A stretch of DNA of 64,000 nucleotides from an uncultured Micavibrio sp. (GTDB lineage Bacteria > Pseudomonadota > Alphaproteobacteria > Micavibrionales > Micavibrionaceae). Made by a program: the position numbers and the translations under genes. Positions 1 through 64,000 of this stretch are shown piece after piece. Every line of letters begins with the position of its first letter. Position 1 is the first letter of the stretch. Location: assembly GCA_964478225.1 (NCBI GenBank), contig CAYZHM010000003.1, positions 64,632-128,631 on the forward strand. Direction: 5' to 3'. The notes beneath the pieces were generated by a model, which did not search any database, was not told the DNA's origin, and saw only the letters and a list, made by a program, of their open reading frames with translations.

Positions 1-829
1 GCTCGAACTCATGCAACGTATACATCAACGCTCTCGCAGCTTCGCGCTCACTCAAGGGGCCAAGATCGGCATCAACAGACATGCTTTGAATTTCAACACC
101 CATCCCCTCGGGGTCATGCTCCTTCAAAACGCCAGACAATTGTTCAACCAAATTCTCAGCCGTCAAACTCTTGTCATGCAAAATACCGTACTGATTTTCT
201 GAAATTTGTGTAGCCGATTGCCCATCCAATGATCGCGTCTTCAAAAGACTGGTCATCACGCCCATCATCTGTTCCCACTGATCGCCTGACACTCTGCGCT
301 TCATGCTCTCCAAACCGGACATGTCCAAAAGGGTCAAATCCACTTCTTGTCCCGCCTCTTTCGCAGCCATCAATGTTTCCTGCGCGCTCTTCGCAAAATC
401 TTTCTGGCCCATAAGCCCATTGGCCTCGGCCTGCTGACGGGTTTCCTGCCCCAAACGCCGTGTCAACGTATTGGCATGCGATAACGTGATATAAACCGAA
501 GGACTGCCCGGCATCCGGATTAAACTGACCAAAACAGGGCGTGTCGCATTTTGGGATTCATCTTGCATGGTCACCAAAACCGGCCCGGCCCTGCGCCCAT
601 CCTTGGCATTTCTGGCAAGACTATCCAAAACCGCTTGATCGGGCGAAATAAACAGGTTTTTCCACAAACGCCCCAAAAGCACCTTATCTTCAAAGCCCGT
701 CATGCCCTTAACCGCCCCAAAAGCACTTAAAACCTTGGAATCTTTACCGATTTCCATAAGCATATCTGAGGCCGCAAACGCAAACCCCAGAAAACGGTCT
801 CTCTGATCTTTTAGTGAATCTTCGCTCAT
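1..829 (-). CDS. Hypothetical signalling protein with degenerate GGDEF-like region (N-terminal 276 aa; C-terminus runs off the left edge)
   Basis: Hand translation of the minus strand from ATG at 829-827 stays open to position 1 (MSEDSLKDQRDRFLGFAFAASDMLMEIGKD...). It is absent from the ORF track because no stop lies in the window. ANGLMGQKDF...DLTLLDMSGLESMKRRVSGDQWEQMM...ISENQYGILH resembles a GGDEF fold with the signature replaced. Confidence 0.5.
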   Translation of the reverse strand, partial: MSEDSLKDQRDRFLGFAFAASDMLMEIGKDSKVLSAFGAVKGMTGFEDKVLLGRLWKNLFISPDQAVLDSLARNAKDGRRAGPVLVTMQDESQNATRPVLVSLIRMPGSPSVYITLSHANTLTRRLGQETRQQAEANGLMGQKDFAKSAQETLMAAKEAGQEVDLTLLDMSGLESMKRRVSGDQWEQMMGVMTSLLKTRSLDGQSATQISENQYGILHDKSLTAENLVEQLSGVLKEHDPEGMGVEIQSMSVDADLGPLSEREAARALMYTLHEFE

Positions 830-976
830 CCAGAAGCCAGTGTAACAAAAATTATTAAAGAAATGACCACTGAATACAGGTTTTTGATGTTTTTTCAGGG
901 GGATGATAAGGGATTGATTTTACATGAATTACCATATAAATTTGAACGATTCATAGTAAAAACTAAGGAGTTGAAC

Positions 977-1366
977 ATGAGCTTTCCTAAATTTATCGTT
1001 GCCGAATGTGTGAGAACAGAACCCTATGAAGGTAGAGTGGATCTGCTAACGGCGACTTTCAGAAAAGCAGCTGTAACCATAGACTCCAACGATCCTGAAA
1101 CACAGAAAATTTTTGATAAGCCTCTATATGTTGGGAAGATTGATGAGTTTTTGAAACTAGCCCGGCCGAATGGAGATCTTAAAATGATAGCTATACCTAC
1201 TCATGAAGCCATAGCGTATCAACTGGAGCCGGGTAAAATCTTTATCATCAATGAATTTGCACAGTCTTCGAAACCATCAACCGCAGATGAATCAGACGAG
1301 CCCATGCAGAGTTTACTCCCACGCAAACTAAAAACAGGCCTTTCGGAAACACACTACGGCCCTTAA
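977..1366 (+). CDS. Hypothetical protein
   Basis: ORF 863..1366. The internal ATG at 977 is preceded by AAGGAG (966-971), so 977 is the more likely start. No recognisable motif. Confidence 0.45.
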   Translation: MSFPKFIVAECVRTEPYEGRVDLLTATFRKAAVTIDSNDPETQKIFDKPLYVGKIDEFLKLARPNGDLKMIAIPTHEAIAYQLEPGKIFIINEFAQSSKPSTADESDEPMQSLLPRKLKTGLSETHYGP

Positions 1367-1431
1367 AAAATCACGGGATCTTCTCCTGAAGCAGGGATGA
1401 CAATGGCGCTGTAAGGTGCTAATAGACAGTC

Positions 1432-2730
1432 ATGATACCAAGATACACCCGCCCAGAAATGGCCAAAATCTTTGAACCCGAAAACCGGTTCAAGATCTGG
1501 CTCGAGATCGAAACCCATGCTCTCGATAAAATGGCCGACCTTGGAACAGTGCCCAAATCCGCAGCCAAAGCCTTGCGTGAGAAAGGCGATTTCAACGTCG
1601 CCCGCATTGATGAAATTGAGCGCGAAGTCAAACATGACGTTATCGCCTTCCTGACCTCAGTCGCTGAATTTGTCGGCGAAGACTCCCGCTACGTCCACCA
1701 AGGCATGACCAGCTCCGACGTCGTCGACACCGCTTTTGCCGTCCAATTGACGCAAGCCGCCGATATCCTCCTCGAAGATCTCGATAAACTGCTTGCCGCG
1801 CTTAAATCCCGCGCCCAGGAACATGCTAAAACGCTCTGCATCGGCCGCAGCCACGGCATCCATGCCGAACCCACAACCTTCGGCCTCAAACTTGCCGGCC
1901 ATTACGCCGCCTTCAAACGCGCCCGCAAAAGACTGGAAACCGCACGTGAAGAAATCGCCGTCTGCACCATCTCCGGCGCCGTCGGCACCTACGCCACCAT
2001 CGACCCCAAGGTCGAAGAACACGTCGCAAAAAAACTTGGCCTCAAACCCGAAACCGTTGCCACACAAGTCATCCCGCGCGACCGCCACGCCATGTTTTTC
2101 GCCACACTCGGCGTCATAGCCAGCTCGATCGAAAACCTCGCGACCGAAATCCGTCACCTGCAAAGAACAGAAGTCCGCGAAGCCGAAGAGTTCTTTGCCA
2201 AAGGCCAAAAAGGCTCCTCCGCCATGCCGCATAAACGCAATCCGATTTTGACCGAAAACCTGACAGGTCTCGCAAGGCTTGTTCGTTCGATGGTCATCCC
2301 CGCCATGGAAAATGTCACCCTCTGGCATGAACGCGATATTTCGCATTCCTCCGTCGAACGTAACATCGGCCCCGATGCCTGCGTCACGCTCGACTTCGCC
2401 CTCTACCGCCTCACCACCGTCATCGAAAATCTGCTCGTATACCCCGAAACCATGATGGATAATTTGCAAAAAACCGGCGGCCTTGTCTTCTCGCAGCGCC
2501 TCCTCCTCGCCCTCACCCAAAACGGCATCAGCCGCGAGGACGCCTATAAAATCGTACAGAAAAACGCTATGGACGTTTGGGAATCACGTGGAACCAAAAC
2601 CTTACGCACTGCAATTGAGAGTGACCCGCAAGTCACTGAAAAACTTGACAAAAAATCATTAGATACTATATTCGATTACAATCACTACATTAAGAACATC
2701 GATAAAATCATCAAACGCGCATTGCAATAA
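1432..2730 (+). CDS. purB: Adenylosuccinate lyase
   Basis: 432 aa. N-terminus [10 protein letters not shown] and the fumarate-lyase signature [11 protein letters not shown] are typical of PurB. Confidence 0.95.
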
Positions 2731-2741
2731 GGAGATTGGAT

Positions 2742-3230
2742 ATGAAAGGCGATAAAAAAGTTATAGCAGCCCTGAATGACGGCTTGAAAAAAGAACTCAC
2801 CGCCATCAACCAATACTTCCTGCATTCACGTATGCTCGAAAGCTGGGGCGTCACCAAACTCGCCAAACATGAGTACAAAGAATCGATCGAGGAAATGCAC
2901 CACGCCGATCGCTTCATCCAACGCATCCTCTTGCTCGAAGGAGTCCCCAATCTCCAACACGTCGATAAACTTTTGATTGGCGAAAGCGTCAAGGAAGTTC
3001 TCGAATGCGACCTCAAGCTGGAGCAAGGCGGAATCAAAGCCTACCGCGAAGCCGTAAAAATCTGTGAAGACGCCGGCGATTACGTCTCCCGTGATCTTTT
3101 CGTGCAAATCCTCAAAGACGAGGAAGAGCACGCCGATCACTACGAAACACAGCTCGACCTCATCAAGCAGATTGGTATCGAACGCTACATCACTCTCAAT
3201 TCCGATCCACTGATCGACGCGGAAGCATAA
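2742..3230 (+). CDS. bfr: Bacterioferritin
   Basis: MKGDKKVIAALNDGLKKELTAINQYFLHSRM... is a typical Bfr N-terminus. AAGGAG lies just upstream of the ATG at 2742. The track ORF begins 6 nt earlier at a TTG. Confidence 0.93.
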   Translation: MKGDKKVIAALNDGLKKELTAINQYFLHSRMLESWGVTKLAKHEYKESIEEMHHADRFIQRILLLEGVPNLQHVDKLLIGESVKEVLECDLKLEQGGIKAYREAVKICEDAGDYVSRDLFVQILKDEEEHADHYETQLDLIKQIGIERYITLNSDPLIDAEA

Positions 3231-3278
3231 GCAATCCACCTGTAAATAAGAATCACTTGCATTTAAGTCGTTTTTAGG

Positions 3279-3297
3279 TAATAATGATTCTCATTAC
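3279..3297. promoter_or_regulatory. Fur-box-like operator upstream of bfd
   Basis: TAATAATGATTCTCATTAC compared with the Fur consensus GATAATGATAATCATTATC. It lies about 40 nt upstream of the bfd start. Confidence 0.5.
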
Positions 3298-3337
3298 GCT
3301 TAAGCTTTTCTTCAGCTAAAGAAAGTACAATGCAATC

Positions 3338-3529
3338 ATGATACTATGCCTCTGCCATCCCTTCTCCGACAAAGACGCCGTCCAGCACATGCGCGAAAGC
3401 GGTGAAAAATGCCGCGTCGCCGACGTATACAAAGCCTGCACCGGCGGCGAAAAACCTCAATGCGCTTCATGCGTATGTCTTTTAAAAGACATGGTTAAAA
3501 CCCACAACGCTACTCTGAAGAAAGCCTAG
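3338..3529 (+). CDS. bfd: Bacterioferritin-associated ferredoxin (BFD-like [2Fe-2S] protein)
   Basis: 63 aa. N-terminal CLC pair and C-terminal CASCVC pair match the Bfd pattern, and it is adjacent to bfr. Confidence 0.8.
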   Translation: MILCLCHPFSDKDAVQHMRESGEKCRVADVYKACTGGEKPQCASCVCLLKDMVKTHNATLKKA

Positions 3530-3600
3530 TACCCCCTTGCTTTCTCCCGCCCCATGTGGCACGACTCAAATTCCACAAACAACATCAAACAAAGGACATC

Positions 3601-4242
3601 ATGATGTTCAAAAAATTTATTTACCTTATCGGGAGTATTATTCTTATGACAGGCACAACCCCAGCACACGCTGCAGACCCTGAAAACACAATCGTCATGG
3701 AGCTTTCCACCGGCGGAAACGTAACAATCGAATTAAAACCAGACGCCGCACCAAAACATGTTGAGCGTATCAAACAACTGACACGCGAAGGATTCTATAA
3801 CGGAATCATTTTCCACCGCGTGATCGACGGTTTCATGGCCCAAACAGGCGACCCAACCGGCACAGGCATGGGCGGCTCTGAATACCCTGACCTTAAAGCC
3901 GAATTCAACAAACTCCATCACGGCCGCGGCGCAGTCTCAATGGCCCGCGCCAATGACCCCGACAGCGCGAATTCGCAATTCTTTATCTGCTTTAATGATT
4001 GTGGCTTCCTTGATGGTCAATACACCGTCTGGGGCCAGGTCATTGAAGGCATGGACTATGTCGATCAAATTGCGAAAGGTGAACCACCAGCAAATCCCGA
4101 CAAAATTGTCTCCATGCGCGTCGCAAACGACCTGCAAGTTCCAAAAGACATGACCGAAGGCGTAGCGCCGGCAACAGATGCAGCACCAGCAGCACCTGAA
4201 CCAGCACACGACGCAGAGCATGTCGAACCGGCAACGGAATAA
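3601..4242 (+). CDS. Cyclophilin-type peptidyl-prolyl cis-trans isomerase, secreted
   Basis: FHRVIDGFMAQTGDPTGTGMGG and SMARANDPDSANSQFFI are cyclophilin motifs. ATG at 3601 gives signal peptide MMFKKFIYLIGSIILMTGTTPAHA. The A/P/E-rich C-terminal tail is unusual. Confidence 0.9.
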   Translation: MMFKKFIYLIGSIILMTGTTPAHAADPENTIVMELSTGGNVTIELKPDAAPKHVERIKQLTREGFYNGIIFHRVIDGFMAQTGDPTGTGMGGSEYPDLKAEFNKLHHGRGAVSMARANDPDSANSQFFICFNDCGFLDGQYTVWGQVIEGMDYVDQIAKGEPPANPDKIVSMRVANDLQVPKDMTEGVAPATDAAPAAPEPAHDAEHVEPATE

Positions 4243-4250
4243 TGAATACC

Positions 4251-4280
4251 AAAACGGCGGCCTCAAAGCCGCCGTTTTTT
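4251..4280. terminator. Bidirectional intrinsic terminator between the PPIase and transporter genes
   Basis: AAAACGGCGGC-CTCAAA-GCCGCCGTTTTTTT: a GC stem flanked by an A-run and a T-run. Confidence 0.7.
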
Positions 4281-5185
4281 TACAAAGCCTTCAACGCTAT
4301 AATCACCGCCGCACAAGCCACAATCCCCAACCCCGACAACACATCACCTTTTTCCTTGTGACGGATCAAACGGTAATAAAGCAAAATAATCATCGTGTCG
4401 GTAAACTTGATCGCCGGAATAAGACCAGGGTTATCGACGATTTGAATCGCCGCGACGTTCGATGCCGCCATCAGCGAACAAAACACCGCCACCATAAACC
4501 CGCCCTTGGCCGCCTCCCGCGTAATCAATTCGCGCAAAGGCACAGGCGGCCGCACCACATAATAAACCGACCACATCGCAATCATCACCAGCGCTTCGAA
4601 CAGCACGTATGCAAATGGGCCCTGACTGGAGCTCGCATGGTTCATCATGAGCTTCGCCGCCAGCGGCCCCGCCACCGAAGCAAAAATCACAAACCAGATC
4701 AACCGCACCGCCTGCCAGCTCACCGGGCAATGCCGCAAATTCATCGCGAAATACACGGACGCGCAGAGCGCCGCAACAACGAACAAACTCCGCACTGGCG
4801 TTTCCGCATACTCCGCAAACAATGCGGGGTTAAACAAAAACCACAAACAAAACGTCAGAATAACCGAACCCGGTAAAATCCGCGAAATCGTTCCCGCCCC
4901 GACTTTCGGAATAGCGTTAAAAAATATGACGTCACTAATCACCCACAAAATCGCCTGCCCGCACAGCAGCATGTAAAAATAAGGATTATCAGGCAGACCA
5001 AAATACAAGGCCAAAGGCAACATCAGAACGACAGACCAAACCTTGTTCCAGAACGCCATCACAAAGCCGTTAAGCTTCACACGCTCCTGCACCAGAAAAA
5101 CCCCCGCCGACAACGTCGCGGAAACCAGCCCAAAAATCGCCCAAAGGGGTAATTCCATCCCCTTATGATACATTTTTAGTGACAT
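4280..5185 (-). CDS. DMT/EamA-like multi-pass membrane transporter
   Basis: 301 aa, about 10 hydrophobic segments. The two-halves architecture is typical of the drug/metabolite transporter superfamily. Confidence 0.6.
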   Translation of the reverse strand: MSLKMYHKGMELPLWAIFGLVSATLSAGVFLVQERVKLNGFVMAFWNKVWSVVLMLPLALYFGLPDNPYFYMLLCGQAILWVISDVIFFNAIPKVGAGTISRILPGSVILTFCLWFLFNPALFAEYAETPVRSLFVVAALCASVYFAMNLRHCPVSWQAVRLIWFVIFASVAGPLAAKLMMNHASSSQGPFAYVLFEALVMIAMWSVYYVVRPPVPLRELITREAAKGGFMVAVFCSLMAASNVAAIQIVDNPGLIPAIKFTDTMIILLYYRLIRHKEKGDVLSGLGIVACAAVIIALKAL

Positions 5186-5214
5186 AAGTAATGCAAATTG
5201 TTTAATCTTTCCGG

Positions 5215-6780
5215 ATGAGCACAGATCAAGATTGGTGGCGCGGTGCCGTTATATATCAAATCTACCCCCGCAGCTTTGCGGGCCAAAGCGAACATGGTAC
5301 GGGCACCCTCAAGGGCATAACCGAAAAAATGCCTTACATCGCAGACCTCGGCGTAGACGCCATCTGGATATCACCTTTCTTTAAATCTCCAGGCAAAGAT
5401 TACGGTTATGACGTTTCAGATTATCGCGCAGTTGACCCTATGTTTGGTACCAACAAAGATTTTGAAGATCTTATTGGAGCAGCCCACGCAGCAGGACTAA
5501 AAGTCATCACCGATTACGTCCTCAATCACACATCCGACCAACACGAATGGTTTTTAGAAAGCCGAAGCAGTAGAACAAATCCAAAAGCCGATTGGTATGT
5601 CTGGGCCGATCCCAAACCCGACGGCAGCCCGCCCAACAATTGGGCTGCGCATTTCGGCGGCGATTCATGGACATGGTGCGAAGAACGTGGTCAATATTAC
5701 TTCCATAATTTCCTGGCCGAACAACCAGACCTCAATCTATACAATCACGACGTCCGCAAAGAAATATTCAATATCGCAGAATATTGGATGGAACGCGGCG
5801 TAGACGGATTCCGCCTCGACGCCGCTGCACATCTCTTTCATGACTTACTACTCCGCGACAACCCGCCGCGCACAAAACCCATAAAAGGCGCCTTTGGTGC
5901 AGGCCAAGCTCCTACACAGTTCAACAGCCAAATCCACAAATACGATATTCGCATTAGACCGGCCTTGGCTTTCTTGGAACAATTCCGCACTGTTCTCGAT
6001 AAATTCGGCGCCATGAGCATCGCCGAAGTTGGCAGCGAACGCGGCGTCCGCCTCAGCGCCGAATACACAAACAGTGCCAAACGCCTTCACACAGCTTATA
6101 GCTTTGAGTTCATCTCTGCGAACGAAACCAAACCTTCGCTCATAAGAGACGTCATTAAAGCTTTCAACCAAAAAGAAAAATCCGCATGGCCATCCTGGGC
6201 ATTTTCAAACCATGACTCCGTGCGCGTCGCCAGCCGCCTAAATCCCCGCGGCAATGGCTATGACCATGATCCTCGCCTTTCGAAAATGCTCATCGCGCTT
6301 CTCGGTTCACTGCGCGGAACAAGCTTCATCTACCAAGGTGAAGAGTTGGGCTTGCCCGAAGCAAAAATCCCGCAGGACCGCGTTGTTGACCCTATGGGAT
6401 TAAATCGCAAGCCTCCAGATCAGGGCCGCGATGGGGCACGCACCCCCATGCCATGGACAAACGAAAAGCCACAAAATTCATGGCTTCCGATGCCGGACAA
6501 CCACCTGCCGCTCAACGTCGCAGCGCAGGAAAAAGACCCCTACTCTGTTTTGAATTTCACGCGCGAATTTTTACAATGGCGTAAAAACAACGAAGTTATA
6601 AAACTTGGCGATATAGTATTCAAACGCCATAAACCATCGCAACCAAATCTTCTCGAATTCACGCGCAGTCTTGGAGAACAATCTTTAACCTGCCGTTTTA
6701 ATCTGGCTGCTCCTTATGATTTTCAGATTGAGGGGTTTCATCCTGCGTCTCTTCTCCCTCCTCCAGAACCAACGGCGTAG
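5215..6780 (+). CDS. GH13 alpha-glucosidase / oligo-1,6-glucosidase family
   Basis: GH13 conserved regions are present: DYVLNHTS, GVDGFRLDAAAHL, IAEVGS, FSNHDSVR. N-terminus WWRGAVIYQIYPRSF. Confidence 0.85.
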   Translation: MSTDQDWWRGAVIYQIYPRSFAGQSEHGTGTLKGITEKMPYIADLGVDAIWISPFFKSPGKDYGYDVSDYRAVDPMFGTNKDFEDLIGAAHAAGLKVITDYVLNHTSDQHEWFLESRSSRTNPKADWYVWADPKPDGSPPNNWAAHFGGDSWTWCEERGQYYFHNFLAEQPDLNLYNHDVRKEIFNIAEYWMERGVDGFRLDAAAHLFHDLLLRDNPPRTKPIKGAFGAGQAPTQFNSQIHKYDIRIRPALAFLEQFRTVLDKFGAMSIAEVGSERGVRLSAEYTNSAKRLHTAYSFEFISANETKPSLIRDVIKAFNQKEKSAWPSWAFSNHDSVRVASRLNPRGNGYDHDPRLSKMLIALLGSLRGTSFIYQGEELGLPEAKIPQDRVVDPMGLNRKPPDQGRDGARTPMPWTNEKPQNSWLPMPDNHLPLNVAAQEKDPYSVLNFTREFLQWRKNNEVIKLGDIVFKRHKPSQPNLLEFTRSLGEQSLTCRFNLAAPYDFQIEGFHPASLLPPPEPTA

Positions 6781-7477
6781 ACTCAAACGCCGCCTCATCC
6801 ACCTGCAACGGCTTTTCTTTCGGACTTGCGCGTTTGGCGTCATCCTTAAGCCTTGCAGCTTCTCCGGCCTCCAACTCCAAAATTTTCGCGGCTTCAACCA
6901 TCCGGTTTAAAATCGCCCGCAAAGTTCCGACCTTGTCCAACGGATCAGCCGTATCAAAACGCAACAAGGTTGTATCACCTTTAAAGACCAAGATAACCCA
7001 GCCATTTTTCACCCGGATCAACGTCATCAACGCCTCAATACGTTCAGACGTCAAATAATTCTCTAACGCGGCCGGCTTGTTTGAGAGGGCAATATAATCC
7101 TTTTTCCAGCCCTTATGATCAATTTTAACCTCTTCATTCAACTGCAATTCACGGGCGAACGAAACCATGCCGCCCGACGCCAGCGCGGCCTCAAAAGGCA
7201 TTTTGCTGGAAAGTTGTATTTCAATAGCAGCCAACCTGCGGCTGCCGCGTCCATCCGGGGCCAGATGCTCACCCGTAAAAAGACTAACAGTATAGTCTTT
7301 GTAAGTTCCGTTCATTTCCGGTGATTTGGCAAAACCGCCATCTTTAAATCGCAAACTTTCCCCTTCGGAAAACTCACGCCATGCTTTTTTCTGACGGTAA
7401 AGAATGAGCATATTCCAGCCCATAAAATAAAGCAGCGTCAGCGCAAGACCGAGCCATACCAAAACCCATATATTCAT
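6698..7477 (-). CDS. Hypothetical membrane-anchored protein
   Basis: 259 aa, N-terminal TM helix (IWVLVWLGLALTLLYFMGW), acidic C-terminal tail. It overlaps the 3' end of the glucosidase ORF convergently by 83 nt. Confidence 0.5.
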   Translation of the reverse strand: MNIWVLVWLGLALTLLYFMGWNMLILYRQKKAWREFSEGESLRFKDGGFAKSPEMNGTYKDYTVSLFTGEHLAPDGRGSRRLAAIEIQLSSKMPFEAALASGGMVSFARELQLNEEVKIDHKGWKKDYIALSNKPAALENYLTSERIEALMTLIRVKNGWVILVFKGDTTLLRFDTADPLDKVGTLRAILNRMVEAAKILELEAGEAARLKDDAKRASPKEKPLQVDEAAFESTPLVLEEGEETQDETPQSENHKEQPD

Positions 7478-7547
7478 AGATACATTTTACTGCCGTTACG
7501 GAATTTTGACCAGAGGCTCAGGTACACTCAACTTATTCAACCACAAC

Positions 7548-7853
7548 CTATTTGGTCACTTTCTCTTTAAAGACAGGCTCCATGCCCTTAACCTCTTCCT
7601 CAGGCATAGGTGTTGGCTGAGGTTCAGGCTCAGGTGCAGCAACCGCTTCAGGCTCATGATCATGCACGACCGGTACAATTTTCAATTCCTTCTCTGGCAT
7701 CATCTTCGCAAGAACATAAGCAACACCCGTTCCCGCTGTGCGCTCATTACCATAAGGAAACGCCGTCGTCCGTTGAAATTCCCATCCTTCGCCACAAGCA
7801 GCAAGGCCTAGCAGCAATGAAAACGCAACGAATCGTATTGAATTGTTAACCAT
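7548..7853 (-). CDS. Small lipoprotein
   Basis: Lipobox LGLAAC after a hydrophobic leader. ATG at 7853; the track ORF starts at a TTG at 7877. P/E-rich C-terminus. Confidence 0.55.
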   Translation of the reverse strand: MVNNSIRFVAFSLLLGLAACGEGWEFQRTTAFPYGNERTAGTGVAYVLAKMMPEKELKIVPVVHDHEPEAVAAPEPEPQPTPMPEEEVKGMEPVFKEKVTK

Positions 7854-7886
7854 AGGAATGGCCTTTCTTTCGCTCAAAAGTACATA

Positions 7887-7918
7887 TGTGGAAAACGCAG
7901 TGGAAATAATGTGGATAA
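7887..7918 (-). promoter_or_regulatory. Three direct DnaA-box-like repeats in the lipoprotein promoter region
   Basis: On the minus strand: TTATCCACA (7918-7910), ATTTCCACT (7907-7899), TTTTCCACA (7895-7887). Start-to-start spacing is 11 and 12 nt. Two of the three fit TTWTNCACA. Confidence 0.35.
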
Positions 7919-7986
7919 GGCAATGTTATAACCTCTCCTCATCATACTGTAAAGATGAAATTTAAAAAAGATATGCGAAGAAAAAC

Positions 7987-8544
7987 CTAAGCCGCTTCCG
8001 ACTCGATAAAGTCTTTTTTCTTCAAACGATACAAAACATGTTTTGCAAGCGGGCTATCTTCCGGAAGCTTAGGATACATAAAATCACCCTTTTTATCATG
8101 CTTCATGCCCAGCTTCTCCATCACATGAATGGAACGGCGATTATCAAAGACTGCGTATGCCACAACCTCATCAAGCCCCAACTCAGTAAACGCATAATGC
8201 AGGACAGCAAGCGCCGCTTCCGTAGCATACCCCTTGCCCCAACTCTCATAATCGAGACGCCATGCAATCTCAACCGCAGGCGCAAACGGCACCTCCAATT
8301 CGACATGCCCTAACCCAACAAAACCAATAAATTGTCCGGTTGCCTTAAGCTCGATCGCATAAAAACCATAGCCGTACTTTTTAAAATGAGCCCGAAAACG
8401 CTGCACCAACTTCTCAGTATCCTTCTCATCCAGCCTGCGTGGAAAATACTCCATTATAAGATGGTCGCTATTAATGCGCGCAAAGCCATCCAAATCCTCA
8501 TCCTTCCACTCGCGCAGAATCATCCGTTCAGTTTCTATACTCAT
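7987..8544 (-). CDS. GNAT family N-acetyltransferase (RimJ/RimL-like)
   Basis: ETERMILREW..., IGFVGL..., WGKGYATEAALAVLHYAF are typical of the GNAT acetyl-CoA binding region. ATG at 8544 preferred. Confidence 0.8.
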   Translation of the reverse strand: MSIETERMILREWKDEDLDGFARINSDHLIMEYFPRRLDEKDTEKLVQRFRAHFKKYGYGFYAIELKATGQFIGFVGLGHVELEVPFAPAVEIAWRLDYESWGKGYATEAALAVLHYAFTELGLDEVVAYAVFDNRRSIHVMEKLGMKHDKKGDFMYPKLPEDSPLAKHVLYRLKKKDFIESEAA

Positions 8545-8640
8545 ATGCATCACCAATTTGAAAAACATGCGGAGGCTACCGCAGACTAGAAGTGTACAAC
8601 AAAAAAGAAGGTTTTAAAACAGCGGTTTAAAATATTGTCT

Positions 8641-9273
8641 TTAGAAACGATCTTCAACATCTCTACGCATGTCACGAAGCCCTTGCATAACGGTATCATT
8701 TTCCCGAACAAAGAACTCATGATAGCCGGAGCCGATCAAACCCTGCCATCCCGATTGATAACGGCAACGCTCGCGCTTGGTTTTGTATGCCACGCGTTCA
8801 TCCGGACTAAATCGCAAACGATAACTCAGCATTGTGCCGTCAACCTTACCGCCGGCCATATTCAGCCCCTGTACATTGAAACCGAGCCGATTATCGCCCC
8901 ATTCATAGGCCAGCAATGCTTTGCGATCAAACCGGTCATGCAATCTGCACTCCGTAGGCACTTTTTGTTGCTCAAAACCCAATTCCGGTGCGGCCTCAGC
9001 TGGCACATCCCACTTTTGCAATACACCAGCGCTGCCCGCGGCGGGTTCCACATCATAAACAGACGCTTCCGCAGGGGACACACGGCCCATTTCAACAGTT
9101 GTAATATCTTCTCTTGGAATCGGAGGCGGCGAAGGCGCAAAGGACATAAGCCGCGTATCATTACTACAGGCGCTCAAAAACCCACATGCCATGATACACA
9201 CAGCAATTCTAAACTTTTTGTGTTTCGCCGCTATTGCGGTCGGAACACGGCTCTCCCAGCGAGTTTCCTCCAT
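8641..9273 (-). CDS. Hypothetical lipoprotein
   Basis: Lipobox FLSAC after a hydrophobic leader. The opposite-strand ORF 8635..9291 has junk-like R/H/T-rich composition. Confidence 0.55.
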   Translation of the reverse strand: MEETRWESRVPTAIAAKHKKFRIAVCIMACGFLSACSNDTRLMSFAPSPPPIPREDITTVEMGRVSPAEASVYDVEPAAGSAGVLQKWDVPAEAAPELGFEQQKVPTECRLHDRFDRKALLAYEWGDNRLGFNVQGLNMAGGKVDGTMLSYRLRFSPDERVAYKTKRERCRYQSGWQGLIGSGYHEFFVRENDTVMQGLRDMRRDVEDRF

Positions 9274-9461
9274 ATTTTAATTGTAACATAAAGATTTTAA
9301 TATCTGCAATTTTAGATAAATTTAAGCCAAATTAACAAAGAGAAATCAGAGACTTGAAAGAAAAAGCTCAGGCACCCCTGCGCAAGAAAATTACGTGGAA
9401 AATGGCGGATTACTTGGGATTAAGACCTTGCAATCATGACCTCGAATGCTACACTAAACCC

Positions 9462-9992
9462 ATGATCGCGAAAAAAGCCTTGGTGCTTCTCTGCTCCGCT
9501 CTCACCTTCACCGCTTCGTCCTACGCTCAAGCCGCCGACAGTAGCAATGATCTGCAAATCAGCCGAATCGGCGACCTTGAACTCAGTTGCGGTCAGCTCT
9601 CGGAAGAAGCCGTGAACATGCGCGACCTTATCTACAGCACGCAAGACATCAAAGACGACTCCAAGCTCAAAAGCCACGGCATCAGCGCCGCCGGCGCGCT
9701 CGGCTCGCTCCTCATCGGCACGGCAACAGGCGGCATAGGCCTCGCCGCAGCTGGCTTCCTGATGGAGCAAGGCGTTTCCAACACCGCAGACAAAGCCGAA
9801 GACATCCAGGATGTCGCACAACAACGCCGCTCGCTCATGATGGGGGTTTTCAACGCCAAGGGCTGCTACGGCCCGATTGAGCACGCAATGCAAGACCCCA
9901 TACCCTTTGATCCTCTGGAACGTCTCGCCGCCATCGAAGCCTCCGCGGGCAACGAACATATCCGCCCCAAGCGCAAGCGCTATAACGACTAA
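9462..9992 (+). CDS. Hypothetical secreted protein with glycine-zipper-like segment
   Basis: ATG at 9462 gives signal peptide MIAKKALVLLCSALTFTASSYAQA. G/A-rich hydrophobic segment GISAAGALGSLLIGTATGGIGLAAAGFL. Confidence 0.5.
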   Translation: MIAKKALVLLCSALTFTASSYAQAADSSNDLQISRIGDLELSCGQLSEEAVNMRDLIYSTQDIKDDSKLKSHGISAAGALGSLLIGTATGGIGLAAAGFLMEQGVSNTADKAEDIQDVAQQRRSLMMGVFNAKGCYGPIEHAMQDPIPFDPLERLAAIEASAGNEHIRPKRKRYND

Positions 9993-10007
9993 CAATCCTC
10001 TTAAAAT

Positions 10008-10442
10008 TTAACGATTCTCAATATCGCCCAGAAAATCCTGCATTTTGACCATGTCCATCGCATTGAACATATCAAAATGCTTCTTCGCTGCCGCCGCCTG
10101 CGAACTCTCGCATCCATTCTTAAGATAAAACGCATTCAGCGCCTTTTCCTGGTCGGCTTGCTTCTTGCGGATGACCTGCTCAATCTGCGCCGGCGTAAGC
10201 CCCATCCCCATACTCATCATCTCCTCCGCCAGCGCGAGCATCGTTGCCTGCGCATTCTCGATGTAATTGGGATATTCAGTAATCGGCGCCTCACCGCAAT
10301 GCTTAACCCACGCCGCACCCGATAGATTGCCATCAAACATAATATTAAGCCGCGACAACCGCTCGCTTACTTGCTCCTCACCGGGCTGCGCCATCGCAAC
10401 CCCTGGAACCAGTAACAATGCCAAAACAAGTATAGATCTCAT
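10008..10442 (-). CDS. Hypothetical periplasmic protein
   Basis: Internal ATG at 10442 gives signal peptide MRSILVLALLLVPGVAMAQP. The longer ORF to 10712 would cover the cspA upstream region. Confidence 0.5.
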   Translation of the reverse strand: MRSILVLALLLVPGVAMAQPGEEQVSERLSRLNIMFDGNLSGAAWVKHCGEAPITEYPNYIENAQATMLALAEEMMSMGMGLTPAQIEQVIRKKQADQEKALNAFYLKNGCESSQAAAAKKHFDMFNAMDMVKMQDFLGDIENR

Positions 10443-10710
10443 ACCCTTAATCCTATAACAATCGCCCCCATTCGCGCCAGTTCTAAAACAAAAGCCCGAA
10501 TTACCTTGACCCCAGGGCCGTAATCTGCGCTTAATGCGCCATAGTTTGATATTTACGACATACGACACGGCTTTTTTAAGACGGCCAAGTGAAAACGGGC
10601 CAGGAATTATCCCCTCAAAAGACTCGGTTTGATAGACGTTCATCAGGCACAAGAGCTTGGCGCACGGTTGCGCCCAGCACCAACCGAATTGCTTATAAAG
10701 GAGAAATTTC
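10443..10710 (+). promoter_or_regulatory. Divergent promoter region and probable long cspA 5' leader
   Basis: 268-nt non-coding gap upstream of cspA. AAGGAG lies before the ATG. Long structured leaders are established for cold-shock genes. Boundaries not determined. Confidence 0.4.
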
Positions 10711-10917
10711 ATGGCAACCGGAACAGTAAAATGGTTTAACCCAACAAAAGGCTTCGGCTTTATTCAACCAGAAGACGGTGGCAAAGATGTGTTCGTTCAC
10801 ATCAGCGCAGTCGAAAAAGCAGGCATGCGCAGCCTGAACGAAGGCCAGAAAGTCGAATACGACCTTCAGACCGACAAAGGCAAAGAAGCCGCAACAAACC
10901 TGCGCAACGCTGCTTGA
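10711..10917 (+). CDS. cspA: Cold-shock protein
   Basis: 68 aa. RNP1 KGFGFI and RNP2 VFVHIS motifs; [15 protein letters not shown]. Confidence 0.93.
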
Positions 10918-11093
10918 TGAATGACCGTATGACCCGTCGGCCGATAACGGCCGGCGATTACGGGAAAGGCACAGTCCACCCGCAGTCACCATCAATCCCC
11001 GCAACGCCCCAGGTCATGGAGAAATCCGCAACCGACGGGCAAAAAACTCTCGGCCTCTGGTCGAAGTAACGCGGAGCAAGCAATTACAGCCAA

Positions 11094-11124
11094 AACGGCG
11101 TTCCCAAAAGGAGCGCCGTTTTTT
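11094..11124 (+). terminator. Intrinsic terminator about 175 nt downstream of cspA
   Basis: AACGGCGTTCC-CAAAA-GGAGCGCCGTT followed by TTTT. Confidence 0.65.
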
Positions 11125-11141
11125 GTTGCCCCGTCCGTTTA

Positions 11142-11177
11142 AAAACCGGACCCGAAAACCGGACCCGAAAACCGGAC
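11142..11177. repeat. 13-nt tandem repeat, 2.8 copies
   Basis: AAAACCGGACCCG occurs twice, followed by AAAACCGGAC. It abuts the stop codon (11178-11180) of the 156-aa ORF. Confidence 0.85.
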
Positions 11178-11648
11178 TTAGTCCGAGGATTTTTTCATTT
11201 TCTTGCGCTGCCGCGGCGTCAAAAACTCCGCATCGCCCTGCCCGCCCGTCATCTTCAGCCGCTCAAAAAGCGTCTCCAGCGCGCACAGCAACATCTCCTG
11301 CGCCTTGTTCTCCCCGCCGCGCCGCGAAAACCCGCCTTCCTCAATCTTCTGATTAGCCAGCCGCCGCAAAATCGGCATCGGGATCATCATATAAATCAGG
11401 GTCTCATCCTCCGGCGTCCGCAGCTCATGCACCCAGTAATCCGCCTCCGTCCGGGCAATCCCCGAAGGCTGCTTATACGCCTCATATTCAAAGACAATAT
11501 TGCCCTTCTCATGCCACTGCTTCCGCTCGGTCTTCATCTCAAATTTCTTGTGATTGAGAACAGCCACCAGCTTTTCTTCCGCCGCCCGGGCCGCACTGGC
11601 CTGCAGTTCAAAATCATACTCTGGACCATCATGATAATGCGCTGTCAT
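11178..11648 (-). CDS. Hypothetical 156-aa protein, candidate toxin/effector partner of the upstream antitoxin-like gene
   Basis: AAGGAGG SD before the ATG, 54 nt downstream of the Phd-like ORF. No Doc, RelE/ParE or PIN signature recognised. Basic C-terminal tail. Confidence 0.6.
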   Translation of the reverse strand: MTAHYHDGPEYDFELQASAARAAEEKLVAVLNHKKFEMKTERKQWHEKGNIVFEYEAYKQPSGIARTEADYWVHELRTPEDETLIYMMIPMPILRRLANQKIEEGGFSRRGGENKAQEMLLCALETLFERLKMTGGQGDAEFLTPRQRKKMKKSSD

Positions 11649-11702
11649 TCACACCTCCTTATTACCGCAAACAACAAGTGTACCAAGCCTTGGCCACACA
11701 AT

Positions 11703-11903
11703 TCAAATTTCGGACTTTTTCGCTTGCCGCGCCGCCCAGCGCTTCTGGCTTTCATTGGTGATGTAAACGCCGATCGTGGTGCGATAGCGCTGCACCATCA
11801 CCGCCCGGTACTCCCCGCGCTCCAGCATCCGCGTATATTTGGAAATATTGGTTTTAAAATCATGCAGCGAGGCGTAAATCACCCCCTCCGTATAAAGAGC
11901 CAT
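11703..11903 (-). CDS. Phd/YefM-like type II antitoxin (short)
   Basis: 66 aa. ASLHDFKTNISKYTRMLERGEYRAVMVQRYRTTIGVYIT matches the Phd/YefM N-terminal pattern (reporter residue, F-K/R-x-N-hydrophobic-S, then a beta-strand core). GGAGGG SD upstream. Confidence 0.55.
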   Translation of the reverse strand: MALYTEGVIYASLHDFKTNISKYTRMLERGEYRAVMVQRYRTTIGVYITNESQKRWAARQAKKSEI

Positions 11904-11929
11904 CCACCCTCCTTCAGGGTTTTTGACTC

Positions 11930-11958
11930 ATTATAGGAATTTATTCTTATTTTGTCAA
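11930..11958 (-). promoter_or_regulatory. Consensus sigma70-type promoter for the antitoxin-like operon
   Basis: Minus strand: TTGACA (11958-11953), 17-nt spacer, TATAAT (11935-11930). It is followed by the SD and the ATG at 11903. Confidence 0.6.
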
Positions 11959-11964
11959 GAATAA
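11941..11964. promoter_or_regulatory. Perfect 8-bp inverted repeat overlapping the -35 box (candidate operator)
   Basis: TTATTCTT (11941-11948), N8, AAGAATAA (11957-11964). The -35 hexamer lies across the loop and right arm. Confidence 0.55.
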
Positions 11965-11965
11965 C

Positions 11966-12517
11966 TTAGCGAAAATTGCACTCTTTGTGACACTCATCTC
12001 CTTTGCATTCACGAATAGGAGCCAAAAAAATTACATTTATCAATTTATCTTTTTCTAAACCACGACTTATCTTTCCCGCCTGAATAAAAGATTCCCCAAA
12101 CGCATTTTTAAGAAAGAATATAAAATCTCCCCTGTATAGTTCTTGACTAAAGCAACCTTCCTCCGGAGACCCTATACGTGTAGAAGGCTGGCCTGGTAAA
12201 ATTTGTCTACAATATGTGTTAGGGCCTACATTACAAAGTGGGAAATCTAATTCTATCAGTGTAAAAGGGTGAGTCCCATAATTAGAAACATAAAAGTCTT
12301 TGGTATCTTCATCATAAGTGATGCCGGCTATAGGAGTTAGATCAATCCTACTAAGTTGCTCACTAAGCCTTGTCTGATTATTCATGATCTTGCACTGAGA
12401 TACTCCTATTGCAACTGCTGCCACAAAACCTAACAGAACAATTACGACCTCTATCCTTCTTAAATTTTTTTCATCAAAAAATTTTTTAAAACGATTGCAT
12501 AATTTTTTATAAATCAT
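11966..12517 (-). CDS. Hypothetical membrane-anchored, Cys-containing protein (AT-rich gene)
   Basis: 183 aa, one N-terminal TM helix ([18 protein letters not shown]), C-terminal [10 protein letters not shown]. Its start overlaps the uvrB stop as ATGA (12514-12517). Confidence 0.5.
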
Positions 12518-14547
12518 AGCCCCAACTCCGCCTCTTCCAACCTGTGAATTTCATCCCTCAACCTTGCCGCCTCTTCAAACTCCAGATTCGCCGCCGCCGC
12601 CAGCATCTCTTTCTTCAGCCCCGCAATATGCTTCGCCAGCTTGGCCGGATTTTCGAACAATTCCTGCTCTTCCTCGCTAAAGCCCGCCAGCGCCTCCTCG
12701 GCCTGCTGCCACACAATATCGGACAGGTTTTTCTTCACCGTCGCGGGCGTGATGCCGTGCTCGGTGTTATATTCCACCTGCTTGGCGCGGCGGCGGTCGG
12801 TCTCGTCAATCGCGTATTGCATGCTCTCGGTCACACGGTCCGCATACAAAATCGCCTTGCCTTCCAGGTTCCGCGCCGCCCGCCCGATCGTCTGCACCAA
12901 TGAAGTCTTCGAGCGCAAAAACCCCTCCTTGTCCGCATCCAGAATCATCACACGCATACACTCCGGGATATCCAGCCCCTCGCGCAGCAGGTTAATCCCG
13001 ACCAGCACATCGAACGCGCCCTTGCGAAGGTCCTGCAAAATCTCGATCCGCTCCAGCGTATCCACATCGCTGTGCATATAGCGCACGGCAATCCCGTTCT
13101 CCGATAAATATTCCGACAGATCCTCGGCCATTTTCTTGGTCAGCGTCGTGACCAGCAGCCGCCCACCGAGCGCAATCACCTGCCGCGCCTCCTCCATCAG
13201 ATCATCGACCTGATTATGCGTCGGGCGGATCTCCACCGCCGGGTCAATAAGCCCCGTCGGCCGCACCACCTGCTCCGCCGTAATGCCGCCCGCCTGCTCG
13301 ACTTCCCACGGGCCGGGCGTGGCGGACACATAGACGGTCTGCGGCCGCATGCGGTTCCACTCCTCGAATTTCAAAGGCCGGTTATCGACCGCGGCGGGCA
13401 GGCGGAACCCGTACTCGACCAGCGTCGATTTGCGCTTGTAATCGCCGTTATACATGGCGCGCAGTTGAGGAAGCATCACGTGGCTTTCATCAAGAAACAG
13501 CAACGCATCCGGCGGCAGATATTCAATCAGGGTCGGCGGCGGCTCGCCGGGCGCGCGGCCCGTCAGATAGCGCGAATAATTCTCGATCCCCTGGCAAAAC
13601 CCGGTCGCCGCGATCATCTCCAGATCAAACGTCGTGCGCTGCTCCAGCCGCTGCGCCTCCAGCAGTTTGTTTTCAGATTCAAAATATTTCAGCCGCTCCT
13701 TGAGATCGGCTTTAATCTGCTTCACCGCCTGCTGCATCGTCGGGCCGGGGGTGATGTAGTGCGAGTTCGCGAAGATCCGCACGCCCTCCAGCGCCTCGTA
13801 TTTCTGCCCGGTCAGCGGATCAAACTCGGTGATTTTGTCGATCTCGTCGCCGAACAGCTCAAACCGCCATGCCCGGTCCTCAAAGTGCGCCGGAAACAGC
13901 TCCACCGTGTCGCCGCGCACCCGGAAGGTCCCGCGTTCGAACGCGATATCGTTGCGCTTGTACTGCAACTCCACCAAACGCGCGATAAGTTCCTGCCTGT
14001 CAAACCGCGCGCCCTGATGAATATCGAACGTCATCGCAAGGTAATCTTCCTTCGAGCCGATACCGTAGATGCACGACACCGAGGCAACGATAATGCAGGC
14101 CCGCCGCTCGAACAGCGCCCGCGTCGCCGCGTGCCGCATCCTGTCAATCTGCTCGTTGACGGAACTGTCCTTTTCGATGAACAGATCATTTTTGGGGACG
14201 TACGCTTCCGGCTGGTAGTAATCGTAGTAGGACACGAAATACTCCACCGCATTGTCAGGAAAGAAGGATTTGAATTCCTGATAAAGCTGCGCCGCGAGAG
14301 TCTTGTTAGGCGCGAGAATAAGCGCAGGACGCTGCAGCTCCTGAATAATATTGGCCACCGTAAAAGTCTTGCCCGATCCCGTCACGCCAAGCAGCGTCAG
14401 ATCACTCAGCCCCTCACGCAAACCGTCACACAATTTGCGGATAGCATCCGGCTGATCGCCCGCCGGCTCGAAATCCGAGGCGATTTTAAACGGTTTATCA
14501 TGTATGAACGGCCCCGCCGCCGCGCGTGATAACTCTGCTGGATCCAT
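12514..14547 (-). CDS. uvrB: Excinuclease ABC subunit B
   Basis: 677 aa. Walker A GVTGSGKT and helicase motifs. C-terminal UVR domain [16 protein letters not shown]. Confidence 0.96.
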
Positions 14548-14611
14548 GTTGTAACATATAGGACAAAACAGGGTAGAAACAAAGAACTCTGTTTGTTAGG
14601 ATACAACCATC

Positions 14612-15529
14612 ATGAAAAACAGACCCTTGATAATTCTAAGCCTGCTGGGGCTATACAGCATGTTTCCAGCAACCTCTCACGCCGAAATATGGGTAAATCC
14701 GCAGTTTGACCCACTCAAACGCAGTCCAGCAGAACCGAAACCAGTACAACGCATTCCTGCTGTGATTACTGCACCCATACCAACTATAGCAGAGACATCT
14801 CCGCCGCCAACTTATATTGAACCAATCATACAACCCGTTACAAACGAGCCAGAAGAATATAATAGCCCTGAAGAGTCCAAGTGGTCAGGTCGTGTAAATT
14901 TTGGCGCGAGCTTACAAACAGGAAACACCGAAAAGAACGCAGTCCTTGCCGACGCCGAACTAAAATCACAAATTGACGACGAGCATCGCGTATCGATTAA
15001 AGCAGAATATAACCGGGAAAAGGACGAGGGAACCTTAACTGAAAACAACCGCTCGGCAGACATAGCTTACGATTATTTCTTTGAACCTGAATGGTTTGTA
15101 AACTCGACAGCAGGCTTTGAGCAGGACGATATTCAACAGCTCGACCTGCGCACAACACTAGGCGTAGGCCTTGGATACCAACCTTACAAAGGAGATGACC
15201 TTAATCTCCAGATGATTTTAGGACCATCGCATCTGAGGGAAGATTTTGAAAACGGCGATACAGAAAACAGCATCGCAGCTCGTTGGTCACTTGATTACGA
15301 TCAAAAGGTAATGGAGGACCAATTCCAGCTGTTCCATAACCATGAAATTCTTATTCCCGCTGATAAGACGGATTCCTACTTATTCGAATCAAAATCGGGC
15401 ATTCGCATCCCCATTAAGAACGGGATCGTCGGCACAGGCGAAATTGATTTTGATTGGGATAATAGCCCGGAGCCAGGAGTGACGGAGGACGACACCAAAT
15501 ATTCTCTAAAAATCGGCTATGAATGGTAA
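14612..15529 (+). CDS. DUF481 (YdiY-like) outer-membrane beta-barrel protein
   Basis: Signal peptide, P-rich linker, then GRVNFGASLQTGNTEKN and alternating beta-strand pattern ending in YEW. Matches DUF481 as recalled. Confidence 0.72.
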   Translation: MKNRPLIILSLLGLYSMFPATSHAEIWVNPQFDPLKRSPAEPKPVQRIPAVITAPIPTIAETSPPPTYIEPIIQPVTNEPEEYNSPEESKWSGRVNFGASLQTGNTEKNAVLADAELKSQIDDEHRVSIKAEYNREKDEGTLTENNRSADIAYDYFFEPEWFVNSTAGFEQDDIQQLDLRTTLGVGLGYQPYKGDDLNLQMILGPSHLREDFENGDTENSIAARWSLDYDQKVMEDQFQLFHNHEILIPADKTDSYLFESKSGIRIPIKNGIVGTGEIDFDWDNSPEPGVTEDDTKYSLKIGYEW

Positions 15530-15541
15530 GGAAAGCGCTAA

Positions 15542-16345
15542 TTAAGCAGCCAGTTCCTGCGCAGGATGATCATATAAAGACGCTATGACCCCGTGAGCAA
15601 CTTGCGGATTGAGAAGCATTCCATAATGACCCGCCAGCCAGGGGTTTGTATCAAAAACCGCAATTGTTTGGTTATAGGAATTGTCTGGCAATATGCAGGT
15701 GTCTTCATTGACCACCGCATCCTTAGGGCTATAGAATGTTGTCATTGGCGGAGTTGTATCGGCCCACATTTCACCAAAGAATGTCGGAGCGGTTTTCCGC
15801 ACAGTCAGCTCGTCCGACAAAATTCTATGCTGTGAGTTTGTTGCAAAAAAAGGCGCACATAAGGCTGATGACTTTCGATATCGCAAAGCCCCAACCGGCG
15901 CACCGATTGTAACAAGCGAAGCAACGGAGCTGCCAACATCACTGACATGTGTCAGATAGTGGGCATATACCCCTCCGGCACTATGCCCCACCAGATGAAC
16001 TTTTTGGCCAAATTCCGCAGATAATTGACGAATGCGCTTTTCACAATGCTCAAGAATTCCAAAATCCGGCCCCCAATTGATTCCATAACCAAGATAATGA
16101 ACATCAAACTCGGCCTCTGCAATTCGCCGACCCAAAACACGCATATACCGGTCATTCTCCAGATAGCCTGGCAACATCAACACGACATCACCAAAGTTAT
16201 GCTGCTGCTGCCACCAAAATGGCGCACTCAAAGGAACAACAAAGGCCATAGGAATTTCCTGCCAAGCCGCACGAAGAAGGCTGGGTGAAGGATATTCATT
16301 TACTGTTTCGTCTTGGACTTTGATCTTACGATTATATACGAGCAT
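15542..16345 (-). CDS. Alpha/beta-fold hydrolase (lipase/esterase-like)
   Basis: Nucleophile elbow VHLVGHSAGG. Size and layout fit the alpha/beta hydrolase fold. Confidence 0.7.
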   Translation of the reverse strand: MLVYNRKIKVQDETVNEYPSPSLLRAAWQEIPMAFVVPLSAPFWWQQQHNFGDVVLMLPGYLENDRYMRVLGRRIAEAEFDVHYLGYGINWGPDFGILEHCEKRIRQLSAEFGQKVHLVGHSAGGVYAHYLTHVSDVGSSVASLVTIGAPVGALRYRKSSALCAPFFATNSQHRILSDELTVRKTAPTFFGEMWADTTPPMTTFYSPKDAVVNEDTCILPDNSYNQTIAVFDTNPWLAGHYGMLLNPQVAHGVIASLYDHPAQELAA

Positions 16346-16621
16346 AGTTCACTTCTAGCAAAACATCAAAAATATGTCAAAGAATTATCTGCTGCAAGCA
16401 AACGGCGCGGGAAACCTCTCGCGCCGCTTATCATGTTAAAATTTCAATCTATTTCTTTACTGGCTTCGGTTTCTTGGCTCCAGGCTTTGACATTCCTAAA
16501 CCACAACAATCTGATCCCATAGTGGCACCTTTATTGTTATGCAGCCTTAAGCAGCTGCGGCGAAGTATCGCGATTGATACTGTAAGTTGGATAATACTCC
16601 CCTCACATTAGAAAACGCACG

Positions 16622-16650
16622 AAAAAAAATGCGGAGCAATAGCCCCGCAT
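16622..16650 (-). terminator. Intrinsic terminator (second of a tandem pair)
   Basis: Plus strand AAAAAAAATGCGGAGCAATAGCCCCGCAT. On the minus strand this is a stem followed by a run of 8 T. Confidence 0.55.
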
Positions 16651-16684
16651 TCTTGTGAGAAAAACCAATTTTAAACAATCATCA

Positions 16685-16718
16685 AAATCGGCAAAAGGAA
16701 GCCGCCTACGAGGGCGGC
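16685..16718 (-). terminator. Terminator of the H1-like gene
   Basis: GCCGCC-TACGAG-GGCGGC stem-loop 27 nt past the stop, followed on the minus strand by TTCCTTTTGCCGATTTT. Confidence 0.6.
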
Positions 16719-16744
16719 TATCCATGTAGTATTATGAAGTGAAA

Positions 16745-17098
16745 TTACTTTTTTTTTGCTGCCTTCTTTTTAGCAGCTGGCTTTTTCTTTGCAGGTGACT
16801 TCTTAACAGTCGCCTTAGAAGCAGCCTTCTTCACTGTAGCTTTTTTCTTAGCCGCAGGCTTTTTCTTTGCTGCTGGCTTTTTCGCTGCTGGCTTTTTAGC
16901 AGCAGTTTTCTTTACTGTTGCTTTTTTAGCAGCAGGCTTTTTCTTAGCAGCAGGCTTCTTAGCAGCAGGCTTTTTCGCCGTTGCTTTTTTAGCAGCTGGT
17001 TTAGCAGCAGCTTTTTTCACTGTTGCTTTCTTCTTTGCTGCAGGCTTTTTAGCCGCAGGCTTTTTCTTTGCAGTAGTTTTCTTTTTAGTAACAGCCAT
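16745..17098 (-). CDS. Lys/Ala/Pro-repeat histone H1-like (AlgP-like) nucleoid protein
   Basis: MAVTKKKTTAKKKPAAKKPAAKKKATVKKAAAKPAAKK..., nearly pure K/A/P/T repeats. ATG at 17098 with a GGAG SD; the longer track ORF adds an implausible leader. Confidence 0.75.
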   Translation of the reverse strand: MAVTKKKTTAKKKPAAKKPAAKKKATVKKAAAKPAAKKATAKKPAAKKPAAKKKPAAKKATVKKTAAKKPAAKKPAAKKKPAAKKKATVKKAASKATVKKSPAKKKPAAKKKAAKKK

Positions 17099-17261
17099 GT
17101 TAGATCTCCATGAAATATATATATATGGTGTTGAAAGAAGGGTGGCCGGAATGGCCGAGAAAGTAAAGTTACTCAAGTTACCTCGAACATATTACCCTTT
17201 TTTTACTCATGTTCATAATATTTTTTTACTTTCAGCAATTTTCTGCTAATACATTTCTACC

Positions 17262-18869
17262 ATGACAAAAGTTAATGAAGACCTAACACAATTTTCAAAA
17301 GCCTGGCCGTTCGTCGAAGCGCAGACCGTTCTTAATCGTCTGCGCGCCGCAAACAAAGGTGAACTGCGGACTCCAGAGAAGGGATACGTCCTCTTCGAGA
17401 CAGGCTATGGCCCCTCAGGACTGCCCCATATTGGTACCTTCGGTGAGGTATGTCGGACCACAATGGTCATGCACGCCTTCCGCAAAATGTGTGACATTTC
17501 TGCAAAACTCGTCTGTTTTTCAGATGATATGGATGGTCTTCGGAAGGTTCCAAGCAACGTTCCGAACAAAGAAATGCTCGAATCGAATCTCAACAAACCA
17601 CTCACCCAAGTCCCCGATCCGTTCGGCACGCACGAAAGCTTCGGCGCTCATAATAATGCGCGCCTGCGATCTTTCTTGGACAAATTTGGCTTCAATTACG
17701 AATTTATGAGCGCCACAGAATGCTATAAAGCGGGAAAATTTGATGCCGCGCTTTTAGAAATGCTGAAGCATCATGATGAAATTAGAGCAGCAGTGATTCC
17801 AATCCTCGGCGAAGAACGCTCGGCAACCTACAGCCCCTTCCTGCCGATCTCTCCATCAACAGGTCGCGTTCTTCAAGTTCCGATTCTCGAAACCAATCCC
17901 GACGCGGGCACGATTGTGTACCAAGACGAAGATGGAAAAACCGTTGAACAAGAAATCACTGGCGGCAAGGTCAAAGCACAATGGCGAGCCGACTGGGCCC
18001 TGCGTTGGTACGCTCTCGATGTGGACTACGAAATGGCCGGAGCAGATCTTCGGACTTCAGCAGAAGTATCCAGCAAGATTCTAAAAATCCTCGGCCATCG
18101 TCGCCCAGCCGGATTCCATTACGAATTATTCCTTGATGAAGAAGGCAAGAAGATTTCAAAATCCAAAGGTAACGGTTTAACCATGGAAGAATGGCTGACC
18201 TATGCGCCCGAAGAAAGTCTTGCTTATTATATGTTCTTGCGTCCGTCTTCTGGGAAGAAACTATACTTTGATGTCATCCCGAAAGCCGTTGATGAATACA
18301 TCACATATATAAGTAAGTATCCTCAGCAAAACGAGAAAGAACAAATGGACAATCCAGCGTGGTATATTCACGAAGGAAGAATTCCAAACAGCCAACATTC
18401 TCCGGTTTCATTTACAATGCTGCTCAATCTTGCAAGCGCATCGAACGCTTCAAGCTCTGAGACGATGTGGGGCTTCATTAAGAAGCATATCCCGGGAGCC
18501 ACCCCCGAAAATGCACCGTTCCTCGATCGCCTTGTCGGCTACGCGGTGAAATATTACGAAGATTTCGTTCTTCCAAACAAATCGTACCGCATGCCAAATG
18601 AACGTGAACGTGCGGCAATGGAAGATCTCATCAAAAAGATTCGTAATCTTAAGGACGGCGATGACATCGACACGTTGGTTTTCGATGCCGCAAAAGAAAA
18701 CGGATACACCAAGGAAGAATTGCGTGACTGGTTCCAGGCTTTATATCAGGTGTTGCTCGGTCAGGACCAAGGCCCACGTTTCGGATCTTTCGTGGAAATT
18801 TTCGGCGTAGAAGAATCAATAAAAATGATCGAAGACGCCCTCGCCGGAAAATTCGCTAAGGCAGCTTAA
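17262..18869 (+). CDS. lysK: Lysyl-tRNA synthetase, class I
   Basis: 535 aa. HIGH-type motif PHIGTFGE and KMSKS-type motif KISKSKGNG. Length and layout match class I LysRS. Confidence 0.93.
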   Translation: MTKVNEDLTQFSKAWPFVEAQTVLNRLRAANKGELRTPEKGYVLFETGYGPSGLPHIGTFGEVCRTTMVMHAFRKMCDISAKLVCFSDDMDGLRKVPSNVPNKEMLESNLNKPLTQVPDPFGTHESFGAHNNARLRSFLDKFGFNYEFMSATECYKAGKFDAALLEMLKHHDEIRAAVIPILGEERSATYSPFLPISPSTGRVLQVPILETNPDAGTIVYQDEDGKTVEQEITGGKVKAQWRADWALRWYALDVDYEMAGADLRTSAEVSSKILKILGHRRPAGFHYELFLDEEGKKISKSKGNGLTMEEWLTYAPEESLAYYMFLRPSSGKKLYFDVIPKAVDEYITYISKYPQQNEKEQMDNPAWYIHEGRIPNSQHSPVSFTMLLNLASASNASSSETMWGFIKKHIPGATPENAPFLDRLVGYAVKYYEDFVLPNKSYRMPNERERAAMEDLIKKIRNLKDGDDIDTLVFDAAKENGYTKEELRDWFQALYQVLLGQDQGPRFGSFVEIFGVEESIKMIEDALAGKFAKAA

Positions 18870-19327
18870 CCCAATCGTTGTTCTTGATTGAGCACACGCG
18901 CCCCCACTTCCAGGTCAGGCGTCAAAATGATCTCAGGCAGAGTTACACCCTCCGGCCATTCGCAATGCTCAAATATGCCGCGGGTCGTCGCAGGCCAACC
19001 TTTAGCCTTGGCAAACACAACCCCATCAGGAGTTATACCGGCCCTGTTCACCAGAGTTTTACAAGACGAGGAAAAGGCTCTCCCTACGAGAGCCATGTCC
19101 GTCATTTTTTTATCAATTCCTATAGGACGATCAGATCGGCATGTAAAAGCCACAGCACGACCATGAATACAAACAGCAAGAAGTGGGCTGGGATGAACAT
19201 CGCGCAAAGACATATGAAAGTTGCGATTAGGATTATCTGCGAAATCGAGCAAGGCTTTTTGCAAAGCCTCATTTCTTTCAGCCAAATCCTCAGCAGAAAA
19301 GTAATAATAGACAAGTTTATCTTTCAT
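18866..19327 (-). CDS. Hypothetical protein
   Basis: 153-aa ORF. Convergent 4-nt overlap with lysK. The opposite-strand ORF 18878..19465 looks like junk. Confidence 0.45.
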   Translation of the reverse strand: MKDKLVYYYFSAEDLAERNEALQKALLDFADNPNRNFHMSLRDVHPSPLLAVCIHGRAVAFTCRSDRPIGIDKKMTDMALVGRAFSSSCKTLVNRAGITPDGVVFAKAKGWPATTRGIFEHCEWPEGVTLPEIILTPDLEVGARVLNQEQRLG

Positions 19328-19369
19328 AAGAAAAACGTAAAAGACGCAATTCTTTATGTCAACAAAAAG

Positions 19370-19843
19370 CTAATCGCCTTCAATCATTGGAATAACAGCA
19401 TCCATATTGGCAAGTTGAACAAAGCGTGCAGGCCGCTGTGCAATAACCCGAACCTTGCCATCTGAAAAGAGCATATGGCTGGCTGTCGCGGACAAAGCCC
19501 CTTCCCCGCCTATTTCATTCGGCGTTAGCTCCCGCACAAGCACAATACGCCCCGTACTGCTCAGCAACAGAGGGGTTTTGCTCTGATTCTCGTAACCACC
19601 CAGAATATCAAGCTCCACCTTGTTCATGCCCAGGCGTAAGGCTTGCATCATCACATCCCGCACCTGATCTTTATGCCCCACAGCAAGGGGAACAAAAGGT
19701 GCCGTCGCCACATTCATATGAAGCAAACAGGTCGCCGTTCCGTCTTCCAGTTCGATCTTGAGTTCAATATCGTCAACATACTCAGGGTTCACAGCAAAAT
19801 ATGACCCTCGATCCCGCGCATGTTCTAAAAGACAAAATCCCAT
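19370..19843 (-). CDS. Hypothetical protein
   Basis: 157-aa ORF with balanced composition, divergent from the helicase gene across 58 nt. Confidence 0.5.
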   Translation of the reverse strand: MGFCLLEHARDRGSYFAVNPEYVDDIELKIELEDGTATCLLHMNVATAPFVPLAVGHKDQVRDVMMQALRLGMNKVELDILGGYENQSKTPLLLSSTGRIVLVRELTPNEIGGEGALSATASHMLFSDGKVRVIAQRPARFVQLANMDAVIPMIEGD

Positions 19844-19901
19844 ATAAAGGAGTATAAATGACGAATAGGCGGCGGCAACAAAAAATGCTAAGCGTTATTC
19901 T

Positions 19902-22676
19902 ATGAGTACGGCTGCTTCAAAAAAAACTGTCCCAATTGCCCTCCCAGACATTCCGGCATTATGCGTCGGCGCTCATGGGGCGCATATCCTGACTGAGGAT
20001 GGCGAACTTCAAACCATTTCACACAACCAAGCCAAACTTCGCCTTCATAAAAAGCCAGCGATTGTATGTCACGCCCCATACACACGCGCCCGTTTAGGTT
20101 TGGAAGAATTTTATGCTTTCGATGTGCTCGAATTATTTGCCTTTGTCCACCCGGCAAAATTCTGCGTCCCCACCCCTCACGGCCTATGCAAGGCACTCGG
20201 ATTACATCCCCCGGAAACATACGAAGATTCTCCGCTCGCGCTTATCGATATTTCAAAAACCCTTTTGTCTGATCTTAAGGACGACATATATAGCGCCAAA
20301 GCTCCTCCTCTGGCGATTGCCGAAATCATGGGATTAAACGGCAAAGGATGGAACTGGACTCCTTTTGTTACTGAGGCGCTTGGGGAAACCTATGACGCAG
20401 ACATCTCATTGAATGCGCGCAAAGCACTCAATGTCTGGAAGAACTTGCCGGAATGGGCTGAGGAAGCACCAGTCCCGCCGCCATCACATCACGGCGTCAG
20501 CAAGAATGAAGCAAAAGAACGACTGGAAAAACTTTTAAGAACATCTGACAGGAATGTAGAAAGCCGCGAACAGCAAAGTCACTACACCGAAGAACTGACC
20601 CACGCTTTTTCGCCATTACAAGAGAATGAGGTCCCCCATATTGTTCTTGCCGAAGCGGGAACTGGAACTGGAAAGACCTTGGGTTACCTCGCACCGGCCA
20701 GTGTTTGGGCTGAAAAAAATCAGGGTTCTGTCTGGATTTCAACCTATACAAAAAATCTGCAAGCGCAAATTGATCAGGAACTCGACAAACTTTACCCGGA
20801 CCAACTTTTGAAAGACACACACGTCGCCATAAGAAAAGGCCGTGAAAACTATCTCTGCCTGCTCAATTTTGAAGACATTGCAATCGGAGCAGGTCTTGCA
20901 CGCACACCGCAACAAGCCATCGCCGCAGGCATCATGGCACGCTGGGTCGCCGCCACCAAAGACGGCGATCTGACGGGGGCAGATTTTCCCGGATGGCTGA
21001 CTGGCATTCTGGGATATCAGGACACCGCCGGCCTTGCCGATCGCCGAGGCGAATGTATTTACTCCGCCTGCGATCATTATGGGCGATGCTTCGTCGAGCG
21101 TTCTGTGCGCAAAGCCGCCCACGCCAGGATCGTCGTCGCCAATCACGCTCTCGTTATGATTAACGCTGCATTGTCTTCACCGGGTGAGGAGATGCCAAGC
21201 CGTTACATTTTTGACGAAGGTCACCACCTATTTCACGCCGCCGACAGCGCTTACGCCGCACACTTAAGCGCAACAGAAACGCGCGATCTTCGCCGCTGGA
21301 TTTTAGGCGCAGAAGGCGGACAAAAATCACGGGCACGCGGTTTAAAACGCCGCGCCGAAGATTTGGTCACCGGCGATCAGGAAGCAGAACAGTTGCTTCA
21401 GGACATTTTGCATTATGCCTCACCTCTAACATCTCACGGCTGGACCAGACGTTTTAAAGATGAAAAGCCACAAGGCGAGACTGAAGAATTTTTGTATATG
21501 GTCTATAAACAAGTCTATGCCCGCAGCGAAGACAAATACACGCCTTATTCTCTAGAAACAGAAGCCCATCCGGCAAGCGAAGACCTTCTATACAAGGCAC
21601 TCATGTTAAAAAATAAACTGAATGCTCTGCAAAAGCCCATGCAAAAGCTCGCGGCGATATTCAGAAAAAGACTCGCCGAAGATACAGGGCTCATGGACAC
21701 CGACATTCGCAAACGTATGGACTCTGTTGCTGCAGCCCTCGAACGAAGAGCCGTTATGACGCTTCAAGCATGGATGCTCATGTTGGATTCTTTATCAAAA
21801 GGCGGAGCACCTCAGCAAGAATTCGTCGACTGGATGAGCGTTGAACGTATTGATGGCCGCGCAATTGATGTGGGCTATTATCGTCACCACGTTGATCCGA
21901 TGAAACCATTTGCTTCTTCGATGCGTCCTCATGTCCATGGCATGGCCGTGACGTCCGCCACGCTTTTAGACAACGCCAGTGAAAGCCATCAAGACTGGGA
22001 AAGCGTCGCCACACGCACCGGATCAAAATACCTCAACACAAACTCTCACAATATTTTGCTACCGTCCCCTTTTGACTACGCCGCTCAGACGCGAATTTTT
22101 GTCGCCGATGATGTCAACAAAAGCGACATAGGCCAAGTGGCCGGGGCTTACAAAGCGCTCTTTGAGGCCAGCGGCGGCGGCGCGCTCGGTCTTTTCACCG
22201 CCATCCAGAGATTAAAAGCCGTGTATGATCGCATCGCGCCCAAACTCGACGAAAGCGGCATTCCCCTTTACGCCCAGCATATTGGTGATATCGATACAGG
22301 AACCCTTGTCGATATGTTCCGCGACGATATTCATGCCTGCCTGCTGGGGACGGATGCTGTACGTGACGGGGTCGATGTCCCCGGAGAATCGCTCCGCCTG
22401 ATCGTCTTTGACCGTGTGCCCTGGCCACGCCCCGATATTCTCCACAAAGCCCGCCGCGAAGCATTTGGAGGCCGCAATTACGACGAAATGATCACCCGCC
22501 TCAAGCTCAAACAAGCCTTCGGCCGCCTCATTCGAAGCAAAAGCGACAAAGGCATATTTGTCATGCTTGACGCTGCCCTGCCCTCACGGCTGCAAAATGC
22601 TTTTCCACCCGGTGCGGATGTGGTTAAATGCGGTCTGGCGCAAATAATCGCAGAAACAAAAAAGTTTTTGACATAA
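19902..22676 (+). CDS. dinG: DinG/Rad3-family ATP-dependent DNA helicase
   Basis: 924 aa. Walker A AEAGTGTGKTLGYL, DEGHHL box, Cys cluster (CLLNF...YSACDHYGRC) consistent with an Fe-S domain, C-terminal helicase_C_2-like region. Confidence 0.85.
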   Translation: MSTAASKKTVPIALPDIPALCVGAHGAHILTEDGELQTISHNQAKLRLHKKPAIVCHAPYTRARLGLEEFYAFDVLELFAFVHPAKFCVPTPHGLCKALGLHPPETYEDSPLALIDISKTLLSDLKDDIYSAKAPPLAIAEIMGLNGKGWNWTPFVTEALGETYDADISLNARKALNVWKNLPEWAEEAPVPPPSHHGVSKNEAKERLEKLLRTSDRNVESREQQSHYTEELTHAFSPLQENEVPHIVLAEAGTGTGKTLGYLAPASVWAEKNQGSVWISTYTKNLQAQIDQELDKLYPDQLLKDTHVAIRKGRENYLCLLNFEDIAIGAGLARTPQQAIAAGIMARWVAATKDGDLTGADFPGWLTGILGYQDTAGLADRRGECIYSACDHYGRCFVERSVRKAAHARIVVANHALVMINAALSSPGEEMPSRYIFDEGHHLFHAADSAYAAHLSATETRDLRRWILGAEGGQKSRARGLKRRAEDLVTGDQEAEQLLQDILHYASPLTSHGWTRRFKDEKPQGETEEFLYMVYKQVYARSEDKYTPYSLETEAHPASEDLLYKALMLKNKLNALQKPMQKLAAIFRKRLAEDTGLMDTDIRKRMDSVAAALERRAVMTLQAWMLMLDSLSKGGAPQQEFVDWMSVERIDGRAIDVGYYRHHVDPMKPFASSMRPHVHGMAVTSATLLDNASESHQDWESVATRTGSKYLNTNSHNILLPSPFDYAAQTRIFVADDVNKSDIGQVAGAYKALFEASGGGALGLFTAIQRLKAVYDRIAPKLDESGIPLYAQHIGDIDTGTLVDMFRDDIHACLLGTDAVRDGVDVPGESLRLIVFDRVPWPRPDILHKARREAFGGRNYDEMITRLKLKQAFGRLIRSKSDKGIFVMLDAALPSRLQNAFPPGADVVKCGLAQIIAETKKFLT

Positions 22677-22701
22677 TTAGTATTTTGTCTTATAAGACGG
22701 T

Positions 22702-23235
22702 ATGCAAAACGAAAGCGGTATAGATATTGACGTTCTTTTGGGCTCCCTAGCGGGGGCTGAGCACGTATTTCACGAACAAGCTGCTATAGACACAGATAGC
22801 AATGCCTGCGATGAAACAAAATATGGAATGACGCCGGTTTACAACTCCGCAGCGCGCCCTACTGTAGCACCGAATTGCCTTGTAAAAACAATCATTATGA
22901 ATGTTAACGAACTTGATGAAACTTCCGACAAATATAGGGTGCTGCACGTTCTGTCGAACTATGTTCAAGAACGCCTACACATTAATTCTCTTAAAGCTGA
23001 CTGGAATGACAAACTCTGTAAAAAGCTAAATCGTATGGGATACATGGGAAGCGATGATACACCTCCCTTTTCTACCAACCTTGACGAAGCCTGTAATTTA
23101 CAGATTTCTTACTTAATCCACCATATAAGTGCAGGCATATATCCGCCCAAGGGAATTTTTAGAGTAATCAAGCACACTTTAGATCACGCTCCGCAAAAAA
23201 CTCAGTTCCAAACCTCCCCTTCCCCTGCCCAATAA
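22702..23235 (+). CDS. Hypothetical protein
   Basis: 177-aa ORF, no recognisable motif, AT-richer than its neighbours. Confidence 0.45.
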   Translation: MQNESGIDIDVLLGSLAGAEHVFHEQAAIDTDSNACDETKYGMTPVYNSAARPTVAPNCLVKTIIMNVNELDETSDKYRVLHVLSNYVQERLHINSLKADWNDKLCKKLNRMGYMGSDDTPPFSTNLDEACNLQISYLIHHISAGIYPPKGIFRVIKHTLDHAPQKTQFQTSPSPAQ

Positions 23236-23274
23236 AAATTTGCCTGTAGCCCCCGTACAGTCTATAAATCCCCT

Positions 23275-24549
23275 ATGAAAGCCTATGATTTCGCACTTGA
23301 GCAAACCGATCCGGTCGCGGTATTCGATACTGTGCATGATCGTCCGTATGCCCTGTTTCTCGATAGTGCGGATAAGACCCATCCCGACGCCCAAAAATCA
23401 TTCATCTTTTTTGACCCAATCAAAACCCACACAAGTAACTTGGATGATTTAGAACAAGGCGAATATTACGCCGCCGGCTATTTCGGTTATGATCTTGCCC
23501 GCACCTTAGAAAACCTCCCGCAAAACACAATAAAAGGATCTGCCTCGTTAATGGCAGTCGGTCTTTATGATTTTTCTCTCTGCTTCAATCACAAAACAAG
23601 CAAAGCCACTTTAACAATTTACGCCGATACCCTCGCAAATGCAGAGCGGCGCGAAGAAGAAATTTTAAAACAAATCAACCCGCAAAATTCAAAGCACCAT
23701 GCACAGCCAGCGCTGACACAGCCAAATTGGCACAGCGACAAAACGTCTGAAGCATACGAGAGTGATGTCCAGACCATTATCAATTACATCCTGCAGGGCG
23801 ATGTTTTTCAGGCGAACTTGTCACAACGCTTTAGCACAATCTTGCCTGAAGATTTCTGCGCATGGCACCATTACAAACAGCTGCGCACCGTAAGTCCGGC
23901 CCCCTTCGCCGCCTTTATGAATTGTGGCGACACCAAAATTGCCTCCGCCTCGCCTGAGCGTTTTTTAACGATTCAAAATAACAAGGTCATCACTCGCCCG
24001 ATCAAAGGCACTCTGCCACGCTCCATGCCGGGTAAAATTCTGGAAGAAAGTAAAAAAGACCGCGCAGAAAATATTATGATTGTTGACCTTCTGCGCAATG
24101 ATCTTTCCAAAGTTTGTGAACCGCAAAGCATCGAAGTGACGGAACTCTGCAAACTTGAAACGTTTACCAACGTCCATCACCTTGTCTCCACAATCACAGG
24201 CCTTTTAAAAGAGAAAAAATCGGCAATAGACTTGCTGAAAGCCTGCTTTCCCGGAGGCTCCATTACCGGCGCCCCTAAAATACGCGCCATGGAAATTATT
24301 GAAGAGCTGGAAACTCATGCGCGCGGCCCCTATTGCGGCGCTTTGGGCTATATCACACCGGATGGAAATATGGACACCAACATTATGATCCGCACACTCG
24401 TTTATGAAGGCGGCACAGCGTATTTCAATGTTGGCGGCGGCATCACAGCTTCAAGCGATCCAGCAGCCGAATATCAGGAAACGCTTGATAAAGCGCAGGG
24501 AATTTTTGAAAGCTTTGAACACAAAGAAAAGATACAGGCGGCAGAATGA
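23275..24549 (+). CDS. pabB: Aminodeoxychorismate synthase component I
   Basis: Chorismate-binding motifs SPERFL, GGSITGAPKIRAMEIIEELE, RGPYCGALGY. Operon context with pabA and pabC. Confidence 0.85.
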   Translation: MKAYDFALEQTDPVAVFDTVHDRPYALFLDSADKTHPDAQKSFIFFDPIKTHTSNLDDLEQGEYYAAGYFGYDLARTLENLPQNTIKGSASLMAVGLYDFSLCFNHKTSKATLTIYADTLANAERREEEILKQINPQNSKHHAQPALTQPNWHSDKTSEAYESDVQTIINYILQGDVFQANLSQRFSTILPEDFCAWHHYKQLRTVSPAPFAAFMNCGDTKIASASPERFLTIQNNKVITRPIKGTLPRSMPGKILEESKKDRAENIMIVDLLRNDLSKVCEPQSIEVTELCKLETFTNVHHLVSTITGLLKEKKSAIDLLKACFPGGSITGAPKIRAMEIIEELETHARGPYCGALGYITPDGNMDTNIMIRTLVYEGGTAYFNVGGGITASSDPAAEYQETLDKAQGIFESFEHKEKIQAAE

Positions 24550-25142
24550 AAATCCTGATCATCGACAATTACGACTCCTTCGTTCACAACCTCGCCCGTT
24601 ATTTCGAGATGGCTGGAACAACACCCATCATCCGGCGCAATAACGAAATTACCCTTGATGATATTCGCAATTTAAATCCGGACGCCATTGTTCTCTCGCC
24701 CGGCCCCTGCACGCCTGATCAGGCAGGGATTTGTATTGATACCGTCAAAACATTTGGAACAACAACGCCCATTTTTGGAGTATGTCTGGGGCATCAAGCG
24801 ATTGCCCAAAGCTACGGCGCCAAAACTGTGCGCTCTCGTTATCCGCTACATGGTCACGCCTCAGAAATAACGCACAACCAGAACGCCCTCTTTCAAAACC
24901 TGCCAAGCCCTTTGAAAGTTGGACGATATCATTCGCTGACCAACCGGATTAACGCCTGCAAGGACTTAACGGTAACAGCCTTAACGAACGATAACATTGT
25001 CATGAGCATTCAGCATAAAACTCATCCTGTCTACGGGGTACAGTTTCACCCGGAATCAATCCTGACTGAGCATGGTCTGGACATCATCAAAAACTTTATT
25101 GCAATCACCAAAGATTTTCATCAGCAGCGCGAGGCGGCATGA
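24546..25142 (+). CDS. pabA: Aminodeoxychorismate/anthranilate synthase component II (glutamine amidotransferase)
   Basis: ILIIDNYDSFVHNL, GVCLGHQAI (catalytic Cys), QFHPES. ATGA overlap with pabB. Confidence 0.85.
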   Translation: MKILIIDNYDSFVHNLARYFEMAGTTPIIRRNNEITLDDIRNLNPDAIVLSPGPCTPDQAGICIDTVKTFGTTTPIFGVCLGHQAIAQSYGAKTVRSRYPLHGHASEITHNQNALFQNLPSPLKVGRYHSLTNRINACKDLTVTALTNDNIVMSIQHKTHPVYGVQFHPESILTEHGLDIIKNFIAITKDFHQQREAA

Positions 25143-25945
25143 GCGATCTTATCTGGCACAACGGCGCCTTCAGGCCAGATGAACCGGTTTTCTTTGCCAA
25201 TGATCGCCTGCGCATCGGTGAGGGAGTCTTCAATACCATTCTATGCCTAGATGGAACGCTAATACATGGCCATCTGCACATGAAAAAACTTCTGCGCAAT
25301 TCAAAAATTTTCACAGGCGAATGGGAACACCCCTCATCAAACGACCTTGAATCCATTGCCCGAAGCCTTCTTGCAAAGAATGGCTTCACAAAAGGCCGTT
25401 ATGCGATAAACACAATTATCACCCTTGGCGCCGGCAAAGGCGGAATACAAACACCAGACAGACCGGATATTCAAATCATCATGCGCGCCTTTCCCGCGCC
25501 GGAAATTCCATCGCAGATTCATGCCATAATTGCTCAAACAACACGGCGCAATGAACACTCCCCACTATCGCAGATAAAAGGCCCCTTTTATGGCGATAAT
25601 ATTCTCGCGCTACGCGAGGCCGCAGAAAAAGGAGCCAACGAGGCCATCATGCTCAACACATCAGAAAAAATTGCATGCGCCACCACCTCCAACATTGTTG
25701 CGATCCTGAATGGCAAACTGACAACCCCGCCGTTAAATGACGGATGCCAGGACGGCATAACGCGGTCATTGCTCATGCAAAAATTCGAGGTCATTGAGCA
25801 AAGCATGACCCCGGATGATTTATATTCCTCTGATGGGATATACCTCTTAAACTCATTGCGGGGGGCGGTTCCTGTCCTTACTCTGGATGGGAAAACTCTT
25901 TCCAAGCCCTCAATCACGATTGATAAAGATTTCCATCTGGAATAG
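25139..25945 (+). CDS. pabC: Aminodeoxychorismate lyase (class IV aminotransferase fold)
   Basis: 268 aa, ATGA overlap with pabA. Class IV aminotransferase-like layout (GEGVFNT..., ...LLNSLRGAVPV). Confidence 0.75.
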   Translation: MSDLIWHNGAFRPDEPVFFANDRLRIGEGVFNTILCLDGTLIHGHLHMKKLLRNSKIFTGEWEHPSSNDLESIARSLLAKNGFTKGRYAINTIITLGAGKGGIQTPDRPDIQIIMRAFPAPEIPSQIHAIIAQTTRRNEHSPLSQIKGPFYGDNILALREAAEKGANEAIMLNTSEKIACATTSNIVAILNGKLTTPPLNDGCQDGITRSLLMQKFEVIEQSMTPDDLYSSDGIYLLNSLRGAVPVLTLDGKTLSKPSITIDKDFHLE

Positions 25946-25954
25946 TAAAAAGAC

Positions 25955-26860
25955 ATGAATAATATCAAAACCTTAACTGTATATTTGGGCTCATCGGGCT
26001 TTGCTCCTGAAGTTTACAAGCAAAGCGCTGTCGCCCTTGGCAAAATGATCGCCAAAAAAGATTACTATTTGGTCTACGGCGGAATGGACGCCGGACTTAT
26101 GGGACTGCTGGCCACGGCAGTTCTTCAAAATGGCGGCGATGTCACAGGAATTGTCCCTCAAAAATTGAAGGACAGCGAGCGCATATTGGCAGGCTTAAGT
26201 GAAACCATTTTGGTAGAAAATCTTTGGGATCGCAAAAAGCGCATGTTCAAAATGGCCGATGCTATTCTTGCGCTCCCTGGCGGGTTCGGCACATTAGACG
26301 AAGCTTTGGAAATTCTTTATTGGGGTGCCCTCAAGCTGCACAACAAACCCTTAGTCCTCATCAACATTAACAAGTACTGGGACGATTTAATCACATACCT
26401 CCACACACTTGACGATTTCGATGAAAGATATTTGATTGTTGTTGAAAGCCTTGAAGATATTTGGCCGCGCCTGTCCGCATGGAGCCCTGTCGCAATTACG
26501 CCAAACACTCCGCACCATTACCCACATTTCGAAGATGAAATCACCCGCGACACCAACCAAAATATCGTGATCGACAAGGCCACAATCGAGAACAGCTATT
26601 ACGCGGTTTGTGCTTTGGGCCTAAAGCAGCTTGGAAAACATGACCGCCCAATCGGCTTCATCAACGCAGAAGGCCGCTTTGACGGTCTTTTGAAATGGTT
26701 TGACCGCGCCGCACAAGACACTTTTATCACACAAAAATGCCTGAAGCTTTTTGACAGCGCAGAAACCCGCGAAGAATTGCGCAAAAAACTATCTGCCCAG
26801 CATCACGTGGACATCAATCTTCATGCAGAAAAATGGGGAGAGATCGAAACGCCGTCCTAG
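25955..26860 (+). CDS. LOG-family (TIGR00730-like) nucleotide phosphoribohydrolase with C-terminal extension
   Basis: YGGMDAGLMGLLA and PGGFGTLDEALE motifs. The roughly 120-aa C-terminal extension repeats the last LOG module. Confidence 0.8.
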   Translation: MNNIKTLTVYLGSSGFAPEVYKQSAVALGKMIAKKDYYLVYGGMDAGLMGLLATAVLQNGGDVTGIVPQKLKDSERILAGLSETILVENLWDRKKRMFKMADAILALPGGFGTLDEALEILYWGALKLHNKPLVLININKYWDDLITYLHTLDDFDERYLIVVESLEDIWPRLSAWSPVAITPNTPHHYPHFEDEITRDTNQNIVIDKATIENSYYAVCALGLKQLGKHDRPIGFINAEGRFDGLLKWFDRAAQDTFITQKCLKLFDSAETREELRKKLSAQHHVDINLHAEKWGEIETPS

Positions 26861-27272
26861 GAAGCCGCAATCGCCTGCAGCTTGGCTTCTTCGATTTTGA
26901 TTTTCGCAGAAATACGCTTCTTATCGATATCTTCTTGAGCCATTCCCAGATCTTCACCAAGATCCTTAAGGCTTTGCACTATAGTAGCCTTATCAAGCTC
27001 AGAGACATTCACAGCATTCTCAGCCAAAACTGTGCAACTATCCGCCGTAATATCAGCAAAGCCACCCCCGATAAAAATTCGGCGTGTATCTTTATCATCC
27101 TGTTTGGCGAACAGCTCCACCACGCCAGGCGCCAAAGACACAACAAAGGATGAATGCCCAGCACCCACACCCATTTCGCCTTCCTTGCTTGGAATAACGG
27201 CATGATAGATCGGCTCGGAAATAAGCTTTCTCTCCGGCGACACAAGTTCGAATTGGATGTTTTGATTGCTCA

Positions 27273-27273
<1 letters not shown>
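26857..27273 (-). CDS. atpC: F1 ATP synthase epsilon subunit
   Basis: 138 aa, FELVSPERKL...GEMGV..GH pattern, last gene of atpHAGDC. Confidence 0.93.
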
Positions 27274-28742
<1,469 letters not shown>

Positions 28743-28754
28743 TTAAATTTTAAG

Positions 28755-29648
28755 TTACAGCGCTTCTGCACCGGAAATAATTTCAATCAATTCCTTCGTA
28801 ATATAAGCCTGACGCGCGCGGTTATACGCCAGCGTCAGATCGCTGATCATCTCGCCCGCGTTACGCGTTGCATTGTCCATCGCCGTCATACGTGCCGCCT
28901 GCTCGCCCGCTGATGTCTCCAGCAGTGCGCGGAAGATCTGCACACCGATATTTTTCGGCAAAAGATCATTCAAAATTTGTTCTTCGTCCGGCTCAAAATC
29001 ATAAGGAGAACTTGCCGTAGCTGCAGTTTCTTCCTCCGCTTGAACTTCCGGCAAACGGAATGGAATAACTTGCTGTGCCACCGGCTTTTGAACCAAAACC
29101 GATTGAAATTCGTTATAGATCAATGTGCAAACATCAAACGCATTCGTCTCGAATTTTTCCAGGATATAGCTTGTTACCGTATGCGCATCGGCATACTCAA
29201 CATTGGCTTTACCCGTAAACCCTGTATAGCCCTTCCAGACATGAGTCTTAAGCTCACGCTTCATAAGCTCCGCACCCTTGCGGCCAATGCAAACGATCGA
29301 AACTTCTTTGCCTTCTTTAAGCAAAGCAAACGCCTTCAACCGGGCTGCACGGTAAAGGTTTGAGTTAAACCCACCGCATAAACCGCGGTCAGCCGTCACC
29401 ACGACCAAAAGCTGCTTTTGCTCGCTGCCTGTGCCGGTCAATAACTTGGAACTTCCGGGACCAACCTGGATGTTTGCCGCAACACGCGACAACATGCCCG
29501 CCATGGCCTGCGCATAAGCTTGCGAGGCTTGCGCCTGTTCCTGTGCCCGGCGCAGCTTCGACGCCGCAACCATCTTCATCGCTGAAGTGATTTTCTTGGT
29601 CGATTTGACCGACTTAATCCGGTCTCTATAATCACGTAAGCTTGGCAT
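28755..29648 (-). CDS. atpG: F1 ATP synthase gamma subunit
   Basis: 297 aa. MPSLRDYRDRIKSVKSTKKITSAMKMVAASKLR N-terminus and ITKELIEIISGAEAL C-terminus. Confidence 0.96.
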   Translation of the reverse strand: MPSLRDYRDRIKSVKSTKKITSAMKMVAASKLRRAQEQAQASQAYAQAMAGMLSRVAANIQVGPGSSKLLTGTGSEQKQLLVVVTADRGLCGGFNSNLYRAARLKAFALLKEGKEVSIVCIGRKGAELMKRELKTHVWKGYTGFTGKANVEYADAHTVTSYILEKFETNAFDVCTLIYNEFQSVLVQKPVAQQVIPFRLPEVQAEEETAATASSPYDFEPDEEQILNDLLPKNIGVQIFRALLETSAGEQAARMTAMDNATRNAGEMISDLTLAYNRARQAYITKELIEIISGAEAL

Positions 29649-29651
29649 CTA

Positions 29652-29984
29652 TCATGCGACCTGTAGTTCTGGCGTGTGTAGTTTCGGTTTTTGCGCAGGA
29701 TGTGAAATCTCACAATGCACATTAGCATAGTGCCTGACCATTTCGGCGGCTTCGGCACTCATCGTCTGCAGGAATTCGTCCGTACCTTCCATATCCTTCA
29801 TCAAGAAAGATATTTCCTCAGCATTAAAGCCCATATTTTGGAGGTGAACGATCTGATCGAGTGACTGCACAGCTGCACCTTCGGCTTGCGCTTGAAACAA
29901 AAAACGCAAAATCTGGCAACGCCCGTCAACAACGCGGTTAGCGCGATCAATCATTTCTTTAGTGCTTAATTCTCTGTTCATCAT
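29652..29984 (-). CDS. Hypothetical 110-aa protein embedded between atpA and atpG
   Basis: The ORF fills the atpA-atpG gap: 13 nt after the atpA stop, and its stop lies 3 nt before the atpG ATG. No recognisable motif. Confidence 0.55.
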   Translation of the reverse strand: MMNRELSTKEMIDRANRVVDGRCQILRFLFQAQAEGAAVQSLDQIVHLQNMGFNAEEISFLMKDMEGTDEFLQTMSAEAAEMVRHYANVHCEISHPAQKPKLHTPELQVA

Positions 29985-29997
29985 GATATTCTCTCAG

Positions 29998-31551
29998 TCA
30001 AGCTGCCTCTTTTGTTTTTGTGCTCAAAAAACTCTTGCTGAAAGCATCGATAAATTTATGCATTTCCTTATCAAGATTTTCGTCAATCTTGTGTTCAGTC
30101 CGGATAAATTCAAGGATCTTCTTGCCGTTCGCACGCAAATGCTCAAGGAAGCGGTGCTCATATTCCTCAACATCGCCAAGAGCAACACCATCAAGATATC
30201 CCTTGGTGCCAGCAAAGATAACAACAACCTGTTCTTCCACAGACAATGGTGAGTATTGCGGCTGCTTCAAAAGCAGCGTCAAACGCGCACCACGCGCCAA
30301 CAATTTCTGGGTCGCAGGATCGAGATCCGAGGCAAACTGAGCGAAAGCTTCCATCTCGCGGTACTGTGCAAGCTCAAGCTTGATCGTACCAGCAACTTGC
30401 TTCATCGCTTTGATCTGCGCAGCAGAACCCACGCGGGACACGGACGCCCCGACGTCAATCGCCGGACGAATACCTTTAAAGAACAAACCTGTCTCAAGGA
30501 AGATCTGGCCATCGGTAATCGAAATTACGTTTGTAGGAATGTAAGCGGAAATGTCTCCGGCTTGCGTTTCAATAACAGGAAGCGCCGTCAAAGAACCTGA
30601 CCCTTGGGCTTCGCTCATTTTCGCGGCACGCTCCAGCAAGCGGGAGTGAATGTAGAACACGTCGCCAGGATACGCTTCGCGACCCGGCGGGCGGCGCAGC
30701 AACAAAGACATCTGGCGGTACGCCACAGCTTGCTTGGACAAGTCATCGTAAATCGCCAAAGCGTGAAGACCATTGTCACGGAAATATTCACCCATAGTGC
30801 AGCCTGTGTAAGGCGCCAGGAACTGCATTGGCGCCGGGTCCGATGCTGTTGCAGCCACAACGATGGAATATTCCATCGCGCCTTGCTCTTCAAGTTCCTT
30901 AACAAGCTGAGCAACTGTCGAACGCTTCTGACCGATCGATACATAGATACAGTACAAATGCTTCTTTTCATCAGAGGCACGATTAAGATATTTTTGGTTG
31001 ATGATCGTATCAAGCGCAACAGCCGTCTTACCGGTCTGACGGTCGCCGATAATCAACTCACGCTGACCACGCCCGATTGGAACCAAGGCATCAATCGCCT
31101 TCAAACCAGTCTGCATAGGCTCATGAACGGACTGACGTGGAATAATACCAGGCGCCTTCACTTCAACGCGGCGCATTTCTTTGGCTTTCAGCGGGCCTTT
31201 GCCATCAATCGGATTACCCAAGCCGTCAACAACACGGCCAAGCAGTTCTTTGCCGACTGGCACCTGAACAATTTCCCCTGTACGGCGAACGATATCGCCT
31301 TCCTTAATGTCGCGGTCATTCCCGAAAATAACAACCCCAACATTATCAACTTCAAGGTTCAAGGCCATGCCTTTGATACCTGAAGGAAACTCAACCATCT
31401 CTCCAGCCTGAACATTATCAAGGCCGTAAACGCGTGCCACACCGTCACCAACCGACAACACTTGTCCGATTTCTGCAACGTCTGCCTGCGCACCAAATTC
31501 AGATATTTGTTTCTTCAAAATTTCAGATATTTCTGCAGCTTTGATTTCCAT
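29998..31551 (-). CDS. atpA: F1 ATP synthase alpha subunit
   Basis: 517 aa, P-loop GDRQTGKT, typical alpha N-terminus [16 protein letters not shown]. Confidence 0.98.
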
Positions 31552-31554
31552 TGT

Positions 31555-32142
31555 TTATGCCTCTTTTTTTGTCATGGTGGAATTTTGATTGGAATGCCCG
31601 GCCATTGCAGCCTTCAAGCGTTCCAGCTTGCGGCGTACGGAATGATCAACCATAAACGAGCCAACAGTTACAATAAGCCCGCCTATAATTTCCGGATTAA
31701 TTTTGATTTGAATATTAACGTCTTTGCCAAAAGATTTCTTCAAAGACTCATGTAAAGCCTTCGCTTGCTTCGCATTCAATTCTTGTGCAACCTCAACATC
31801 AGCTTCAATCGTATCATTGCGTCTTGCCGCTTCCTGAAAGAACGCAACCACAATGTCATGAACAGCTTGAGTTCTGTGGTTCTGCACAAGCATGCCCAAG
31901 AAATTATTCGTCAGTTTATGAAACTTGGCTTTCTGAGCCACCGCTTGGATGGCGTTCATTCTTTCGGACTCACCAAAACCCGGTGAATCAAACACGGACC
32001 GAAAATCGCTAAAATTTTCGAACATCTCCGCCAAGTAACCCATGTCTTTTTCGACATCGGTTACGGCTTTTTTGTCTTCTGCTAAATCAAGCAGCGCTGA
32101 GGCGTATCGTCTCGCCAAAAGTGAGGATGATTTCTGTCCCAA
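31555..32142 (-). CDS. atpH: F1 ATP synthase delta (OSCP) subunit
   Basis: LARRYASALLDLA N-terminus and GGLIV.VGS..VDHS near the C-terminus. TTG start in the track; the exact start is uncertain. Confidence 0.88.
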   Translation of the reverse strand: MGQKSSSLLARRYASALLDLAEDKKAVTDVEKDMGYLAEMFENFSDFRSVFDSPGFGESERMNAIQAVAQKAKFHKLTNNFLGMLVQNHRTQAVHDIVVAFFQEAARRNDTIEADVEVAQELNAKQAKALHESLKKSFGKDVNIQIKINPEIIGGLIVTVGSFMVDHSVRRKLERLKAAMAGHSNQNSTMTKKEA

Positions 32143-32239
32143 AGCCCACCAAAACTCATTAATTTGTTAACGATTCCAATTGTAGAAAGGGTGTAGCACA
32201 CGCTTTCGCATATGACAAGGGTTCTAAAGCGCTAAAATA

Positions 32240-33028
32240 CTAAAAAATATGCCATTGGAACCAAGCATAATCTTTTGTCTCCAATAGAAGCGCTAAAACC
32301 CTGAAAACGACCAGATGAACAACATAAATCTCAAGTGTCCGGCGCCCCCCCATTTTTAACAAAAAAACAGCAATTTTCGGCACTTTCCCGATTAAATCAG
32401 CATAAGTTCTAGGCTCAAAAAAGTACATTAAAGCAAAACCAATGAAGCAACTGAGCGCCATAACAAGAAATTCAACCGGACTGAATTCAAAAACCAGGCT
32501 TTGAGACAAAATAAGAAAAACCAAAGAAGCCAGCATGATGTGCTCAAGAGTTTTATCTGAAAGCTTCTCCCGGTGGCGAAGCGCATAACCGTATAGCGCC
32601 AGCAACAAGCCTACGGTTCCATATTCACAGACATATTGACGAGTTGGCCACCAAAGCATGGCCAAAACAACAACCCCGCCCCAAAGCCACAAGCTATTTT
32701 TGTAAAGCATGATTGATGCCGTCCGATCCAGAAACAAACGAATGAGCATAAAACTCACCAGAATGCTAAGCGGCAATACGTCCTCACCCACAACGAGATT
32801 GGTAACAAAAAGAACCAATGCCCCAATCATAAGACGTGCCGAAACTTCGCGTGTCTCAGCATAACCAATCAGCCCGATCCAGATCGGCAGACAACCGCGT
32901 CCAATGGCGCGAAACATATCCGTTTCAGGATAGAAATAAGCACCAATATGATCGATGATCATAAGGACAATCGCCAAAGACTTATAAAAGTCATAAGACG
33001 TAAGGCTGGAAGGATAAGGTTTTGCCAT
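32240..33028 (-). CDS. TraX-family membrane protein (putative acyltransferase-like)
   Basis: 262 aa, multi-pass. N-terminal LAIVLMIIDHIG...AIGRGCLPIW resembles the TraX family signature as recalled. Confidence 0.5.
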   Translation of the reverse strand: MAKPYPSSLTSYDFYKSLAIVLMIIDHIGAYFYPETDMFRAIGRGCLPIWIGLIGYAETREVSARLMIGALVLFVTNLVVGEDVLPLSILVSFMLIRLFLDRTASIMLYKNSLWLWGGVVVLAMLWWPTRQYVCEYGTVGLLLALYGYALRHREKLSDKTLEHIMLASLVFLILSQSLVFEFSPVEFLVMALSCFIGFALMYFFEPRTYADLIGKVPKIAVFLLKMGGRRTLEIYVVHLVVFRVLALLLETKDYAWFQWHIF

Positions 33029-33040
33029 CTCACTAACGTC

Positions 33041-35233
33041 TTACAAAAAACTCTGCGGATCAATATCGATTGCAATCCTGACCGCAGACGGGGCCTTAAC
33101 TTGGGATACCCACTTTGCAATAGCCTTTTGAATATCGACATTCTTATCCGTTCGTACCAAAAACCTGTAGCGATACTTACCTCTTAACTTTGCATAGGGC
33201 GCAGGCGCCGGCCCGAACGTATTAATATTCGGTCCCTGCGGTGCCGCTTTACCAAGCTCTTTGGATATCTCTATAACCTGCCGCTCATCTCGGCCCGAGA
33301 CGATAATCCCGGCCAGCCGGGCATAAGGGGGCATACGGGCCTGCTCCCGCTCGGCGGCTTCCACTTCAAGAAAAGAATCACGAACACCTTCTTGAAGCGC
33401 TTTCATAATCCGGTGCTCCGGCATAAAGGTCTGGAGATAAACAGTACCATTTTTCTCTTCCCGGCCTGCGCGCCCTGCGACTTGATGAAGCAATTGATAG
33501 ACTCGCTCCGCCGCACGCAGCTCCCCGCCAGTCAAACCCAGATCCGCATCGATAACGCCAACACAGGTCAGCTGAGGGAAATGATGGCCCTTGGCGATAA
33601 TCTGCGTGCCGATGATAATGTCGACCTCATTATTATGAATTTTCGCCAGCATGGCTTTCAGATCGTCCTGGTTCTCTGCCGTATCGCTCGCCAGAACCAT
33701 CGTGCGCGCATCCGGAAAAAGTGATTTCACTTCTTCGTGAATGCGCTCCACGCCAGGCCCGCACGCTGCGAAACTATCCTCCGCCGCGCATTCCGGACAG
33801 GTCTTGGGCAGCTGTGCCGTAAACCCGCAATGATGACACTGAAGATTTCCGAATGACTTATGCTCAACAAGCCACGCCGTACAACGCGGACATTCAAGCC
33901 GATGGCCGCACCCCCGGCATAATGTCAGCGGCGCATAACCACGCCGGTTCAGAAACAAAAGTGCCTGCTCGCCATTCGCGAGAGTGTTCTCTACGGCCTC
34001 TTTCAAAGTCGGAGATATAAAGTGCTGACGATCGGGTTTGTCATTTTTCAAATCAATGACCTCAATCTCCGGAAGCTTCGCACCTCCAAAACGATCGGGA
34101 AGATGCAAATGCTCATACCGCCCCTGCCACGCATTATGCATCGTCTCCAGCGATGGGGTCGCAGAAACAAGCACGATCGGAATCTTGCCCATGTGTGCCC
34201 GCACCACAGCCATATCCCGCGCATGATAGATAACATTGTCCTCCTGTTTGTAGGCCGGATCATGCTCCTCATCGACGACAATCAGGCCAAGATTTTTATA
34301 AGGAAGGAACAATGCCGATCGCGCCCCAACCACAACTTTCGTCTGCCCCTTCGCCACACCACGCCACGTCATTCTTCTTTGCGCCGGCGTAAGATTGGAA
34401 TGCCACAAAGCAGGCTCGCAGCCGAACCGTGTTTTGAAGCGCTCCATAAATGCATTCGACAATGCAATTTCAGGAAGCAAAAGCAGAACCTGCTTGTCAT
34501 GCTTCAAAGCTTCAGCGACAGCTTCGAAATAAACCTCGGTTTTCCCCGCACCCGTCACCCCGTCCAGCAACGCCGCCTTGAATTTATTCTCTTTGAAATA
34601 CGCGCACAAATGATTGGCAATTTGCCGCTGGTCTTGTGAAAGATCTGGGCCGGGCCGGTAAGGATCCGGGTTTTTACACGGTGGCGGCTCAAAAATTTCA
34701 ACCTCCTGCAAAATCCCTTTATCCACGAGCGCCTTCATGACAGAGGACGACACCCCCGCATCCGAAGGACGCCGCGGCTCACCATCGCGCATCGCATTCA
34801 AAGCCTCTAGTTGTTTTGCAGGCAGTTTTCTATCCGTATCTCTCAAAAGCTGATACGCCTTCACCGGCTTCGCAGCCTTCAAACCGTCCGGAACACTCAC
34901 CGCCATCTTCATGACAAACCCGCGCGGCGTCATCGTATAATCCGCGACCCAGTCGATAAATTCGCGCATCACGGCGGGCATCGGCTCCATTGTATACTTA
35001 TAAAGCGCCGTCTTCAGTTTCGCCGGACTGACATCTCCGGCCGCACTGCCCCAAACAACACCAATCACTTCGCGTCCGCCCAGCGGCACACAAACATAAT
35101 CACCGGGCACCAACGCCTCACCGTCCGGCACAATATAATCATAGGCCTTATCGACAGGATAAGGCACCAGAACGGCCATACATTGCTGGGCTTGCGCCTG
35201 CGGCAATTCTTTTTCTTGAAAAAGTGTCTGCAT
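33041..35233 (-). CDS. priA: Primosomal protein N' (replication restart helicase)
   Basis: 730 aa. Walker A GVTGAGKT, VVDEEHD box, Zn-binding Cys cluster CRGCGHRLECPRC...CHHCG. Confidence 0.95.
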   Translation of the reverse strand: MQTLFQEKELPQAQAQQCMAVLVPYPVDKAYDYIVPDGEALVPGDYVCVPLGGREVIGVVWGSAAGDVSPAKLKTALYKYTMEPMPAVMREFIDWVADYTMTPRGFVMKMAVSVPDGLKAAKPVKAYQLLRDTDRKLPAKQLEALNAMRDGEPRRPSDAGVSSSVMKALVDKGILQEVEIFEPPPCKNPDPYRPGPDLSQDQRQIANHLCAYFKENKFKAALLDGVTGAGKTEVYFEAVAEALKHDKQVLLLLPEIALSNAFMERFKTRFGCEPALWHSNLTPAQRRMTWRGVAKGQTKVVVGARSALFLPYKNLGLIVVDEEHDPAYKQEDNVIYHARDMAVVRAHMGKIPIVLVSATPSLETMHNAWQGRYEHLHLPDRFGGAKLPEIEVIDLKNDKPDRQHFISPTLKEAVENTLANGEQALLFLNRRGYAPLTLCRGCGHRLECPRCTAWLVEHKSFGNLQCHHCGFTAQLPKTCPECAAEDSFAACGPGVERIHEEVKSLFPDARTMVLASDTAENQDDLKAMLAKIHNNEVDIIIGTQIIAKGHHFPQLTCVGVIDADLGLTGGELRAAERVYQLLHQVAGRAGREEKNGTVYLQTFMPEHRIMKALQEGVRDSFLEVEAAEREQARMPPYARLAGIIVSGRDERQVIEISKELGKAAPQGPNINTFGPAPAPYAKLRGKYRYRFLVRTDKNVDIQKAIAKWVSQVKAPSAVRIAIDIDPQSFL

Positions 35234-35284
35234 ATATATAGGTATGATGGCACAGGTTTTTTGTAAAAGAAAAGGGAAACAGTA

Positions 35285-35941
35285 ATGAAATTTTTTGTCG
35301 ACACCGCCGATATTAATGAGATTAAAGATCTGGCCGATACAGGCTTGTTGGACGGCGTGACCACCAACCCCTCCCTGATCGCCAAATCAGGCAAGAAATT
35401 CATCCCGTTAATCGAGGAAATCTGCGAAGTGGTCAAGGGCCCCGTCAGTGCCGAAGTCGCCGCCACCGATTACAAAACCATGATTAAAGAAGGCAAAAAA
35501 CTCGCCGAAATCGCCGACAATGTGGCGGTCAAAGTGCCGCTGACCCCCGATGGCCTCAAAGTCTGCAAAGAACTATCCGATGCCGGCACCATGGTGAATG
35601 TTACATTATGTTTTTCCGCCGGACAGGCCATTCTTGCCGCCAAGGCCGGAGCAACTTTTGTCTCTCCCTTCGTTGGCCGCCTGGATGATATTTCCGCCGA
35701 CGGTTTGAGATTAATCTCCGAAATCTGCACGATCTACGACAACTATCCCGATTTCCACACGCAGGTTTTGGTGGCGTCCGTGCGCTCACCCATGCACATC
35801 ATCGAATCAGCCAAAATGGGCGCGCATGTCATGACCGGCCCCGCCAGCGTGATCAAACAGCTCTATAACCATCCGCTGACCGATAAAGGCCTCGCGGCAT
35901 TTGTAGAAGACTGGAAAAAGACAGGCCAGAGTATTTTATAA
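35285..35941 (+). CDS. tal: Short-form transaldolase / fructose-6-phosphate aldolase family
   Basis: 218 aa, [14 protein letters not shown], Schiff-base lysine context VAVKVPLT. Confidence 0.92.
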
Positions 35942-36124
35942 CTGGTGATCTTTTGTAGACAGACGGAAGGGAGAGTTTTGCGCCTCAACTTCCTGGATAA
36001 GAATATCAGCCCTGTCTTCTCTGGACAGATGACCGTACTTTTCCAAAAACTCTTCGCCTATTCTGGCACACTCTGCATTGGCTTCACGATTGGCAGCACG
36101 ATCAAAATGGATAGCATGTTTCAT
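35936..36124 (-). CDS. Hypothetical small protein
   Basis: 62-aa ORF with GGAG about 10 nt upstream of the ATG. Convergent 6-nt overlap with tal. Weak evidence. Confidence 0.3.
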
Positions 36125-36251
36125 ACTTACTCAGCTCCGTTTTTTATTATTAACCATAAGAAAACACGTTCCGAAAACGCGTTCAAGTATCTTTTTGAAA
36201 AATAATCTAATTATTTTCTGAAATTTTACCCCGATATGATATGATTTAAAA

Positions 36252-36956
36252 ATGACTGAGGTACTCGACAAAGTGACTGATTCCCTATCTCCTGACGATG
36301 TTCTCGAATTTCTGAAGAACAACCCCAAATTTTTGGACAAGTATCCTGAAGCGCTGGATTACTTAACGCCGCCCAAGGCTGTAGCCGAAAAGGGCGTTGC
36401 TGATTTTCAGCAGCACCTGATCAAGCGCCTCAAAGCAGACAAAGATAATGCGCTGGCCACAACAAAGAACATTGTTGAAACGGCCCGCACCAACATGAAC
36501 AACCAGCAGCGTATTCATAAGGCCGTTCTTGCGCTGCTCGAATCCCGCAACTTCGAAGAATTCATTCAAAGCATCACCATGGATTTGTCCTCGATGCTTG
36601 ATGTGGACATTGCCGTGCTTATCGTTGAAACAGACGGAAGCCAGATCCCGCACATTCACAACACCGGCATCAGACTTGTCCCGGAAGGCACAGTTGCCAG
36701 ATGGATGAAGGACAAAAATGTGATGCTGGAAGATAACATCAGCGGCATCGAAGCAATTTATGGCGGTGGCGCGACATTGGTAAAATCTCAAATACTCCTC
36801 CGCGTCGATATCGCCATGGACACCCCACCCGCCATCCTCGCCTTTGGCTCGCGCCATCCTGAAATGTTTGCCGAAGGTCAAGCAACCGACCAGATCCTCT
36901 TCCTCACTCGCGTAATTGAACGGTGTTTCCGCACATGGCTGAGCTTGCCGGTATAA
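36252..36956 (+). CDS. DUF484-family protein
   Basis: 234 aa, GAF-like C-terminal half. Its position directly upstream of and overlapping xerC matches the usual DUF484-xerC synteny. Confidence 0.7.
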   Translation: MTEVLDKVTDSLSPDDVLEFLKNNPKFLDKYPEALDYLTPPKAVAEKGVADFQQHLIKRLKADKDNALATTKNIVETARTNMNNQQRIHKAVLALLESRNFEEFIQSITMDLSSMLDVDIAVLIVETDGSQIPHIHNTGIRLVPEGTVARWMKDKNVMLEDNISGIEAIYGGGATLVKSQILLRVDIAMDTPPAILAFGSRHPEMFAEGQATDQILFLTRVIERCFRTWLSLPV

Positions 36957-37888
36957 AAGACGCAACGCTTGCTATTTGCGCGCCCGACCTCCAAGACACT
37001 CTCAAAAAATGGATGGATTTTTTACGCTATGAGAAGAATGTCTCGCGCCACACTTTTCGTGCGTACTCCACCGACATCACACAATTCATCACATTTTTAA
37101 ACAAGCATATTGGCAAACCTCCATCCATTAACGATTTATCAGAGGCAGGGATTTCTGATTTCCGCTCATGGATGTCACGCAAAGCCATGGACGGTGCCTC
37201 TAATGCTTCACGCGCTCGCTCACTTTCGGGTGTCAAAAATCTTCTCAACTGGATGGACAAAAACGGCATCATGCATAACGCAGCAATTAAAATTGTCAGA
37301 ACGCCAAAAAAATCACATAAACTTCCCCGCCCCTTGCAGGAACGTCAAGCATTTGAAGTCTTGGAAAAGGCAGGCCTTTTCGCCAAAGAGGATTGGGTTG
37401 AAGCCCGCGACAAAGCTCTTTTTACATTGTTATATGGCTGCGGCTTGCGAATTGACGAAGCACTCTCGCTCAACATGGGAAACCTGCCTCAAGATGGGTT
37501 TCTGCGCGTTCTGGGTAAAGGCCGCAAAGAACGTCAGATCCCCGTGATCGATCTGGTTGAGCAAGGCCTCAAACATTATCTGAAATTAAATCCTTTTCAT
37601 AAAGATCCAAAAGGCCCGCTTTTCCGAGGCACACGCGGCGGCAGGCTATCTCAAGGCGTCGCCCAAAAATCTATGCGCGATTTAAGAGCATCTCTCGGCC
37701 TGCCCGATACCGCAACACCACACGCTCTGCGCCACAGCTTCGCAACACACTTGCTACAGAACGGCGCCAATTTAAGGGAAATTCAGGAACTGCTGGGCCA
37801 TGCTTCCTTAAGCACGACCCAACGCTATACCGAAGTGAATGCGGACGAGCTGATCAAGATATACAAAGCAGCTCACCCGCGATCATGA
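36935..37888 (+). CDS. xerC: Tyrosine recombinase XerC
   Basis: Catalytic-region motifs GLRIDEALSL, HALRHSFATHLL, LLGHASLSTTQRYT. ATG at 36935 preferred over the GTG at 36923. Confidence 0.9.
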   Translation: MAELAGIKDATLAICAPDLQDTLKKWMDFLRYEKNVSRHTFRAYSTDITQFITFLNKHIGKPPSINDLSEAGISDFRSWMSRKAMDGASNASRARSLSGVKNLLNWMDKNGIMHNAAIKIVRTPKKSHKLPRPLQERQAFEVLEKAGLFAKEDWVEARDKALFTLLYGCGLRIDEALSLNMGNLPQDGFLRVLGKGRKERQIPVIDLVEQGLKHYLKLNPFHKDPKGPLFRGTRGGRLSQGVAQKSMRDLRASLGLPDTATPHALRHSFATHLLQNGANLREIQELLGHASLSTTQRYTEVNADELIKIYKAAHPRS

Positions 37889-37890
37889 CA

Positions 37891-39201
37891 TCATGTCAAA
37901 AAGTCCAAGATCGAAGGAACACTTAAAGCAACAACACTCGTCTGAATACTCTGCCGCGTTTGCAACGCCAGTAAATTCGCTCCGTCTTCATTCTGATCCG
38001 ATATGGTTAAATCGCTGCTTCCAGCCTTGAGCAGATTGATGGTTTCCTGGGTAAAGGTGTCGCGTGTTTCTAAAACACTATAATGGATACTTAAGGATGA
38101 AGCATAGCGGCGGAGATCCTCCCGGGCCTGCCGAACTTTATCAAGCTCGTCTGTAATTGATCTTAAATGATTGAAATTCACATCACCCAGCCCAAGGCCT
38201 CCACTGGTCGCGTCAATTCCATCAGTTTTCAATGATGTCGTCGCAGTAGGGCTAAGATAGGTTGTTAAAGATTCCTCTTTGAGAAGATTTAAGCCCCGGT
38301 AATTCGCATCTTTGGCCAGTGTATCAATCTGCTCTCTAAGCCCTGCATACTCTTCCGAAAACGATGTTTCAGCATCAGCTTCCAAAGTAGAAACCCCATT
38401 GGTAATATCATCTCCTACAAAACTTACATTTCGAAAATAGGCATCCCCGTCATCCCCGCCCCCATCGTCATCAGCAAGAAAAATCATATGAGAATAACTG
38501 CCAGTGAAATATTGCCCGACCGGAATAGATACAGTCACCCATTCGCCAGAGGCATCATATTGATAGGTGGGAATTGGCGCAGAATAGGTAAATCCCGTAA
38601 GCTGTGTTCCATACAAAAAGAAAAACTCATCGTTATTTATATAGTTATTATCTGTATCAAAACCGATGAGGGAAATTTCTGGAATGTTTGTACTTTTATA
38701 GTCAAATTGCAAAACGGTATTTTCAGTTAAAACATAATCAAACGCATACCTTTTCCATGCTCCGTTATCAAGAACAATACCTTGACCATTATTTATAGTA
38801 TTAACCGTCGATCCGGCAGGGTCCTGAGTTCCTGAGTAACTTAAAAAATCGGAGATATTTGAAAAATCAAGATGATACCCATCGACAAACTCTTCAATTC
38901 TTTCCTGTAAAAAAGCCTCGGAACTATCCAGAATTTTTTGAATGGCTTCAATCCCGTGCTCTGTTTCTTGAATGGTTCGTATACTATTGATAATCCCGTC
39001 ATGAACACTCCCAAGTCTTTTAGCCTGACTGTTGAGCGCGCGCGCTGTAAAAAAATTCTGAGGGTTATCAAGCGCACTATTAACATCTTGGCCTGTGGCC
39101 AAGCGTAAAGTCATTTCATCAATGGCACGGGACGTTTTCTGAATAGCGTCAAGACGCTGCTTCTGCTGACCGCTCAATATGCCTTCTGCACGCGAAACCA
39201 T
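37891..39201 (-). CDS. Flagellin/FlgL-family protein with inserted beta-rich central domain
   Basis: The N-terminus LRLATGQDVNSALDNPQNFFTARALNSQAKRL...IRTIQETEHGIEAIQKIL and the C-terminus DQNEDGANLLALQTRQSIQTSVVALSVPSILDFL match flagellin terminal helices. The central 250 aa or so is unrelated. Confidence 0.6.
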   Translation of the reverse strand: MVSRAEGILSGQQKQRLDAIQKTSRAIDEMTLRLATGQDVNSALDNPQNFFTARALNSQAKRLGSVHDGIINSIRTIQETEHGIEAIQKILDSSEAFLQERIEEFVDGYHLDFSNISDFLSYSGTQDPAGSTVNTINNGQGIVLDNGAWKRYAFDYVLTENTVLQFDYKSTNIPEISLIGFDTDNNYINNDEFFFLYGTQLTGFTYSAPIPTYQYDASGEWVTVSIPVGQYFTGSYSHMIFLADDDGGGDDGDAYFRNVSFVGDDITNGVSTLEADAETSFSEEYAGLREQIDTLAKDANYRGLNLLKEESLTTYLSPTATTSLKTDGIDATSGGLGLGDVNFNHLRSITDELDKVRQAREDLRRYASSLSIHYSVLETRDTFTQETINLLKAGSSDLTISDQNEDGANLLALQTRQSIQTSVVALSVPSILDFLT

Positions 39202-39282
39202 TAGAATCCTTCTACGGCTTTTATATAATCAGTCTGGAATACCCCTATTGTAGCAGATTTCCACAAAAATTCCCATAGCATC

Positions 39283-39312
39283 GTGTGCAGAAAAAATGAT
39301 TTTCCTGCACAC
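39283..39312. promoter_or_regulatory. Perfect 8-bp inverted repeat upstream of the flagellin-like gene
   Basis: GTGTGCAG (39283-39290), N14, CTGCACAC (39305-39312), 82 nt upstream of the start at 39201. Confidence 0.4.
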
Positions 39313-39340
39313 AAACACCTAATGAATTGAGGAATAAAAG

Positions 39341-39377
39341 AAAAAAGAGGAGCCGATGAAAATTAATTAATCGGCTC
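39341..39377 (-). terminator. Intrinsic terminator of the 79-aa ORF
   Basis: GAGCCGAT-N12-ATCGGCTC (39350-39377), followed on the minus strand by CTCTTTTTT. Confidence 0.65.
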
Positions 39378-39387
39378 ACCCGCGATC

Positions 39388-39627
39388 TTAAAGACCTAAA
39401 TGGGGCTTGTAGTTAACCTGGCGAGGGGCTCCCTCGCGAGTAACATGCTTTGCACCTGGTGAATTATTCGCATAACGCGCATTCATTTCAGCCACGAAGC
39501 CTGCTGAAACCTCTTCATTAATGGCCTCATCTTTTCTTTTCCAGCCACTACCAAGCTTGCTATCAATCTCACTAACAGCAGTTTCAACATCATCCAAAAC
39601 ATGACCATCATAAAGTTCAACTGACAT
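39388..39627 (-). CDS. Hypothetical small protein (79 aa)
   Basis: Strong SD AAGGAGG 9 nt upstream of the ATG, with its own terminator downstream. No recognisable motif. Confidence 0.55.
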   Translation of the reverse strand: MSVELYDGHVLDDVETAVSEIDSKLGSGWKRKDEAINEEVSAGFVAEMNARYANNSPGAKHVTREGAPRQVNYKPHLGL

Positions 39628-39746
39628 AATTTTACCCCTCCTTAAAAGTTAAAATAGTAACAATTAGAACAACTTTCTTGAAAAGTACCAAAACTCGTCA
39701 CAAAAATGCAATAAAAAATATCATTTTTGTAATTTTATTACTCATT

Positions 39747-39769
39747 TGCACACACAAAAGTGTTGTGCA
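39747..39769. promoter_or_regulatory. Imperfect hairpin between lpdA and the 79-aa ORF sharing the TGCACA/TGTGCA core
   Basis: TGCACACAC...TGTGCA. On the minus strand it forms a stem of about 9 bp with one bulge and a TTTT loop, 40 nt after the lpdA stop. No clear U-tract. Confidence 0.35.
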
Positions 39770-39808
39770 GCGCACATTGTAAACACAGGAGGATGCTATA
39801 ACGTATGT

Positions 39809-41197
39809 CTAGATATGAATCGGGCGCTTATCAACCGCAAGCGCCGCTTCCTTAACGACCTCGCTCAAAGTCGGGTGTGAGTGGCATGTGCGCGCAATAT
39901 CCTCAGCTGTACCCTGAAACTCCATCACAGCAACAACCTCAGCCATTAACTCACCCACATTGGGCCCAATCATATGAGCGCCGAGCACGCGATCTGTCTT
40001 GGCATCGGCCAAAATTTTCACGAATCCATCGGTCATGCCCATTGCCCGAGCGCGCCCATTCGCCATAAACGGAAACTTGCCGGCATTATATTGGACACCC
40101 TCGTCCTTAAGCTGTTCTTCGGTCTTGCCGACATTCGCAACCTCAGGCCATGTATAAACCACACCAGGGATCATGCCGTAATCAATATGCCCGGTCTGTC
40201 CGGCCAACATCTCCGCCAAAATAACACCTTCATCTTCGGCCTTGTGCGCGAGCATCGGCCCGGCGATCACATCACCTATGGCATAAATCCCCGGAACAGA
40301 GCTTTGGAAATGCGCATCCACCTTCACACGTCCGCGCTCATCCAAAGCCACGCCAGCCTTCTCCAAACCAAGCTTATCAGTATACGCCTTACGCCCAATC
40401 GCCATAAGAACAACATCCGCGCTTAACTTTTCACCAGCGCCTCCGGCCGCGGGCTCGACCATCAAATCAACGCCCTGCCCGTTGGATTTTGCCTTCGTCA
40501 CCTTGCTCGACAGCTTAAATTCCATGCCTTGCTTTTTGAAAATCTTCAAAGCTTCTTTGCGAATTTCACCGTCCATGCCCGGCAAAATATTATCCATAAA
40601 TTCTACAACTGTGACCTTCGCTCCCAAACGGCGATACACCGTTCCAAGCTCAAGGCCAATCACACCACCGCCAATCACCACCATGGTTTTCGGCACTTCG
40701 GAAAGCTCCAATGCGCCCGTCGATGAAACCACGCGCTTCTCATCTATATCAATACCGGGAAGCGAAATGACATCTGATCCTGTCGCAATAACTATGGTCT
40801 TACACGCGTAAGTCTCGGCGCCAACCTTGACCTTACCGGCCGCAACAATCTCTCCATGCCCTTTCAAGTGATCGATTTTGTTCTTTTTGAACAAAAACTC
40901 GATCCCCTTGGTATTGGCCTCAACAACCTCATCTTTAAAGGCCATCATCTTAGCCAAATCAAGTTTGGGGCTCACTTCAATACCGATATGCTCAAAATGC
41001 TTCTCGGCATCCTCAAACTTCTCAGAAGAATGCAACATGGCTTTCGAAGGGATACAGCCAATATTCAGACATGTTCCGCCCAGAGTTTCGCGCTTTTCCA
41101 CGCATGCGACCTTCATCCCAAGCTGCGCACAGCGTATCGCACATACATAGCCCCCAGGCCCTGCCCCAATCACAATAACATCGTAGTTTTCAGCCAT
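39809..41197 (-). CDS. lpdA: Dihydrolipoyl dehydrogenase (E3)
   Basis: 462 aa. FAD motif VIGAGPGGY, redox disulfide GGTCLNIGCIPSK, C-terminal HSHPTLSE. Confidence 0.96.
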   Translation of the reverse strand: MAENYDVIVIGAGPGGYVCAIRCAQLGMKVACVEKRETLGGTCLNIGCIPSKAMLHSSEKFEDAEKHFEHIGIEVSPKLDLAKMMAFKDEVVEANTKGIEFLFKKNKIDHLKGHGEIVAAGKVKVGAETYACKTIVIATGSDVISLPGIDIDEKRVVSSTGALELSEVPKTMVVIGGGVIGLELGTVYRRLGAKVTVVEFMDNILPGMDGEIRKEALKIFKKQGMEFKLSSKVTKAKSNGQGVDLMVEPAAGGAGEKLSADVVLMAIGRKAYTDKLGLEKAGVALDERGRVKVDAHFQSSVPGIYAIGDVIAGPMLAHKAEDEGVILAEMLAGQTGHIDYGMIPGVVYTWPEVANVGKTEEQLKDEGVQYNAGKFPFMANGRARAMGMTDGFVKILADAKTDRVLGAHMIGPNVGELMAEVVAVMEFQGTAEDIARTCHSHPTLSEVVKEAALAVDKRPIHI

Positions 41198-41281
41198 TTT
41201 TTGTGAGTATCCTTCTTACAAATTGCCTTTATTCTTTGTCTTTGTATGTACATCAAGCACAATGAAAAAAATAGATGAATA

Positions 41282-41309
41282 TTGACTTAAAAGAACAATT
41301 TCTTATAGG
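41282..41309 (+). promoter_or_regulatory. Possible sigma70-type promoter for the 341-aa/deaminase cassette
   Basis: TTGACT (41282-41287), 16-nt spacer, TATAGG (41304-41309), in an AT-rich 156-nt intergenic region. Confidence 0.35.
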
Positions 41310-41353
41310 ATCCAAGGCTTATACATAAAAAATAGATAGAACACGGCGGGAAG

Positions 41354-42379
41354 ATGGGTTCAACCAGTTACGTATATCATGCTCAAGCAAGCAAGCTCTT
41401 AGGCGACAAGGTTCACGCTTATGGCGTCCCTCCTATGGTGATTGACGGCAAAGAGTACCCTGCCGAACCAGAATACGGCGCTTGCTTTGCCAATGCTGGC
41501 GATCTCTATCACTACCGCGGGCTCCTCATGCAGATGGATGGCTTTCATCTTATTCCAAACGTGCAGAGAAATTTTGAATATGCAACATTTGGCCTTACCG
41601 CAGAGGATCCAAAAGTTCGCCAGAATTATATGGTTCGCATGCGTTTTGAATATGCCAAACATGCAGGGAAACGTCAGCCACGTGATACATCCATGGGCAT
41701 CAAAAGCAGTGGTAAAGATATCCGCCGTATTGAGATGGAAACTCATATCGGCCGTTCAACGCAGCTGGGTATGGCTCTCCGAAAAATACAGGCGCAATAC
41801 AACGATGTTTTGCCGGAAGAACTATCGTCTTTAAAGAAAAACCATCTAAGAGTAAGCAGTGTAACAGCTGTAAAGCGTGCGGGCTTTAATGCCCTTCATG
41901 TGTTACCAGATTATGATGCCTGCGTAACGCTTTTGTTGTCACAAGATTTCTGTGCAACTTCGACACCGCGCATGTACCAGCCCAACCAAAGATCTAAATT
42001 GGATATAGTCGGACAGCGTTTTGAAGGAGAAAGTGAAGCGGTGAGCCTGTATTCTCCAATCAAAGACCTAACTCCAGGAGAAGTCGATGAAATCATGCAG
42101 GCCTCATTGACAAAAATCCAAAATTACCTGGAAAACTCGACTGTCATAAGGCCTATCGAATGCAACCTCAGCAAGGTAGAACAGGCAGATGACTTTGTGA
42201 ACAACAGTACATACATTCCCGGTCAACATGAGGTCTTACACCCCGGCGACTATGCCGGGAGAGCAAATGGAAGACTGACCGCAGCTTTCCGCGAACTATT
42301 TAGAGGGCTACCATCCGCAGATAAAGTCCATGACATATCTGAAAGATTTGTAGCGCGCCCCCAACCTACCGCAGCTTAG
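41354..42379 (+). CDS. Hypothetical 341-aa protein
   Basis: Long ORF with balanced composition, no signal peptide and no recognisable motif. Its stop lies 1 nt before the deaminase-like start. Confidence 0.55.
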   Translation: MGSTSYVYHAQASKLLGDKVHAYGVPPMVIDGKEYPAEPEYGACFANAGDLYHYRGLLMQMDGFHLIPNVQRNFEYATFGLTAEDPKVRQNYMVRMRFEYAKHAGKRQPRDTSMGIKSSGKDIRRIEMETHIGRSTQLGMALRKIQAQYNDVLPEELSSLKKNHLRVSSVTAVKRAGFNALHVLPDYDACVTLLLSQDFCATSTPRMYQPNQRSKLDIVGQRFEGESEAVSLYSPIKDLTPGEVDEIMQASLTKIQNYLENSTVIRPIECNLSKVEQADDFVNNSTYIPGQHEVLHPGDYAGRANGRLTAAFRELFRGLPSADKVHDISERFVARPQPTAA

Positions 42380-42380
42380 A

Positions 42381-43214
42381 ATGCACGCAAATACGATCAT
42401 CAGCCATATGCAAACCGCCGTTGAAGCGGCGCAAACGAGCGAGCACCCAGACAGCAAAGTTGGCTCCTGCATTGTGGGAGACGGCTGGCAATTCTCCAGC
42501 CCCAACTTCTGGCCACAGCCCATACAAGATAAAATTGGGGCCGGTATCAGGGTCGGCAATTCATCCGGTACCATCCATGCGGAAACTGCCTGCTTGCTCC
42601 TCACCCCAAACGCGACATATGGCGCATCAATGTTCTCAACCGATCCGTCTTGCCCGAACTGCGCCAAGAACATGGCCGAGGCCGGCATCAAACATCTCTA
42701 TATCGACCACAAAGGTTTCGAAAAATATTTTCACCAAAAGCGTATGGCAGATTTTGAAACCCTCACTCTTGAAATTTGTACCGCTGCCGGGATAGGTGTA
42801 ACGCGCGTCTTTCGCAAAGAAGGGCGACTGGAAGAAATCATCGCTCCCGGAAATCCCGACCATGTTGAAGATTTTAGCCCGCATTTCGCTTCATGCGTCG
42901 CAAATGGCAAAGAACTCAAAGTCTATGGTGGGGCCAGCACAGGGCTTATCGCCCCTGACCCATATGAAGACAGCAAATATAATCTCCTAATGCAGCCACT
43001 CAATCGCCTTTTAATGATACTCGCCAAAGACGGTCTAAAACCGGCCCCGGTTTCCTTTATCTCCAGCCGCGTGCCTACATCGCGCGAGCTCGTCAACTTC
43101 ATCGGGGCGGGATATGACACAATGCAGATCCTGGACAAAACAGAGGGCCGCGATCCAGAAAGCCTGGTCGCATTCAATACCCTTCAGGAAAAAAATATTT
43201 TAAACGTCAAGTAG
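42381..43214 (+). CDS. dCMP/cytidine deaminase-fold protein with about 130-aa C-terminal extension
   Basis: Zinc motif HAETACLL, about 24 aa, then [20 protein letters not shown] (compare the dCMP deaminase pattern HAE...PCxxCAK.I..GI..V). N-terminal KVGSCIV. The C-terminal half is unassigned. Confidence 0.65.
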
Positions 43215-44393
43215 GAGACGCTGAGGATCTTCAAGCGCCTGCTTGATGCGCACCAGCGACGTCACAGCCTCTCGTCCGTCAACAATGCGGTGATCGTAAG
43301 ACAACGCCAGATACATCATCGGCCGCGCTTTGATTTCACCATTCGGCATTACCATCGGACGCTGCACGATATTATGCATGCCCAAAATCGCAGACTGCGG
43401 CGCATTCAAAATCGGCGTCGACATCATCGAACCGAAAATCCCACCATTGGTAATGGTAAACGTTCCGCCGGTCATCTCATCAATCGAGATCTTGCCGTCA
43501 CGCGCACGCGTTCCTAGGTCAACAATCTTGGCTTCAATTTCCGCCATCGACATCTGGTCCGCATCACGAAGAACCGGAACCACAAGACCTTGCGGCGCAG
43601 AAACCGCCACGCCGATGTCATAGTAGTTTTTGTAAATGATATCCGTTCCATCAATTTCGCCATTCACAGCCGGAAACTCTTTAAGCGCCTGAATAGCCGC
43701 CTTCACGAAGAACGACATAAAGCCCAACTTGATACCATGCTTCTTCTCAAAGCTGTCTTTGTACTGCGCGCGCAGATCCATAACCGCAGTCATGTCGACT
43801 TCATTGAACGTGGTAAGCATCGCTGCTGTGTTCTGAGCTTCTTTCAAACGCTTGGCGATCACCTGACGCAGCTTGGTCATTTTCACACGCTCTTCACGTG
43901 GCCCGGTCTCACGCGGAGCAGAAACCTTTGCCGGCGCAGGAGCAGCAGCCCCACCGCCACTCAAATAATTCTGAACATCTTCTTTATTAATGCGTCCACT
44001 GCTCGCAACCTGCGAAGGCTGCACATTATTGTCATCCATCATCTTGCGTGCAGACGGCGATGTTTTTGCAGACTCGATTGAAACGACAGGCGCGGCCTTA
44101 GGCACTTCTTTTTTAGCCTCAACAGGCTTCGGCGCATCATTCGCAACCGCACCCACATTTAGCTCACCCAAAATGGCGCCAACTTCAACAGTCTCGCCCT
44201 CACCAACAGTAATCTTCGCAATGACGCCATCCGACGGCGCGTTCACTTCCAAGGTGACCTTGTCCGTTTCAAGCTCTACAATCGGCTCATCAGCTTTGAC
44301 AGCCTCGCCTTCTTTTTTCAGCCATTGGGCAACAGTTGCCTCGGAAACAGATTCACCCAGTGTTGGAACCACGATTTGCGTCATATTGATCAC
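43200..44393 (-). CDS. sucB: Dihydrolipoamide succinyltransferase (E2 of 2-oxoglutarate dehydrogenase)
   Basis: Lipoyl domain [19 protein letters not shown] linker, catalytic SYDHRIVDG. Confidence 0.96.
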
Positions 44394-44464
44394 CGTTTTT
44401 AATTATTTATATTTTTCAGCAACTATTTACGCATATATCACCGGGAATTCAAGAGTCGAAACAA

Positions 44465-45382
44465 TTAAAAATGCGACCACCCGGTATGTTGGAACTGCAG
44501 CTTTCCGCCATTTTTATCATAAACATTCACACCAGATTCTTTCGTAAATCTTCCGATAATCTGCGCCCCTGCGATTGTATGACCCTGCGGCACCGCCATC
44601 AGCAATCGATAATCATCGCCCCCAGTCAAAAGCTGCTCTACTGAAACAGCTTGCGACTCTATAAGCACCCTCGCCTGATCAGAAAACTGAATATCTTCTA
44701 CCTTTATATGCGCCCCGATGCCGGAGCTTTTACAGATATGAGTAAGATCAGCAATCAATCCATCCGAAACATCAATCGCCGCATGAACAGGGTCAGATAA
44801 AAACTCCACCTCTGGCTTGTAATATTTTTCGACAAAAAATTCATCATGGTCTGTTTTTAAACGGCCGCGCAAAACCTCCAGCCCTATCCACGCATCACCA
44901 ACGGGACCACTGAGGACAATATCATCTCCAACCTTCGCCCCGCTGCGCTTCCATGCCTTCCCCTTTTCAACCAGCCCCATCGCAGTAATCGAAATCGACA
45001 AAGGACCATCGATCGAGGTTGTGTCCCCGCCACTGCAAAAAATACCAAAGGCCTTTTGATCGTTGATCAATGCTGACGTAAACTCCTTGAACCACTCTTC
45101 AGAGGGTTTTGAAGGCAATGCAAGATTAAGCTGATAACAAAACGGCTTTGCCCCCATGGCTGCCAAATCCGAAACGTTGACCCGCAGCGCTTTGCACGCA
45201 ATATCGCCAGGCAAAGCATCGGCAAAAAAATGCGTCCCGGCATTCAGCGTATCCGAGGTTACAACCAACTCATGCCCTTCTGGAATTTCCAAAACCGCCG
45301 CATCATTATCAAAAGAAACTTTTTCTTCGCTCAGCAACTGAAAATATTTGGCGATGATGTCGAACTCATTCATGACTTCCAC
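44465..45382 (-). CDS. thiL: Thiamine-monophosphate kinase
   Basis: 305 aa, AIR-synthase-like fold motifs (DDAAVL, SDTLNAGTHF, GGDTT). 13-nt overlap with thiD. Confidence 0.88.
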   Translation of the reverse strand: MEVMNEFDIIAKYFQLLSEEKVSFDNDAAVLEIPEGHELVVTSDTLNAGTHFFADALPGDIACKALRVNVSDLAAMGAKPFCYQLNLALPSKPSEEWFKEFTSALINDQKAFGIFCSGGDTTSIDGPLSISITAMGLVEKGKAWKRSGAKVGDDIVLSGPVGDAWIGLEVLRGRLKTDHDEFFVEKYYKPEVEFLSDPVHAAIDVSDGLIADLTHICKSSGIGAHIKVEDIQFSDQARVLIESQAVSVEQLLTGGDDYRLLMAVPQGHTIAGAQIIGRFTKESGVNVYDKNGGKLQFQHTGWSHF

Positions 45383-46104
45383 CCATGATGAACCGGCCCA
45401 TGCCCTAGCCCAACACCCAATTCATCCGCATGTTGCAAAGCGCCAGTTAAGTAAGTTTTTGCGCTTTGAATTGCCGATTGCAAATCCTCGCCCATCGCCA
45501 GATAAGCGGCAGTCGCCGACGACAACGTGCATCCCGTTCCATGGGTATTTTTGGTATCCACACGCGGCGCAGAAAATTCATAGCGCTGCCCACCCACAAC
45601 CAAAATATCAACCGCCTGATCACCATCATCATGCCCGCCCTTTAAAAGCACAGGAACATCAACATCACCCAAAATCTTCGCCTCTGCTTTATTGGGTGTA
45701 ACGAGTGAAGCCAACGGCACCAACTCACTTTTCAAAACAGCAATCGCATCATCAGAAATTAATGTGTCCCCACTCGTTGCCACCATCACCGGATCAAGAA
45801 CAATGTGCGCAGGCTTATACCGGCGCAAACATTCAGCAATCGCAAGAATAATCTCCGCATTCGCTGTCATCCCTATCTTGACTGCATCAACGCTTATGTC
45901 CTCAAAGACCATCTCAATTTGTTTGCGCACAAAATCCGCGGATACCGCCTCAAATCCGCTTACTCCTTTGGTATTTTGTGCCGTCAGCGCTGTAATCGCC
46001 GCCATACCGTAACACCCGAGCGCCGCAAAGGTTTTAAGATCGGCCTGAATTCCCGCCCCACCCGACGGATCAGACCCTGCAATAGAGAGAACATTTGGGA
46101 TCAT
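45370..46104 (-). CDS. thiD: Hydroxymethylpyrimidine/phosphomethylpyrimidine kinase
   Basis: VLSIAGSDPSGGAGIQADLKTF N-terminus and GTGCTLSSA near the C-terminus. Confidence 0.92.
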   Translation of the reverse strand: MIPNVLSIAGSDPSGGAGIQADLKTFAALGCYGMAAITALTAQNTKGVSGFEAVSADFVRKQIEMVFEDISVDAVKIGMTANAEIILAIAECLRRYKPAHIVLDPVMVATSGDTLISDDAIAVLKSELVPLASLVTPNKAEAKILGDVDVPVLLKGGHDDGDQAVDILVVGGQRYEFSAPRVDTKNTHGTGCTLSSATAAYLAMGEDLQSAIQSAKTYLTGALQHADELGVGLGHGPVHHGWKS

Positions 46105-46120
46105 GACCAGACTTTAGCAA

Positions 46121-46819
46121 TTAATGGACGGCAAGGCCATGTTCTTCAACAGACGCCGCAGCCATATAGCCTAAAAGCTGGGTGGAGGATGCAAGAAAAG
46201 CACCTTTCTTCTTCATATATTTTGCAGCCTCAACGGTTCCCGGCGGATATATAAAATTGCCAGTTCCAATGGCATCAACAAGAACACAGACATTGAATTT
46301 CTTCTTCAATGCACTTTCAACGCTGCTACCAACGCAGTGACCGGCATTGACCCCGGAAACAATCAGGGTTTTAATCCCACGCCCCTTCAGAAGGTTCAAC
46401 AAATCCGTATCACGAAAAACATCATTCCTGTATTTCGCCATTGTAATATCATCCTGATCGGGGCAAACTTGATAAAATCCGCCACGATGCAGAGATGGAT
46501 CGCTCAAGGAATAATCATCATCGCCACACTGGGCAAAATAAGCAAAAATATGAAGTATGCGGTTGCTTTTAAAAGCCGGAATGATCGTTTGGGCAAGAGA
46601 GGCAGCAACATTCTCTGTCTCCTCATTCCCTTGAGCACCGAGACGATCTCCAGCATAGGAAGGATCACAAAACTGACGCTGAACATCAATAACGAGATGG
46701 GCGCATTCCGCATAGTTCGGCTGGCTGGCTGCAAAAAAGTCATGAAATGAGCTAGACGCAGCTTTGTGCCCCCAAAATCTCATATAAGGATAAACCCAAT
46801 CTTTGAGTATATGCGTCAT
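46121..46819 (-). CDS. Isochorismatase-family cysteine hydrolase embedded in the thi operon
   Basis: All three isochorismatase-family catalytic positions are present: LVIDVQRQF (Asp), AKYRNDVF (Lys), LIVSGVNAGHCVGSS (Cys). The ATG at 46819 overlaps the thiE stop as ATGA. Confidence 0.75.
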   Translation of the reverse strand: MTHILKDWVYPYMRFWGHKAASSSFHDFFAASQPNYAECAHLVIDVQRQFCDPSYAGDRLGAQGNEETENVAASLAQTIIPAFKSNRILHIFAYFAQCGDDDYSLSDPSLHRGGFYQVCPDQDDITMAKYRNDVFRDTDLLNLLKGRGIKTLIVSGVNAGHCVGSSVESALKKKFNVCVLVDAIGTGNFIYPPGTVEAAKYMKKKGAFLASSTQLLGYMAAASVEEHGLAVH

Positions 46820-47448
46820 GACTGTGGGTATAAGCCACAACTGCGCAATATGTCAATAAATTTTCTTGTTGCTGCTTCAGGATCCACGGCCTCGCTTATA
46901 CTCCGCATCATCGCCACTCCATCCGCACCAGCCTCAATGACTGCCGCTGCGTTCTCTGGCGTAATCCCGCCGATCCCCACAACCGGAACCGGCGACAATT
47001 TTACAAGCGCCGCAAACTTTTCTGCGCCAAGCACAGGTTTCCCTTTGTCTGTTTTGGTTTCATAGAAAGGCCCCGTTCCGATATAATCAACCACTGCCGG
47101 ATCAACGGCCTTAATCTGCTCTTCAGTAAACGCCGTCACACCGATAATTTTATCCGGCCCTAAAATCGCCCGCGCCTTGGCCGCATCCATATCCCCCTGC
47201 CCCAGATGAACCCCATCCGCATCAATGCCCTTCGCAATATAGACATGATCGTTGATAAGAAGAGGAACAGACAATTGCGCCGCTTTCATTCGCCGGGCAT
47301 TTTCGAGGGCATCATTAGATTTGTCGCGCAACTGCACCATGGTCACACCACCACGCACCGCCGCCAATGTGACATCAACCGGGTCACGGCCAGCGCATAA
47401 AGAAGGATCACAAACGAAATAAGGAGAAAGATTTAAATTTTTGAGCAT
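46816..47448 (-). CDS. thiE: Thiamine-phosphate synthase
   Basis: VTMVQLRDK, GADGVHLGQGD, IGGITPENA motifs. ATG at 47448 preferred over the longer track ORF. Confidence 0.9.
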   Translation of the reverse strand: MLKNLNLSPYFVCDPSLCAGRDPVDVTLAAVRGGVTMVQLRDKSNDALENARRMKAAQLSVPLLINDHVYIAKGIDADGVHLGQGDMDAAKARAILGPDKIIGVTAFTEEQIKAVDPAVVDYIGTGPFYETKTDKGKPVLGAEKFAALVKLSPVPVVGIGGITPENAAAVIEAGADGVAMMRSISEAVDPEAATRKFIDILRSCGLYPQS

Positions 47449-47521
47449 TTCAAAACGTTTAACATGAAACACAACCAAAAAAAACTTGCACATCTGTTTA
47501 TGATTATGTTAAATTATTTCA

Positions 47522-48268
47522 ATGAATTTGAAGACCCTTACAAAGCCCTTTAAGAGAGCGATTGCAACACTCGGAATAGGAAATCCTCATACGGGATACG
47601 ACAATTCCGAAGCAGCCTTAATGATGGCAGGTGTAAAACCAGTTGGTATTTTTGGCGACACGCAAATAACAGCCCAACTACAAATCGCAATACATAAAGG
47701 AAACATCATTGTTGCTGGCGAGTTTCCTTTCAAACAAATATATCGAGTTTACTGCAAGCATGATGAATTAGAAAAAGCAAAACAGGCAATTAATTCTTTA
47801 AAAGGCGGGGAACGATCCGAGATATATAATTTTACAATTGCTAATGTTTATGAAGGGTGGTCTCCCGGCCCCGAGGAAAAAGACCTCGAAGAGGGAAAAC
47901 TAACTTTTATCGACTTTGAAATGGAATCTACAATTTTTGTTTTGGCTCAAAAAGACAAAATAAAAGATGCGCACGAATTAATTATTTTATACTACAATGA
48001 CATCTTCGAAAGTCCCTATATATCAGCCGAAAGACGCCGACAATTGCAATCTACGGAATGGGAAGAGGGCAGCGCTTTGGTAGGAAAAATTTTAGGCTTC
48101 ACAGACAATGACATTGCCTGGTTCAACGGCGAGAAATACCAAAACCCCGTAATAAAAGGGTTGATGACATATACAAACGACTGGCGGCAAACAATTCGTC
48201 AAGAAATCATGCTCGAAGACGCCGAAGACCGTTTTTCAGGCTTAAAATCACCCGAAAATAATCTCTAA
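47522..48268 (+). CDS. Hypothetical protein
   Basis: 248-aa ORF, AT-richer than its neighbours, no recognisable motif. Convergent 4-nt overlap with sucA. Confidence 0.5.
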   Translation: MNLKTLTKPFKRAIATLGIGNPHTGYDNSEAALMMAGVKPVGIFGDTQITAQLQIAIHKGNIIVAGEFPFKQIYRVYCKHDELEKAKQAINSLKGGERSEIYNFTIANVYEGWSPGPEEKDLEEGKLTFIDFEMESTIFVLAQKDKIKDAHELIILYYNDIFESPYISAERRRQLQSTEWEEGSALVGKILGFTDNDIAWFNGEKYQNPVIKGLMTYTNDWRQTIRQEIMLEDAEDRFSGLKSPENNL

Positions 48269-51165
48269 ACACTCAACGCCTCGTCAACCAACCTTGCCTG
48301 TTGCAGGTTATGACGTTTGAGCATTCCAGTTGCAGGAGCCGCCGCTGCCGGACGTCCGACATACTTAGGTCTTCCGGCTTTATGGTTGGCCATCCCAAGC
48401 GATTCCTCTATACGGCGGTCAACAAAATGCCACGCCCCCTGGTTTTCAGGCTCTTCCTGGCACCAGACAACATCAGCATTGGCAAACGGTTTAAGCTCAT
48501 CGGCCAATTCTTCCGCAGGGAATGGATAAAGCTGCTCCATGCGCAAGATCATCACATCCTTAATGCCGCGCTCACGCCGCGCTTCAAGCAGATCGTAGTA
48601 GACTTTACCGCTGCACAGAACCACGCGCTTCATTTTGTCTGGCGCAACCAATTGGTCTTTATCATCATCCCACAAGAAACGGTGGAACGAGCTTCCATCT
48701 GTGAATTCATGAATTTGTGAAACCGCAAGCTTATGACGAAGCAAAGATTTCGGCGTCATCAAAATCAAAGGCTTTCTGAAATCCCGGTTCATCTGACGGC
48801 GCAAAATGTGGAAATAGTTCGCAGGCGTCGTACAGTTTGCAACCTGCCAATTATCTTCCGCACAAGATTGCAAGAAACGCTCAGGTCGCGCTGAAGAGTG
48901 CTCAGGCCCCTGCCCTTCAAAGCCATGCGGCAACAACATCACAAGACCGGACATCCGCAGCCATTTGCTCTCGCCCGAAGAAATAAACTGGTCAATCATG
49001 ACCTGCGCACCGTTCACGAAATCTCCGAACTGTGCTTCCCAAAGCACAAGTGTCTTCGGATCAGCCAGCGTATAACCGTACTCAACGCCCAAGACCGCCA
49101 TTTCAGAAAGCGGCGAGTCATGCACTTCAAATTTCGGCTGCCCCTCATAAACATGCTTCAGGGCAACATATTTATTCTCGTTTTCCTGATCGTACCAGAT
49201 TGCATGACGCTGCGAGAACGTCCCGCGTCCGACATCCTGTCCCGATAAGCGCACAGCAAAATTATCATTAAGCAAAGCCCCGAACGCCAGTAATTCCGCC
49301 GTCGCCCAGTCAAACCCTTGCTCGCCTGCAAACATCGCCTTCTTACCGTCCAGAACACGTTGCAGTTTTTTGTTGATTGTGAAGCCTTCCGGCACCGTAG
49401 TCAGCACTCTGCCTAGTTCTTGAAGTTCCGCATTTGGAATGGCCGTATCGCCACGCCGTGGCCCCTCAGACGCAACACTCAACCCGCTCCATGCGCCACC
49501 AAGAAAATCCGCATCATTCGGCTTATAGGTTTCTGTCGCCTTGAAAGCACCCTCAAGCTCATTCGTGAAATCGTCCAAAATGGCTTTGGCTTCAGCTTCT
49601 GTAATTGTTTTCTCGGCAATCAATTGGCGTTCATACTGCGAACGCGTTGTCTCTTGCGTTGCAATTTTTTTGTACATTAGTGGCTGCGTGAACGCAGGCT
49701 CATCGCCTTCATTATGGCCGTAGCGACGGTAACAGAACATATCGATAACGACATCCTTACGGAATTTCTGACGGTATTCCGTTGCAATCCGCGCCACATG
49801 CACCACCGCCTCAGGATCATCGCCATTCACATGGAAGATCGGCGCCGCAACCATTTTCGCGACATCCGTTGAATACGGACCGGAACGGCTGAACTTCGGC
49901 ATCGTCGTAAAACCGATCTGGTTATTAATCACGATATGGATCGTTCCACCAACGCGGTAACCGGGAAGGTCTGAAATCATCAACGTTTCCGCCGTAATCC
50001 CCTGCCCTGCAAACGCCGCATCTCCGTGCAATAGCAACGGCATGACTTTCACATACTCTTCGTCTTTACGCTGACGCTGCTTTGCACGCACCTTCCCAAT
50101 TACAACCGGGTTAACGAACTCTAGGTGCGACGGATTGGCCGTCAAAGAAAGGTGGACGCTCTTGCCATCAAAATCACGATCACTTGATGTCCCAAGGTGA
50201 TATTTCACATCGCCCGAACCAAGCACATCATCAGGGGTCGAAGACTGCCCCTGAAATTCTGCAAAAATCGCTGTAAAGGGCTTGCCCATAACGTTCGCCA
50301 AAACATTAAGACGACCGCGGTGGGCCATACCGATAACCATCTCTTCCAATCCAAGCTGACTGCCGCGCTTCATAATCTGTTCAATCGCAGGAATAAGCGC
50401 CTCGCCACCATCAACGCCAAACCGCTTGGTTCCCGTGTGCTTTTTATGGAGAAACTGCTCAAACACTTCGCCGGCAGTCAAACGTTTCAAAATCGCTTTC
50501 TTGCCCTCAGCTGTAAACTCAGTCTTGTTATGAGGCTCCTCAATCCGCTCTTGAATCCACTTCTTTTCAGCAGGATCAGAAATATGCATATACTCCACAC
50601 CAATCTTGCCACAATAAGTCGCGCGCAAAGTTGTTACGATAGTATCCAAAGTCGCCGTCTGCATACCGAGAACACCGCCAATATAAATCATGCGGTTATA
50701 ATCAGACTCCGAGAAACCGTAATAAGAAGGGTCAAGCTCCGGATGCTGTTCAATCTCGCGCATCCCAAGCGGATCAAGATCGGCCATCAAATGCCCGCGC
50801 GCACGGTAGGCACGAATAAGCATCAAAGCAGAAATTGAATCCTTTGCAGCAATTTGCAATTCATCACGGCTAAGGTTGTCACTCATCCGTCTTGCAGGCT
50901 CATTCGCCGCTTTCGGCAAATTCTGCACCGGCGCCACATGGGCCACACCAAACGCACGCCCGGACTTACGATTTTCTTCCGGCGTCCAACTCGCGCCCGC
51001 AAGATCTTGAAGAAGCTCGATCTCACTATCCTTCAAACCATCAAAAAACGATTTCCAGCTCTCATCAACGTTGCTGGCATTCTTGAGATATTGCACATAC
51101 AAATGCGCGACATATTCGGCGTTGGTGGCATTGATAAAAGTAAGATTGGGTGCGGTATTGGTCAT
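48265..51165 (-). CDS. sucA: 2-oxoglutarate dehydrogenase E1 component
   Basis: 966 aa. The N-terminus (NAEYVAHLYVQYLKN), the TPP-binding region (GDAAFAGQG) and the overall length are typical of SucA. Confidence 0.97.
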   Translation of the reverse strand: MTNTAPNLTFINATNAEYVAHLYVQYLKNASNVDESWKSFFDGLKDSEIELLQDLAGASWTPEENRKSGRAFGVAHVAPVQNLPKAANEPARRMSDNLSRDELQIAAKDSISALMLIRAYRARGHLMADLDPLGMREIEQHPELDPSYYGFSESDYNRMIYIGGVLGMQTATLDTIVTTLRATYCGKIGVEYMHISDPAEKKWIQERIEEPHNKTEFTAEGKKAILKRLTAGEVFEQFLHKKHTGTKRFGVDGGEALIPAIEQIMKRGSQLGLEEMVIGMAHRGRLNVLANVMGKPFTAIFAEFQGQSSTPDDVLGSGDVKYHLGTSSDRDFDGKSVHLSLTANPSHLEFVNPVVIGKVRAKQRQRKDEEYVKVMPLLLHGDAAFAGQGITAETLMISDLPGYRVGGTIHIVINNQIGFTTMPKFSRSGPYSTDVAKMVAAPIFHVNGDDPEAVVHVARIATEYRQKFRKDVVIDMFCYRRYGHNEGDEPAFTQPLMYKKIATQETTRSQYERQLIAEKTITEAEAKAILDDFTNELEGAFKATETYKPNDADFLGGAWSGLSVASEGPRRGDTAIPNAELQELGRVLTTVPEGFTINKKLQRVLDGKKAMFAGEQGFDWATAELLAFGALLNDNFAVRLSGQDVGRGTFSQRHAIWYDQENENKYVALKHVYEGQPKFEVHDSPLSEMAVLGVEYGYTLADPKTLVLWEAQFGDFVNGAQVMIDQFISSGESKWLRMSGLVMLLPHGFEGQGPEHSSARPERFLQSCAEDNWQVANCTTPANYFHILRRQMNRDFRKPLILMTPKSLLRHKLAVSQIHEFTDGSSFHRFLWDDDKDQLVAPDKMKRVVLCSGKVYYDLLEARRERGIKDVMILRMEQLYPFPAEELADELKPFANADVVWCQEEPENQGAWHFVDRRIEESLGMANHKAGRPKYVGRPAAAAPATGMLKRHNLQQARLVDEALSV

Positions 51166-51257
51166 GGATTTCTCCGTTATAAAAAAGCTAGGGACACATT
51201 AATTTAATGTGTCCCTGTTTGCAATCCTTCTCAGGAACTAAACCCCAAGCGACTTAA

Positions 51258-51689
51258 TCACACCATCTCAAAAACTGGTGTCTCAAAAACTCGATGCATA
51301 TCTACCTGAGGACCTATAACATCTTGCATTGAATACAATAAATAATCTTTGCCAAATATTTCGTTTTTTCCGCGCGTTTGAACGGCTTGTGGCAAATATG
51401 GATATGTTTGAAAAACAACCTGATCAACATAAAATTCCAAAATCTTTGGAAGGCATGCTCTATCCCCTGATTTCCATTCAGGAACATTAGAAACATCCAT
51501 GGACTTCAAAGCTTCATACCCCTCCTCGATCGCATAAAAAAGATCTTCAGGCAATTCAGACTTTGCGCTCCAAGGATCCCCTGGCCAGTAATCATAAAGC
51601 TGGTATTTTTGAATAATTCCTTTCAAAAACTCATAATCAACAGCCAAACTCGCCAAGGCTGCATCATATTCTTTGCGGGTAATCTCCAT
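51258..51689 (-). CDS. Hypothetical 143-aa protein between sucD and sucA
   Basis: AT-rich ORF, acidic and rich in aromatic residues (W/Y/F), no recognisable motif. GGAG about 8 nt upstream of the ATG. Confidence 0.5.
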   Translation of the reverse strand: MEITRKEYDAALASLAVDYEFLKGIIQKYQLYDYWPGDPWSAKSELPEDLFYAIEEGYEALKSMDVSNVPEWKSGDRACLPKILEFYVDQVVFQTYPYLPQAVQTRGKNEIFGKDYLLYSMQDVIGPQVDMHRVFETPVFEMV

Positions 51690-51716
51690 ACAATTTACTC
51701 CTTTTACTATTGATAC

Positions 51717-52592
51717 CTAAGCAGCCATTGCTTTCTTGACCGCATCACCCAATCCCGCAGGAGACTCGGAAACAACGAAGCCAGCCGAACGCATGGCTTC
51801 CATCTTCGCCGGAGCGGTATCGTCCGCACCGGAAATCAGCGCGCCAGCATGCCCCATGCGCTTGCCCGGAGGCGCAGTCGCACCGGCGATAAAGCCCGCA
51901 ATCGGCTTCTTGTTCTTTAAGGATTTGTAGAATTCGCAAGCCTCAATCTCCGCTGTACCACCAATCTCGCCGATCATGACGATGGCTTCAGTTTCAGGAT
52001 CCTTCATGAACATCTCGATACAGTCGATGAAGTTCGTGCCGTTGACCGGATCGCCACCAATCCCGATACAGGTCGATTGACCAAGACCGACTTTGCCTGT
52101 CTGGTAAACCGCTTCATACGTCAGCGTGCCGGAACGCGACACGATGCCGACGCTGCCGCGCTTGTGGATGTGACCGGGCATAATGCCGATCTTGCACTCG
52201 CCGGGCGTAATCACGCCGGGGCAGTTCGGGCCGATCAGACGGGTTTTGGAATTTTTCAATTTTGCCTTCACCTTCACCATGTCCAGCACCGGAATACCTT
52301 CGGTGATACACACGGCCAGGTCCATCTCGGCATCAATCGCCTCAATAATCGCAGCAGCAGCAAATGGCGGGGGAACGTAAATCACGGTCGCATTCGCGCC
52401 TGTACGATCTTTCGCCTCAGCCACAGTATCAAAAACAGGAAGACCCAAATGCTCCGTGCCGCCTTTTTTCGGCGTCACGCCGCCAACCATTTTTGTACCG
52501 TAAGCAATCGCCTGCTCGGAGTGGAACGTCCCCTGCGAGCCTGTAAACCCCTGACAAATTAACTTCGTATCTTTTCCAACTAAAACTGACAT
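51717..52592 (-). CDS. sucD: Succinyl-CoA synthetase alpha subunit
   Basis: 291 aa, [22 protein letters not shown], and the phosphohistidine context GHAGA. Confidence 0.97.
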
Positions 52593-52617
52593 TTATTATT
52601 CTCCTAAATTCTCTCTA

Positions 52618-53832
52618 TTACGCTGCTTTATTCATCGCTGCCTTGGTGGCCTTCACGACTTTCTCCGCCGCATCGGCCAAATCGTTCGCCGCGATGATAT
52701 CAAGACCGGAATTGTTCAGGATCTCTTTACCCTTCTCGACATTCGTGCCTTCAAGACGCACAACCAGAGGAACAGACAACTTCACCTGCTTCGCCGCCGC
52801 GATCACGCCGTTCGCGATAATGTCGCACTTCATGATCCCGCCGAAAATGTTCACGAGAACACCTTTGACCTTCGGGTCAGCCAAAATAATCTTGAACGCT
52901 GCGGTCACTTTCGCTTCGTCCGCGCCGCCGCCGACATCGAGGAAGTTCGCAGGCTCGCCGCCATAGAGCTTGATGATGTCCATCGTCGCCATCGCCAGAC
53001 CGGCGCCATTCACCATACAGCCTATATTGCCATCCAGAGCAACATAAGAAAGACCATATTCATGCGCCTGCTGCTCTTTCTCATCTTCTTCCGACGCATC
53101 GCGCAAAGCCGCAATATCAGGATGACGGTAAAGCGCATTGTCATCGAAGTTGAACTTCGCATCAAGCGCCATAACCTCGTCACCCGAAACAATCATCGGA
53201 TTGATCTCAACGATCGAAGCATCCAGCTCAACGTAACACTTATAAAGGTTTTTGAAGAACGGCAGCGCGCTGTCCTTGGCCTTGCCGCTTAGTTTAAGCG
53301 CATCAGCCAGCTTCGCCGCATCCGCATCACTCATGCCCGCAACCGGGTCAATCGCAACTTTCGTAATCGCATCAGGATTTTCATGCGCCACTTCCTCAAT
53401 GTCCATGCCGCCCTCGGTCGAAACCATGAACGTCACTTTTGACGTCGCGCGGTCCAACAATACGGAGCAGTAATATTCCTTTTCAATCTCAACACCGTCC
53501 GTCACATACAAACGCTGGACCTCTTTTCCTTCAGGGCCTGTTTGCTTGGTGACCAGAACCTGGTTCATCATCGCCTCGGCGGCAGCCTTCACATCATCAA
53601 CAGTCTTGCATAGACGCACGCCGCCCTTGCCTTCAGGGTTATTCTTGAACTTACCAGCACCGCGTCCGCCGGCATGAATTTGAGCCTTGACCACAAAGAG
53701 CGTCGTTCCGTCTTTTTTCAGCTCTTCCGCGGCCTTAACGGCTTCGGCAACGCTCATGGCCGGAATGCCTTTGGGAACGGCAACCTTGTATTTCTCTAAC
53801 AATTGCTTGGCTTGGTATTCATGAATATTCAT
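52618..53832 (-). CDS. sucC: Succinyl-CoA synthetase beta subunit
   Basis: [13 protein letters not shown]-terminus, ATP-grasp region, [18 protein letters not shown]. Confidence 0.97.
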
Positions 53833-54022
53833 AAGAGGTCGACTCCGCTCTACAGGTTAATTTCGCCTTTGTTTTAGCATCTTAGCGGCCATTTGCAAGC
53901 GCGAAAACCGCCAATTTTTGAATTGTTAGCCTTTTTTGTGCTAAAATGAAGTCAACAATAAAAAAACCTTGAAAAATGTAAATAAATCAAGGGTAAACGG
54001 TAAAAAATAGAGGTGCGGGTGT

Positions 54023-55471
54023 ATGGCGAATAACCCCACGCAAAGTGATAACTTATTTGCACCCGAAACAAAAGCGGGTGAGGACGCACGTCTAGAGGGC
54101 GAAAAGTCAGGTACACTGAATTTTTCAGGCCTGAATGTCACCGCTGAAAGCACTCACAAAAATGAGCAAAAGAAAAAGGACGAAGATTACCGGGCCCGAG
54201 CCTACGCTAATCTGTTGCTCAATGGCCTTGCTGAACAATTGCAAAGAATTGAAGAAGAAATTGAAAGACTGGAAAGCCAGCAGAACAGCCTTGAAAAGAA
54301 AATCATAGAAACCGAGAGCAGCATTTTAGCAGCGAAAGAAGTTCATGCTGCTTTAAAAGGCGATCTACATGAAACATCGGCAGACGTAAAAGAACTGGCC
54401 AAAAAAGATACAAAAATAGCCGAAACTCAAAAAGTAACCGAGCAAGAGTTCAAACAAGCCCAAATAGAACTAGAAGAAGCAGAGAAAAAACTTGCTGAAA
54501 TTGAAAAGCAACCCGACACAATTAACCCTCTAACCGGTCAGGCTCTGGTTAAACAAGAAGATGGAACCATTCTAACAATCGATGAAAATGGTGAAAAAGC
54601 CGAAGTCGATACTGTAACACAAACATTAGCTTCAGCCGCTGCTTATCTAGGCCTTGTAGAGGTAAAAAGCGATGACGCCGCGATCAAAAAAACGCTTGAT
54701 CAGTGCGGAGAGGATTGCCAGCGTTTGCAAACCCATATCGAAAGCCTAAAAGAACAACGCGCGGCAAACACAGATAAAATCGAAAAAAGCAACGAACTCA
54801 TTGAGCAGCTCACTGCAAAACTTGAAAAAGAGCAGCAGGACATAAAAGCACAAACGGAAAACCTGCAAGAAATGCATCAAGAAAATAAAGAACTTATTGA
54901 CGCAATCAAAACCAAGAAAGCAGAAGCAGAAGAAATTAGAGAACAAATTAAAGAGAAAGAAGAAGAGCTAGGACTTTTAAAGGAAGAAGACCAAACCCTG
55001 ACAGATAAATTTAACTCTCTGAACAACACGCTTAATCTCACGCACGAACAAATTGCTGAAAATCAGGGATGGGGCACAATGACTCTTGAGCGCAACGAAG
55101 CCTTTGCTGCGCTTGAATCAAAGATCCTCGATCGCATAGAAGGCGGATCAATCCCATCATCAGAATTAAAGCACCTTCTCTCTGACAGCTCAGAAGCATT
55201 ACGTGCCAGAGTGGAATCCATGCTCGATCAACGCGGGATTGAGGTCATAGAAAACAAATGGGGGATTGGCAACTATCAACCTATTGCTGAAACCAATCCA
55301 AATACACCGCGCATTGAGGGTCACGCCAACGAACTCACCTCCAACGACCTCACAAACACAATCCATGAAGAGTTTAAACGCGCCGCATCGGAAATCACAA
55401 AAACACTTAAACCCGATGAACCCAAACCGGTTGAACCAAGGCACACACAAACAATGGGGTTAGGCGCATGA
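54023..55471 (+). CDS. Long coiled-coil protein (E/K/Q-rich)
   Basis: 482 aa. Heptad-like E/K/L/Q-rich sequence over roughly residues 60-330. No signal peptide. Confidence 0.6.
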   Translation: MANNPTQSDNLFAPETKAGEDARLEGEKSGTLNFSGLNVTAESTHKNEQKKKDEDYRARAYANLLLNGLAEQLQRIEEEIERLESQQNSLEKKIIETESSILAAKEVHAALKGDLHETSADVKELAKKDTKIAETQKVTEQEFKQAQIELEEAEKKLAEIEKQPDTINPLTGQALVKQEDGTILTIDENGEKAEVDTVTQTLASAAAYLGLVEVKSDDAAIKKTLDQCGEDCQRLQTHIESLKEQRAANTDKIEKSNELIEQLTAKLEKEQQDIKAQTENLQEMHQENKELIDAIKTKKAEAEEIREQIKEKEEELGLLKEEDQTLTDKFNSLNNTLNLTHEQIAENQGWGTMTLERNEAFAALESKILDRIEGGSIPSSELKHLLSDSSEALRARVESMLDQRGIEVIENKWGIGNYQPIAETNPNTPRIEGHANELTSNDLTNTIHEEFKRAASEITKTLKPDEPKPVEPRHTQTMGLGA

Positions 55472-56778
55472 GACCTCCAATCAATCTAAGATCGATATTT
55501 AATTCCAACAGCTATGGCGGCAACGCCTTTGGAAACAGTTTTTTTAATTTCGGCGGAGGCAACTCCATCAACCTCTCGCAAAATGGAATCCGCTTGAATG
55601 TCCGTGAAGGAGGCCTGAGACTAAGCCCAAGCCTCTACCAATACGGCAACAACCCAGCGCAATTCCGATTAAATGGCAGCTTCTATCCCGAGGGCGGATA
55701 TTATGGCCGCAACGCAATCCATTTTAATCACAATGAAGTTGGTGGCATATCGCGAAATAACGTTCGGCTCAATCTGGGCGGCTCTGGCTTCAGATTAAAC
55801 CCTAGCATTTATCAATATGGCGACAACCCAGCGCAATTCCGATTAAACGGCAGCTTTTACGGACCTGGTGGCTACGGTTACCAAGGTCCATACAGAAATG
55901 GCTTTGGTTATGGCGGGGGAGGCTTCAGCGGTGAAAGTGGATATAGCGGTCCTAGCGGGATTTACAATCAAGGCGGGTTCCGAGGGCAGTTAAATTTTGG
56001 TGGAGGCTTGGGTTTCCCCCTGAACCCTTCCTATCTCAATAGAGGCATGAACACCAATCCGCCTTATTTCCTAACGCCCAATCAATTACGGCCAAATTAC
56101 GGCCCACCGCCCTATTTACAACAGCCGCTTCCTATCCAACAGCCGAACGTTAGAGCAACACCTCCGGCAGAGCCTCAGCCCCCTGAGGTCACGCAGGCTC
56201 TGCAAGAAAGAAACGCACGGCGCAACGCAGCAGTAATAGGCACACCTCATTTCGAGCGCCAAGAAAACGAAATGCCAATGAATTTCACCGACTCCGTCAA
56301 AGGAATTTTTGGTGTTCTTAATAAATTTCTTGATGTCTTTTTCGAATTTTTCAGAGATCCCGAAGAAGCTCAGTTCAAAGCAAAACTTTTTTTCCCGACA
56401 AATGAAAAAGAGCAAAGATTAAGCGACACTCAGGACAGATGGCGCGGCACCACAACCGAAAACTACATCAAGATGATGGACAATGAAGGCCCTGGATTAA
56501 CGCGCACACGCCGCCAAACATCACAAAGCAATCCAACTGCAGTCAGCGCCAATTCACGCAATGCGTTTAACCAGGCTGCACCGAACATAAGCGTACCACA
56601 TGTCAATACGCCAAGCATTTCCAACAACGGACCGGTCAGCCCGAGCAATGCTTTTAATCAGGCCGCGCCGAACAATACGAGTGTGCCGCACGTTAACACG
56701 CCAAGCCTTCCGCAATCGAGCACACCGCCAACCAACACGCCTCCCGTACCGCCATCACCATCGGGAACCACCCCCTAA
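55468..56778 (+). CDS. G/N/Y/P/Q-rich low-complexity repeat protein
   Basis: 436 aa, ATGA overlap with the coiled-coil gene. 58-aa in-frame repeat (..RLN..GG.RL.PS.YQYG.NPAQFRLNGSFY) and 29-aa C-terminal repeat (NAFNQAAPN..SVPHVNTPS). Confidence 0.55.
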   Translation: MRPPINLRSIFNSNSYGGNAFGNSFFNFGGGNSINLSQNGIRLNVREGGLRLSPSLYQYGNNPAQFRLNGSFYPEGGYYGRNAIHFNHNEVGGISRNNVRLNLGGSGFRLNPSIYQYGDNPAQFRLNGSFYGPGGYGYQGPYRNGFGYGGGGFSGESGYSGPSGIYNQGGFRGQLNFGGGLGFPLNPSYLNRGMNTNPPYFLTPNQLRPNYGPPPYLQQPLPIQQPNVRATPPAEPQPPEVTQALQERNARRNAAVIGTPHFERQENEMPMNFTDSVKGIFGVLNKFLDVFFEFFRDPEEAQFKAKLFFPTNEKEQRLSDTQDRWRGTTTENYIKMMDNEGPGLTRTRRQTSQSNPTAVSANSRNAFNQAAPNISVPHVNTPSISNNGPVSPSNAFNQAAPNNTSVPHVNTPSLPQSSTPPTNTPPVPPSPSGTTP

Positions 56779-56855
56779 CCCCTTCCCTCTCGACATAACA
56801 GCTTACCGCGCGTACAATCGCGGGGGAAAGATTCATTCACAAGGGGAAATACATC

Positions 56856-57851
56856 ATGAAAGCTCCAGTTAAAGTCGCCGTCACCGGCGCAGCAGGTCAA
56901 ATCGGCTACGCTCTTTTGTTTCGCATCGCCTCCGGCGCCATGCTTGGCCCGGATCAACCGGTCATTCTTCACATGCTCGAAGTAACCCCGGCTCTCGGCG
57001 CACTCAGTGGTGTCATCATGGAACTAAACGACTGCGCGTTCCCATTGTTACACGGCACAGTCGCAACAGATGATCCAAATGTCGCATTCAAAGATGTCAG
57101 CTACGCCCTTCTCGTCGGCGCCATGCCCCGCAAAGACGGCATGGAACGCAAAGATTTGCTGACTGCAAATGGCGGCATCTTCGGCCCACAAGGAAAGGCG
57201 CTGAATGATCACGCCAAGCGCGATGTTAAGGTTTTGGTTGTCGGTAACCCGGCAAATACAAACGCCCTCATTGCTCAGCAAAACGCACCTGACCTGGATC
57301 CAAAATGCTTCACCGCAATGGTTCGCCTCGATCACAACCGCGCGATGAGCCTGCTCGCCGAAAAAACCAGTGCGCACTCCACCGACATTCAAAAAATGAT
57401 CATCTGGGGCAATCACAGCTCGACGCAATATCCCGATCTGCATCACTGCACCGTCAAAGGCAAACCCGCCATGCCGCAAGTTGATCAGGCCTGGTATGAA
57501 GGCACTTTTATTCCACAAGTCCAACAGCGCGGCGCAGCGATCATTAAGGCACGCGGTGCATCTTCTGCTGCTTCCGCCGCCAGCGCCGCAATCGACCACA
57601 TGCACAGCTGGGCATTAGGAACACCCGCCGGTGACTGGGTCTCCATGGCCGTACCATCCGACGGCTCCTATGGCATCCCGCCCGGTGTCATCTACGGCTA
57701 TCCTTGCGTGTGCAAGAACGGCAAATACGAAATCGTACAAGGGCTCGACATTAACGAGTTCTCCCGCGCCCGCATGACGGCAACGGACAAAGAGCTTCGC
57801 GAAGAAGCTTCGGCCGTTCAGCATTTGTTTGGAAAAGCAAAGGCCGCCTAA
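56856..57851 (+). CDS. mdh: Malate dehydrogenase (cytosolic/MDH2-type)
   Basis: [28 protein letters not shown]-terminus. The 331-aa length and GNPANTNA motif are typical of the non-LDH-like MDH clade. Confidence 0.95.
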
Positions 57852-57918
57852 AAATCAATTGACATATGGGCCATATTCTTTACCCTCCGGATGTAATCAA
57901 TAAATCTGGAGAGTAAAG

Positions 57919-58857
57919 ATGACTAAATTTGCCAAGACAATAAAAGCAGCCCTTACAGGAACAGCCCTCAGCATCAGTGCAATCGGAGCAAGCCAGGCAA
58001 ATGCCTTGGACATCATAGCTACGGGCTATATTGGAAACATAGAAAATCCAAATAATGTTGAGACGGACCTAAGCCAGGGAATGCCTATTCAATTGACAAT
58101 AACGGGCATCAATATTTTTCAGGCCCCGGACTTCACAGCGCCCAACATGGAATACGCATTTTATGCCAGCCCTGCTGAAACGTTTAAAATCACCATCGGC
58201 GAAAACGCAGAATATGATTTAGATTTTATTTCCAATCACTACATCACCGTCTATGACCATGTTCAACTATCAAACTCTGGAAATATTTATTTTGGTGACG
58301 AAGTATCAATAGACGGCTCAAACGATGCCGGTGAAAGAGCCTATATTACCTGGTTCAATTACCAACAAAACCCTTACGGACCGGAGGGCGATCCAACTTT
58401 AACAGATACGTCACTCTCCAACATCGAGAAAATTGACAGCTCCCTCCCAGACGCCCTTGGTAAACAAAGTGGACAAACAACAATTCACTTGTCGGACGAT
58501 TTGGACATTTTTGCCTTCTGGAATCAAACAATCCTCACTGAAACGGTGCCTCAATCTGATGGCGATTTTAATCTCGATCAATATGTTGACGAATATGATC
58601 TTGAACAATGGAAAGAAGATTTCGGAAGCTCGGAGCCTTTTGGCGCCTACCCCGACGGAATGGCTGATGGAGCAGATTTCTTGGCATGGCAACGTCACTA
58701 TGGTGAGTATTATGAAACACCGGATCTTGAAGCCAACGCAACTCCCGAACCCTCTGCGCTATCGATGGCCTTCATCGCTGCCGCAGGAGGACTAATGGCA
58801 GGACGCATAGCAAGACACTCGGATTTAAAAAGATCAGAACAAACTTTCGATCTCTAA
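57919..58857 (+). CDS. PEP-CTERM protein with dockerin/EF-hand-like motif
   Basis: Signal peptide, GDFNLDQYVDEYDLEQWKEDFG...DGADFLAWQRHYG, and C-terminal TPEPSALSMAFIAAAGGLMAGRIARH (PEP motif, TM helix, basic tail). Confidence 0.7.
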   Translation: MTKFAKTIKAALTGTALSISAIGASQANALDIIATGYIGNIENPNNVETDLSQGMPIQLTITGINIFQAPDFTAPNMEYAFYASPAETFKITIGENAEYDLDFISNHYITVYDHVQLSNSGNIYFGDEVSIDGSNDAGERAYITWFNYQQNPYGPEGDPTLTDTSLSNIEKIDSSLPDALGKQSGQTTIHLSDDLDIFAFWNQTILTETVPQSDGDFNLDQYVDEYDLEQWKEDFGSSEPFGAYPDGMADGADFLAWQRHYGEYYETPDLEANATPEPSALSMAFIAAAGGLMAGRIARHSDLKRSEQTFDL

Positions 58858-58859
58858 TT

Positions 58860-59993
58860 TTAAGCTGCGCGCAGACCAAAAAATTCGAGTTGCCAGTGTA
58901 AAGCTTGCTCGGTGAGCGGGTAATCTGTGCCGCCTTTTGGGTAAACAATCTCGTTCGGCGCAACACGCCCCAAATCCTTTTGCAAATGAAACGCCATTCG
59001 CATGGACAGGCCTGCTTGCCAGCACAACGCAACAATCCCCTTCGCGGCTCGCATTTCAAAAATCTTTTTGACCTGCACGATCCCGGTCTTGGCCAAATAG
59101 GCAATCGCACCATAAACAAAATCATGGTCCAGCATGGCCAAAGCATCGGAAACAGCTTCCTCATCCAACCTTTTATTCTGGATCAAGGTTTTCAGGCGTG
59201 TCTCCATAGATGACAAACTGTGATTATGCTGAGAGACAAACGCCATCCGCCGGCGAAACACGCGCAGAACTTCAGCACATAATCCAATATCAAAATCTTT
59301 TTGGCGCATCAAAACATCCTGAATGGCCGTATCGATAAAAAGATCCATCTCACGCAGAACAGAAACAGGCAAAGGATGATGCAGCGTTGAGGGATTTTTC
59401 CACTCTGGATATGCACGCGCATTGTCGACGATGACCGAAAGAAAATTTTCCGACAAAGCTTGCCCCGGCCCCTCGCCAATCATCAGCATTTCATCATCGG
59501 CAATATAAGGCCGCCCAGCCGCAGATTCAGCAGCCCATCCTGACGGGTGTGATTTTAAAATCTCCAACAAATCTTCATCCGATAACCCCACACAAAATCT
59601 CAAAATCGGCTCAGAGATTTCACGCTCAACATCGCGCGTAACATCCATTGCCATCTTGGGGGGCATATAGGCATGGTCTCTTAAAGTACTTGCCAGCGCT
59701 TTGCGGATTTTCAAAATCTCGTCCAATGCCAGCGTGCCAAGCCCTTGCACAACAAAGGCATAAAGGCGCGCGTGCTTATCCTCCGGCAACCCAGGTAATA
59801 ACTCCACCAACCGTCCAGCCAAAGCCAAACGCACATCATCATTAGGCTCTGGGGGGTAAAAATTTGCCTTCCTAGAGACAAAAGTGGCTCCTGACTGCCC
59901 ATGAAAGCCGGAATCCGAAAACCCGCGCCCAGCCTTAACTTGCGCGCGTTCAGCAGGCTTTTTACGCCCGTTTTGTGTAAAAAACGCCAACAT
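58860..59993 (-). CDS. DUF2336-like protein
   Basis: Helical-repeat protein. C-terminal AKGIVALCWQAGLSMRMAFHLQKDLG...YPLTEQALHWQLEFFG resembles the DUF2336 C-terminus as recalled. ATG at 59993 preferred. Confidence 0.55.
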   Translation of the reverse strand: MLAFFTQNGRKKPAERAQVKAGRGFSDSGFHGQSGATFVSRKANFYPPEPNDDVRLALAGRLVELLPGLPEDKHARLYAFVVQGLGTLALDEILKIRKALASTLRDHAYMPPKMAMDVTRDVEREISEPILRFCVGLSDEDLLEILKSHPSGWAAESAAGRPYIADDEMLMIGEGPGQALSENFLSVIVDNARAYPEWKNPSTLHHPLPVSVLREMDLFIDTAIQDVLMRQKDFDIGLCAEVLRVFRRRMAFVSQHNHSLSSMETRLKTLIQNKRLDEEAVSDALAMLDHDFVYGAIAYLAKTGIVQVKKIFEMRAAKGIVALCWQAGLSMRMAFHLQKDLGRVAPNEIVYPKGGTDYPLTEQALHWQLEFFGLRAA

Positions 59994-60102
59994 ACTGCCT
60001 CTTATACAAGCAATTTTGAGGCCAAAAACAGCACGAAAAAGGCTTTGTCTCTGCCCCAAAATTCAGTAGCCTCATACATAGGAATTCACCTATGAGAAAC
60101 CC

Positions 60103-60993
60103 ATGATCCTAAAAAAGACATTCAATTTTATAGCCACAGGATTATATGCCGCAACACTGAGTGCCAATTCTCAAGCTGCCCCATTCACAGCCACTCTGCG
60201 AGGCAATGTCATATCATCAGGATCATCCTCCCTCTTCCCGACAGGCCACCCTGTTGAAATCATTTTTGAAAACGGTGAAAGCAACACACCAGTTAAATTA
60301 AATACGCCTGCCTCGATGCAATTTGAAAATGTCTTCTCCAACGCCCGCATCACCGGATTAAATAACCTCATCACTCAAAATTTTCCAGGCCTCAATTCCA
60401 CCGGCCTTTACGATCAGGAACCGCAAGTTGTTAATTTTGGCGGCAGTAACATCTTCACGTACGGTGATGAAATCCGCAGCAAATTTGCAAACGCCGAGGG
60501 ACAAGCCGCTTTCACCGCCACCACATTCACAAGCGGAACCCTTACAGATGACCCCACACTTGAAGCCCCCGACCTTGGCCTCAACAAACTTGCTCTTCTC
60601 GATAATACTCAAAACACAACATTCGGATCCATGAGCTGGGCCTATACTGACCCCGTTCACCCCGCGAAAAATTATTTTGTCACCATTCTGACGGTATCAG
60701 TTGATGGTCTCACCATAGATCTCCCCCCTATTCCCGGAGACTTTAATAACGATAGAGCCGTAAATGGCAACGATCTCACCATTTGGAAGAACAACTTCGG
60801 CAGCCTGTATGACGGAAGTGATTTCCTCACCTGGCAGCGCAATTTCACACCACCCTCAACCACGCACTCCACCCCAGAACCCTCAACGGTTTTCCTTACA
60901 ATTTTGGCAGCAGGCGCGACCTTCTGCCTGGGCAGAAACTTAAGAAACAAAGACAAAGCCATTGAAATAAAACAGGATTTTGATTTTTATTGA
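60103..60993 (+). CDS. PEP-CTERM protein with dockerin/EF-hand-like motif
   Basis: Signal peptide, GDFNNDRAVNGNDLTIWKNNFG..DGSDFLTWQRNF, and C-terminal TPEPSTVFLTILAAGATFCLGRNLRNK. Confidence 0.7.
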   Translation: MILKKTFNFIATGLYAATLSANSQAAPFTATLRGNVISSGSSSLFPTGHPVEIIFENGESNTPVKLNTPASMQFENVFSNARITGLNNLITQNFPGLNSTGLYDQEPQVVNFGGSNIFTYGDEIRSKFANAEGQAAFTATTFTSGTLTDDPTLEAPDLGLNKLALLDNTQNTTFGSMSWAYTDPVHPAKNYFVTILTVSVDGLTIDLPPIPGDFNNDRAVNGNDLTIWKNNFGSLYDGSDFLTWQRNFTPPSTTHSTPEPSTVFLTILAAGATFCLGRNLRNKDKAIEIKQDFDFY

Positions 60994-61045
60994 CATAGTG
61001 CCGGAATCTGTTATGATCCGCTAGTATAAATTAAGGGGAAATTAT

Positions 61046-61429
61046 ATGTTCAAACAACTAAGCAACCAGTTTTCAAAGGCCGCAATTATCGCCGGCGCAA
61101 CAATTGCGCCTTTCGCAGGACAAGCAGACAAAGCAGAAGCCGCTGTCATTCCAGTCATTTGCGGGGATTTCAATGGCGACGGCACTGTAAACGGCGCAGA
61201 TCTGACAAAGTGGAAAACCAACTTCGGAACAGGAACGCCCCCAGGAATTACATACGATGGCGACAGTTTTCTTTGCTGGCAACGTAACTTTGGCGCAACA
61301 TTCCCGGCAACCCCGGCTTTTAATGCGACAACCAGCGCCACACCTGAACCGTCCTCAGCAGTCCTCGGCATCACTGCTGCTGCCTTCGGTGCATTGGCTC
61401 TGCGCAAAAGAGAACCAAGCCCGGCATAA
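61046..61429 (+). CDS. Small PEP-CTERM protein with dockerin/EF-hand-like motif
   Basis: 127 aa. Leader, GDFNGDGTVNGADLTKWKTNFG...DGDSFLCWQRNFG, and C-terminal TPEPSSAVLGITAAAFGALALRKRE. Confidence 0.7.
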   Translation: MFKQLSNQFSKAAIIAGATIAPFAGQADKAEAAVIPVICGDFNGDGTVNGADLTKWKTNFGTGTPPGITYDGDSFLCWQRNFGATFPATPAFNATTSATPEPSSAVLGITAAAFGALALRKREPSPA

Positions 61430-61436
61430 CTTCAGC

Positions 61437-62525
61437 TTATAACTGATACTCCGCGCTTTGCATTTCCTGCAATCGTGAAATCGTGCGCTCGAACTCAAAC
61501 GCATGATCATGTCCGTAATAAAGACGCTCCGGCGGCGCTGCGGCGCTGATGATCACTTTTGTTTTATTCTCATACAAGGCATCAATCAAAGTCATAAAAC
61601 GCTTGGCTTCGTTCCGGCGATCGTACCCCATTTTGCGGACATTTTCTAAAAAGACAGTATGATATGTCTCGGCAATCTTAATAAAGTCTTCCGCCCCATG
61701 GGGCTGCTCACACAATTGTTGAAAGGTAAAACGCGCAACCCCCGCGGCTGCTTCGGCAACCTCAATTTCTCTGCCCTTAACTTTCAAAACTTCGGATACG
61801 GCCGGCGCGTCCTGCGTCAATCGTTTGAATAACACATCCATCTTGCGATCAGTAAATTCATTGACCGGGCACAAATAATATTCCCCCGTTCCATTAAACT
61901 GTGTGCGGTAATCCGTCGGACTATCCAGATGAACAACCTGCATATGTGATTTCAAGAGCTCAATAAACGGCAGGAACCGATCACGCTGCAACCCACCTTT
62001 ATACAAATCGTCCGGCGCCCAGTTCGACGTCGCCACAACCAGCACACCCTGCTCAAAAAGCGCCGTAAACAAACGCCCTAAAATCATCGCATCCGCCACG
62101 TCAGTGACATGGAATTCATCAAAACACAACACACGCGACGTTTCTGCAATCCGGCATGCATAAGACGGGAGCAACCCATCAATTCCAACCCCAAAATCTT
62201 CGTCTTGCCTACGGTCATGAAAATAATCATGTGTTTCAATCATGAATTCATGAAAATGAACGCGCCGCTTCTGAAGCGTCTCAGGCAGCACACTGAAAAA
62301 CAAATCCATCAACATCGATTTACCGCGGCCAACCCCGCCATAAATATAAACACCGCGCGTCACATCGCTTTTTTTATGAAGCAGCCCGGCATACCATTTT
62401 TTTGATTTTGACTTCACAATATCCAAATAGAGATTATCCAAAACCTGCGCGGCATGCAGCTGCGCGGGATCGCTCTGGATTTCGCCCTTATTCAGTTTTT
62501 GTTTGTAAATGTCCAGCGGTGTCAT
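61437..62525 (-). CDS. zapE: AFG1/ZapE-family ATPase
   Basis: N-terminus MTPLDIYKQKL...DPAQ, Walker A GGVGRGKSMLMD, Walker B VLCFDEFHV. ATG at 62525 preferred. Confidence 0.85.
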   Translation of the reverse strand: MTPLDIYKQKLNKGEIQSDPAQLHAAQVLDNLYLDIVKSKSKKWYAGLLHKKSDVTRGVYIYGGVGRGKSMLMDLFFSVLPETLQKRRVHFHEFMIETHDYFHDRRQDEDFGVGIDGLLPSYACRIAETSRVLCFDEFHVTDVADAMILGRLFTALFEQGVLVVATSNWAPDDLYKGGLQRDRFLPFIELLKSHMQVVHLDSPTDYRTQFNGTGEYYLCPVNEFTDRKMDVLFKRLTQDAPAVSEVLKVKGREIEVAEAAAGVARFTFQQLCEQPHGAEDFIKIAETYHTVFLENVRKMGYDRRNEAKRFMTLIDALYENKTKVIISAAAPPERLYYGHDHAFEFERTISRLQEMQSAEYQL

Positions 62526-63273
62526 TTTTTTGAACGCGGCGTACAAGGAAAATTGAAAGCTCATACAGACCCATAATCGGAACCGCGAGCAAAATTTGAG
62601 AAAGCACATCAGGCGGAGTTAAAAACGCCGCAACAATGAACGTAACAATAATCGCATATTTGCGCCCTTTGGCCAATGTCTCTGCCGTAACCATCCCCGC
62701 TTTGCCCAGCAACGTGAGCAAAACAGGAAGCTGAAAACACAATCCAAAGGCAAAAATCAACGCGATAATCAGGTCAAGATATTCGCTAACACGCGCCTCC
62801 AGTTGAATAGGCAAAGCCGTTTGCGATGCCGTTGTCTGAAAACTAAGGAAAAACGGCCACGCCATCGGCATCACCAGATAATAAACGCAAGCCCCACCGC
62901 AAAAAAACAAAACAGGTGTCGCAATCAAAAACGGTAAAAAGGCCATCCGTTCGTTCTTATACAGCCCAGGCGCGATAAAGGCCCAGATCTGAAACAACAA
63001 AACCGGAAACGTCAAAAATATCCCGGCAAAAAACGCCACCTTCACATAAGTGAAAAACGCCTCGGTCAAACCCGTATAAATCAAACGCTGCGACCCTTCA
63101 TCTCCCATTGCCGCCGCAAGGGGCTGAACCAAAAACCCGTAAATATCGTCAACAAAAACAAAAGCAATCCCTGTCCCGACAGCCATAGCCAAAGCCACCC
63201 AGAGCAACCGCGTGCGCAGCTCTGTCAAATGTGATACCAGCGACTTGGCTTCAGAGCTTTCCATCATCACCAT
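62488..63273 (-). CDS. tatC: Sec-independent translocase TatC
   Basis: SHLTELRTRLLW N-terminus and six TM segments. The start is ambiguous among ATGs at 63273, 63267 and 63264. Confidence 0.93.
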   Translation of the reverse strand: MVMMESSEAKSLVSHLTELRTRLLWVALAMAVGTGIAFVFVDDIYGFLVQPLAAAMGDEGSQRLIYTGLTEAFFTYVKVAFFAGIFLTFPVLLFQIWAFIAPGLYKNERMAFLPFLIATPVLFFCGGACVYYLVMPMAWPFFLSFQTTASQTALPIQLEARVSEYLDLIIALIFAFGLCFQLPVLLTLLGKAGMVTAETLAKGRKYAIIVTFIVAAFLTPPDVLSQILLAVPIMGLYELSIFLVRRVQKNDTAGHLQTKTE

Positions 63274-63535
63274 CTTGGGGCGCAACCACGAGATCCTCGT
63301 CTTCTGCACTTTCATCAAAATCACGCGCCTCAAAATTCACCGAACGGCGCAAATCATCGAGATTGTTATCTTGCATAAATTCTTCAAATTGCTGGGAAAA
63401 AGCGTAGCGAATATAACGAAGACGCCTGACGATGCGCCCCAAAGCCTGCATCACGACCGGTATATCTTTGGGCCCGATGACAACAACTGTCACCGCCACA
63501 ATAACCAGCAATTCCGCCCATCCAAAATCAAGCAT
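63251..63535 (-). CDS. tatB: Sec-independent translocase TatB
   Basis: MLDFGWAELLVIVAVTVVVIGPKDIP is a typical TatA/B N-terminus. It lies between tatA and tatC. Confidence 0.85.
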   Translation of the reverse strand: MLDFGWAELLVIVAVTVVVIGPKDIPVVMQALGRIVRRLRYIRYAFSQQFEEFMQDNNLDDLRRSVNFEARDFDESAEDEDLVVAPQDGDDGKL

Positions 63536-63584
63536 GGGAGGCACTATACGCCTGAATAGCCTAAGGGAACAAGAGTTTTAAAAA

Positions 63585-63761
63585 TTACTCTTTATCTTTG
63601 TTTTCAAGGGACTTAACGTCAGAATCTTCATCCTTCAGCCCTTTTTTAAAGCTGCGGATGCCTTTTGCCAGGTTTTCCATGATCCCGGGAACCCGGCCAG
63701 CCCCAAAAAGCAGGACAACCAAGAGAATGACAAGTACTATCTGAAGTGGACCGGGGCTCAT
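63585..63761 (-). CDS. tatA: Sec-independent translocase TatA
   Basis: Hand translation gives [58 protein letters not shown] (58 aa, below the track cutoff). Its ATG overlaps the scpB stop as ATGA. Confidence 0.85.
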
Positions 63762-64000
63762 ATGATAATTCTTTCTCCAAGTGGTTCTTCGAATTCCTCT
63801 TCTTTATCACGCCCGTCATCATTTGCAAAGAGATCACCGGAATCAGGGATAGTCTCAATTGCAGGGCGCCGGTCCAGCAACCCGGAAGCCTTGAGATCAT
63901 CAAGACCTGGCAAATCTGTAATGCTCTCCAACGAGAAATGATCTAAAAAGGCAGGCGTCGTCAACCAGGTCAAAGGACGGCCCGGCGTTTCGCGCCGACG
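63758..64000 (-). CDS. scpB: Segregation and condensation protein B (C-terminal part; N-terminus off the right edge)
   Basis: The frame is open to the window edge: [33 protein letters not shown] matches the conserved ScpB C-terminal region, followed by an acidic tail. Confidence 0.8.

Follow-up and report, generated by a model that had tools for sequence, protein, structure and literature searches.

Antitoxins of the Phd/YefM class (PF02604) pair with unrelated toxins. Among nucleases, NhoI, Eco15I and DpnI are small, solitary, modification-dependent PD-(D/E)xK enzymes, and in the canonical order of the PD-(D/E)xK residues helix alpha1 supplies the E, beta2 begins with the D and beta3 carries (D/E/Q)xK (PMC11347163). 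A third group, phrog_13596, is a PHROG without known function, represented by HTVC019P gp20 (YP_007517827) and Puniceispirillum phage HMO-2011 gp19 (YP_008320281), and a literature search on the PHROG id found nothing. The locus described here joins a small gene that would weakly recall the first of these groups to a gene that belongs to the third, and whose predicted fold is nearest to the second.

Layout of the locus

The locus consists of two ORFs on the minus strand, in the region 11178-11964 of the window (the whole 64-kb stretch of DNA that was analysed), and it is flanked by cspA (Pfam CSD, 1.6e-27) and uvrB, both of which were confirmed. The promoter, the inverted repeat, the two Shine-Dalgarno sites and the ORFs of 66 and 156 aa that a first-pass annotation had described on the minus strand were all recovered, and the features, from the promoter to the terminator, are the following:

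11930..11958, minus strand: consensus sigma-70 promoter, TTGACA (11958-11953), 17 nt, TATAAT (11935-11930), 12/12 match
11938..11967, no strand assigned: inverted repeat across the -35 box, with a perfect core TTATTCTT-N8-AAGAATAA at 11941-11964, from a repeat search
11907..11914, minus strand: Shine-Dalgarno site AAGGAGGG of the 66-aa ORF, read from the sequence
11703..11903, minus strand: 66-aa ORF, divergent and weakly Phd/YefM-like, from homologues, codon pattern and profile comparisons
11649..11702, minus strand: 54-nt spacer with AAGGAGG (11654-11660) and without terminator, from sequence and RNA fold
11178..11648, minus strand: 156-aa ORF, a phrog_13596 member, from profile match, invariant residues and AF2 model
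11173..11185, no strand assigned: palindrome CGGACT(T/A)AGTCCG that overlaps the 156-aa stop codon, from a motif search across loci
11142..11177, no strand assigned: three tandem 13-nt units (minus strand GTCCGGTTTTCGG), from a repeat search
11092..11122, no strand assigned: bidirectional intrinsic terminator, common to the convergent cspA, with 13-nt arms of 92% complementarity, which folds

The full match to the sigma-70 consensus occurs only once in the 64-kb window, and 0/100 shuffles contain one. In the two other loci with the same promoter, the identity of promoter and spacer to the window is 32/32 (locus L015) and 30/31 (locus L003), although the coding DNA has diverged between the three; for the spacer, AAGAATAAATTCC, the window and L015 agree at 100% of positions. 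The inverted repeat, which can be extended to 11-nt arms with 91% complementarity, had been taken for a palindromic operator, and in the comparison it was not conserved as a whole: its right arm sits inside the conserved promoter spacer, but its left arm is absent from L003 and L015, and is specific to the window genome. Inverted repeats of 8 nt are, moreover, common (19 in the window vs 11.7 +/- 4.2 in random sequence). As the spacer is fully conserved between the window and L015, an operator other than this repeat may exist there.

The antitoxin-first layout that had been proposed does stand, with one strong promoter, a 54-nt spacer in which no significant hairpin was found (RNA fold z = +0.54), and a terminator after the second ORF. 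Since no terminator lies between the two ORFs and a strong one follows them, they form one operon in the window genome, and probably share one transcript. Judged from their sequences, both small ORFs are real genes, the first because its substitutions with respect to its four homologues are most frequent at third codon positions, then at first and least at second, as in coding DNA, and the second because none of the invariant residues of a large family is missing from its product. The window holds no tRNA genes and no Rfam match at gathering score, and therefore offers no clues to an integration site.

The two families and their co-occurrence

The 66-aa protein has only four homologues, so that its family amounts to five loci, and it has no match in Pfam, NCBIfam or PADLOC, nor any PDB sequence relative in single-sequence and profile searches. 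No further relatives were found in JGI metagenomes or IMG/VR by a peptide pattern search, or among plasmids and phages by tblastn. The first-pass annotation had recognized a Phd/YefM pattern in this product, and the signals that speak for it are weak but consistent: PF02604 is the sole Pfam family recovered for the small-protein family (3/5 members, best E 0.014), none of these matches reaching the Pfam threshold, and the protein of the window having no Pfam match at E<=10; and, against a validated Phd/YefM profile, the small protein reaches an hhalign score of 15.0 (null 9.4 +/- 2.0; 3/300 shuffles reach that score, empirical p ~0.01) in the correct register, with its residues 12-57 on YefM 5-49. 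The versions of 89-92 aa continue at the C-terminus for ~25 residues that the window protein lacks, the similarity stops after about residue 57, and the tail beyond the Phd-like domain comprises only ~17 residues. In each of the five loci the downstream neighbour is different. Comparison of these few loci, a sample of five members mostly on short contigs, indicates that the small gene is lineage-specific and normally solitary.

The second protein had been called unclassifiable; it belongs, however, to a very large phage family, since it matches phrog_13596 with E 1.9e-15 (residues 12-131 on profile positions 8-125 of 131), as do 75/75 of its aligned relatives. The family has 1,373 representatives (clusters at 50% identity; E<=1e-3) and is found on at least 593 IMG/VR contigs and in 32 annotated phage records. 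In HTVC019P its gene lies between the DNA polymerase and the exonuclease, and in HMO-2011 between RNR and MazG; in the HTVC019P-type pelagiphages it keeps one fixed position in nearly all records, and the genes that recur beside it encode DNA polymerase (27 loci), RNR (13) and nuclease-like proteins. The chromosomal copies are found in other surroundings: the closest homologues of the window protein (50-58% identity) are solitary in chromosomes, beside housekeeping genes, and close chromosomal homologues stand alone with upstream gaps of 37-230 nt. One locus (L008) is a prophage block that includes ERF, MT-A70 and a primase, where a label of RuvC-like, given by eye to the ORF upstream of the homologue, was discarded as Pfam did not confirm it; in another (L007) a decayed, N-terminally truncated copy adjoins a broken resolvase. 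Common to the chromosomal copies is a C-terminal extension of ~24 residues (~residues 133-156).

This partner, which had been noted as unlike the usual Phd/YefM partners, has no match at E<=1 in Pfam, NCBIfam or PADLOC (toxin and defence models), and none to known toxin families (Doc/Fic, RelE/ParE/YoeB, PIN and others). Its 75 relatives likewise have no such match, a fused GNAT domain apart, and no Pfam domains were found in those family members that are longer at the N- or C-terminus. Searches for plasmid matches found none, and neither single-sequence nor profile searches of the PDB gave a meaningful match.

The first-pass annotation had read the two genes as a type II toxin-antitoxin or defence pair, whose partner gene may represent a new toxin family, naming in advance homologues that are never adjacent in other genomes as a result that would speak against it. 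This was the result obtained: of the 94 loci with a relative of the 156-aa protein, 0 have an ORF that matches the 66-aa family or the validated Phd/YefM profile (E<=1), and in the four other small-gene loci the relatives of the 156-aa protein number 0. Because the homologues are not adjacent elsewhere, the toxin-antitoxin reading fails at the level of the families and, as far as sequence comparison goes, the two genes are not a conserved toxin-antitoxin pair. A genuine module at this locus, in which the 66-aa protein would neutralize the 156-aa protein and autoregulate the promoter, would agree with the classic antitoxin-first operon under its strong promoter, with the weak Phd/YefM likeness of the small protein, with a promoter spacer so unusually conserved that it would fit an operator, and with the catalytic-looking invariant residues of the larger protein. 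It is nonetheless quite unlikely, not only because co-occurrence is lacking in both directions, but also because solitary closest homologues are hard to square with an antitoxin-dependent toxin, because so few residues follow the Phd-like domain, because the repeat first taken for the operator is not conserved, and because neither PADLOC, Pfam nor NCBIfam gives a toxin match. On comparative data alone, a functional pairing may exist at the window locus only, given that Phd/YefM antitoxins are not bound to one kind of toxin.

Predicted fold and origin of the arrangement

The AF2 model of the 156-aa protein, built on a 75-sequence alignment, has a pLDDT of 93.6 (a 5-sequence alignment gave 45). 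The invariant residues of the family are E37, K39, E54 and G112, with E24, E41 and N50 also counted among them, and the model places E24 in a helix (13-33), E37-x-K39 together with E41 on the first strand (36-41), and N50 and E54 on the second (50-57). The seven top PDB matches found by Foldseek are chains of NhoI, Eco15I and DpnI, with the unrelated XiaF at rank 8 (E 0.046-0.16, TM 0.27-0.32); the structural matches in BFVD are uncharacterized phage proteins. A comparison with the BisI family (NhoI/Eco15I) by hhalign was not significant (probability 0.2%, P 0.33), and the invariant residues depart from the canonical PD-(D/E)xK order, in that it is the first strand following the helix that bears the ExK. 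The KTER motif could also be read as a KxDG of the ligase or capping-enzyme kind, a reading that was rejected, as the protein is too small for it and there is no structural support. The suggestion of the first-pass annotation that the partner could be nuclease-like agrees with the Foldseek matches to PD-(D/E)xK enzymes, with the reservation that those matches are weak. Since the model resembles these enzymes only weakly, we infer the nuclease function rather than read it from the fold, and the protein would probably be a metal-dependent nuclease-like enzyme.

If these structural matches were taken further, the chromosomal, C-terminally extended phrog_13596 subfamily could be a stand-alone, BisI-like restriction enzyme of defence, here merely driven or controlled by the small regulator upstream. 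The identity of the top matches, the dispersion of the chromosomal copies as singletons in unrelated contexts, as would be expected of mobile defence genes, and the basic C-terminal helix specific to the subfamily would all be in keeping with it. We consider it unlikely, however, in view of the weakness of those matches and of the BisI profile comparison that was not significant, and because most family members are phage-encoded, at a fixed position in replication modules, no PADLOC match was obtained, and no defence-island context was seen.

The 3′ end of the locus suggests how the two genes could have come together. The motif ACTTAGTCC is present at a single place in the 64-kb window, and the same palindrome motif adjoins the small gene in three further loci (L015, L016 and L017), a local alignment that beats at least 299/300 shuffles; the palindrome, CGGACTAAGTCCG, was found in its full form in only L015 and L017 among 100 loci. 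From its distribution in these sequences, the GGACT(T/A)AGTCC palindrome travels with the small-gene family, and not with the 156-aa family. L017 is syntenic with the window at ORF 9354-9992, but in the window the two genes are separated by ~1.4 kb more DNA. The 156-aa gene of the window follows the small gene and precedes the palindrome by which the small gene is normally accompanied. An insertion scenario would have as its basis a 15-22-nt motif and one syntenic contig.

One form of such an insertion would be that of a selfish, homing-endonuclease-like mobile gene, which entered the 3′ part of the small-gene module, at the GGACT(T/A)AGTCC palindrome or close to it. This would account for the position of the 156-aa gene between the small gene and a palindrome that otherwise directly follows it, for the C-terminal residues that the small protein of the window does not have, for the varied chromosomal positions, with the truncated L007 copy beside its broken resolvase, and for the intergenic placement in phage replication modules, as with free-standing homing endonucleases. 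It is very unlikely all the same: the fixed position in nearly all HTVC019P-type records suggests a core gene and not a sporadic one, the palindrome never adjoins other members of the 156-aa family, and the junction homology is only 15-22 nt.

What was observed, namely the operon, the families to which the two proteins belong and the absence of co-occurrence, would be better accommodated, and in our judgement with reasonable probability, by a lineage-specific juxtaposition, in which a phage gene was captured downstream of a resident small regulator gene, and not by a dedicated two-gene system. The steps of this juxtaposition would have been: (i) a resident small gene, driven by the consensus sigma-70 promoter, whose product, with its divergent, Phd/YefM-like N-terminal domain, would most likely bind DNA as a dimer and serve as a regulator, with the conserved spacer of its own promoter and/or the GGACT(T/A)AGTCC palindrome as its possible targets; (ii) the capture, between this gene and the palindrome, of a phrog_13596-family gene, which in phages lies in the DNA-replication and nucleotide-metabolism module, near DNA polymerase, ribonucleotide reductase and exonucleases; (iii) and finally, the expression of the captured gene from its own Shine-Dalgarno site, by read-through from the small-gene promoter. 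The invariant Glu-x-Lys on a beta-strand of its product, the further invariant acidic residues, and a predicted fold nearest to the small PD-(D/E)xK restriction endonucleases would make a Mg2+-dependent nuclease or phosphodiesterase acting on DNA the most likely activity.

A broader interpretation can be drawn, which we regard as rather unlikely in its entirety: that phrog_13596 is an enzyme family so far unrecognized, probably of nucleases in which a PD-(D/E)xK-like active site has been rearranged, that its gene is near-core in the replication modules of abundant marine podoviruses (pelagiphages, HMO-2011 type), and that it is a family whose extended chromosomal copies have been domesticated, and of which one was captured here behind an orphan Phd/YefM-like gene, giving a nascent toxin-antitoxin-like or regulator-effector pair. 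In more practical terms, as the toxin-antitoxin lead was not upheld, wet-lab effort on a false lead is spared, and attention passes to a very large and confidently foldable phage family, without Pfam or NCBIfam model or function, that merits biochemical characterization. The locus also illustrates, on a small scale, an orphan Phd/YefM-like gene whose consensus promoter is strikingly conserved, which has a palindrome associated with it, and whose downstream cargo varies between genomes.

Comparison with known systems

With the Phd/YefM antitoxins, the 66-aa protein would share the beta-alpha-beta-beta N-terminal sequence pattern, and its gene the first place in an operon under a strong promoter; it differs from them in that the matches of its family are all below the Pfam threshold, with none for the window protein, in its very short C-terminal tail, and in having no conserved toxin partner, being solitary in the other four loci.

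The BisI-family and DpnI-type enzymes (NhoI 8q5n/8rpx, Eco15I 8q5m/8q5o, DpnI 4esj) are the best structural matches of the AF2 model of the 156-aa protein, with which they have in common a similar size (~150 aa), a beta-strand that bears an invariant acidic-x-Lys motif, and a first helix that contains an acidic residue. The differences are a Foldseek E of 0.046 or worse with a TM of ~0.3 and an hhalign P of 0.33, together with the order of the residues, E24 (helix), E37-x-K39 (first strand) and N50/E54 (second) in the window protein vs E...D...(D/E/Q)xK in those enzymes; and, unlike them, the window protein gives no sign of modification dependence.

The closest relationship is that with phrog_13596 itself, to whose phage members the window protein is similar over its full length, with 33-40% identity and all the invariant residues retained, while it differs from them in being encoded in a chromosome and in carrying a C-terminal extension, GxGDxEFLTxxQRK followed by a basic tail, which is common only to the window protein and a small set of cellular copies.

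Two genes, probably on one transcript

The promoter, the inverted repeat, the Shine-Dalgarno sites and both open reading frames described in the first-pass annotation are all present on the minus strand of positions 10900-12200, between cspA and uvrB, whose identity was confirmed with Pfam.

Features of the locus in the window
11958-11953 and 11935-11930, minus: promoter, TTGACA, 17 nt, TATAAT (direct sequence reading)
3-4 bases before the ATG at 11903, minus: Shine-Dalgarno AAGGAGGG of the 66-aa ORF (direct sequence reading)
11703-11903, minus: 66-aa ORF (ORF listing and sequence reading of 10900-12200)
between the two ORFs, minus: 54-nt spacer with AAGGAGG at 11660-11654 (sequence reading)
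11178-11648, minus: 156-aa ORF (ORF listing and sequence reading)
11092-11122: strong hairpin followed by a T-run, common to the convergent cspA (repeat search and RNA folding)

No second 12/12 promoter match exists in the 64-kb window, nor any at all in 100 shuffles that preserve dinucleotides. The proposed two-gene layout is also borne out: since the RNA of the 54-nt spacer has no significant structure (fold z = +0.54), and a strong terminator follows the 156-aa ORF, the two ORFs form an operon in this genome.

The operator that had been placed over the promoter fares less well. Its inverted repeat, TTATTCTT-N8-AAGAATAA, is perfect, with 11-nt arms possible at 91% complementarity, and 8-nt inverted repeats of that kind are not rare (19 in the window vs 11.7 +/- 4.2 in Markov-1 random sequence). 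The right arm lies within the conserved promoter spacer; the left arm starts directly behind the stop of the 183-aa ORF that lies upstream, and L003 and L015, two loci that carry relatives of the small gene, lack it, so that the proposal is left unsupported. The 17-nt spacer, unusually well conserved, would leave room for a regulator site.

The 183-aa orphan ORF itself (11966-12517, minus) is AT-rich (GC 0.35-0.40 vs 0.58-0.66 in the adjoining uvrB), overlaps the uvrB stop codon by 4 nt with its start, and encodes a hydrophobic helix at the N-terminus. Because its homologues are found only within its own cluster and it has no family matches, it looks like foreign DNA of the same islet as the two small genes. 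On the plus strand, the Rfam model of the cspA thermoregulator matches the cspA 5′ UTR and gene (10566-10962) below threshold, at 28.4 bits (E 1.5e-4) where the gathering score is 78.

The small gene, its promoter and its palindrome

The first homologue of the 66-aa protein, at first apparently the sole one, was P0007 in L003, where the likeness of the DNA to that of the window starts exactly at the -35 box and ends ~41 codons into the gene, with 30/31 matches across the promoter. This abrupt end at about codon 41 (L003 440-640 vs window 11786-11959), with no relation between the two C-termini beyond it, has the look of a breakpoint of recombination inside the gene, or of a copy with a disrupted frame. 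Scanning metagenomes with the promoter sequence yielded L015, with a promoter identical to the window's (32/32 with flanks), a hairpin-rich leader (~120-124 nt) and an ORF of 89 aa to which the entire 66-aa protein can be aligned, and a profile search added P0160 (92 aa, L017) and P0161 (59 aa, L016). Substitutions among the five genes fall mostly at third codon positions and least at second (11/5/23 for the window vs L016), a pattern which indicates that the 66-aa ORF is a real gene, and a consensus-like sigma-70 promoter lies 5′ of it in all four loci with upstream DNA available.

Surroundings of the small gene (3′ neighbour; sites of the 13-nt palindrome)
L003: convergent gene
L015: flagellin-like gene ~320 nt away; two sites just 3′ of the small gene (gene-oriented 1233, 1331)
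L016: 90-aa Cys-rich protein with signal peptide; one site in the leader (897)
L017: convergent homologue of window ORF 9354-9992; two sites (381, 488), one across the small-gene stop codon
Window: one site (11173-11185), across the stop codon of the 156-aa ORF

As the downstream neighbour is another one in each locus, and none of L003, L015, L016 and L017 holds a 156-aa relative, the small gene is normally solitary. What accompanies it, in four of the five loci, is a second palindrome, (C/T)GGACT(T/A)AGTCC(G/A), of 13 nt and often followed by GTTTTC(G/C)GG, which may serve protein binding or recombination. The 64-kb window contains its core a single time (0.15 expected), local alignments of the region beat at least 299 of 300 shuffles, and the full palindrome was found, among 100 fetched loci, in L015 and L017 only.

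There are other repeats as well. Right behind the stop codon of the 156-aa ORF, a 13-nt unit (11142-11177, minus strand GTCCGGTTTTCGG) stands in three perfect tandem copies, apparently through local triplication of the tail end of the palindrome motif. REP/MITE-like hairpins GTCATCCTGCG...CGCAGGATCC, repeated inverted, sit between the conserved promoter and the small-gene start in L015 (720-830, minus) and L017 (1-107), where the leader goes from ~26 to ~124 nt. Directly 5′ of the promoter in L015, a zeta-toxin-family ATPase (1035-1637, minus; PF06414, 1.4e-11) with an overlapping 58-aa ORF (869-1045, minus) may form a separate toxin-antitoxin-like pair.

As for the Phd/YefM pattern attributed to the 66-aa protein, the window protein alone has no Pfam or PDB match, and the likeness, a weak one, comes from its family: when the five members were compared with all of Pfam (E<=10), only PF02604 PhdYeFM_antitox appeared, for three of them (best E 0.014). 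A7, an HMM of bona fide Phd/YefM antitoxins that was validated on the PDB, where it recovers YefM (1.4e-37), RelJ (3e-36) and Phd (5e-22), aligns with the small-protein family by hhalign in the expected register, residues 12-57 on YefM 5-49, with a score of 15.0 (9.4 +/- 2.0 in 300 column shuffles, three of which reach 15.0). Thus, the N-terminal domain probably has a remote Phd/YefM-type fold. Only ~17 residues follow the predicted third strand, which is short for a toxin-binding tail.

The phage family of the downstream gene

The 156-aa protein, called unclassifiable at first, belongs to a catalogued phage family of unknown function, phrog_13596 of PHROG (E 1.9e-15 over the core); Pfam, NCBIfam and PADLOC gave no match. 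A word-indexed search returned four relatives only (51-57% identity); an exhaustive profile search raised the number to 1,373 cluster representatives at E<=1e-3, of which 325 remain at E<=1e-10, with lengths typically of 125-145 aa. All 75 aligned relatives match phrog_13596, and none a Pfam family. The window protein retains every invariant (E37, K39, E54, G112) and nearly invariant residue (E24, E41, W45, G49, N50, S62, G63, T67, W72). Among annotated phage genomes, tblastn finds the family in 32, most of them from Pelagibacter podoviruses and with Puniceispirillum phage HMO-2011 in their number; an IMG/VR pattern scan finds it in at least 593 viral contigs.

Places of the 156-aa relatives
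HTVC019P: flanked by DNA polymerase and exonuclease
HMO-2011: flanked by ribonucleotide reductase and a MazG-like gene
CRP-143: after DNA polymerase
C72C1: before a replication initiator
HTVC115P: flanked by lysozyme genes, with SSB and primase downstream
L008 (Caulobacteraceae MAG): prophage block with ERF, MT-A70 methyltransferase and Toprim/AAA_25 primase-helicase
L001: adjoining a radical-SAM/TRAM gene
L002: 37 nt downstream of a Sel1-repeat gene
L014: 43 nt after trpF
L012 6001-6888 and L013 3330-4217: P0008, the closest representative, with a C-terminal GNAT acetyltransferase fusion, after a giant beta-helix protein
L007 6025-6369: N-terminally truncated copy starting at ~residue 44, without E24, E37, K39 and E41

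Across 94 family loci the recurring upstream neighbours are T7-type DNA polymerase (27), ribonucleotide reductase (13), a 79-aa ORF (10) and MazG-like genes (4); downstream, a 74-aa ORF recurs in 17 loci, and three groups resembling nucleases or exonucleases in 12, 10 and 7. The closest relatives (50-58% identity), in L001, L002, L014, L012, L013 and L007, which have the C-terminal extension GxGDxEFLTxxQR in common with the window protein, are chromosomal singletons in unrelated places. In L012 a histone-deacetylase-family gene follows P0008; the L007 copy, from an uncultured alphaproteobacterium, adjoins partial resolvase or fragmented serine-recombinase ORFs and appears to be a decaying mobile-element remnant.

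Six-frame ORFs of at least 35 aa from the fetched loci were searched with A7 and with A6, the HMM of the small-protein family. None of the 94 loci encoding a 156-aa relative has a match to either at E<=1, and tblastn and blastn checks for small-gene or Phd/YefM neighbours gave the same null result; this is the outcome that the first-pass annotation had itself named as refuting its toxin-antitoxin pair. The two genes do not make up a conserved module of toxin-antitoxin or defence type. A pair specific to this locus, for which the shared transcript and the Phd/YefM likeness would speak, is quite improbable beside the short C-terminal part of the small protein.

The palindrome at the 156-aa stop codon, the synteny of L017, relative to which the window is longer by ~1.4 kb between the two genes in common, and the lack, in the small protein of the window, of the ~25 C-terminal residues that the versions of 89-92 aa have suggest, from short motifs, that the 156-aa gene would have been acquired inside a pre-existing module of small gene plus palindrome. 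In other words, this module, with its resident Phd/YefM-like regulator gene, would have predated the arrival of the 156-aa gene, and a phrog_13596 phage gene would have been captured inside it and co-transcribed with its normally solitary resident, which we hold to be reasonably probable. A homing-type selfish insertion would also account for a gene placed between the small gene and the palindrome, and for relatives in unrelated places; given the family's positions in phage genomes, it is improbable.

Fold and possible activity of the 156-aa protein

The main residual value of the locus lies in phrog_13596, a very abundant, foldable, uncharacterised family of marine podoviruses. AlphaFold2 with 75 sequences gave a confident model (pLDDT 93.6, pTM 0.84) with helices at 13-33, 91-103, 124-133 and 145-155 and strands at 36-41, 50-57, 71-77, 83-90, 108-111 and 117-123. 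Foldseek against BFVD matched it to uncharacterised phage proteins only (down to E 2.7e-9), and against the PDB to nothing at E<=0.001. The Cys/His-rich C-terminal extension of two relatives, P0010 and P0033 (CxC...CxxH-like), recalls a zinc ribbon and would agree with the binding of nucleic acids.

Since acidic and Lys residues are invariant in the family, and genes for polymerase, ribonucleotide reductase and exonuclease are its constant companions, the most economical guess would be a Mg2+-dependent enzyme that acts on DNA, either a nuclease or a phosphodiesterase. PDB ranks 1-7 are weak matches (E 0.046-0.16, TM 0.27-0.32) to NhoI, the Eco15I N-terminal domain and DpnI chains, all small PD-(D/E)xK restriction endonucleases, and rank 8 is XiaF, an unrelated protein. 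A solitary defence nuclease would suit such matches; with the PADLOC result and the phage neighbours also in view, it is unlikely. An hhalign comparison of the family with the real NhoI and Eco15I sequences, from the supplement of PMC11347163, was not significant (P 0.33). In the canonical BisI-family layout (PMC11347163), helix alpha1 carries the E, beta2 starts with the D, and beta3 holds (D/E/Q)xK. The 156-aa protein departs from this canonical PD-(D/E)xK order: its invariant E-x-K lies on the strand that comes first after the helix, its further invariant N/E residues on the second.

What the first reader, a model, noticed from the sequence alone, without database searches (positions are those of the whole stretch)
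29652..29984. Unknown 110-aa gene inserted between atpA and atpG in the F1 operon
atpH-atpA-atpG-atpD-atpC is normally contiguous. Here a 333-nt ORF fills the atpA-atpG spacer precisely, starting 13 nt after the atpA stop and stopping 3 nt before the atpG ATG (TGA-TAG-ATG). It must therefore be co-transcribed, and probably co-translated, with the F1 subunits. The product (MMNRELSTKEMIDRANRVVDGR...) looks helical and soluble, with no motif I recognise. Alphaproteobacteria have a small F1 inhibitor, the zeta subunit (DUF1476), of similar size but encoded elsewhere. I see no sequence resemblance to it. An operon-embedded regulator or assembly factor of F1 is a plausible hypothesis, but no more than that.
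Basis: partly seen in the sequence, partly recalled or inferred. Interest (0 to 1): 0.6.

Follow-up and report, generated by a model that had tools for sequence, protein, structure and literature searches.

The report
Orphan passenger gene inside ATP-synthase operon
A real but very fast-evolving 110-residue gene sits between the alpha and gamma genes of the ATP-synthase operon of an uncultured Micavibrio-like predatory bacterium, and because relatives hold other genes or none at that junction, it looks like a lineage-specific passenger using a variable slot, not a conserved ATP-synthase part.

Summary
The ORF exists as described, on the minus strand at 29652-29984. It starts 13 nt after the atpA stop and ends TGA-TAG-ATG at atpG.

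It is a real protein-coding gene:
- Its codon usage is native.
- A spacer this open arises by chance with p=0.004.
- A positional ortholog lies directly upstream of atpG in the closest available genome, with 33% amino-acid identity against 78-89% for the F1 genes.
- Between the two, third codon positions are randomised (0.30 identity) while positions 1 and 2 keep 0.52 and 0.61. This shows selection on the protein.

Searches of 15 billion proteins, Pfam, NCBIfam, PHROGs, PADLOC, PDB and BFVD give no family or fold. It is unrelated to the zeta inhibitor, which this genome encodes elsewhere.

The lineage is Micavibrionaceae. In 110 surveyed genomes of this family and its order, the atpA-atpG junction exceeds 200 nt in 32, and the atpG-atpD junction does so in 20 of 30. 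The atpH-atpA junction does so in only 2 of 70. In other alphaproteobacteria the two atpG flanks do so in only 4-7% of genomes. The inserts are same-strand, promoter-less ORFs that fill the spacer, they belong to unrelated families, and they differ within genera.

Best reading: a passenger gene in a variable slot beside atpG, expressed by co-transcription and translational coupling. An F1-regulator role is not supported, but it is not excluded.

The parts
29652..29984 (-). orfX: 110-aa orphan gene. Acidic (pI 5.3) and soluble. Predicted helices at residues 8-34, 41-50, 55-63, 68-74 and 77-94, with a disordered tail at 96-110.
   Evidence: codon usage; AF2; ortholog and codon-position test; shuffle test
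29985..29997 (-). 13-nt atpA-orfX spacer (ctgagagaatatc) holding a weak SD-like GAGAG. The predicted duplex with the anti-SD is -2.9 kcal/mol.
29646..29654 (-). Stop-start junction TGA TAG ATG: the orfX stop, an in-frame second stop, then the atpG start. The atpG SD lies inside the orfX 3' end and is weak (-3.7 kcal/mol).
29998..31551 (-). atpA (F1 alpha), 517 aa, upstream neighbour
28755..29648 (-). atpG (F1 gamma), 297 aa, downstream neighbour. Its two flanks are the insertion hot spots of the family.
27273..28724 (-). atpD (F1 beta). In this genome the atpG-atpD junction is short (30 nt), that is, an empty slot.
31555..32142 (-). atpH (F1 delta), first gene of the operon. Its junction with atpA is 3 nt.

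Best explanation
orfX is a genuine, lineage-restricted, fast-evolving gene for a small acidic helical protein. It occupies a variable slot at the atpA|atpG junction of the F1 operon of a Micavibrionaceae bacterium.

How it is expressed (inferred): it has no promoter or terminator of its own, so it is transcribed with atpHAGDC. Ribosomes that terminate at atpA, 13 nt upstream, restart on its weakly signalled ATG. Ribosomes that terminate at its TGA restart at the atpG ATG 3 nt further on. The ORF therefore also relays ribosomes to gamma, and it must stay open.

What is shown: the protein itself is under purifying selection.

What is inferred: the product is a passenger, not a part of the ATP synthase. 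It is probably a protein-binding module made alongside the F1 operon. In the cultured relative Micavibrio aeruginosavorus, ATP synthase genes are up-regulated in the attachment (growth) phase. The partner and role of the product are unknown.
For: Real gene:
- Native codon usage.
- Spacer openness p=0.004.
- A positional ortholog, P0003, lies 6 nt upstream of atpG on a syntenic contig of the closest genome found.
- Nucleotide identity by codon position is 0.52/0.61/0.30. dN is 0.62 with dS saturated.

Co-expression and coupling:
- No promoter-like or terminator-like site on its strand.
- 13-nt and 3-nt junctions.
- Weak SD for orfX and atpG (-2.9 and -3.7 kcal/mol), against about -6 for atpA, atpD and atpC.

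Variable slot:
- atpA|atpG exceeds 200 nt in 32 of 110 surveyed genomes. Among the 107 that belong to the family, the site is occupied in 21 of 40 genera and its content differs within genera.
- The occupants are a 17-member B/C superfamily, PDDEXK_3 nucleases that occur at both atpG flanks, the orfX trio, and about 18 singletons.
- Spacers of 200-560 nt are 94% open on the sense strand, against 65% antisense and 45% when shuffled.
- Control junction atpH|atpA: 2 of 70 exceed 200 nt.
- Other alphaproteobacteria: 3 of 68 and 5 of 68.

Not a known F1 partner:
- No Pfam, NCBIfam, PDB or BFVD match.
- hhalign against zeta gives 0.5% probability.
- Zeta is present elsewhere in the genome.

It is a lead, not independent evidence.
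Against: - Position in an operon is classic guilt by association. The B/C superfamily sits almost only at this junction in 17 genomes of 9 genera, so some occupants may be functionally tied to F1.
- orfX has been kept for as long as atpG took to diverge to 78% identity, and its product is constrained.
- The ortholog's contig starts 2 nt before its ATG, so atpA upstream of it is not seen.
- Nothing positive identifies what the passenger does.
Confidence: 0.6

Rival explanations
1. orfX is a lineage-specific accessory protein of F1: an inhibitor of wasteful ATP hydrolysis, or an assembly helper for alpha or gamma. On this view it sits in the operon so that it is made in step with gamma.
For: - It is operon-embedded and probably translated at a gamma-like level.
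- It is small, soluble and helical. A long conserved N-terminal helix (residues 8-34) is its best conserved segment, and it has a disordered tail. Known inhibitors share this general build (IF1, zeta; from general knowledge).
- A predator with a non-growing attack phase could profit from extra control of ATP hydrolysis (life cycle in PMC3189940).
- Another junction family (B/C) is almost exclusive to this site.
Against: - It is found in only 2-3 genomes.
- Its dN is 4-6 times that of atpD and atpG, although the F1 surfaces are highly conserved.
- Sister genera have an empty slot or unrelated occupants, including nucleases.
- It has no sequence or fold similarity to zeta, epsilon, IF1 or the Atp11/Atp12 families.
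- A canonical zeta is present.
Confidence: 0.17
2. The ORF is only a translational bridge. What is selected is that ribosomes stay on the mRNA between atpA and atpG, which avoids polarity and sets the gamma dose. The peptide itself is functionless.
For: - Stop-start TGA-TAG-ATG, and weak SD sequences for orfX and atpG.
- Across the family, whatever fills the spacer stays open on the sense strand nearly end to end, even where no family can be recognised.
- Divergence is very fast.
Against: A frame kept open only for ribosome passage should diverge equally at all three codon positions. Here positions 1 and 2 keep 52% and 61% identity while position 3 is at the random level of 30%. The protein alignment is significant (E 3e-16) although blastn finds no DNA similarity. 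Hydrophobic periodicity and helix boundaries are conserved.
Confidence: 0.1
3. orfX is cargo or a remnant of a selfish or mobile cassette (homing-type element, toxin-antitoxin or defence gene) that landed in a highly expressed operon.
For: PDDEXK_3 (GxxExxY) nuclease genes occupy the same junction in 4 genomes and the atpG|atpD junction in 2. One genome has a copy at each. Occupants differ between species of the same genus.
Against: - orfX has no PADLOC or PHROG family.
- It is single-copy in its genome.
- It has no flanking repeats or hairpins. The spacers of 13 and 3 nt leave no room for recombination sites.
- Its base composition and codon usage are native.
- It has no partner gene.
Confidence: 0.08
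4. It is a chance ORF in a long spacer, not a gene.
For: It is an orphan in databases of 15 billion proteins apart from one or two weak relatives.
Against: Shuffle test p=0.004. Codon usage like real genes. A conserved positional ortholog with a coding substitution pattern.
Confidence: 0.02

Closest known systems
Zeta subunit of alphaproteobacterial F1 (ATPaseInh_sub_z, DUF1476, Pfam PF07345; Paracoccus denitrificans)
   Same: Similar size (about 105 aa), soluble, acidic and all-helical, and from an alphaproteobacterium.
   Different: - No sequence relationship (no Pfam hit; hhalign probability 0.5%).
- No fold match in PDB.
- Zeta is conserved across the family (49 of 61 genomes). It is present in this genome at another locus, C1:517500-517805.
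- orfX is restricted to 2-3 genomes.
Variable passenger genes at F1-operon junctions, reported by earlier notes of this scan for Saccharibacteria and other CPR lineages and for another Micavibrio-like genome. From memory and unverified: the unidentified reading frame between the gamma and beta genes of the Rhodopseudomonas blastica atp operon (Tybulewicz, Falk & Walker 1984).
   Same: Same-strand, promoter-less, tightly packed small ORFs wedged beside atpG. They are species-specific and fast-changing, and relatives hold different genes or none.
   Different: orfX belongs to a sequence family of its own. I found no published description of the phenomenon. The earlier notes are AI leads. The 1984 example could not be checked in the library.
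Termination-reinitiation (translationally coupled) bridge ORFs in polycistronic mRNAs
   Same: Stop and next start lie within 3 nt, the downstream gene has a weak SD, and the ORF fills the spacer end to end.
   Different: The orfX amino-acid sequence is itself under purifying selection, so it is more than a spacer kept open.
Ankyrin-type repeats (only hits outside the family: P0002, P0004, eukaryote-like repeat proteins)
   Same: Residues 5-46 resemble one repeat unit (AMDxAAxNGHxEIVKFL type). Whole-library E is about 1e-6, summed over 5 repeats.
   Different: There is no Pfam Ank hit. It would be a single unit only. AF2 predicts one continuous helix across residues 8-34. The E-values are inflated by the repeats. 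I treat it as a chance or convergent helical pattern.

Membership tests
Zeta subunit / DUF1476 (PF07345) | Match to the family profile | tested here: not met
   No hit at E<=10. Profile-profile comparison against zeta of this lineage gives probability 0.5%.
Zeta subunit / DUF1476 (PF07345) | Fold like solved zeta structures or F1-zeta complexes | tested here: not met
   Foldseek against PDB has a best E of 2.8 and lists no ATP-synthase chain. The model is only moderately confident (pLDDT 68).
Zeta subunit / DUF1476 (PF07345) | Inhibits F1-ATPase by inserting a terminal segment at the alphaDP/betaDP/gamma interface | not testable with these tools
   Needs biochemistry or a multimer prediction. 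The structure tool takes single chains only.
Other known F1 partners: epsilon C-terminal domain, IF1 (IATP), Atp11/Atp12 chaperones, AtpI/AtpZ | Sequence or fold similarity. For AtpI/AtpZ, membrane helices. | tested here: not met
   No Pfam or NCBIfam hits. The PDB sequence profile finds nothing relevant. No Foldseek match. No hydrophobic segment, GRAVY -0.33.
Passenger gene in a variable F1-junction slot | Same strand, no own promoter or terminator, tightly packed between subunit genes | tested here: met
Passenger gene in a variable F1-junction slot | Relatives hold different genes or none at the same junction | tested here: met
   74 of 110 surveyed genomes are empty (<=100 nt) and 32 exceed 200 nt. 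The occupants fall into at least 4 unrelated families plus singletons, and content differs within genera.
Passenger gene in a variable F1-junction slot | Narrow distribution and fast evolution relative to the flanking genes | tested here: met
   2-3 genomes only. 33% identity against 78-89%, and dN 0.62 against 0.10-0.14.
Passenger gene in a variable F1-junction slot | Product does not act on the ATP synthase | not testable with these tools
   Inferred only from distribution and rate. Needs pull-down or an activity assay.
Pure translational bridge ORF | Stop-start coupling with a weakly signalled downstream gene | tested here: met
   TGA TAG ATG. atpG SD is -3.7 kcal/mol, against about -6 for atpA, atpD and atpC.
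Pure translational bridge ORF | No constraint on the encoded amino-acid sequence | tested here: not met
   Codon-position identities are 0.52/0.61/0.30. The protein alignment has E 3e-16 with no DNA-level match.
Mobile or defence cassette (PDDEXK_3 type, TA, PADLOC systems) | Family match, multicopy, or flanking repeats | tested here: not met
   no family; single copy; no meaningful repeats
UBA-like three-helix module (lead from memory: L..L..MGF...EI..L motif at residues 43-74) | Profile match to UBA, CUE or TS-N type families | tested here: not met
   Pfam scan of the sub-region from three family members at E<=10 lists no such family.

The most novel reading that the evidence does not exclude
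The two flanks of atpG in Micavibrionaceae, and by earlier notes in epibiotic CPR bacteria too, act as a polarity-protected landing pad or nursery for genes. Any DNA that lands there must stay open and coupled so that gamma is still translated. It is therefore expressed from the first day at F1-operon levels. On this reading orfX is a young gene that was born or domesticated in that slot. The native codon usage, the lack of any homolog among 15 billion proteins, the very fast divergence and the disordered tail all fit. A subset of such occupants (orfX, or the B/C superfamily that is almost exclusive to this junction) may then have been recruited as lineage-specific modulators of F1.
Probability: 0.2. 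Interest if true: 0.75.

Novelty: new member of a known kind. Interest (0 to 1): 0.42.

Why it matters
Taken alone, orfX is one more lineage-specific orphan. The context is the more useful result.

- In a family of predatory bacteria, the most conserved energy operon has two hot spots, one on each side of the gamma gene. They hold fast-changing, same-strand, spacer-filling ORFs in 29% and 67% of genomes.
- The delta-alpha junction of the same operon does so in 3% of genomes. In other alphaproteobacteria the two gamma flanks do so in only 4-7%.
- This warns against reading operon position as function. It also gives a countable system for studying how new genes enter and survive inside essential operons.
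- It picks out a few occupants as the only reasonable candidates for new F1 accessory proteins: orfX, and the B/C superfamily tied to this junction in 9 genera.

Tried and rejected
- **Known families.** Pfam, NCBIfam, PHROGs and PADLOC give no family. The weak hits (NAPRTase_N 0.037, ParB-like 0.068) are far below their cut-offs.
- **Homolog searches.** The word-indexed search of 5.8 billion proteins, with the single sequence and with the profile, returned only the window's protein and P0003. Pattern scans of genome contigs and metagenome contigs found nothing. Searches of 60 relatives with the protein and of all 237 family genomes with the profile found only the window's own copy, plus chance-level hits at other loci.
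- **Ankyrin-repeat hits (P0002, P0004).** Rejected as repeat-inflated. There is no Ank Pfam hit, and the model has a continuous helix there.
- **Fold searches.** PDB and BFVD give nothing at E<0.1. The PDB sequence profile gives nothing.
- **Zeta replacement.** Rejected, because zeta is present in this genome and is unrelated to orfX.
- **Diverged member of family B.** Rejected, hhalign probability 0.1%.
- **UBA-like motif.** Not confirmed.
- **Structure of family B.** Confident model with a generic ferredoxin-like fold and no significant match, so no link to F1.
- **RNA element, mobile-element repeats, paralogs.** None found.
- **Remnants of orfX in other spacers.** None, apart from the weak L110 link.
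- **Literature.** Searches for ORFs inside alphaproteobacterial F1 operons found nothing. Borghese 1998 is not held.
- **dN/dS.** dS is saturated and the YN00 method failed, so only codon-position identities and NG86 dN are reported.

Full report
**Observation.** The ORF exists exactly where stated, but on the minus strand: 29652..29984, 110 aa. atpA (29998..31551) ends 13 nt upstream, and atpG (28755..29648) starts 3 nt downstream. The junction reads GCA TGA TAG ATG. The 349-nt spacer is 97% open in the sense frame, against a mean of 47% in 1000 shuffles (p=0.004).

**Is it a gene?**
- I built a codon model from 672 long ORFs of the same genome. With it, orfX scores 0.157. Pieces of 110 codons from real genes score 0.18+-0.065, and shadow ORFs score -0.07+-0.12, of which 3% reach orfX. 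GC by codon position is 0.59/0.33/0.48, which is native-like.
- The exhaustive HMMER search of 1.84 billion cluster representatives found one full-length relative, P0003: 107 aa, 33% identity, pairwise E 3e-16.
- P0003 is an NCBI 'hypothetical protein, partial [Alphaproteobacteria bacterium]'. It is encoded at the very start of an 8.8-kb MAG contig, 6 nt upstream of atpG. The downstream synteny matches the window: atpG, atpD, atpC, LOG, class-IV aminotransferase, GATase.
- That genome is the closest one I could find. Identities to the window are atpG 78%, atpD 89%, atpC 72% and LOG 78%.
- In the codon alignment of the two orfX copies, nucleotide identity is 0.52, 0.61 and 0.30 at positions 1, 2 and 3. 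Third positions are therefore randomised, while first and second positions are held. NG86 dN is 0.62, against 0.14 (atpG), 0.10 (atpD) and 0.31 (aminotransferase). dS is saturated throughout. blastn sees no DNA similarity across the ORF.
- The conclusion is that the protein sequence is under purifying selection and evolves 4-6 times faster than the F1 genes. A caveat is that the contig of P0003 begins 2 nt before its ATG, so atpA upstream of it is not seen.

**What is it like?** Pfam, NCBIfam, PHROGs and PADLOC give no family. AlphaFold2 on the two-sequence alignment gives a moderately confident all-alpha model (pLDDT 68, pTM 0.58). It has helices at 8-34, 41-50, 55-63, 68-74 and 77-94 and a disordered tail at 96-110. 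Foldseek against PDB and BFVD, and a profile search of PDB sequences, find nothing. The protein is acidic and soluble. Two eukaryote-like ankyrin-repeat proteins hit residues 5-46. I regard this as repeat-inflated, because there is no Ank Pfam hit and the model shows one continuous helix there. The central motif L..L..MGF...EI..L recalled UBA-like modules, but a Pfam scan of that sub-region did not support this.

- orfX is unrelated to zeta/DUF1476. There is no Pfam hit, and hhalign against a zeta alignment from this lineage gives probability 0.5%.
- The genome carries a canonical zeta elsewhere (C1:517500-517805, E 2e-36), as do 49 of 61 relatives. orfX therefore does not replace a missing inhibitor.
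- There is no promoter-like or terminator-like site on the minus strand in or next to orfX.
- The predicted SD strengths are -5.8 (atpA), -2.9 (orfX), -3.7 (atpG), -6.0 (atpD) and -5.6 (atpC) kcal/mol.
- Co-transcription, and a coupling chain atpA -> orfX -> atpG, is therefore the natural reading. This is inferred, not shown.

**Lineage.** Loci fetched by atpG similarity carry record titles. Their contig lengths identify G013:C37 as 'Micavibrio sp. UWMA-0310', G078:C1 as 'DT-Micavibrionaceae-1' and G105:C22 as 'Pseudobdellovibrionaceae'. G125:C1 has 2,481,983 bp, the published size of Micavibrio aeruginosavorus ARL-13 (PMC3189940). The window thus comes from an uncultured member of the Micavibrionaceae, which are obligate epibiotic predators. 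In ARL-13, ATP synthase genes are up-regulated in the attachment (growth) phase (PMC3189940).

**The junction in relatives.** I measured the atpA-stop to atpG-start distance in 110 genomes, 107 of them from the family.
- 74 are 100 nt or less, 4 are 101-200 nt, and 32 (29%) exceed 200 nt.
- Almost every long spacer is 88-99% filled by one same-strand ORF, packed within about -13 to +30 nt of its neighbours.
- For spacers of 200-560 nt, the mean open fraction is 0.94 on the sense strand, 0.65 antisense and 0.45 after shuffling. 27 of the 32 long spacers have p<=0.01.
- The occupants fall into these groups:
  - a B/C superfamily of 17 proteins;
  - PD-(D/E)XK nucleases of the PDDEXK_3 / GxxExxY type in 4 genomes (E 8.6e-41);
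  - orfX, P0003 and a weak third member, L110p113 (13.7 bits, E 1.6e-4 within the 46-ORF set, grouped by jackhmmer);
  - about 18 singletons of 60-250 aa.
- Content differs within genera. Genus g12 has 13 empty sites, two PDDEXK_3 and two different unique ORFs. Genus g14 has B, C+B+B, an empty site and the possible orfX relative. In all, 21 of 40 sampled genera have at least one occupied site.
- The nearest species representative, G002 (atpG 72%), has a 6-nt spacer.

**Other junctions and outgroups.**
- The atpG-atpD junction exceeds 200 nt in 20 of 30 loci, again with same-strand ORFs. PDDEXK_3 recurs there, and one genome has a copy on each side of atpG.
- In the window itself, atpG-atpD is 30 nt.
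- The atpH-atpA junction exceeds 200 nt in only 2 of 70 loci.
- In 68 loci from other alphaproteobacterial groups, the figures are 3 of 68 (A|G) and 5 of 68 (G|D).
- So the hot spots are the two flanks of gamma, and they are a trait of this lineage.

**Does any occupant point to F1?** The B profile finds 17 of 237 family genomes in 9 genera. Almost every hit lies directly upstream of atpG, and one clear exception lies elsewhere. That family is stably tied to the junction. Its AlphaFold2 model is confident (pLDDT 82) and has a generic ferredoxin-like alpha+beta fold with no significant PDB match. orfX is not related to it (hhalign 0.1%).

**Mobile-element signs at orfX.** There are none. It is single-copy in its genome, has no meaningful flanking repeats and no Rfam match, and the 13-nt and 3-nt spacers leave no room for recombination sites. 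No degraded remnants occur in other spacers.

**Interpretation.**
- *Shown:* orfX is a real gene with a constrained product. It is restricted to 2-3 genomes and diverges fast. It sits in a junction that in this family is frequently and variably occupied.
- *Inferred:* it is transcribed with the F1 operon and translated by coupling, and it in turn delivers ribosomes to atpG, which would explain why junction occupants stay open end to end. Its product is a passenger and not an ATP-synthase part.
- I give about 0.6 to this passenger-in-a-slot reading and about 0.17 to a lineage-specific F1 modulator. I give about 0.1 to a pure bridge ORF, which the codon-position pattern contradicts. I give about 0.08 to a selfish or defence cassette, and about 0.02 to chance.

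**Comparison with what is known.** I found no paper describing ORFs embedded in alphaproteobacterial F1 operons in the searchable library. From memory only, the Rhodopseudomonas blastica atp operon (Tybulewicz et al. 1984) has an unidentified reading frame between gamma and beta. Earlier notes of this scan describe the same variable-slot pattern in Saccharibacteria and other CPR genomes, and in another Micavibrio-like genome. They also note orphan insertions in the suc operon of this same genome. These notes are leads. The survey reported here tests the claim independently for Micavibrionaceae. CPR epibionts and Micavibrio share an epibiotic, host-dependent lifestyle. That may be a coincidence, but it is worth noting.

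**Verdict.** The operon-embedded gene is real. The F1-regulator reading is not supported, though it is not excluded. As a single gene it is a new member of a known kind (a lineage-specific orphan passenger gene). The family-wide, gamma-flanking slot pattern is the more interesting result.

Noticed in passing
Relatives' atpA|atpG junctions, e.g. L092 (G258), L093 (G236), L114 (G151), L028 (G019), L022 (G013), L085 (G129): A 17-member 'B/C' superfamily of 116-241 aa proteins with no Pfam family occurs in 17 of 237 family genomes (9 genera). It lies almost always directly upstream of atpG, sometimes in two or three tandem copies. The AF2 model is confident (pLDDT 82) with a ferredoxin-like alpha+beta fold and no significant PDB match. 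It is the best candidate in this family for a junction gene with a real link to F1.
   Followed up: partly
L018, L043, L049, L079 (atpA|atpG); L006 and L018 (atpG|atpD): PD-(D/E)XK nuclease genes of the PDDEXK_3 / GxxExxY type (Pfam E 8.6e-41) sit at both flanks of atpG in several genomes. One genome (L018) has a copy on each side. This suggests a mobile or selfish element that targets these junctions.
   Followed up: partly
atpG|atpD junction in L004-L032: This junction exceeds 200 nt in 20 of 30 loci (up to 1321 nt). It carries same-strand ORFs, including three small families (271/313/261 aa, 169/141/125 aa, 93/97 aa). In the window itself it is only 30 nt.
   Followed up: partly
L033:1241-1984 and L033:3985-4479: The genome that holds the orfX ortholog also has a 247-aa lipoprotein-like ORF (signal peptide and Cys) between atpG and atpD, and a 164-aa Pro/Glu-rich ORF after atpC. 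Neither has a Pfam family, and the window has neither.
   Followed up: no
L017, L047, L057, L060, L061, L112 (atpA|atpG occupants): Six unrelated occupants all end 13 nt inside atpG, with similar C-termini (…CPV, …CPA, …CQA, …CRV, …CLV). This fits a shared out-of-frame stop in the conserved atpG 5' end, which would serve for overlap coupling.
   Followed up: no
L060 (G221) atpA|atpG, 56-aa ORF: The ORF contains a tandem peptide repeat (RSIDSSAQALQNDKGK / RSIESSAQALQNDKGN). It may be a recent duplication inside a young spacer ORF.
   Followed up: no
L103 (G092, 256 nt), L006 (138 nt), L066 (106 nt), L076 (180 nt): These long spacers have no ATG/GTG/TTG-initiated ORF of 50 or more codons. Even so, L103 is 93% stop-free on the sense strand. 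It may use a non-canonical start or be a decaying occupant.
   Followed up: no
window 39809-57851 (earlier notes e1-3016883 and e1-3016877): Earlier notes report orphan ORFs inserted in the mdh-suc-lpdA cluster and at other operon boundaries of this same genome. Gene insertion into conserved operons may therefore be genome-wide in this lineage, not special to atp.
   Followed up: no

Follow-up and report, generated by a model that had tools for sequence, protein, structure and literature searches.

A predicted tunnel metalloenzyme gene beside a two-domain dCMP-deaminase-like gene in the lpdA–sucB interval of an uncultured Micavibrio

Organisation of the lpdA–sucB region

Micavibrio-like bacteria are epibiotic predators. 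The window analysed here is the whole 64,000-nucleotide stretch of DNA from an uncultured Micavibrio sp. of the Micavibrionaceae, and within it two plus-strand genes lie between lpdA and sucB (Table 1). The junction between the two genes, which we call ORF341 and the deaminase gene, reads GCT TAG A ATG. The spacer is thus a single nucleotide, and inspection of the junction sequence found no AGGAG-like motif before the deaminase ATG. At its other end the deaminase gene converges with sucB; the two overlap by 15 nt (43200–43214), and in two relatives the corresponding overlap is 9 nt. The first-pass annotation of this DNA had described the same layout, including the missing Shine–Dalgarno sequence ahead of the second gene, and the open reading frames and the sequence confirm it. 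A public gene call places the start of the deaminase at Met10, which gives a protein of 268 aa and a spacer of 28 nt. Just past sucB are thiL, thiD and thiE, an arrangement kept in many relatives.

Table 1. Coordinates of the genes, domains and intergenic region discussed (positions in the window)
Feature	Position	Strand	Description
lpdA (dihydrolipoyl dehydrogenase)	39809–41197	−	conserved left flank, divergent from ORF341
lpdA–ORF341 intergenic region	41198–41353		156 bp, AT-richer, divergent
ORF341, 341 aa	41354–42379	+	predicted divergent triphosphate tunnel metalloenzyme (CYTH-like) protein
Deaminase gene, 277 aa	42381–43214	+	between ORF341 and sucB
Deaminase N-terminal domain, residues ~1–150	42381–42830	+	zinc-dependent CDA fold, dCMP-deaminase-like, H66/E68 and C91/C94
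Deaminase C-terminal domain, residues ~160–277 and stop codon	42858–43214	+	conserved family-wide
sucB (E2 of 2-oxoglutarate dehydrogenase)	43200–44393	−	conserved right flank

The intergenic region upstream of ORF341 has a GC content of ~0.42. It holds a promoter-like site on the plus strand (TTGACT-18-TAGGAT, 41282–41311), the score of which is no better than that of shuffled sequence; the promoter and terminator scan of the locus gave nothing beyond what shuffles yield. An Rfam scan of the region returned no family at gathering score and none that was credible.

Predicted fold of ORF341

ORF341 has no match in Pfam, NCBIfam or PADLOC. A word-indexed search returned the query alone, as expected of an orphan; this was overturned by a full, exhaustive phmmer search, which retrieved 26 relatives. 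Residues E38, E40, K117, R125, E127, E129, R175, D198, E224, E226 and E228 are invariant in the family, and R97, K121 and K274 are nearly so. The motif residues (ExE, RxR including R95/R97, K, RxExE and ExExE) fall on predicted β-strands. The AF2 model of ORF341 (pLDDT 90.6) has eight long β-strands and was compared with the PDB using Foldseek. The six top matches are all triphosphate tunnel metalloenzyme (TTM)/CYTH proteins: E. coli YgiF (5a60), Arabidopsis TTM3 (AtTTM3, 5a67), a CYTH adenylyl cyclase (8h92), mouse thiamine triphosphatase (ThTPase, 2jmu), P. horikoshii PH1819 (2een) and S. acidocaldarius TTM (SaTTM, 7ns8), with E-values from 2.4e-7 to 6.4e-5 and a probability of 1.0. The TM-scores against solved TTMs are moderate (0.29–0.57). 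The first-pass annotation had regarded the 341-residue protein as entirely unassignable; the AF2 model and the Foldseek matches instead place it in the TTM/CYTH fold. On the strength of the model we assign ORF341 as a divergent, CYTH-like TTM with a predicted eight-stranded antiparallel β fold.

Sequence profiles do not recover this relationship. Pfam CYTH (PF01928) matched neither ORF341 nor 23 relatives, and profile searches with the family against the PDB and Pfam gave no informative match. A more distant homologue, the ORF upstream of the deaminase in a relative, reaches 21.9 bits against the Pfam CYTH cut-off of 23.2 (E 1.7e-4). Of the N-terminal ExExK motif, E38-x-E40 is kept in the family and the lysine is not conserved, the segment reading W-E-P-E-x-(S/G). 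ORF341 ends in Ala-Ala, which might have pointed to a specific degron or to secretion; this ending is a genome-wide trait and carries no specific information.

The presence of adenylyl cyclase 8h92 among the top fold matches raises the idea that ORF341 might belong to the class IV (CyaB-like) nucleotide cyclases and make a cyclic nucleotide signal, with the deaminase modulating its substrate or product. The fold by itself cannot tell cyclases from hydrolases. However, the best fold matches are tripolyphosphatases and no effector or receptor gene was found linked at related loci, and we give a signalling cyclase hardly any credence.

The deaminase and its fixed position

The deaminase carries HAE (H66-A67-E68) and [20 protein letters not shown]. 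Residues 8–108 match Pfam PF00383 above the gathering score (30.9 bits, cut-off 25), and H66-A67-E68 and C91-P92-N93-C94 are invariant among 35 family members; the zinc-deaminase signature recognised in the first-pass annotation is thus present, with H-A-E and C-P-x-C intact. The PHROG dCMP deaminase family phrog_174 also matches (E 2.9e-16), and sequence matches of the N-terminal domain in the PDB are 4p9c, 1vq2 and 2w4l. Foldseek places dCMP deaminases at every rank from 1 to 15 (TM-score to target 0.61–0.78), among them those of human, cyanophage S-TIM5, S. mutans, T4 and PBCV-1; RibD and TadA rank below them. A search of viral predicted structures (BFVD) again found dCMP deaminases to be nearest. 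The ComEB equivalog model TIGR02571 was not reached (19.6 bits, cut-off 219.45). The motif HAETAC is invariant in the family, whereas two aligned solved dCMP deaminases have HAExNA (HAEQNA in 4p9c and HAELNA in 1vq2). From this sequence difference, the substrate of the deaminase may be other than plain dCMP.

The same genome encodes a canonical dCTP deaminase, dcd (163.9 bits, cut-off 92.8). The remaining CDA-fold genes are a TadA-like gene, ribD and a receiver-fused deaminase. The search of the genome for a further dcd or comEB, proposed with the original description of the locus, located dcd and found no second dCMP-deaminase-like gene.

The C-terminal half of the deaminase had been noted as lacking an assignment, and this is real: profile searches with the domain against the PDB and Pfam gave no informative match, and in whole-model Foldseek searches (PDB and BFVD) the N-terminal domain alone was matched. 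The domain is nevertheless modelled confidently by AF2, with the order β-β-α-β-α-β-α, and K199, Y200, P206, M212, G218, P232, R235, E236, R257 and A264 are invariant. Aligning the N-terminal half with the C-terminal half by hhalign gave only a 12-column match (P 0.018, probability 2.6%), suggestive but not significant, which lies where α3 and β4 correspond topologically in the two halves. Most likely the domain has a regulatory role or is a pseudo-deaminase, and it may have arisen as a second deaminase-like domain that has since degenerated. The extension is found throughout the lineage, an outcome that the first-pass annotation had allowed for. Its remark that 277 aa is unusually long holds against classical dCMP deaminases but not within the protein's own family, where lengths are ~280–340 aa and this member is among the shortest aligned.

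We retrieved 627 homologues of the deaminase. The best 120 of the 627 cover 54–100% of the query, mostly 96–100%. The gene was found in 22 of 24 other genera of Micavibrionaceae, with both halves in one frame. The order lpdA(−)/deaminase(+)/sucB(−) is seen in nearly all of ~120 related loci, and the deaminase also occupies the lpdA/sucB slot in families related to Micavibrionaceae. Across these loci lpdA is 65–82% identical and always on the same side of the deaminase. Such constancy shows the deaminase to be an old, lineage-wide resident, probably settled in antiparallel orientation between the two flanking genes before the radiation of the family. The earlier proposal that a two-gene cassette had been inserted between lpdA and sucB is not upheld, since the deaminase holds the slot family-wide and beyond, and the impression of a mobile or defence cassette is corrected.

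Nucleotide-depletion defence against phage had been among the roles suggested for the pair. In such a system, or in another kind of conflict system, the deaminase would deplete dCTP or dCMP on infection and the tunnel enzyme would serve as sensor or co-effector. In favour of this, the deaminase core weakly matches NF041025, the model for anti-phage dCTP deaminase (E 0.0015), and a PADLOC dCTPase model (E 7e-4), with which it shares the zinc core motif around PCxxC. The partner gene is also patchy and very fast-evolving, mean identity being ~20% in the ORF341 family compared with 44% in the deaminase and 74% in lpdA. The matches to the defence models are, however, far below threshold, at 17.5 bits against a cut-off of 400 for NF041025 (model positions 337–386 of 437 only) and 16.5 bits for PADLOC PDLC02373 (positions 439–487 of 630), and are confined to the ~45 residues that surround the common zinc motif. 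The anti-phage enzyme also has another domain architecture. Defence genes are not expected to behave like this deaminase, which is near-universal and fixed family-wide inside a core TCA cluster rather than in a defence island, and the neighbouring variable genes are metabolic. The sub-threshold scores and the fixed synteny make a defence role very unlikely.

Linkage of the two genes and proposed function

A profile search of 301 genomes of the order Micavibrionales found the ORF341 family in 23, at one locus per genome. The family adjoins the deaminase in ~17–18 of 20 fetched regions and also in genomes G003 and G040. In an independent sample of 80 deaminase loci (records named Micavibrio, Pseudobdellovibrionaceae or Alphaproteobacteria MAGs) it lies next to the deaminase in 15. 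In at least three genera (g4, g9 and g54) a PfkB kinase sits between the ORF341 relative and the deaminase. About 80% of deaminase-bearing genomes, including that of the closest relative (62% identity), are without the ORF341 family, and the deaminase therefore does not need the tunnel enzyme. The question posed earlier, whether the 341-residue family always accompanies this deaminase, thus has a divided answer: the pair is syntenic in most carriers of the family, but the deaminase more often occurs without it. The ORF341 family appears from these searches to be small, fast-evolving and specific to Micavibrionales.

The gap between lpdA and the deaminase varies across relatives from ~110 bp to ~3.8 kb. 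Elsewhere it contains LOG-like proteins (930–980 aa), a CDA-fold deaminase (150 aa), an AMP nucleosidase (450 bits, cut-off 307) and a carbamoylase-like amidohydrolase. The gap is a variable slot that appears to gather nucleotide-metabolism genes in the Micavibrio lineage. Genes with no link to nucleotides also occur there, namely an MFS transporter, pilus-like genes and a nucleotidyltransferase.

Such heterogeneous contents would suit functional independence of the two genes, with the deaminase acting by itself as a dCMP deaminase particular to the lineage and ORF341 being one of many unrelated passengers in a recombination-prone slot. So would the finding that in most genomes, that of the nearest relative included, the deaminase either has no companion or shares the slot with other genes, and the slightly lower GC of ORF341 (~0.44–0.48, against 0.50–0.53 for the deaminase). 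Against this, each of the 23 genomes has the ORF341 family at one locus, which in most of them is next to the deaminase; the gene nearly always runs in the same direction as, and lies immediately upstream of, the deaminase or the kinase–deaminase pair; and here the close spacing of the two genes also speaks for association. Pairwise identities within the ORF341 family also correlate with the lpdA identities (Spearman 0.37), a pattern more in keeping with long-term residence than with repeated arrival at random. We consider a mere passenger unlikely.

The nearby thi genes prompt a different reading, in which the tunnel enzyme is ThTPase-like and the deaminase or the kinase acts on the aminopyrimidine moiety of thiamine, with a link to thiE–thiD–thiL and the ThDP-dependent SucA. 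Mouse ThTPase is among the fold matches of ORF341, the placing of the thi genes past sucB is conserved in many relatives, and the PfkB kinase faintly matches phosphomethylpyrimidine kinase (E 0.009). Yet the nearest structures to the deaminase are all dCMP deaminases, the thi genes are on the opposite strand and beyond sucB, and the slot occupants elsewhere include nucleotide enzymes and none for thiamine. The ThTPase match is also weaker than the polyphosphatase matches. A thiamine role accordingly seems highly improbable.

Our best reading, to which we would give slightly better than an even chance, is that the two-domain deaminase and an accessory TTM partner form a pyrimidine-nucleotide processing operon. 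ORF341 and the deaminase gene would be one transcription unit, expressed from the promoter region divergent from lpdA. Hydrolysis of a triphosphate would fall to the tunnel enzyme, the likeliest substrate being a (deoxy)nucleoside triphosphate of cytosine, and the PfkB (ribokinase-family) kinase, where present, would phosphorylate a nucleoside. Both would supply cytosine nucleotide to the deaminase, which would convert it into uracil nucleotide, and this pathway would run beside the canonical Dcd route of the genome. Among the three roles mooted in the first-pass annotation, unusual pyrimidine salvage is the one that we infer to fit best, while nucleotide-depletion defence is left with the sub-threshold matches described above.

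A bolder version can be put forward, which we regard as doubtful. Together with the PfkB kinase, where there is one, the tunnel enzyme and the deaminase would constitute an undescribed pyrimidine-nucleotide pathway specific to Micavibrio-like predators, leading for example from a (modified) cytosine NTP or nucleoside through the monophosphate to a nucleotide of uracil or thymine. The pseudo-deaminase domain at the C-terminus would be a new allosteric module, and the extreme divergence of the tunnel enzyme an adaptation to differing prey nucleotide pools. The genome paper on M. aeruginosavorus, however, reports that the species has a complete set of genes for nucleotide synthesis and lacks known nucleotide transporters (PMC3189940), which speaks against taking dependence on prey nucleotides for granted. 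Strain ARL-13 of this species, for which attack-phase and attachment-phase RNA-seq has been published (PMC3189940), has orthologous kinase–deaminase genes.

If these assignments are correct, ORF341 represents a new TTM/CYTH family missed by current profile libraries, and its near-obligate linkage to a cytosine-nucleotide deaminase would be the first strong genomic clue to the substrate class of this family. The two-domain dCMP-deaminase architecture would be a signature of predatory Micavibrionaceae, set within the 2-oxoglutarate dehydrogenase cluster. The two enzymes could also add a step to the pyrimidine metabolism of obligate predators that are considered as living antibacterials. Both proteins are small, soluble-looking and easily assayed.

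Five solved TTMs among the best matches of ORF341 (YgiF, Arabidopsis TTM3, mouse ThTPase, PH1819 and S. acidocaldarius TTM) share with its model the eight long antiparallel β-strands, one face of which would be lined by the alternating invariant Glu, Arg and Lys residues. ORF341 differs from TTMs in being bigger, with an extra N-terminal helix and ~100 C-terminal helical residues, and in lacking both the lysine of ExExK and a Pfam CYTH match. The best structural matches of the deaminase are classical dCMP deaminases (human DCTD 2w4l, T4 Cd 1vq2, S. mutans ComEB-type 2hvw, S-TIM5 4p9c and PBCV-1 bi-DCD 7fh4). These have in common with its N-terminal ~150 residues the CDA fold, the catalytic H-A-E motif, the C-P-x-C zinc ligands and the subsequent A-x-x-(I/M)-x-x-x-G-I helix, although sequence identity is just 17–24%. 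The C-terminal domain, ~120–170 residues in the family, has no counterpart in the solved or viral predicted structures retrieved. We know of no described TTM with strict linkage to a deaminase gene. In plant TTM1 and TTM2 a uridine-kinase-like domain is fused to CYTH; the combination of a nucleoside-kinase-type module with a tunnel metalloenzyme parallels the order ORF341 family–PfkB–deaminase in three genera. The plant proteins differ in having a P-loop uridine kinase rather than a PfkB/ribokinase, a fusion rather than an operon, and no deaminase.

Gene order between lpdA and sucB

Two plus-strand genes, encoding a 341-residue protein (ORF341) and a 277-residue deaminase, lie between lpdA and sucB, and the junction joining them reads TAG-A-ATG. 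The raw sequence contains no Shine-Dalgarno-like motif ahead of the deaminase ATG at this junction. The deaminase gene and sucB are convergent and overlap by 15 nt. In all of these points the layout is as described in the first-pass annotation. In one public annotation the deaminase begins at Met10, giving 268 residues and a spacer of 28 nt to ORF341. The tight convergent junction with sucB recurs in two relatives with a 9 nt overlap (L016:3851-3859 and L019:9593-9601); in other relatives the two genes stand 40 bp to 2 kb apart. The two nearest deaminase relatives (L161:2829-3699 and L162:5892-6632) carry extra co-directional ORFs of 231-246 residues, without Pfam matches, between the deaminase gene and sucB, thus this junction is also a variable site.

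Genes in and around the lpdA-sucB interval (window positions)
Feature	Position	Strand	Source
Flagellin-like gene	37891-39201		
79-aa ORF	39388-39627		
lpdA	39809-41197	-	ORF list and raw sequence
ORF341, 341 aa	41354-42379	+	ORF list and raw sequence
Deaminase, 277 aa	42381-43214	+	ORF list and raw sequence
sucB	43200-44393	-	ORF list and raw sequence
Isochorismatase-like gene inside thiE-thiD-thiL	46121-46840		
248-aa ORF	47522-48268		

Micavibrionaceae, to which the window belongs, are epibiotic predators. When one genome per species was scanned for the pattern of the deaminase alignment, 80 loci came up, in records named Micavibrio, Pseudobdellovibrionaceae or Alphaproteobacteria MAGs, among them a complete M. 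aeruginosavorus chromosome. Homologues number 627; the best 120 are mostly ~280-340 residues long and most cover 96-100% of the query. Among whole genomes, 22 of the 24 other genera of the family possess the gene, and both halves match within a single open frame. Mapping the window genes onto 20 + 20 + 80 related loci gave almost everywhere the order xerC(+), lpdA(-), a variable slot, deaminase(+), sucB(-), usually thiL-thiD-thiE(-), then sucA(-). The deaminase gene is therefore long established here and was not inserted in this genome, contrary to the original description of an inserted cassette. Nor is the protein unusually extended for its family; the extension is the norm there. The window copy ranks among the shortest of the aligned members, since a helix-containing linker segment of longer members is missing from it.

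The slot between lpdA and the deaminase gene, filled here by ORF341, holds a 930-980-residue protein at L020:10926-13802 and at L022, L023, L026, L027 and L029. This protein has a C-terminal LOG/TIGR00730-type domain (PF03641) and a faint Ham1-like stretch, and is often paired with a 150-residue CDA-fold (zinc-dependent) deaminase, 78-87% identical between genomes. Elsewhere the slot contains an AMP nucleosidase (equivalog level), a carbamoylase or allantoate-amidohydrolase-like enzyme, or PfkB kinases; unrelated genes (MFS transporter, nucleotidyltransferase, pilus-like) also occur, and sometimes the slot is empty (gap 110-190 bp). The slot is thus variable, and its contents are enriched in genes of nucleotide and nucleobase metabolism.

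A tblastn search (E 1e-3) of 20 related Micavibrionaceae loci recovered thiL, thiD, thiE, sucA, sucB, lpdA and xerC. It found no counterpart of the isochorismatase-like, 248-aa, flagellin-like and 79-aa genes, which thus look specific to this genome.

Family and fold of ORF341

ORF341 has no match in Pfam, NCBIfam or PADLOC. A word-indexed homologue search returned the query alone and a single-sequence search of same-family genomes gave no match. When 1.8 billion representatives were searched exhaustively with phmmer, 26 relatives of ~340-440 residues emerged, the best at 41% identity. Their alignment has E38, E40, K117, R125, E127, E129, R175, D198, E224, E226 and E228 invariant and R97, K121 and K274 near-invariant. 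In the AF2 model (pLDDT 90.6, pTM 0.89) the conserved residues occupy alternating positions on eight long β-strands. The top Foldseek matches in the PDB are triphosphate tunnel metalloenzymes (TTMs): E. coli YgiF (E 2.4e-7), Arabidopsis TTM3, a CYTH adenylyl cyclase, mouse thiamine triphosphatase, PH1819 and Sulfolobus TTM. Yeast Cet1, another tunnel enzyme, is a weak match (rank 19, E 9.5e-3, probability 0.33). A distant homologue in the same slot of another genome matches Pfam CYTH with E 1.7e-4, just under the cut-off. Together the fold matches, conserved residues and distant CYTH match place ORF341, as modelled, in the TTM/CYTH fold. It is a divergent member: the Lys of the canonical ExExK is absent and TM-scores to solved TTMs are moderate (0.29-0.57). 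The protein can no longer be called unassignable, and we have filed its family as a new one with a predicted TTM/CYTH fold, not as a member of Pfam CYTH. That ORF341 is a CyaB-like cyclase seems to us scarcely credible.

We note that ORF341 ends in ..PTAA, and 11 of 24 family members end in AA. Ala-Ala, the most frequent C-terminal dipeptide by a wide margin, terminates 89 of 1217 (7.3%) stop-to-stop ORFs of ≥250 residues in this genome (the next dipeptide, AE, 20), usually after a Lys-rich stretch (..KKxAA) and on apparent housekeeping genes. Examples are window 42374-42379 and, on contig C3, 117249-118487 and 116348-117223. The aragorn-predicted tmRNA tag also ends ..VAIAA. The ending could reflect a degron, the context of termination or a trait of the lineage.

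Association of the two genes and proposed role

A profile search located the tunnel-enzyme family in 23 of 301 genomes of the order (9 of 84 genera), at one locus each. The pairing holds in one direction: all 23 lie inside the lpdA/deaminase/sucB neighbourhood, while ~80% of genomes with the deaminase are without the family. Most of the 23 are co-directional and directly upstream of the deaminase gene; a PfkB-family kinase intervenes in at least three genera (g4, g9, g54). In one genome the gene is downstream and convergent, and genus g5 is rearranged, with the tunnel enzyme beside lpdA and the deaminase beside sucB. At L057 the adjacent deaminase (21% identical to the window copy) was too divergent for tblastn and was recovered by profile. 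Among the 80 independent loci, 15 have the family upstream of the deaminase. The closest relative (deaminase 62% identical) has no ORF341 gene, only 76 bp separating lpdA from the deaminase. Our literature search turned up no mention of this linkage.

Compared over one and the same set of 24 loci, the tunnel enzyme averages 19.5% pairwise identity, the deaminase 44% and lpdA 74%. Tunnel-enzyme identities correlate with those of lpdA (Spearman 0.37), thus long residence with repeated loss fits better than repeated import. That the two genes are independent passengers we consider unlikely.

ORF341 and the deaminase gene would be transcribed together as an operon from the 156-bp region that separates ORF341 from the divergent lpdA; this region has one weak promoter-like site and no riboswitch. 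A triphosphate may be the substrate of the tunnel enzyme, with a cytosine (deoxy)nucleoside triphosphate the most plausible candidate, and a nucleoside that of the PfkB kinase, where present; the deaminase would then convert the resulting cytosine nucleotide. A role in phage defence, raised at first pass, is quite improbable, given scores far below cut-offs and synteny fixed in the core genome. A thiamine-related role could draw on the nearby thi genes and the thiamine triphosphatase among the ORF341 fold matches; we judge it very improbable. The pair is probably a lineage-specific metabolic module, not a mobile or defence cassette, and the finding is therefore less exotic than first thought, though real and more ordered. 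The M. aeruginosavorus genome paper describes nucleotide synthesis as complete and reports no known transporter of nucleotides (PMC3189940), so we make no claim of dependence on prey nucleotides. New here are a TTM-fold family missed by profile libraries and a two-domain dCMP-deaminase-like architecture.

The deaminase and known deaminases

The deaminase carries HAE and [20 protein letters not shown], the zinc signature recognised at first pass, and PF00383 matches residues 8-108 (30.9 bits, gathering score 25). H66, A67, E68, C91, P92, N93 and C94 are invariant among 35 aligned members. Its PHROGs match is 'dCMP deaminase' (E 2.9e-16). The best PDB matches of the AF2 model (pLDDT 93) are exclusively dCMP deaminases (human DCTD, cyanophage S-TIM5, S. 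mutans, T4, PBCV-1; TM to target 0.61-0.78), RibD and TadA ranking below, and a viral predicted-structure library gives the same picture. These matches span ~110-240 alignment columns (typically 140-170), in the N-terminal domain only.

Four PF00383 proteins are encoded in the genome: this one, a TadA-like protein (125 bits, under the 150-bit equivalog cut-off), RibD and a protein in which a deaminase is joined to a response-regulator receiver. The fusion (288 residues; contig C2, L076:1363-2229, minus strand) keeps HAE in its CDA fold and apparently misses the usual PCxxC pair. A canonical dCTP deaminase lies ~11 kb beyond the window (163.9 bits, cut-off 92.8), and there is a dUTPase-like match. 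By this inventory the deaminase is the only dCMP-deaminase-like gene of the genome and not the only possible route to dUMP.

Identity to classical dCMP deaminases is 17-24%, the score on the ComEB equivalog model (19.6 bits) falls far short of the cut-off of 219, and the family has HAETAC where two aligned solved dCMP deaminases have HAExNA. We therefore label the protein dCMP-deaminase-like; its substrate may differ from plain dCMP. The C-terminal domain (about residues 160-277) matches nothing in PDB or Pfam by sequence and has many invariant polar residues, including K199, Y200, R235, E236 and R257. Its AF2 secondary structure, β-β-α-β-α-β-α, is the deaminase-fold order minus the first helix. 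Between the halves hhalign aligns a single stretch, at the corresponding α3-β4 position ([12 protein letters not shown] against [12 protein letters not shown]), and this match falls short of significance (P 0.018). The C-terminal domain may be a second deaminase-like domain that has degenerated, analogous to the zinc-less C-terminal domain of E. coli cytidine deaminase.

Follow-up and report, generated by a model that had tools for sequence, protein, structure and literature searches.

The scaffold proteins PodJ, PopZ and SpmX of Caulobacter pair coiled-coil with disordered regions, and SpmX couples a lysozyme-fold domain to a proline-rich disordered region and membrane helices. Spaced aromatic and arginine residues account for the sticker-and-spacer make-up of FUS-type low-complexity domains. 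PMC8980812 describes polar scaffolds of Alphaproteobacteria such as PodJ as combining coiled coils with disordered regions, and reports phase separation of PodJ in vitro. According to PMC6400439, prion-like domains in bacteria tend to have a sporadic distribution within their range.

Here we analyze two genes, denoted A and B, encoded by an uncultured Micavibrio sp. in a window of 64,000 nucleotides (the whole stretch of DNA that was analyzed; positions are counted from its first letter). Unlike the Caulobacter scaffolds, A and B show no sequence similarity to any curated family, and A is a single, predicted hairpin-like coiled coil without a membrane or periplasmic part; hints of CtrA-type control in five genera that carry a corresponding module are a point of likeness. 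Compared with SpmX, the order of elements in the B proteins of this module is reversed (tail, helix, enzyme) and their lysozyme domains are of the lambda or SLT type rather than T4-like, whereas B of this genome lacks any lysozyme fold. The low-complexity domain of B resembles FUS-type and bacterial prion-like domains (e.g., that of Clostridium botulinum Rho) in its abundance of G/S-Y-G/S, N/Q and spaced arginines and its paucity of acidic residues, but is not joined to an RNA-binding or Rho domain and has a high content of Pro and Phe.

Layout of the gene pair and architecture of protein A

Both open reading frames lie where the preliminary description placed them, and the ATGA in which the start of B overlaps the stop of A was confirmed (Table 1). 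A and B are real overlapping genes; the pair is genuine, and its arrangement suits coupled translation. The N-termini of both proteins, when read, reveal no signal peptide, as had been stated. In the window, sucC on the minus strand is followed by A and B on the plus strand, and mdh comes directly after B, where a third gene, C, would sit. Because mdh is preceded by a promoter-like site of its own, it need not share the A-B transcript. An Rfam search of both strands yielded no RNA.

Table 1. Positions of the genes, protein regions, repeats and candidate signals of the A-B locus in the window
Feature	Position	Strand	Details or basis
Sigma-70-like promoter candidate for A-B	53918..53947	+	TTGAAT-18-TAAAAT with TG extension; consensus match only
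Shine-Dalgarno-like GAGGTG, 7 nt 5' of the A ATG	54010..54015	+	Read from sequence
Gene A, acidic coiled-coil protein, 482 aa, pI 4.8	54023..55471	+	No curated family
A arm 1, helix, residues 37-162	54131..54508	+	AF2 pLDDT 80-97; heptad scan
A tip, Pro/Gly break and short beta strands, residues 163-215, DGTILTIDENGEKAEV	54509..54667	+	AF2 strands 174-194, low confidence
A arm 2, helix, residues 216-347	54668..55063	+	AF2
A C-terminal helical and disordered part, residues 348-482	55064..55468	+	38% identity to L031, E 2e-27
ATGA overlap of B start and A stop	55468..55471	+	
Gene B, basic, mostly disordered protein, 436 aa, pI 9.7	55468..56778	+	
B low-complexity N-terminal region, residues 1-231	55468..56160	+	
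58-aa repeat, copy 1, residues 36-93	55573..55746	+	
58-aa repeat, copy 2, residues 94-151	55747..55920	+	
B conserved core, residues 261-347	56248..56508	+	P0003, 44% identity, E 4e-8
B helix region, residues 273-308, including amphipathic helix SVKGIFGVLNKFLDVFFEFFRDPE	56284..56391	+	AF2 pLDDT 80-86
B C-terminal P/S/N/T-rich tail, residues 346-436	56503..56775	+	
Tail repeat, copy 1, NAFNQAAPNISVPHVNTPS	56560..56616	+	
Tail repeat, copy 2, NAFNQAAPNNTSVPHVNTPS	56647..56706	+	
Promoter-like site for mdh, TCGACA-17-TACAAT	56790..56818	+	10/12

Protein A had been described as almost entirely heptad-like; the heptad scan and AF2 reduce this to about 65%, divided between two arms. The remainder consists of a disordered N-terminus of 40 aa, a small beta tip and a C-terminal part of 130 aa, residues 348-482 being the only portion of A that can be aligned to the nearest relative, L031. 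Arm 1 starts with a basic patch, EQKKKDEDYRARAYANLLL, that by eye recurs in the positional counterparts of A in other genera; D-x-x-G-x-x-x-Y hairpin-like motifs similar to the A tip are also found in counterparts. The AF2 model consists of two helices of about 125 residues each. In a Foldseek comparison, the targets with the best fit were arms of SMC proteins in which the coiled coil is antiparallel (5nnv; TMt 0.87-0.93, ranks 14-20). No Foldseek match was significant. The best-fitting ones suggest that A may form a hairpin with a small tip.

Searches of A against Pfam, NCBIfam, PHROGs and PADLOC returned sub-threshold coiled-coil matches only. Members of the SMC, Rad50 and MukB families carry ATP-binding heads flanking the coiled coil and score above the family cut-offs; in A, the coiled coil alone (residues 41-388) matches, with 20-34 bits versus cut-offs of 567-1087. 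The predicted structure superposes on SMC antiparallel coiled-coil fragments (5nnv), and the weak NCBIfam and PADLOC matches fall on such arms, but A has neither an ATPase head nor a hinge (33.7 bits versus a cut-off of 729), and such a likeness is shared by antiparallel coiled coils in general. Against the profile of crescentin or intermediate-filament-like rods (PF19220), A scores 9.6 bits versus a cut-off of 100. A role in a defence system was rejected, the PADLOC matches being to coiled-coil arms only.

Composition, repeats and coding status of protein B

Strand-like motifs of the hydrophobic-RL(N/S) type occur six times in the low-complexity region of B, which also has a [G/S]Y[G/S]/RG tract and another of P/Q/Y. 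Glycine makes up 19% of the residues in this region, asparagine 14% (19% together with glutamine), proline 10%, and aromatic residues 16%; there are 36 aromatics with a mean spacing of 5.9, 16 Arg/Lys and five acidic residues, with 21 of the 231 positions charged. The extreme composition claimed for B holds on the scale of the proteome, where it contains the second most G/N/Y-rich 100-aa window among the 3744 ORFs of the genome. These 231 residues are truly coding. Their frame stays open in 0 of 20,000 shuffles, and the other five frames contain 9-18 stops each. Codon-usage scoring is non-discriminating in this low-complexity part (0.04 bits per codon) and uninformative on the frame, which was therefore judged from the open-frame shuffles and from the ratio of synonymous to nonsynonymous differences (pS and pN) between repeats.

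The 58-aa duplication reported previously is real, as is the direct repeat with an offset of 174 nt (55612-55685 versus 55786-55859, 84% identity over 74 nt); our own count from both copies agrees with the near-identity of its NPAQFRLNGSFY-coding core, in which 33 of 35 bases are the same. In a 35-codon core of the 58-aa repeat, pS is 0.67 versus a pN of 0.17. The C-terminal repeat NAFNQAAPN..SVPHVNTPS is real as well, but the 87-nt offset given for it (29 aa) applies to the first half only, the second half being displaced by 90 nt as the result of a one-codon indel. For the tail repeat pair, pS is 0.82 versus a pN of 0.03, so the peptide is conserved and the silent sites are saturated. With pS far above pN in both pairs, the repeats of B are under purifying selection. 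Mis-assembly, raised in the preliminary description as a possible artefact, is unlikely, since identity between the copies is just 84% and most of the differences fall at synonymous sites.

B matched no profile in Pfam, NCBIfam, PHROGs or PADLOC. In a word-based search of 5.8 billion proteins, B, A and residues 335-482 of A each matched themselves only, and for B alone HMMER was also run in full over 1.84 billion representatives, where it recovered one relative, P0003, the similarity to which is confined to residues 261-347, the only part of B with a database relative. The helix region within this core is the sole confident AF2 segment of B, which is otherwise predicted to be disordered. The helix has a hydrophobic moment of 0.57-0.64 and four charged residues, and at the equivalent position the B counterparts of L031, G047 and G094 also have a helix, which ends in xDP(D/E/G). 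The nearest relative, L031, is a metagenome contig of 1.6 kb that shares the A-B-mdh order and orientation; in it, the C-terminus of A (E 2e-27) is followed by B246 and then mdh. B246 is devoid of the G/N/Y/P low-complexity region, so this domain of B is probably a lineage-specific gain. Its absence from the nearest relative is an observation that the preliminary description did not include.

Judged from its composition, amyloid or condensate behavior of B is plausible. The resemblance to amyloid- or condensate-forming domains noted in the preliminary description can be taken as the main function: the low-complexity domain would be a self-templating amyloid or a phase-separating segment that, together with A, builds a polar matrix or condensate, with no role in the cell wall. 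The abundance of spaced aromatics, Arg/Lys and N+Q with few acidic residues is compatible with this explanation, as are the purifying selection on the repeats and the six hydrophobic-RL(N/S) motifs, for which AF2 predicts weak strands that could form an Asn-ladder beta structure. The combination of coiled coil and disorder is shared with polar scaffolds such as PodJ, as portrayed in PMC8980812, and the lineage-specific gain fits the sporadic pattern of bacterial prion-like domains outlined in PMC6400439. We nevertheless regard it as unlikely, given that it is derived from composition only, that 10% proline and regularly placed arginines speak against a classic Q/N prion core, that the nearest relative works without the domain, and that the family context of the module points to peptidoglycan enzymes. 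Curli-type (CsgA-like) proteins are characterized by a Sec signal peptide and the repeat S-X5-Q-X-G-X-G-N-X-A-X3-Q; the N-terminus of B, MRPPINLRSIFNSNSYGG, has no hydrophobic core, its repeats are of the hydrophobic-RLN type, and no Pfam match was found.

The sucC-adjacent module in related genera

Contrary to the possibility that the pair is not conserved anywhere else, which the preliminary description had considered, L031 keeps the gene order, and the family contains positional counterparts in at least 11 further genera. These have a long coiled-coil gene that is non-alignable from one genus to another. After it usually comes a gene whose product combines a disordered tail with a short hydrophobic helix and a domain of the lambda-lysozyme type or SLT, and a gene for a secreted SLT protein often comes next. 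The coiled-coil ORF (450-1122 aa) is divergent from sucC wherever the DNA compared from a relative extended that far (G001, G009, G014, G047 and G094); helix-bearing B and/or C follow it in G001, G002, G007, G009, G011, G014, G015, G047 and G094, and in G013 it was seen without B or C. The window displays the same organization, with a coiled-coil gene divergent from sucC and then a helix-bearing gene on the same strand. Among the relatives, the helix protein and SLT occur in both split and fused forms.

By sequence, only L031 is significantly similar to A and B of this genome. Searches of the tblastn type in 40 relatives gave no real match, and pattern scans of metagenome and genome contigs gave none. 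An HMM of eight positional A counterparts recovers, from 121 family genomes, its own members only, leave-out HMM and single-sequence searches miss A of this genome, hhalign of B profiles pairs the helices at a non-significant E of 0.24, and the all-versus-all comparison detected only the pair formed by this genome (G000) and L031. Since homology is undetectable by sequence, A and B are linked to the counterparts in other genera by position, order and architecture, from which we infer the homology of the non-alignable proteins. The module diverges very fast beside an mdh that is 79-87% identical. It looks hypervariable and appears to be confined to this bacterial family.

The lysozyme-type domains of the B counterparts, which had been missed in the preliminary description, set the pair in a peptidoglycan-remodelling context. 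B counterparts match the endolysin family phrog_90 (E 1.6e-29 in G015 and 1e-12 in G009) or, in G007, Pfam SLT (E 5.5e-7), and a profile of three B counterparts matches lambda lysozyme (3d3d/1am7, E 8e-4). The lytic domain is enriched in the family, being detected in 34 of 121 family genomes versus 2 of 301 in the class sample. Lambda lysozyme and phrog_90 are the best structural and family matches for the C-terminal domain of the B counterparts of G009, G011 and G015, but these matches concern relatives rather than B in the window, and the module genes occupy a fixed chromosomal place, not a prophage. Lytic transglycosylases and lysozymes (Pfam SLT, PF01464, or lambda-lysozyme type) are defined by a catalytic domain with a Glu-Ser (or Glu) motif, which is found solely in the counterparts from other genera; B of this genome has no match in Pfam, NCBIfam or PHROGs and no such relative among 1.84 billion representatives. 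Here, the module has neither a lytic domain nor the SLT gene, and the helix is amphipathic; the enzyme-less form is also found in L031, G001 and G002.

In layout, the B counterparts, whose N-terminal tail is followed by a Gly/Ala/Ser-rich helix of weak hydrophobicity and then by a lysozyme-type domain, recall bitopic MltG/MpgA-type enzymes and signal-anchor-release (SAR) endolysins. However, they belong to other catalytic families, the lambda-lysozyme type or SLT in place of YceG; there are 30-90 residues between the N-terminus and the helix, the hydrophobicity of which is borderline for spanning a membrane (Kyte-Doolittle 19-residue means of 0.6-1.73); and B of this genome has no enzyme. This genome and L031 have an amphipathic helix, and several enzyme-bearing forms have a more hydrophobic one.

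The module carries perfect CtrA-type boxes, TTAA-N7-TTAA, in five genera: G001, G002 and G009 have them upstream of A, G014 and G011 upstream of C. Five of the six independent perfect boxes in the loci compared, which by our own estimate cover about 200 kb, fall in module spacers. These boxes hint at a possible cell-cycle or motility timing of the module. The whole 64-kb window contains no perfect box, and the only nearby site with one mismatch is inside A.

Export offers a different explanation of the module. By this account, A, B and the lytic B and C proteins of the relatives leave the cytoplasm by a non-Sec route (flagellar type III, type I or phage-like release) as surface or matrix, bacteriocin-like or virion-lysin-like proteins, and their divergence reflects an arms race. 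The very fast divergence beside a conserved mdh would be in line with such a race, and the lytic domains must reach peptidoglycan even though signal peptides are lacking. The best PHROG matches of these domains are to virion-associated lysins (internal virion protein with endolysin domain, baseplate/tail lysozyme); the predicted shape of A, a long coiled-coil arm with a tip, weakly matches colicin Ia (Foldseek rank 35, not significant); G/N-rich disordered N-terminal regions resemble colicin translocation domains; and FlhA is present in 25 of 25 relatives tested, and the genome has RTX-type type I substrates. We consider export improbable, however. Genes for export, immunity or phage structure are lacking from the module, which keeps its position between core genes from genus to genus; no A counterpart tested matches any PHROG family; B of this genome has no killing or lytic domain; and the Sec signal peptide that C carries is in keeping with an ordinary housekeeping role in the periplasm. 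The surface fibre exported by a dedicated route that had been proposed for the pair likewise finds no support, there being no signal peptide, no neighboring export genes and no curli-like motif. An origin of A from a tape-measure or internal virion protein was rejected in view of the same PHROG result. A FlgJ/SltF-like flagellar rod-cap function was considered too, in view of the split and fused forms of helix protein and SLT and of the FlhA of the relatives; no match to the Rod-binding profile was found, and the locus is not beside flagellar genes.

The lack of a lytic domain in B, the position of mdh in place of C, the absence of a CtrA-type box in the window and the weak coding score of the low-complexity part could also indicate that A and B are decaying relics, drifting to pseudogenes after the loss of the enzyme domains and the SLT gene, with the low-complexity region as neutral slippage junk. 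We judge this very unlikely. Both ORFs are intact and equipped with a Shine-Dalgarno-like sequence and the ATGA overlap; in each of the repeat pairs pN is much lower than pS and the silent sites are close to saturated, which indicates old duplications kept at the peptide level; and the enzyme-less form persists in other genomes as well.

A possible scaffold and adaptor derived from a lytic module

The explanation we tentatively favor, although we give it somewhat less than an even chance, is that A and B derive from a very fast-evolving, family-specific module between sucC and mdh and, in this lineage, act as a cytoplasmic coiled-coil scaffold and as an adaptor that goes back to a lytic-transglycosylase anchor. 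The fuller form of the module would consist of A, a long, antiparallel coiled-coil protein in the cytoplasm; B, one or two proteins in which a disordered N-terminal tail is followed by a short hydrophobic helix and then by a domain of the lambda-lysozyme type or SLT; and, in many cases, C, an SLT protein with a signal peptide. The coiled-coil scaffold would grip the cytoplasmic tails of weakly membrane-anchored lytic transglycosylases, so that peptidoglycan cutting could be confined to a place or time. This genome has neither the catalytic domains nor C, its anchor helix is amphipathic and its tail is expanded; here, A would most likely be a cytoplasmic, membrane-peripheral scaffold and B an adaptor. 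The N-terminal tail would have grown via duplication into the 231-aa region rich in G/N/Y/F/R/P, and the aromatic/arginine "sticker" region and the twice-repeated tail peptide of B could provide multivalent binding. The topology, the interaction between A and B, and any self-assembly are what we infer from these features; the hydrophobicity of the helix is borderline, and the proposed topology could be wrong. That residues 1-231 of B are a recently evolved self-assembly domain on the former anchor tail, either FUS-like with stickers and spacers or an Asn-ladder beta-solenoid, forming a condensate or fibre organized by the A hairpin, is a more specific and doubtful proposition. Should it be true, the locus would exemplify how an enzyme anchor can naturally become a phase-separating scaffold within a hypervariable, family-specific and possibly CtrA-timed cell-wall module.

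Even if the scaffold and adaptor reading is wrong, the pair is a clean example of orphan genes the context of which is recoverable only via synteny. If it is true, the classical mdh-sucCDAB cluster is split in this family by an undescribed module of a hypervariable coiled coil and anchored lytic transglycosylases, and the genome shows a scaffold and anchor kept after enzyme loss, with the tail turned into a eukaryote-like low-complexity domain under purifying selection. The family would then provide a natural series from enzyme-bearing to enzyme-less forms and on to an enzyme-less form with a low-complexity domain, which would bear on the origin of disordered, possibly phase-separating bacterial domains and on the cytoplasmic positioning of cell-wall hydrolases.

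Sequence relatives, coding status and structure of the gene pair

Genes A (coiled-coil protein) and B (protein with a low-complexity N-terminal region) lie on the plus strand and precede mdh and a PEP-CTERM-like gene, also on the plus strand; a minus-strand gene, DUF2336/SpbR-like, comes next. Ahead of A, and all on the minus strand, are, in order, sucA, a 143-aa orphan, sucD, and sucC. The ATGA overlap of A and B reported in the preliminary description is present at 55468-55471. No terminator-like site was found on the plus strand 3' of B, and Rfam yielded no family matches on either strand.

Features of the gene pair, the module in related genomes, and other proteins of the Micavibrio genome (G000)
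Feature	Location	Strand	Remarks
A	window 54023-55471	+	ORF, 482 aa
B	window 55468-56778	+	ORF, 436 aa, same direction as A
GAGGTG	7 nt upstream of A	+	read in the sequence
Sigma-70-like site upstream of A	window 53918-53947	+	sequence-pattern candidate
mdh promoter-like site, strong	window 56790-56818	+	TCGACA-17-TACAAT; mdh has its own candidate promoter
mdh	window 56856-57851	+	same direction as A-B
143-aa ORF	window 51258-51689	-	between sucD and sucA; acidic, aromatic-rich; no Pfam/NCBIfam match
Module-spacer boxes	L021 3946-3960; L022 3646-3660; L024 2649-2674; L025 9792-9806; L028 5949-5963		perfect TTAA-N7-TTAA
B paralogues of G094	L038 4190-5422 and 6195-7292	-	same strand, ~770 nt apart
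SLT-like protein	C5:77445-78254	+	269 aa, outside the window; ESSFNP...SGLYQFIKSTWL; no obvious signal peptide
Adhesin-like protein	C10:18378-25481	-	2367 aa, repetitive, outside the window
RTX-like repeats	C5:21415-26064; C8:64626-69149; C1:654580-657081		GGxGxD/GNDxL, in large proteins

Among 5.8 billion word-indexed proteins, A and B matched only themselves, and a search of 40 related genomes with both produced no real match. When 1.84 billion representatives were scanned in full with HMMER, B being the only query, a single relative was recovered, P0003 (246 aa; 44% identity, E 4e-8), the similarity being confined to B residues 261-347. P0003 is encoded on a 1633-nt metagenome contig, L031, 17 nt downstream of the C-terminus of an A homolog (38% identity to A, E 2e-27) and ahead of mdh, all on one strand. 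The search for homologous pairs in other genomes, proposed earlier, found one by sequence, with the order A-B-mdh kept. As P0003 lacks a counterpart of B residues 1-204, the G/N/Y/P region is probably a gain on the Micavibrio branch, with loss in L031 as the alternative, two sequences being compared.

B is really coding, low-complexity part included. Its 231-codon low-complexity frame was open in 0 of 20,000 shuffles, and the other five frames across this stretch contain 9-18 stops each; the odd amino-acid composition made codon-usage scoring uninformative for this stretch. The 58-aa duplication noticed earlier is confirmed (residues 36-93 and 94-151; DNA 84% identical over 74 nt), with pS of 0.67 against pN of 0.17 (silent and replacement difference proportions) in its 35-codon core. 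The 19-codon C-terminal repeat NAFNQAAPN(I/NT)SVPHVNTPS shows 10.5 silent versus 1.5 replacement differences (pS 0.82, pN 0.03). Because silent differences far exceed replacement ones, both duplications are old and kept as peptide; this divergence argues against a mis-assembled repeat, making an assembly artefact very unlikely, and the same ratios disfavor decay of A-B, which we consider improbable.

In B(1-231), G makes up 19%, N accounts for 14%, P for 10%, and aromatic residues for 16%; basic residues number 16 and acidic ones 5, and the region ranks second in the genome among G/N/Y-rich windows. That this domain is an autonomous amyloid or condensate former seems rather unlikely, and such a property would be compatible with the scaffold reading discussed below. 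The only ORF of the genome exceeding B in G/N/Y richness encodes the adhesin-like protein, which carries about eight ~200-aa repeats (ITVDFGDDGIGGFKWNG...DHPDATNPDD...GFGMDISDADGDT) and a G/L/S-rich low-complexity C-terminal region of ~270 aa. The RTX-like repeats of the large proteins suggest type I secretion substrates.

The single-sequence AF2 model of B has a mean pLDDT of 42.7, with one confident element, a helix at approximately residues 273-308. For A (pLDDT 66.9), long helices were predicted at residues 37-162 and 216-347 (pLDDT 80-97), with short strands between them, a disordered N-terminal 40 residues, and a C-terminal third of lower confidence. Foldseek gave no significant matches for this model; the best-fitting, non-significant targets were antiparallel coiled-coil fragments of SMC proteins (TMt 0.87-0.93), suggesting that A folds as a hairpin bearing a small tip. 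Family matches of A (SMC, Rad50, EzrA, JetC, and others) were all far under the cut-off and reflected the coiled coil only. The description of A as almost entirely heptad-like was too generous, a simple heptad scan covering ~65%.

Positional counterparts across the family

Neighborhoods of mdh or of the B-domain gene were fetched from related genera. Coiled-coil ORFs of 450-1122 aa occupy the position of A, divergent from sucC in G001, G009, G014, G047, and G094, where the stretches reach sucC; module gene order is the same in G002, G007, G011, and G015.

Module gene products in related genomes (C, the SLT gene of the relatives' module)
Genome	A	B	C
G001	502 aa	157 aa	none
G002	450 aa	163 aa	292 aa
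G007	716 aa	440 aa (SLT)	none seen
G009	655 aa	349 aa + extra 227-aa ORF	none seen
G011	1122 aa	393 aa	320 aa
G013	839 aa	none seen	none seen
G014	487 aa	none	310 aa
G015	825 aa	395 aa	382 aa
G047	719 aa	337 aa	321 aa
G094	625 aa	365 and 410 aa	none seen

The A counterparts are unalignable between genera (16-20% identity when alignment is forced), unlike the adjoining mdh, which is 79-87% identical. All-versus-all searches detected only the Micavibrio-L031 pair, a leave-out HMM missed the Micavibrio A, and hhalign of B profiles paired the helices at an E-value of only 0.24. We infer common descent of the A and B counterparts from their constant place and order, the architecture that they share, and motifs recognized by eye (an E-K/R-rich patch ahead of A arm 1, a beta-hairpin-like break, and an xDP(D/E/G) helix end); that unrelated coiled-coil genes were inserted independently at one place in ~12 genera seems much less likely. 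The classical LDH-like mdh is retained beside the module in G047 and G094, so that the module predates the mdh replacement, the cytosolic-type mdh looking like a replacement within the family. In L031, as in Micavibrio, mdh runs in the direction of A-B, whereas in G001, G002, G009, G011, and G015 mdh and the module converge.

Lytic domains, hydrophobic helices and CtrA-type boxes

In the B counterparts, a disordered tail precedes a hydrophobic helix of 14-20 residues, which is followed by a lytic domain; the helix ends in xDP(D/E/G) in several of them, as it does in Micavibrio (FFRDPE). A lambda-lysozyme-like domain is present in B of G009, G011, G015, G047, and G094: phrog_90 matches G009 (1e-12) and G015 (1.6e-29), a profile of the G009, G011, and G015 domains matches PDB 3d3d/1am7 (E 8e-4), and G047 and G094 were assigned by searching the family with that profile (3e-36 or better) and by motifs recognized by eye. 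This type of B occurs in 34 of the 121 genomes of the family, in 21 of 60 genera, versus only 2 of 301 genomes in a class-wide sample. The domain of G007 was assigned to SLT (Pfam 5.5e-7), as was, on reading by eye, that of the second G094 paralogue. The two G094 paralogues have the same N-terminal tail (SISFA...SAPRPG.SFN...SEKPA) and the same hydrophobic helix, but one bears an SLT and the other a lambda-lysozyme-type domain, as if the catalytic domain had been exchanged on an unchanged anchor. Export or antagonism as the role of the module appears doubtful.

The enzyme domain is absent from B in G001, G002, L031, and Micavibrio, and C is absent at the module locus in Micavibrio and G001; the only relative of C in the Micavibrio genome is the SLT-like protein on contig C5 (28% identity). 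The helix is strongly amphipathic in Micavibrio and L031 (four charged residues, hydrophobic moment 0.57-0.64), more uniformly hydrophobic in G007, G015, and G094a (19-residue Kyte-Doolittle means 1.56-1.73), and weak in G009, G011, and the second G094 paralogue. This pattern would allow a signal-anchor, or a releasable SAR-like anchor, in some enzyme-bearing forms.

The CtrA consensus is TTAA-N7-TTAA. Perfect boxes are rare and are missing from the 64-kb window (0 observed versus 1.4 expected), and none lies near A in Micavibrio even with one mismatch allowed. The fetched neighborhoods, an estimated ~200 kb, contain six independent perfect boxes, five of them in module spacers of five genera, upstream of A (G001, G002, G009) or of C (G014, G011); the sixth lies within an addA-like gene of G004.

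A putative scaffold for lytic transglycosylases

The best-supported reading, which we hold tentatively, is that the family module encodes scaffold-coupled lytic transglycosylases, with Micavibrio keeping the scaffold and an anchor-derived adaptor. A cytoplasmic coiled-coil scaffold would hold weakly anchored lytic transglycosylases via their N-terminal tails, with possibly CtrA-type timing. Micavibrio would retain scaffold A and adaptor B, derived from the anchor, and nothing else of the module, the adaptor tail having grown into a low-complexity domain under selection. Prion-like domains are known from bacteria, where they typically occur sporadically (PMC6400439), so that a lineage-specific low-complexity gain would have a precedent.

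In function, A-B would most resemble alphaproteobacterial scaffold systems such as PodJ, PopZ, and SpmX, as well as lytic transglycosylases tethered to the membrane. A-B is a member of none of these families, every sequence test of membership having failed or fitted relatives only. The novelty lies in the context, a hypervariable, family-restricted module that splits mdh from sucC and whose forms make up a natural series: enzyme-bearing, enzyme-less, and enzyme-less with a low-complexity region.
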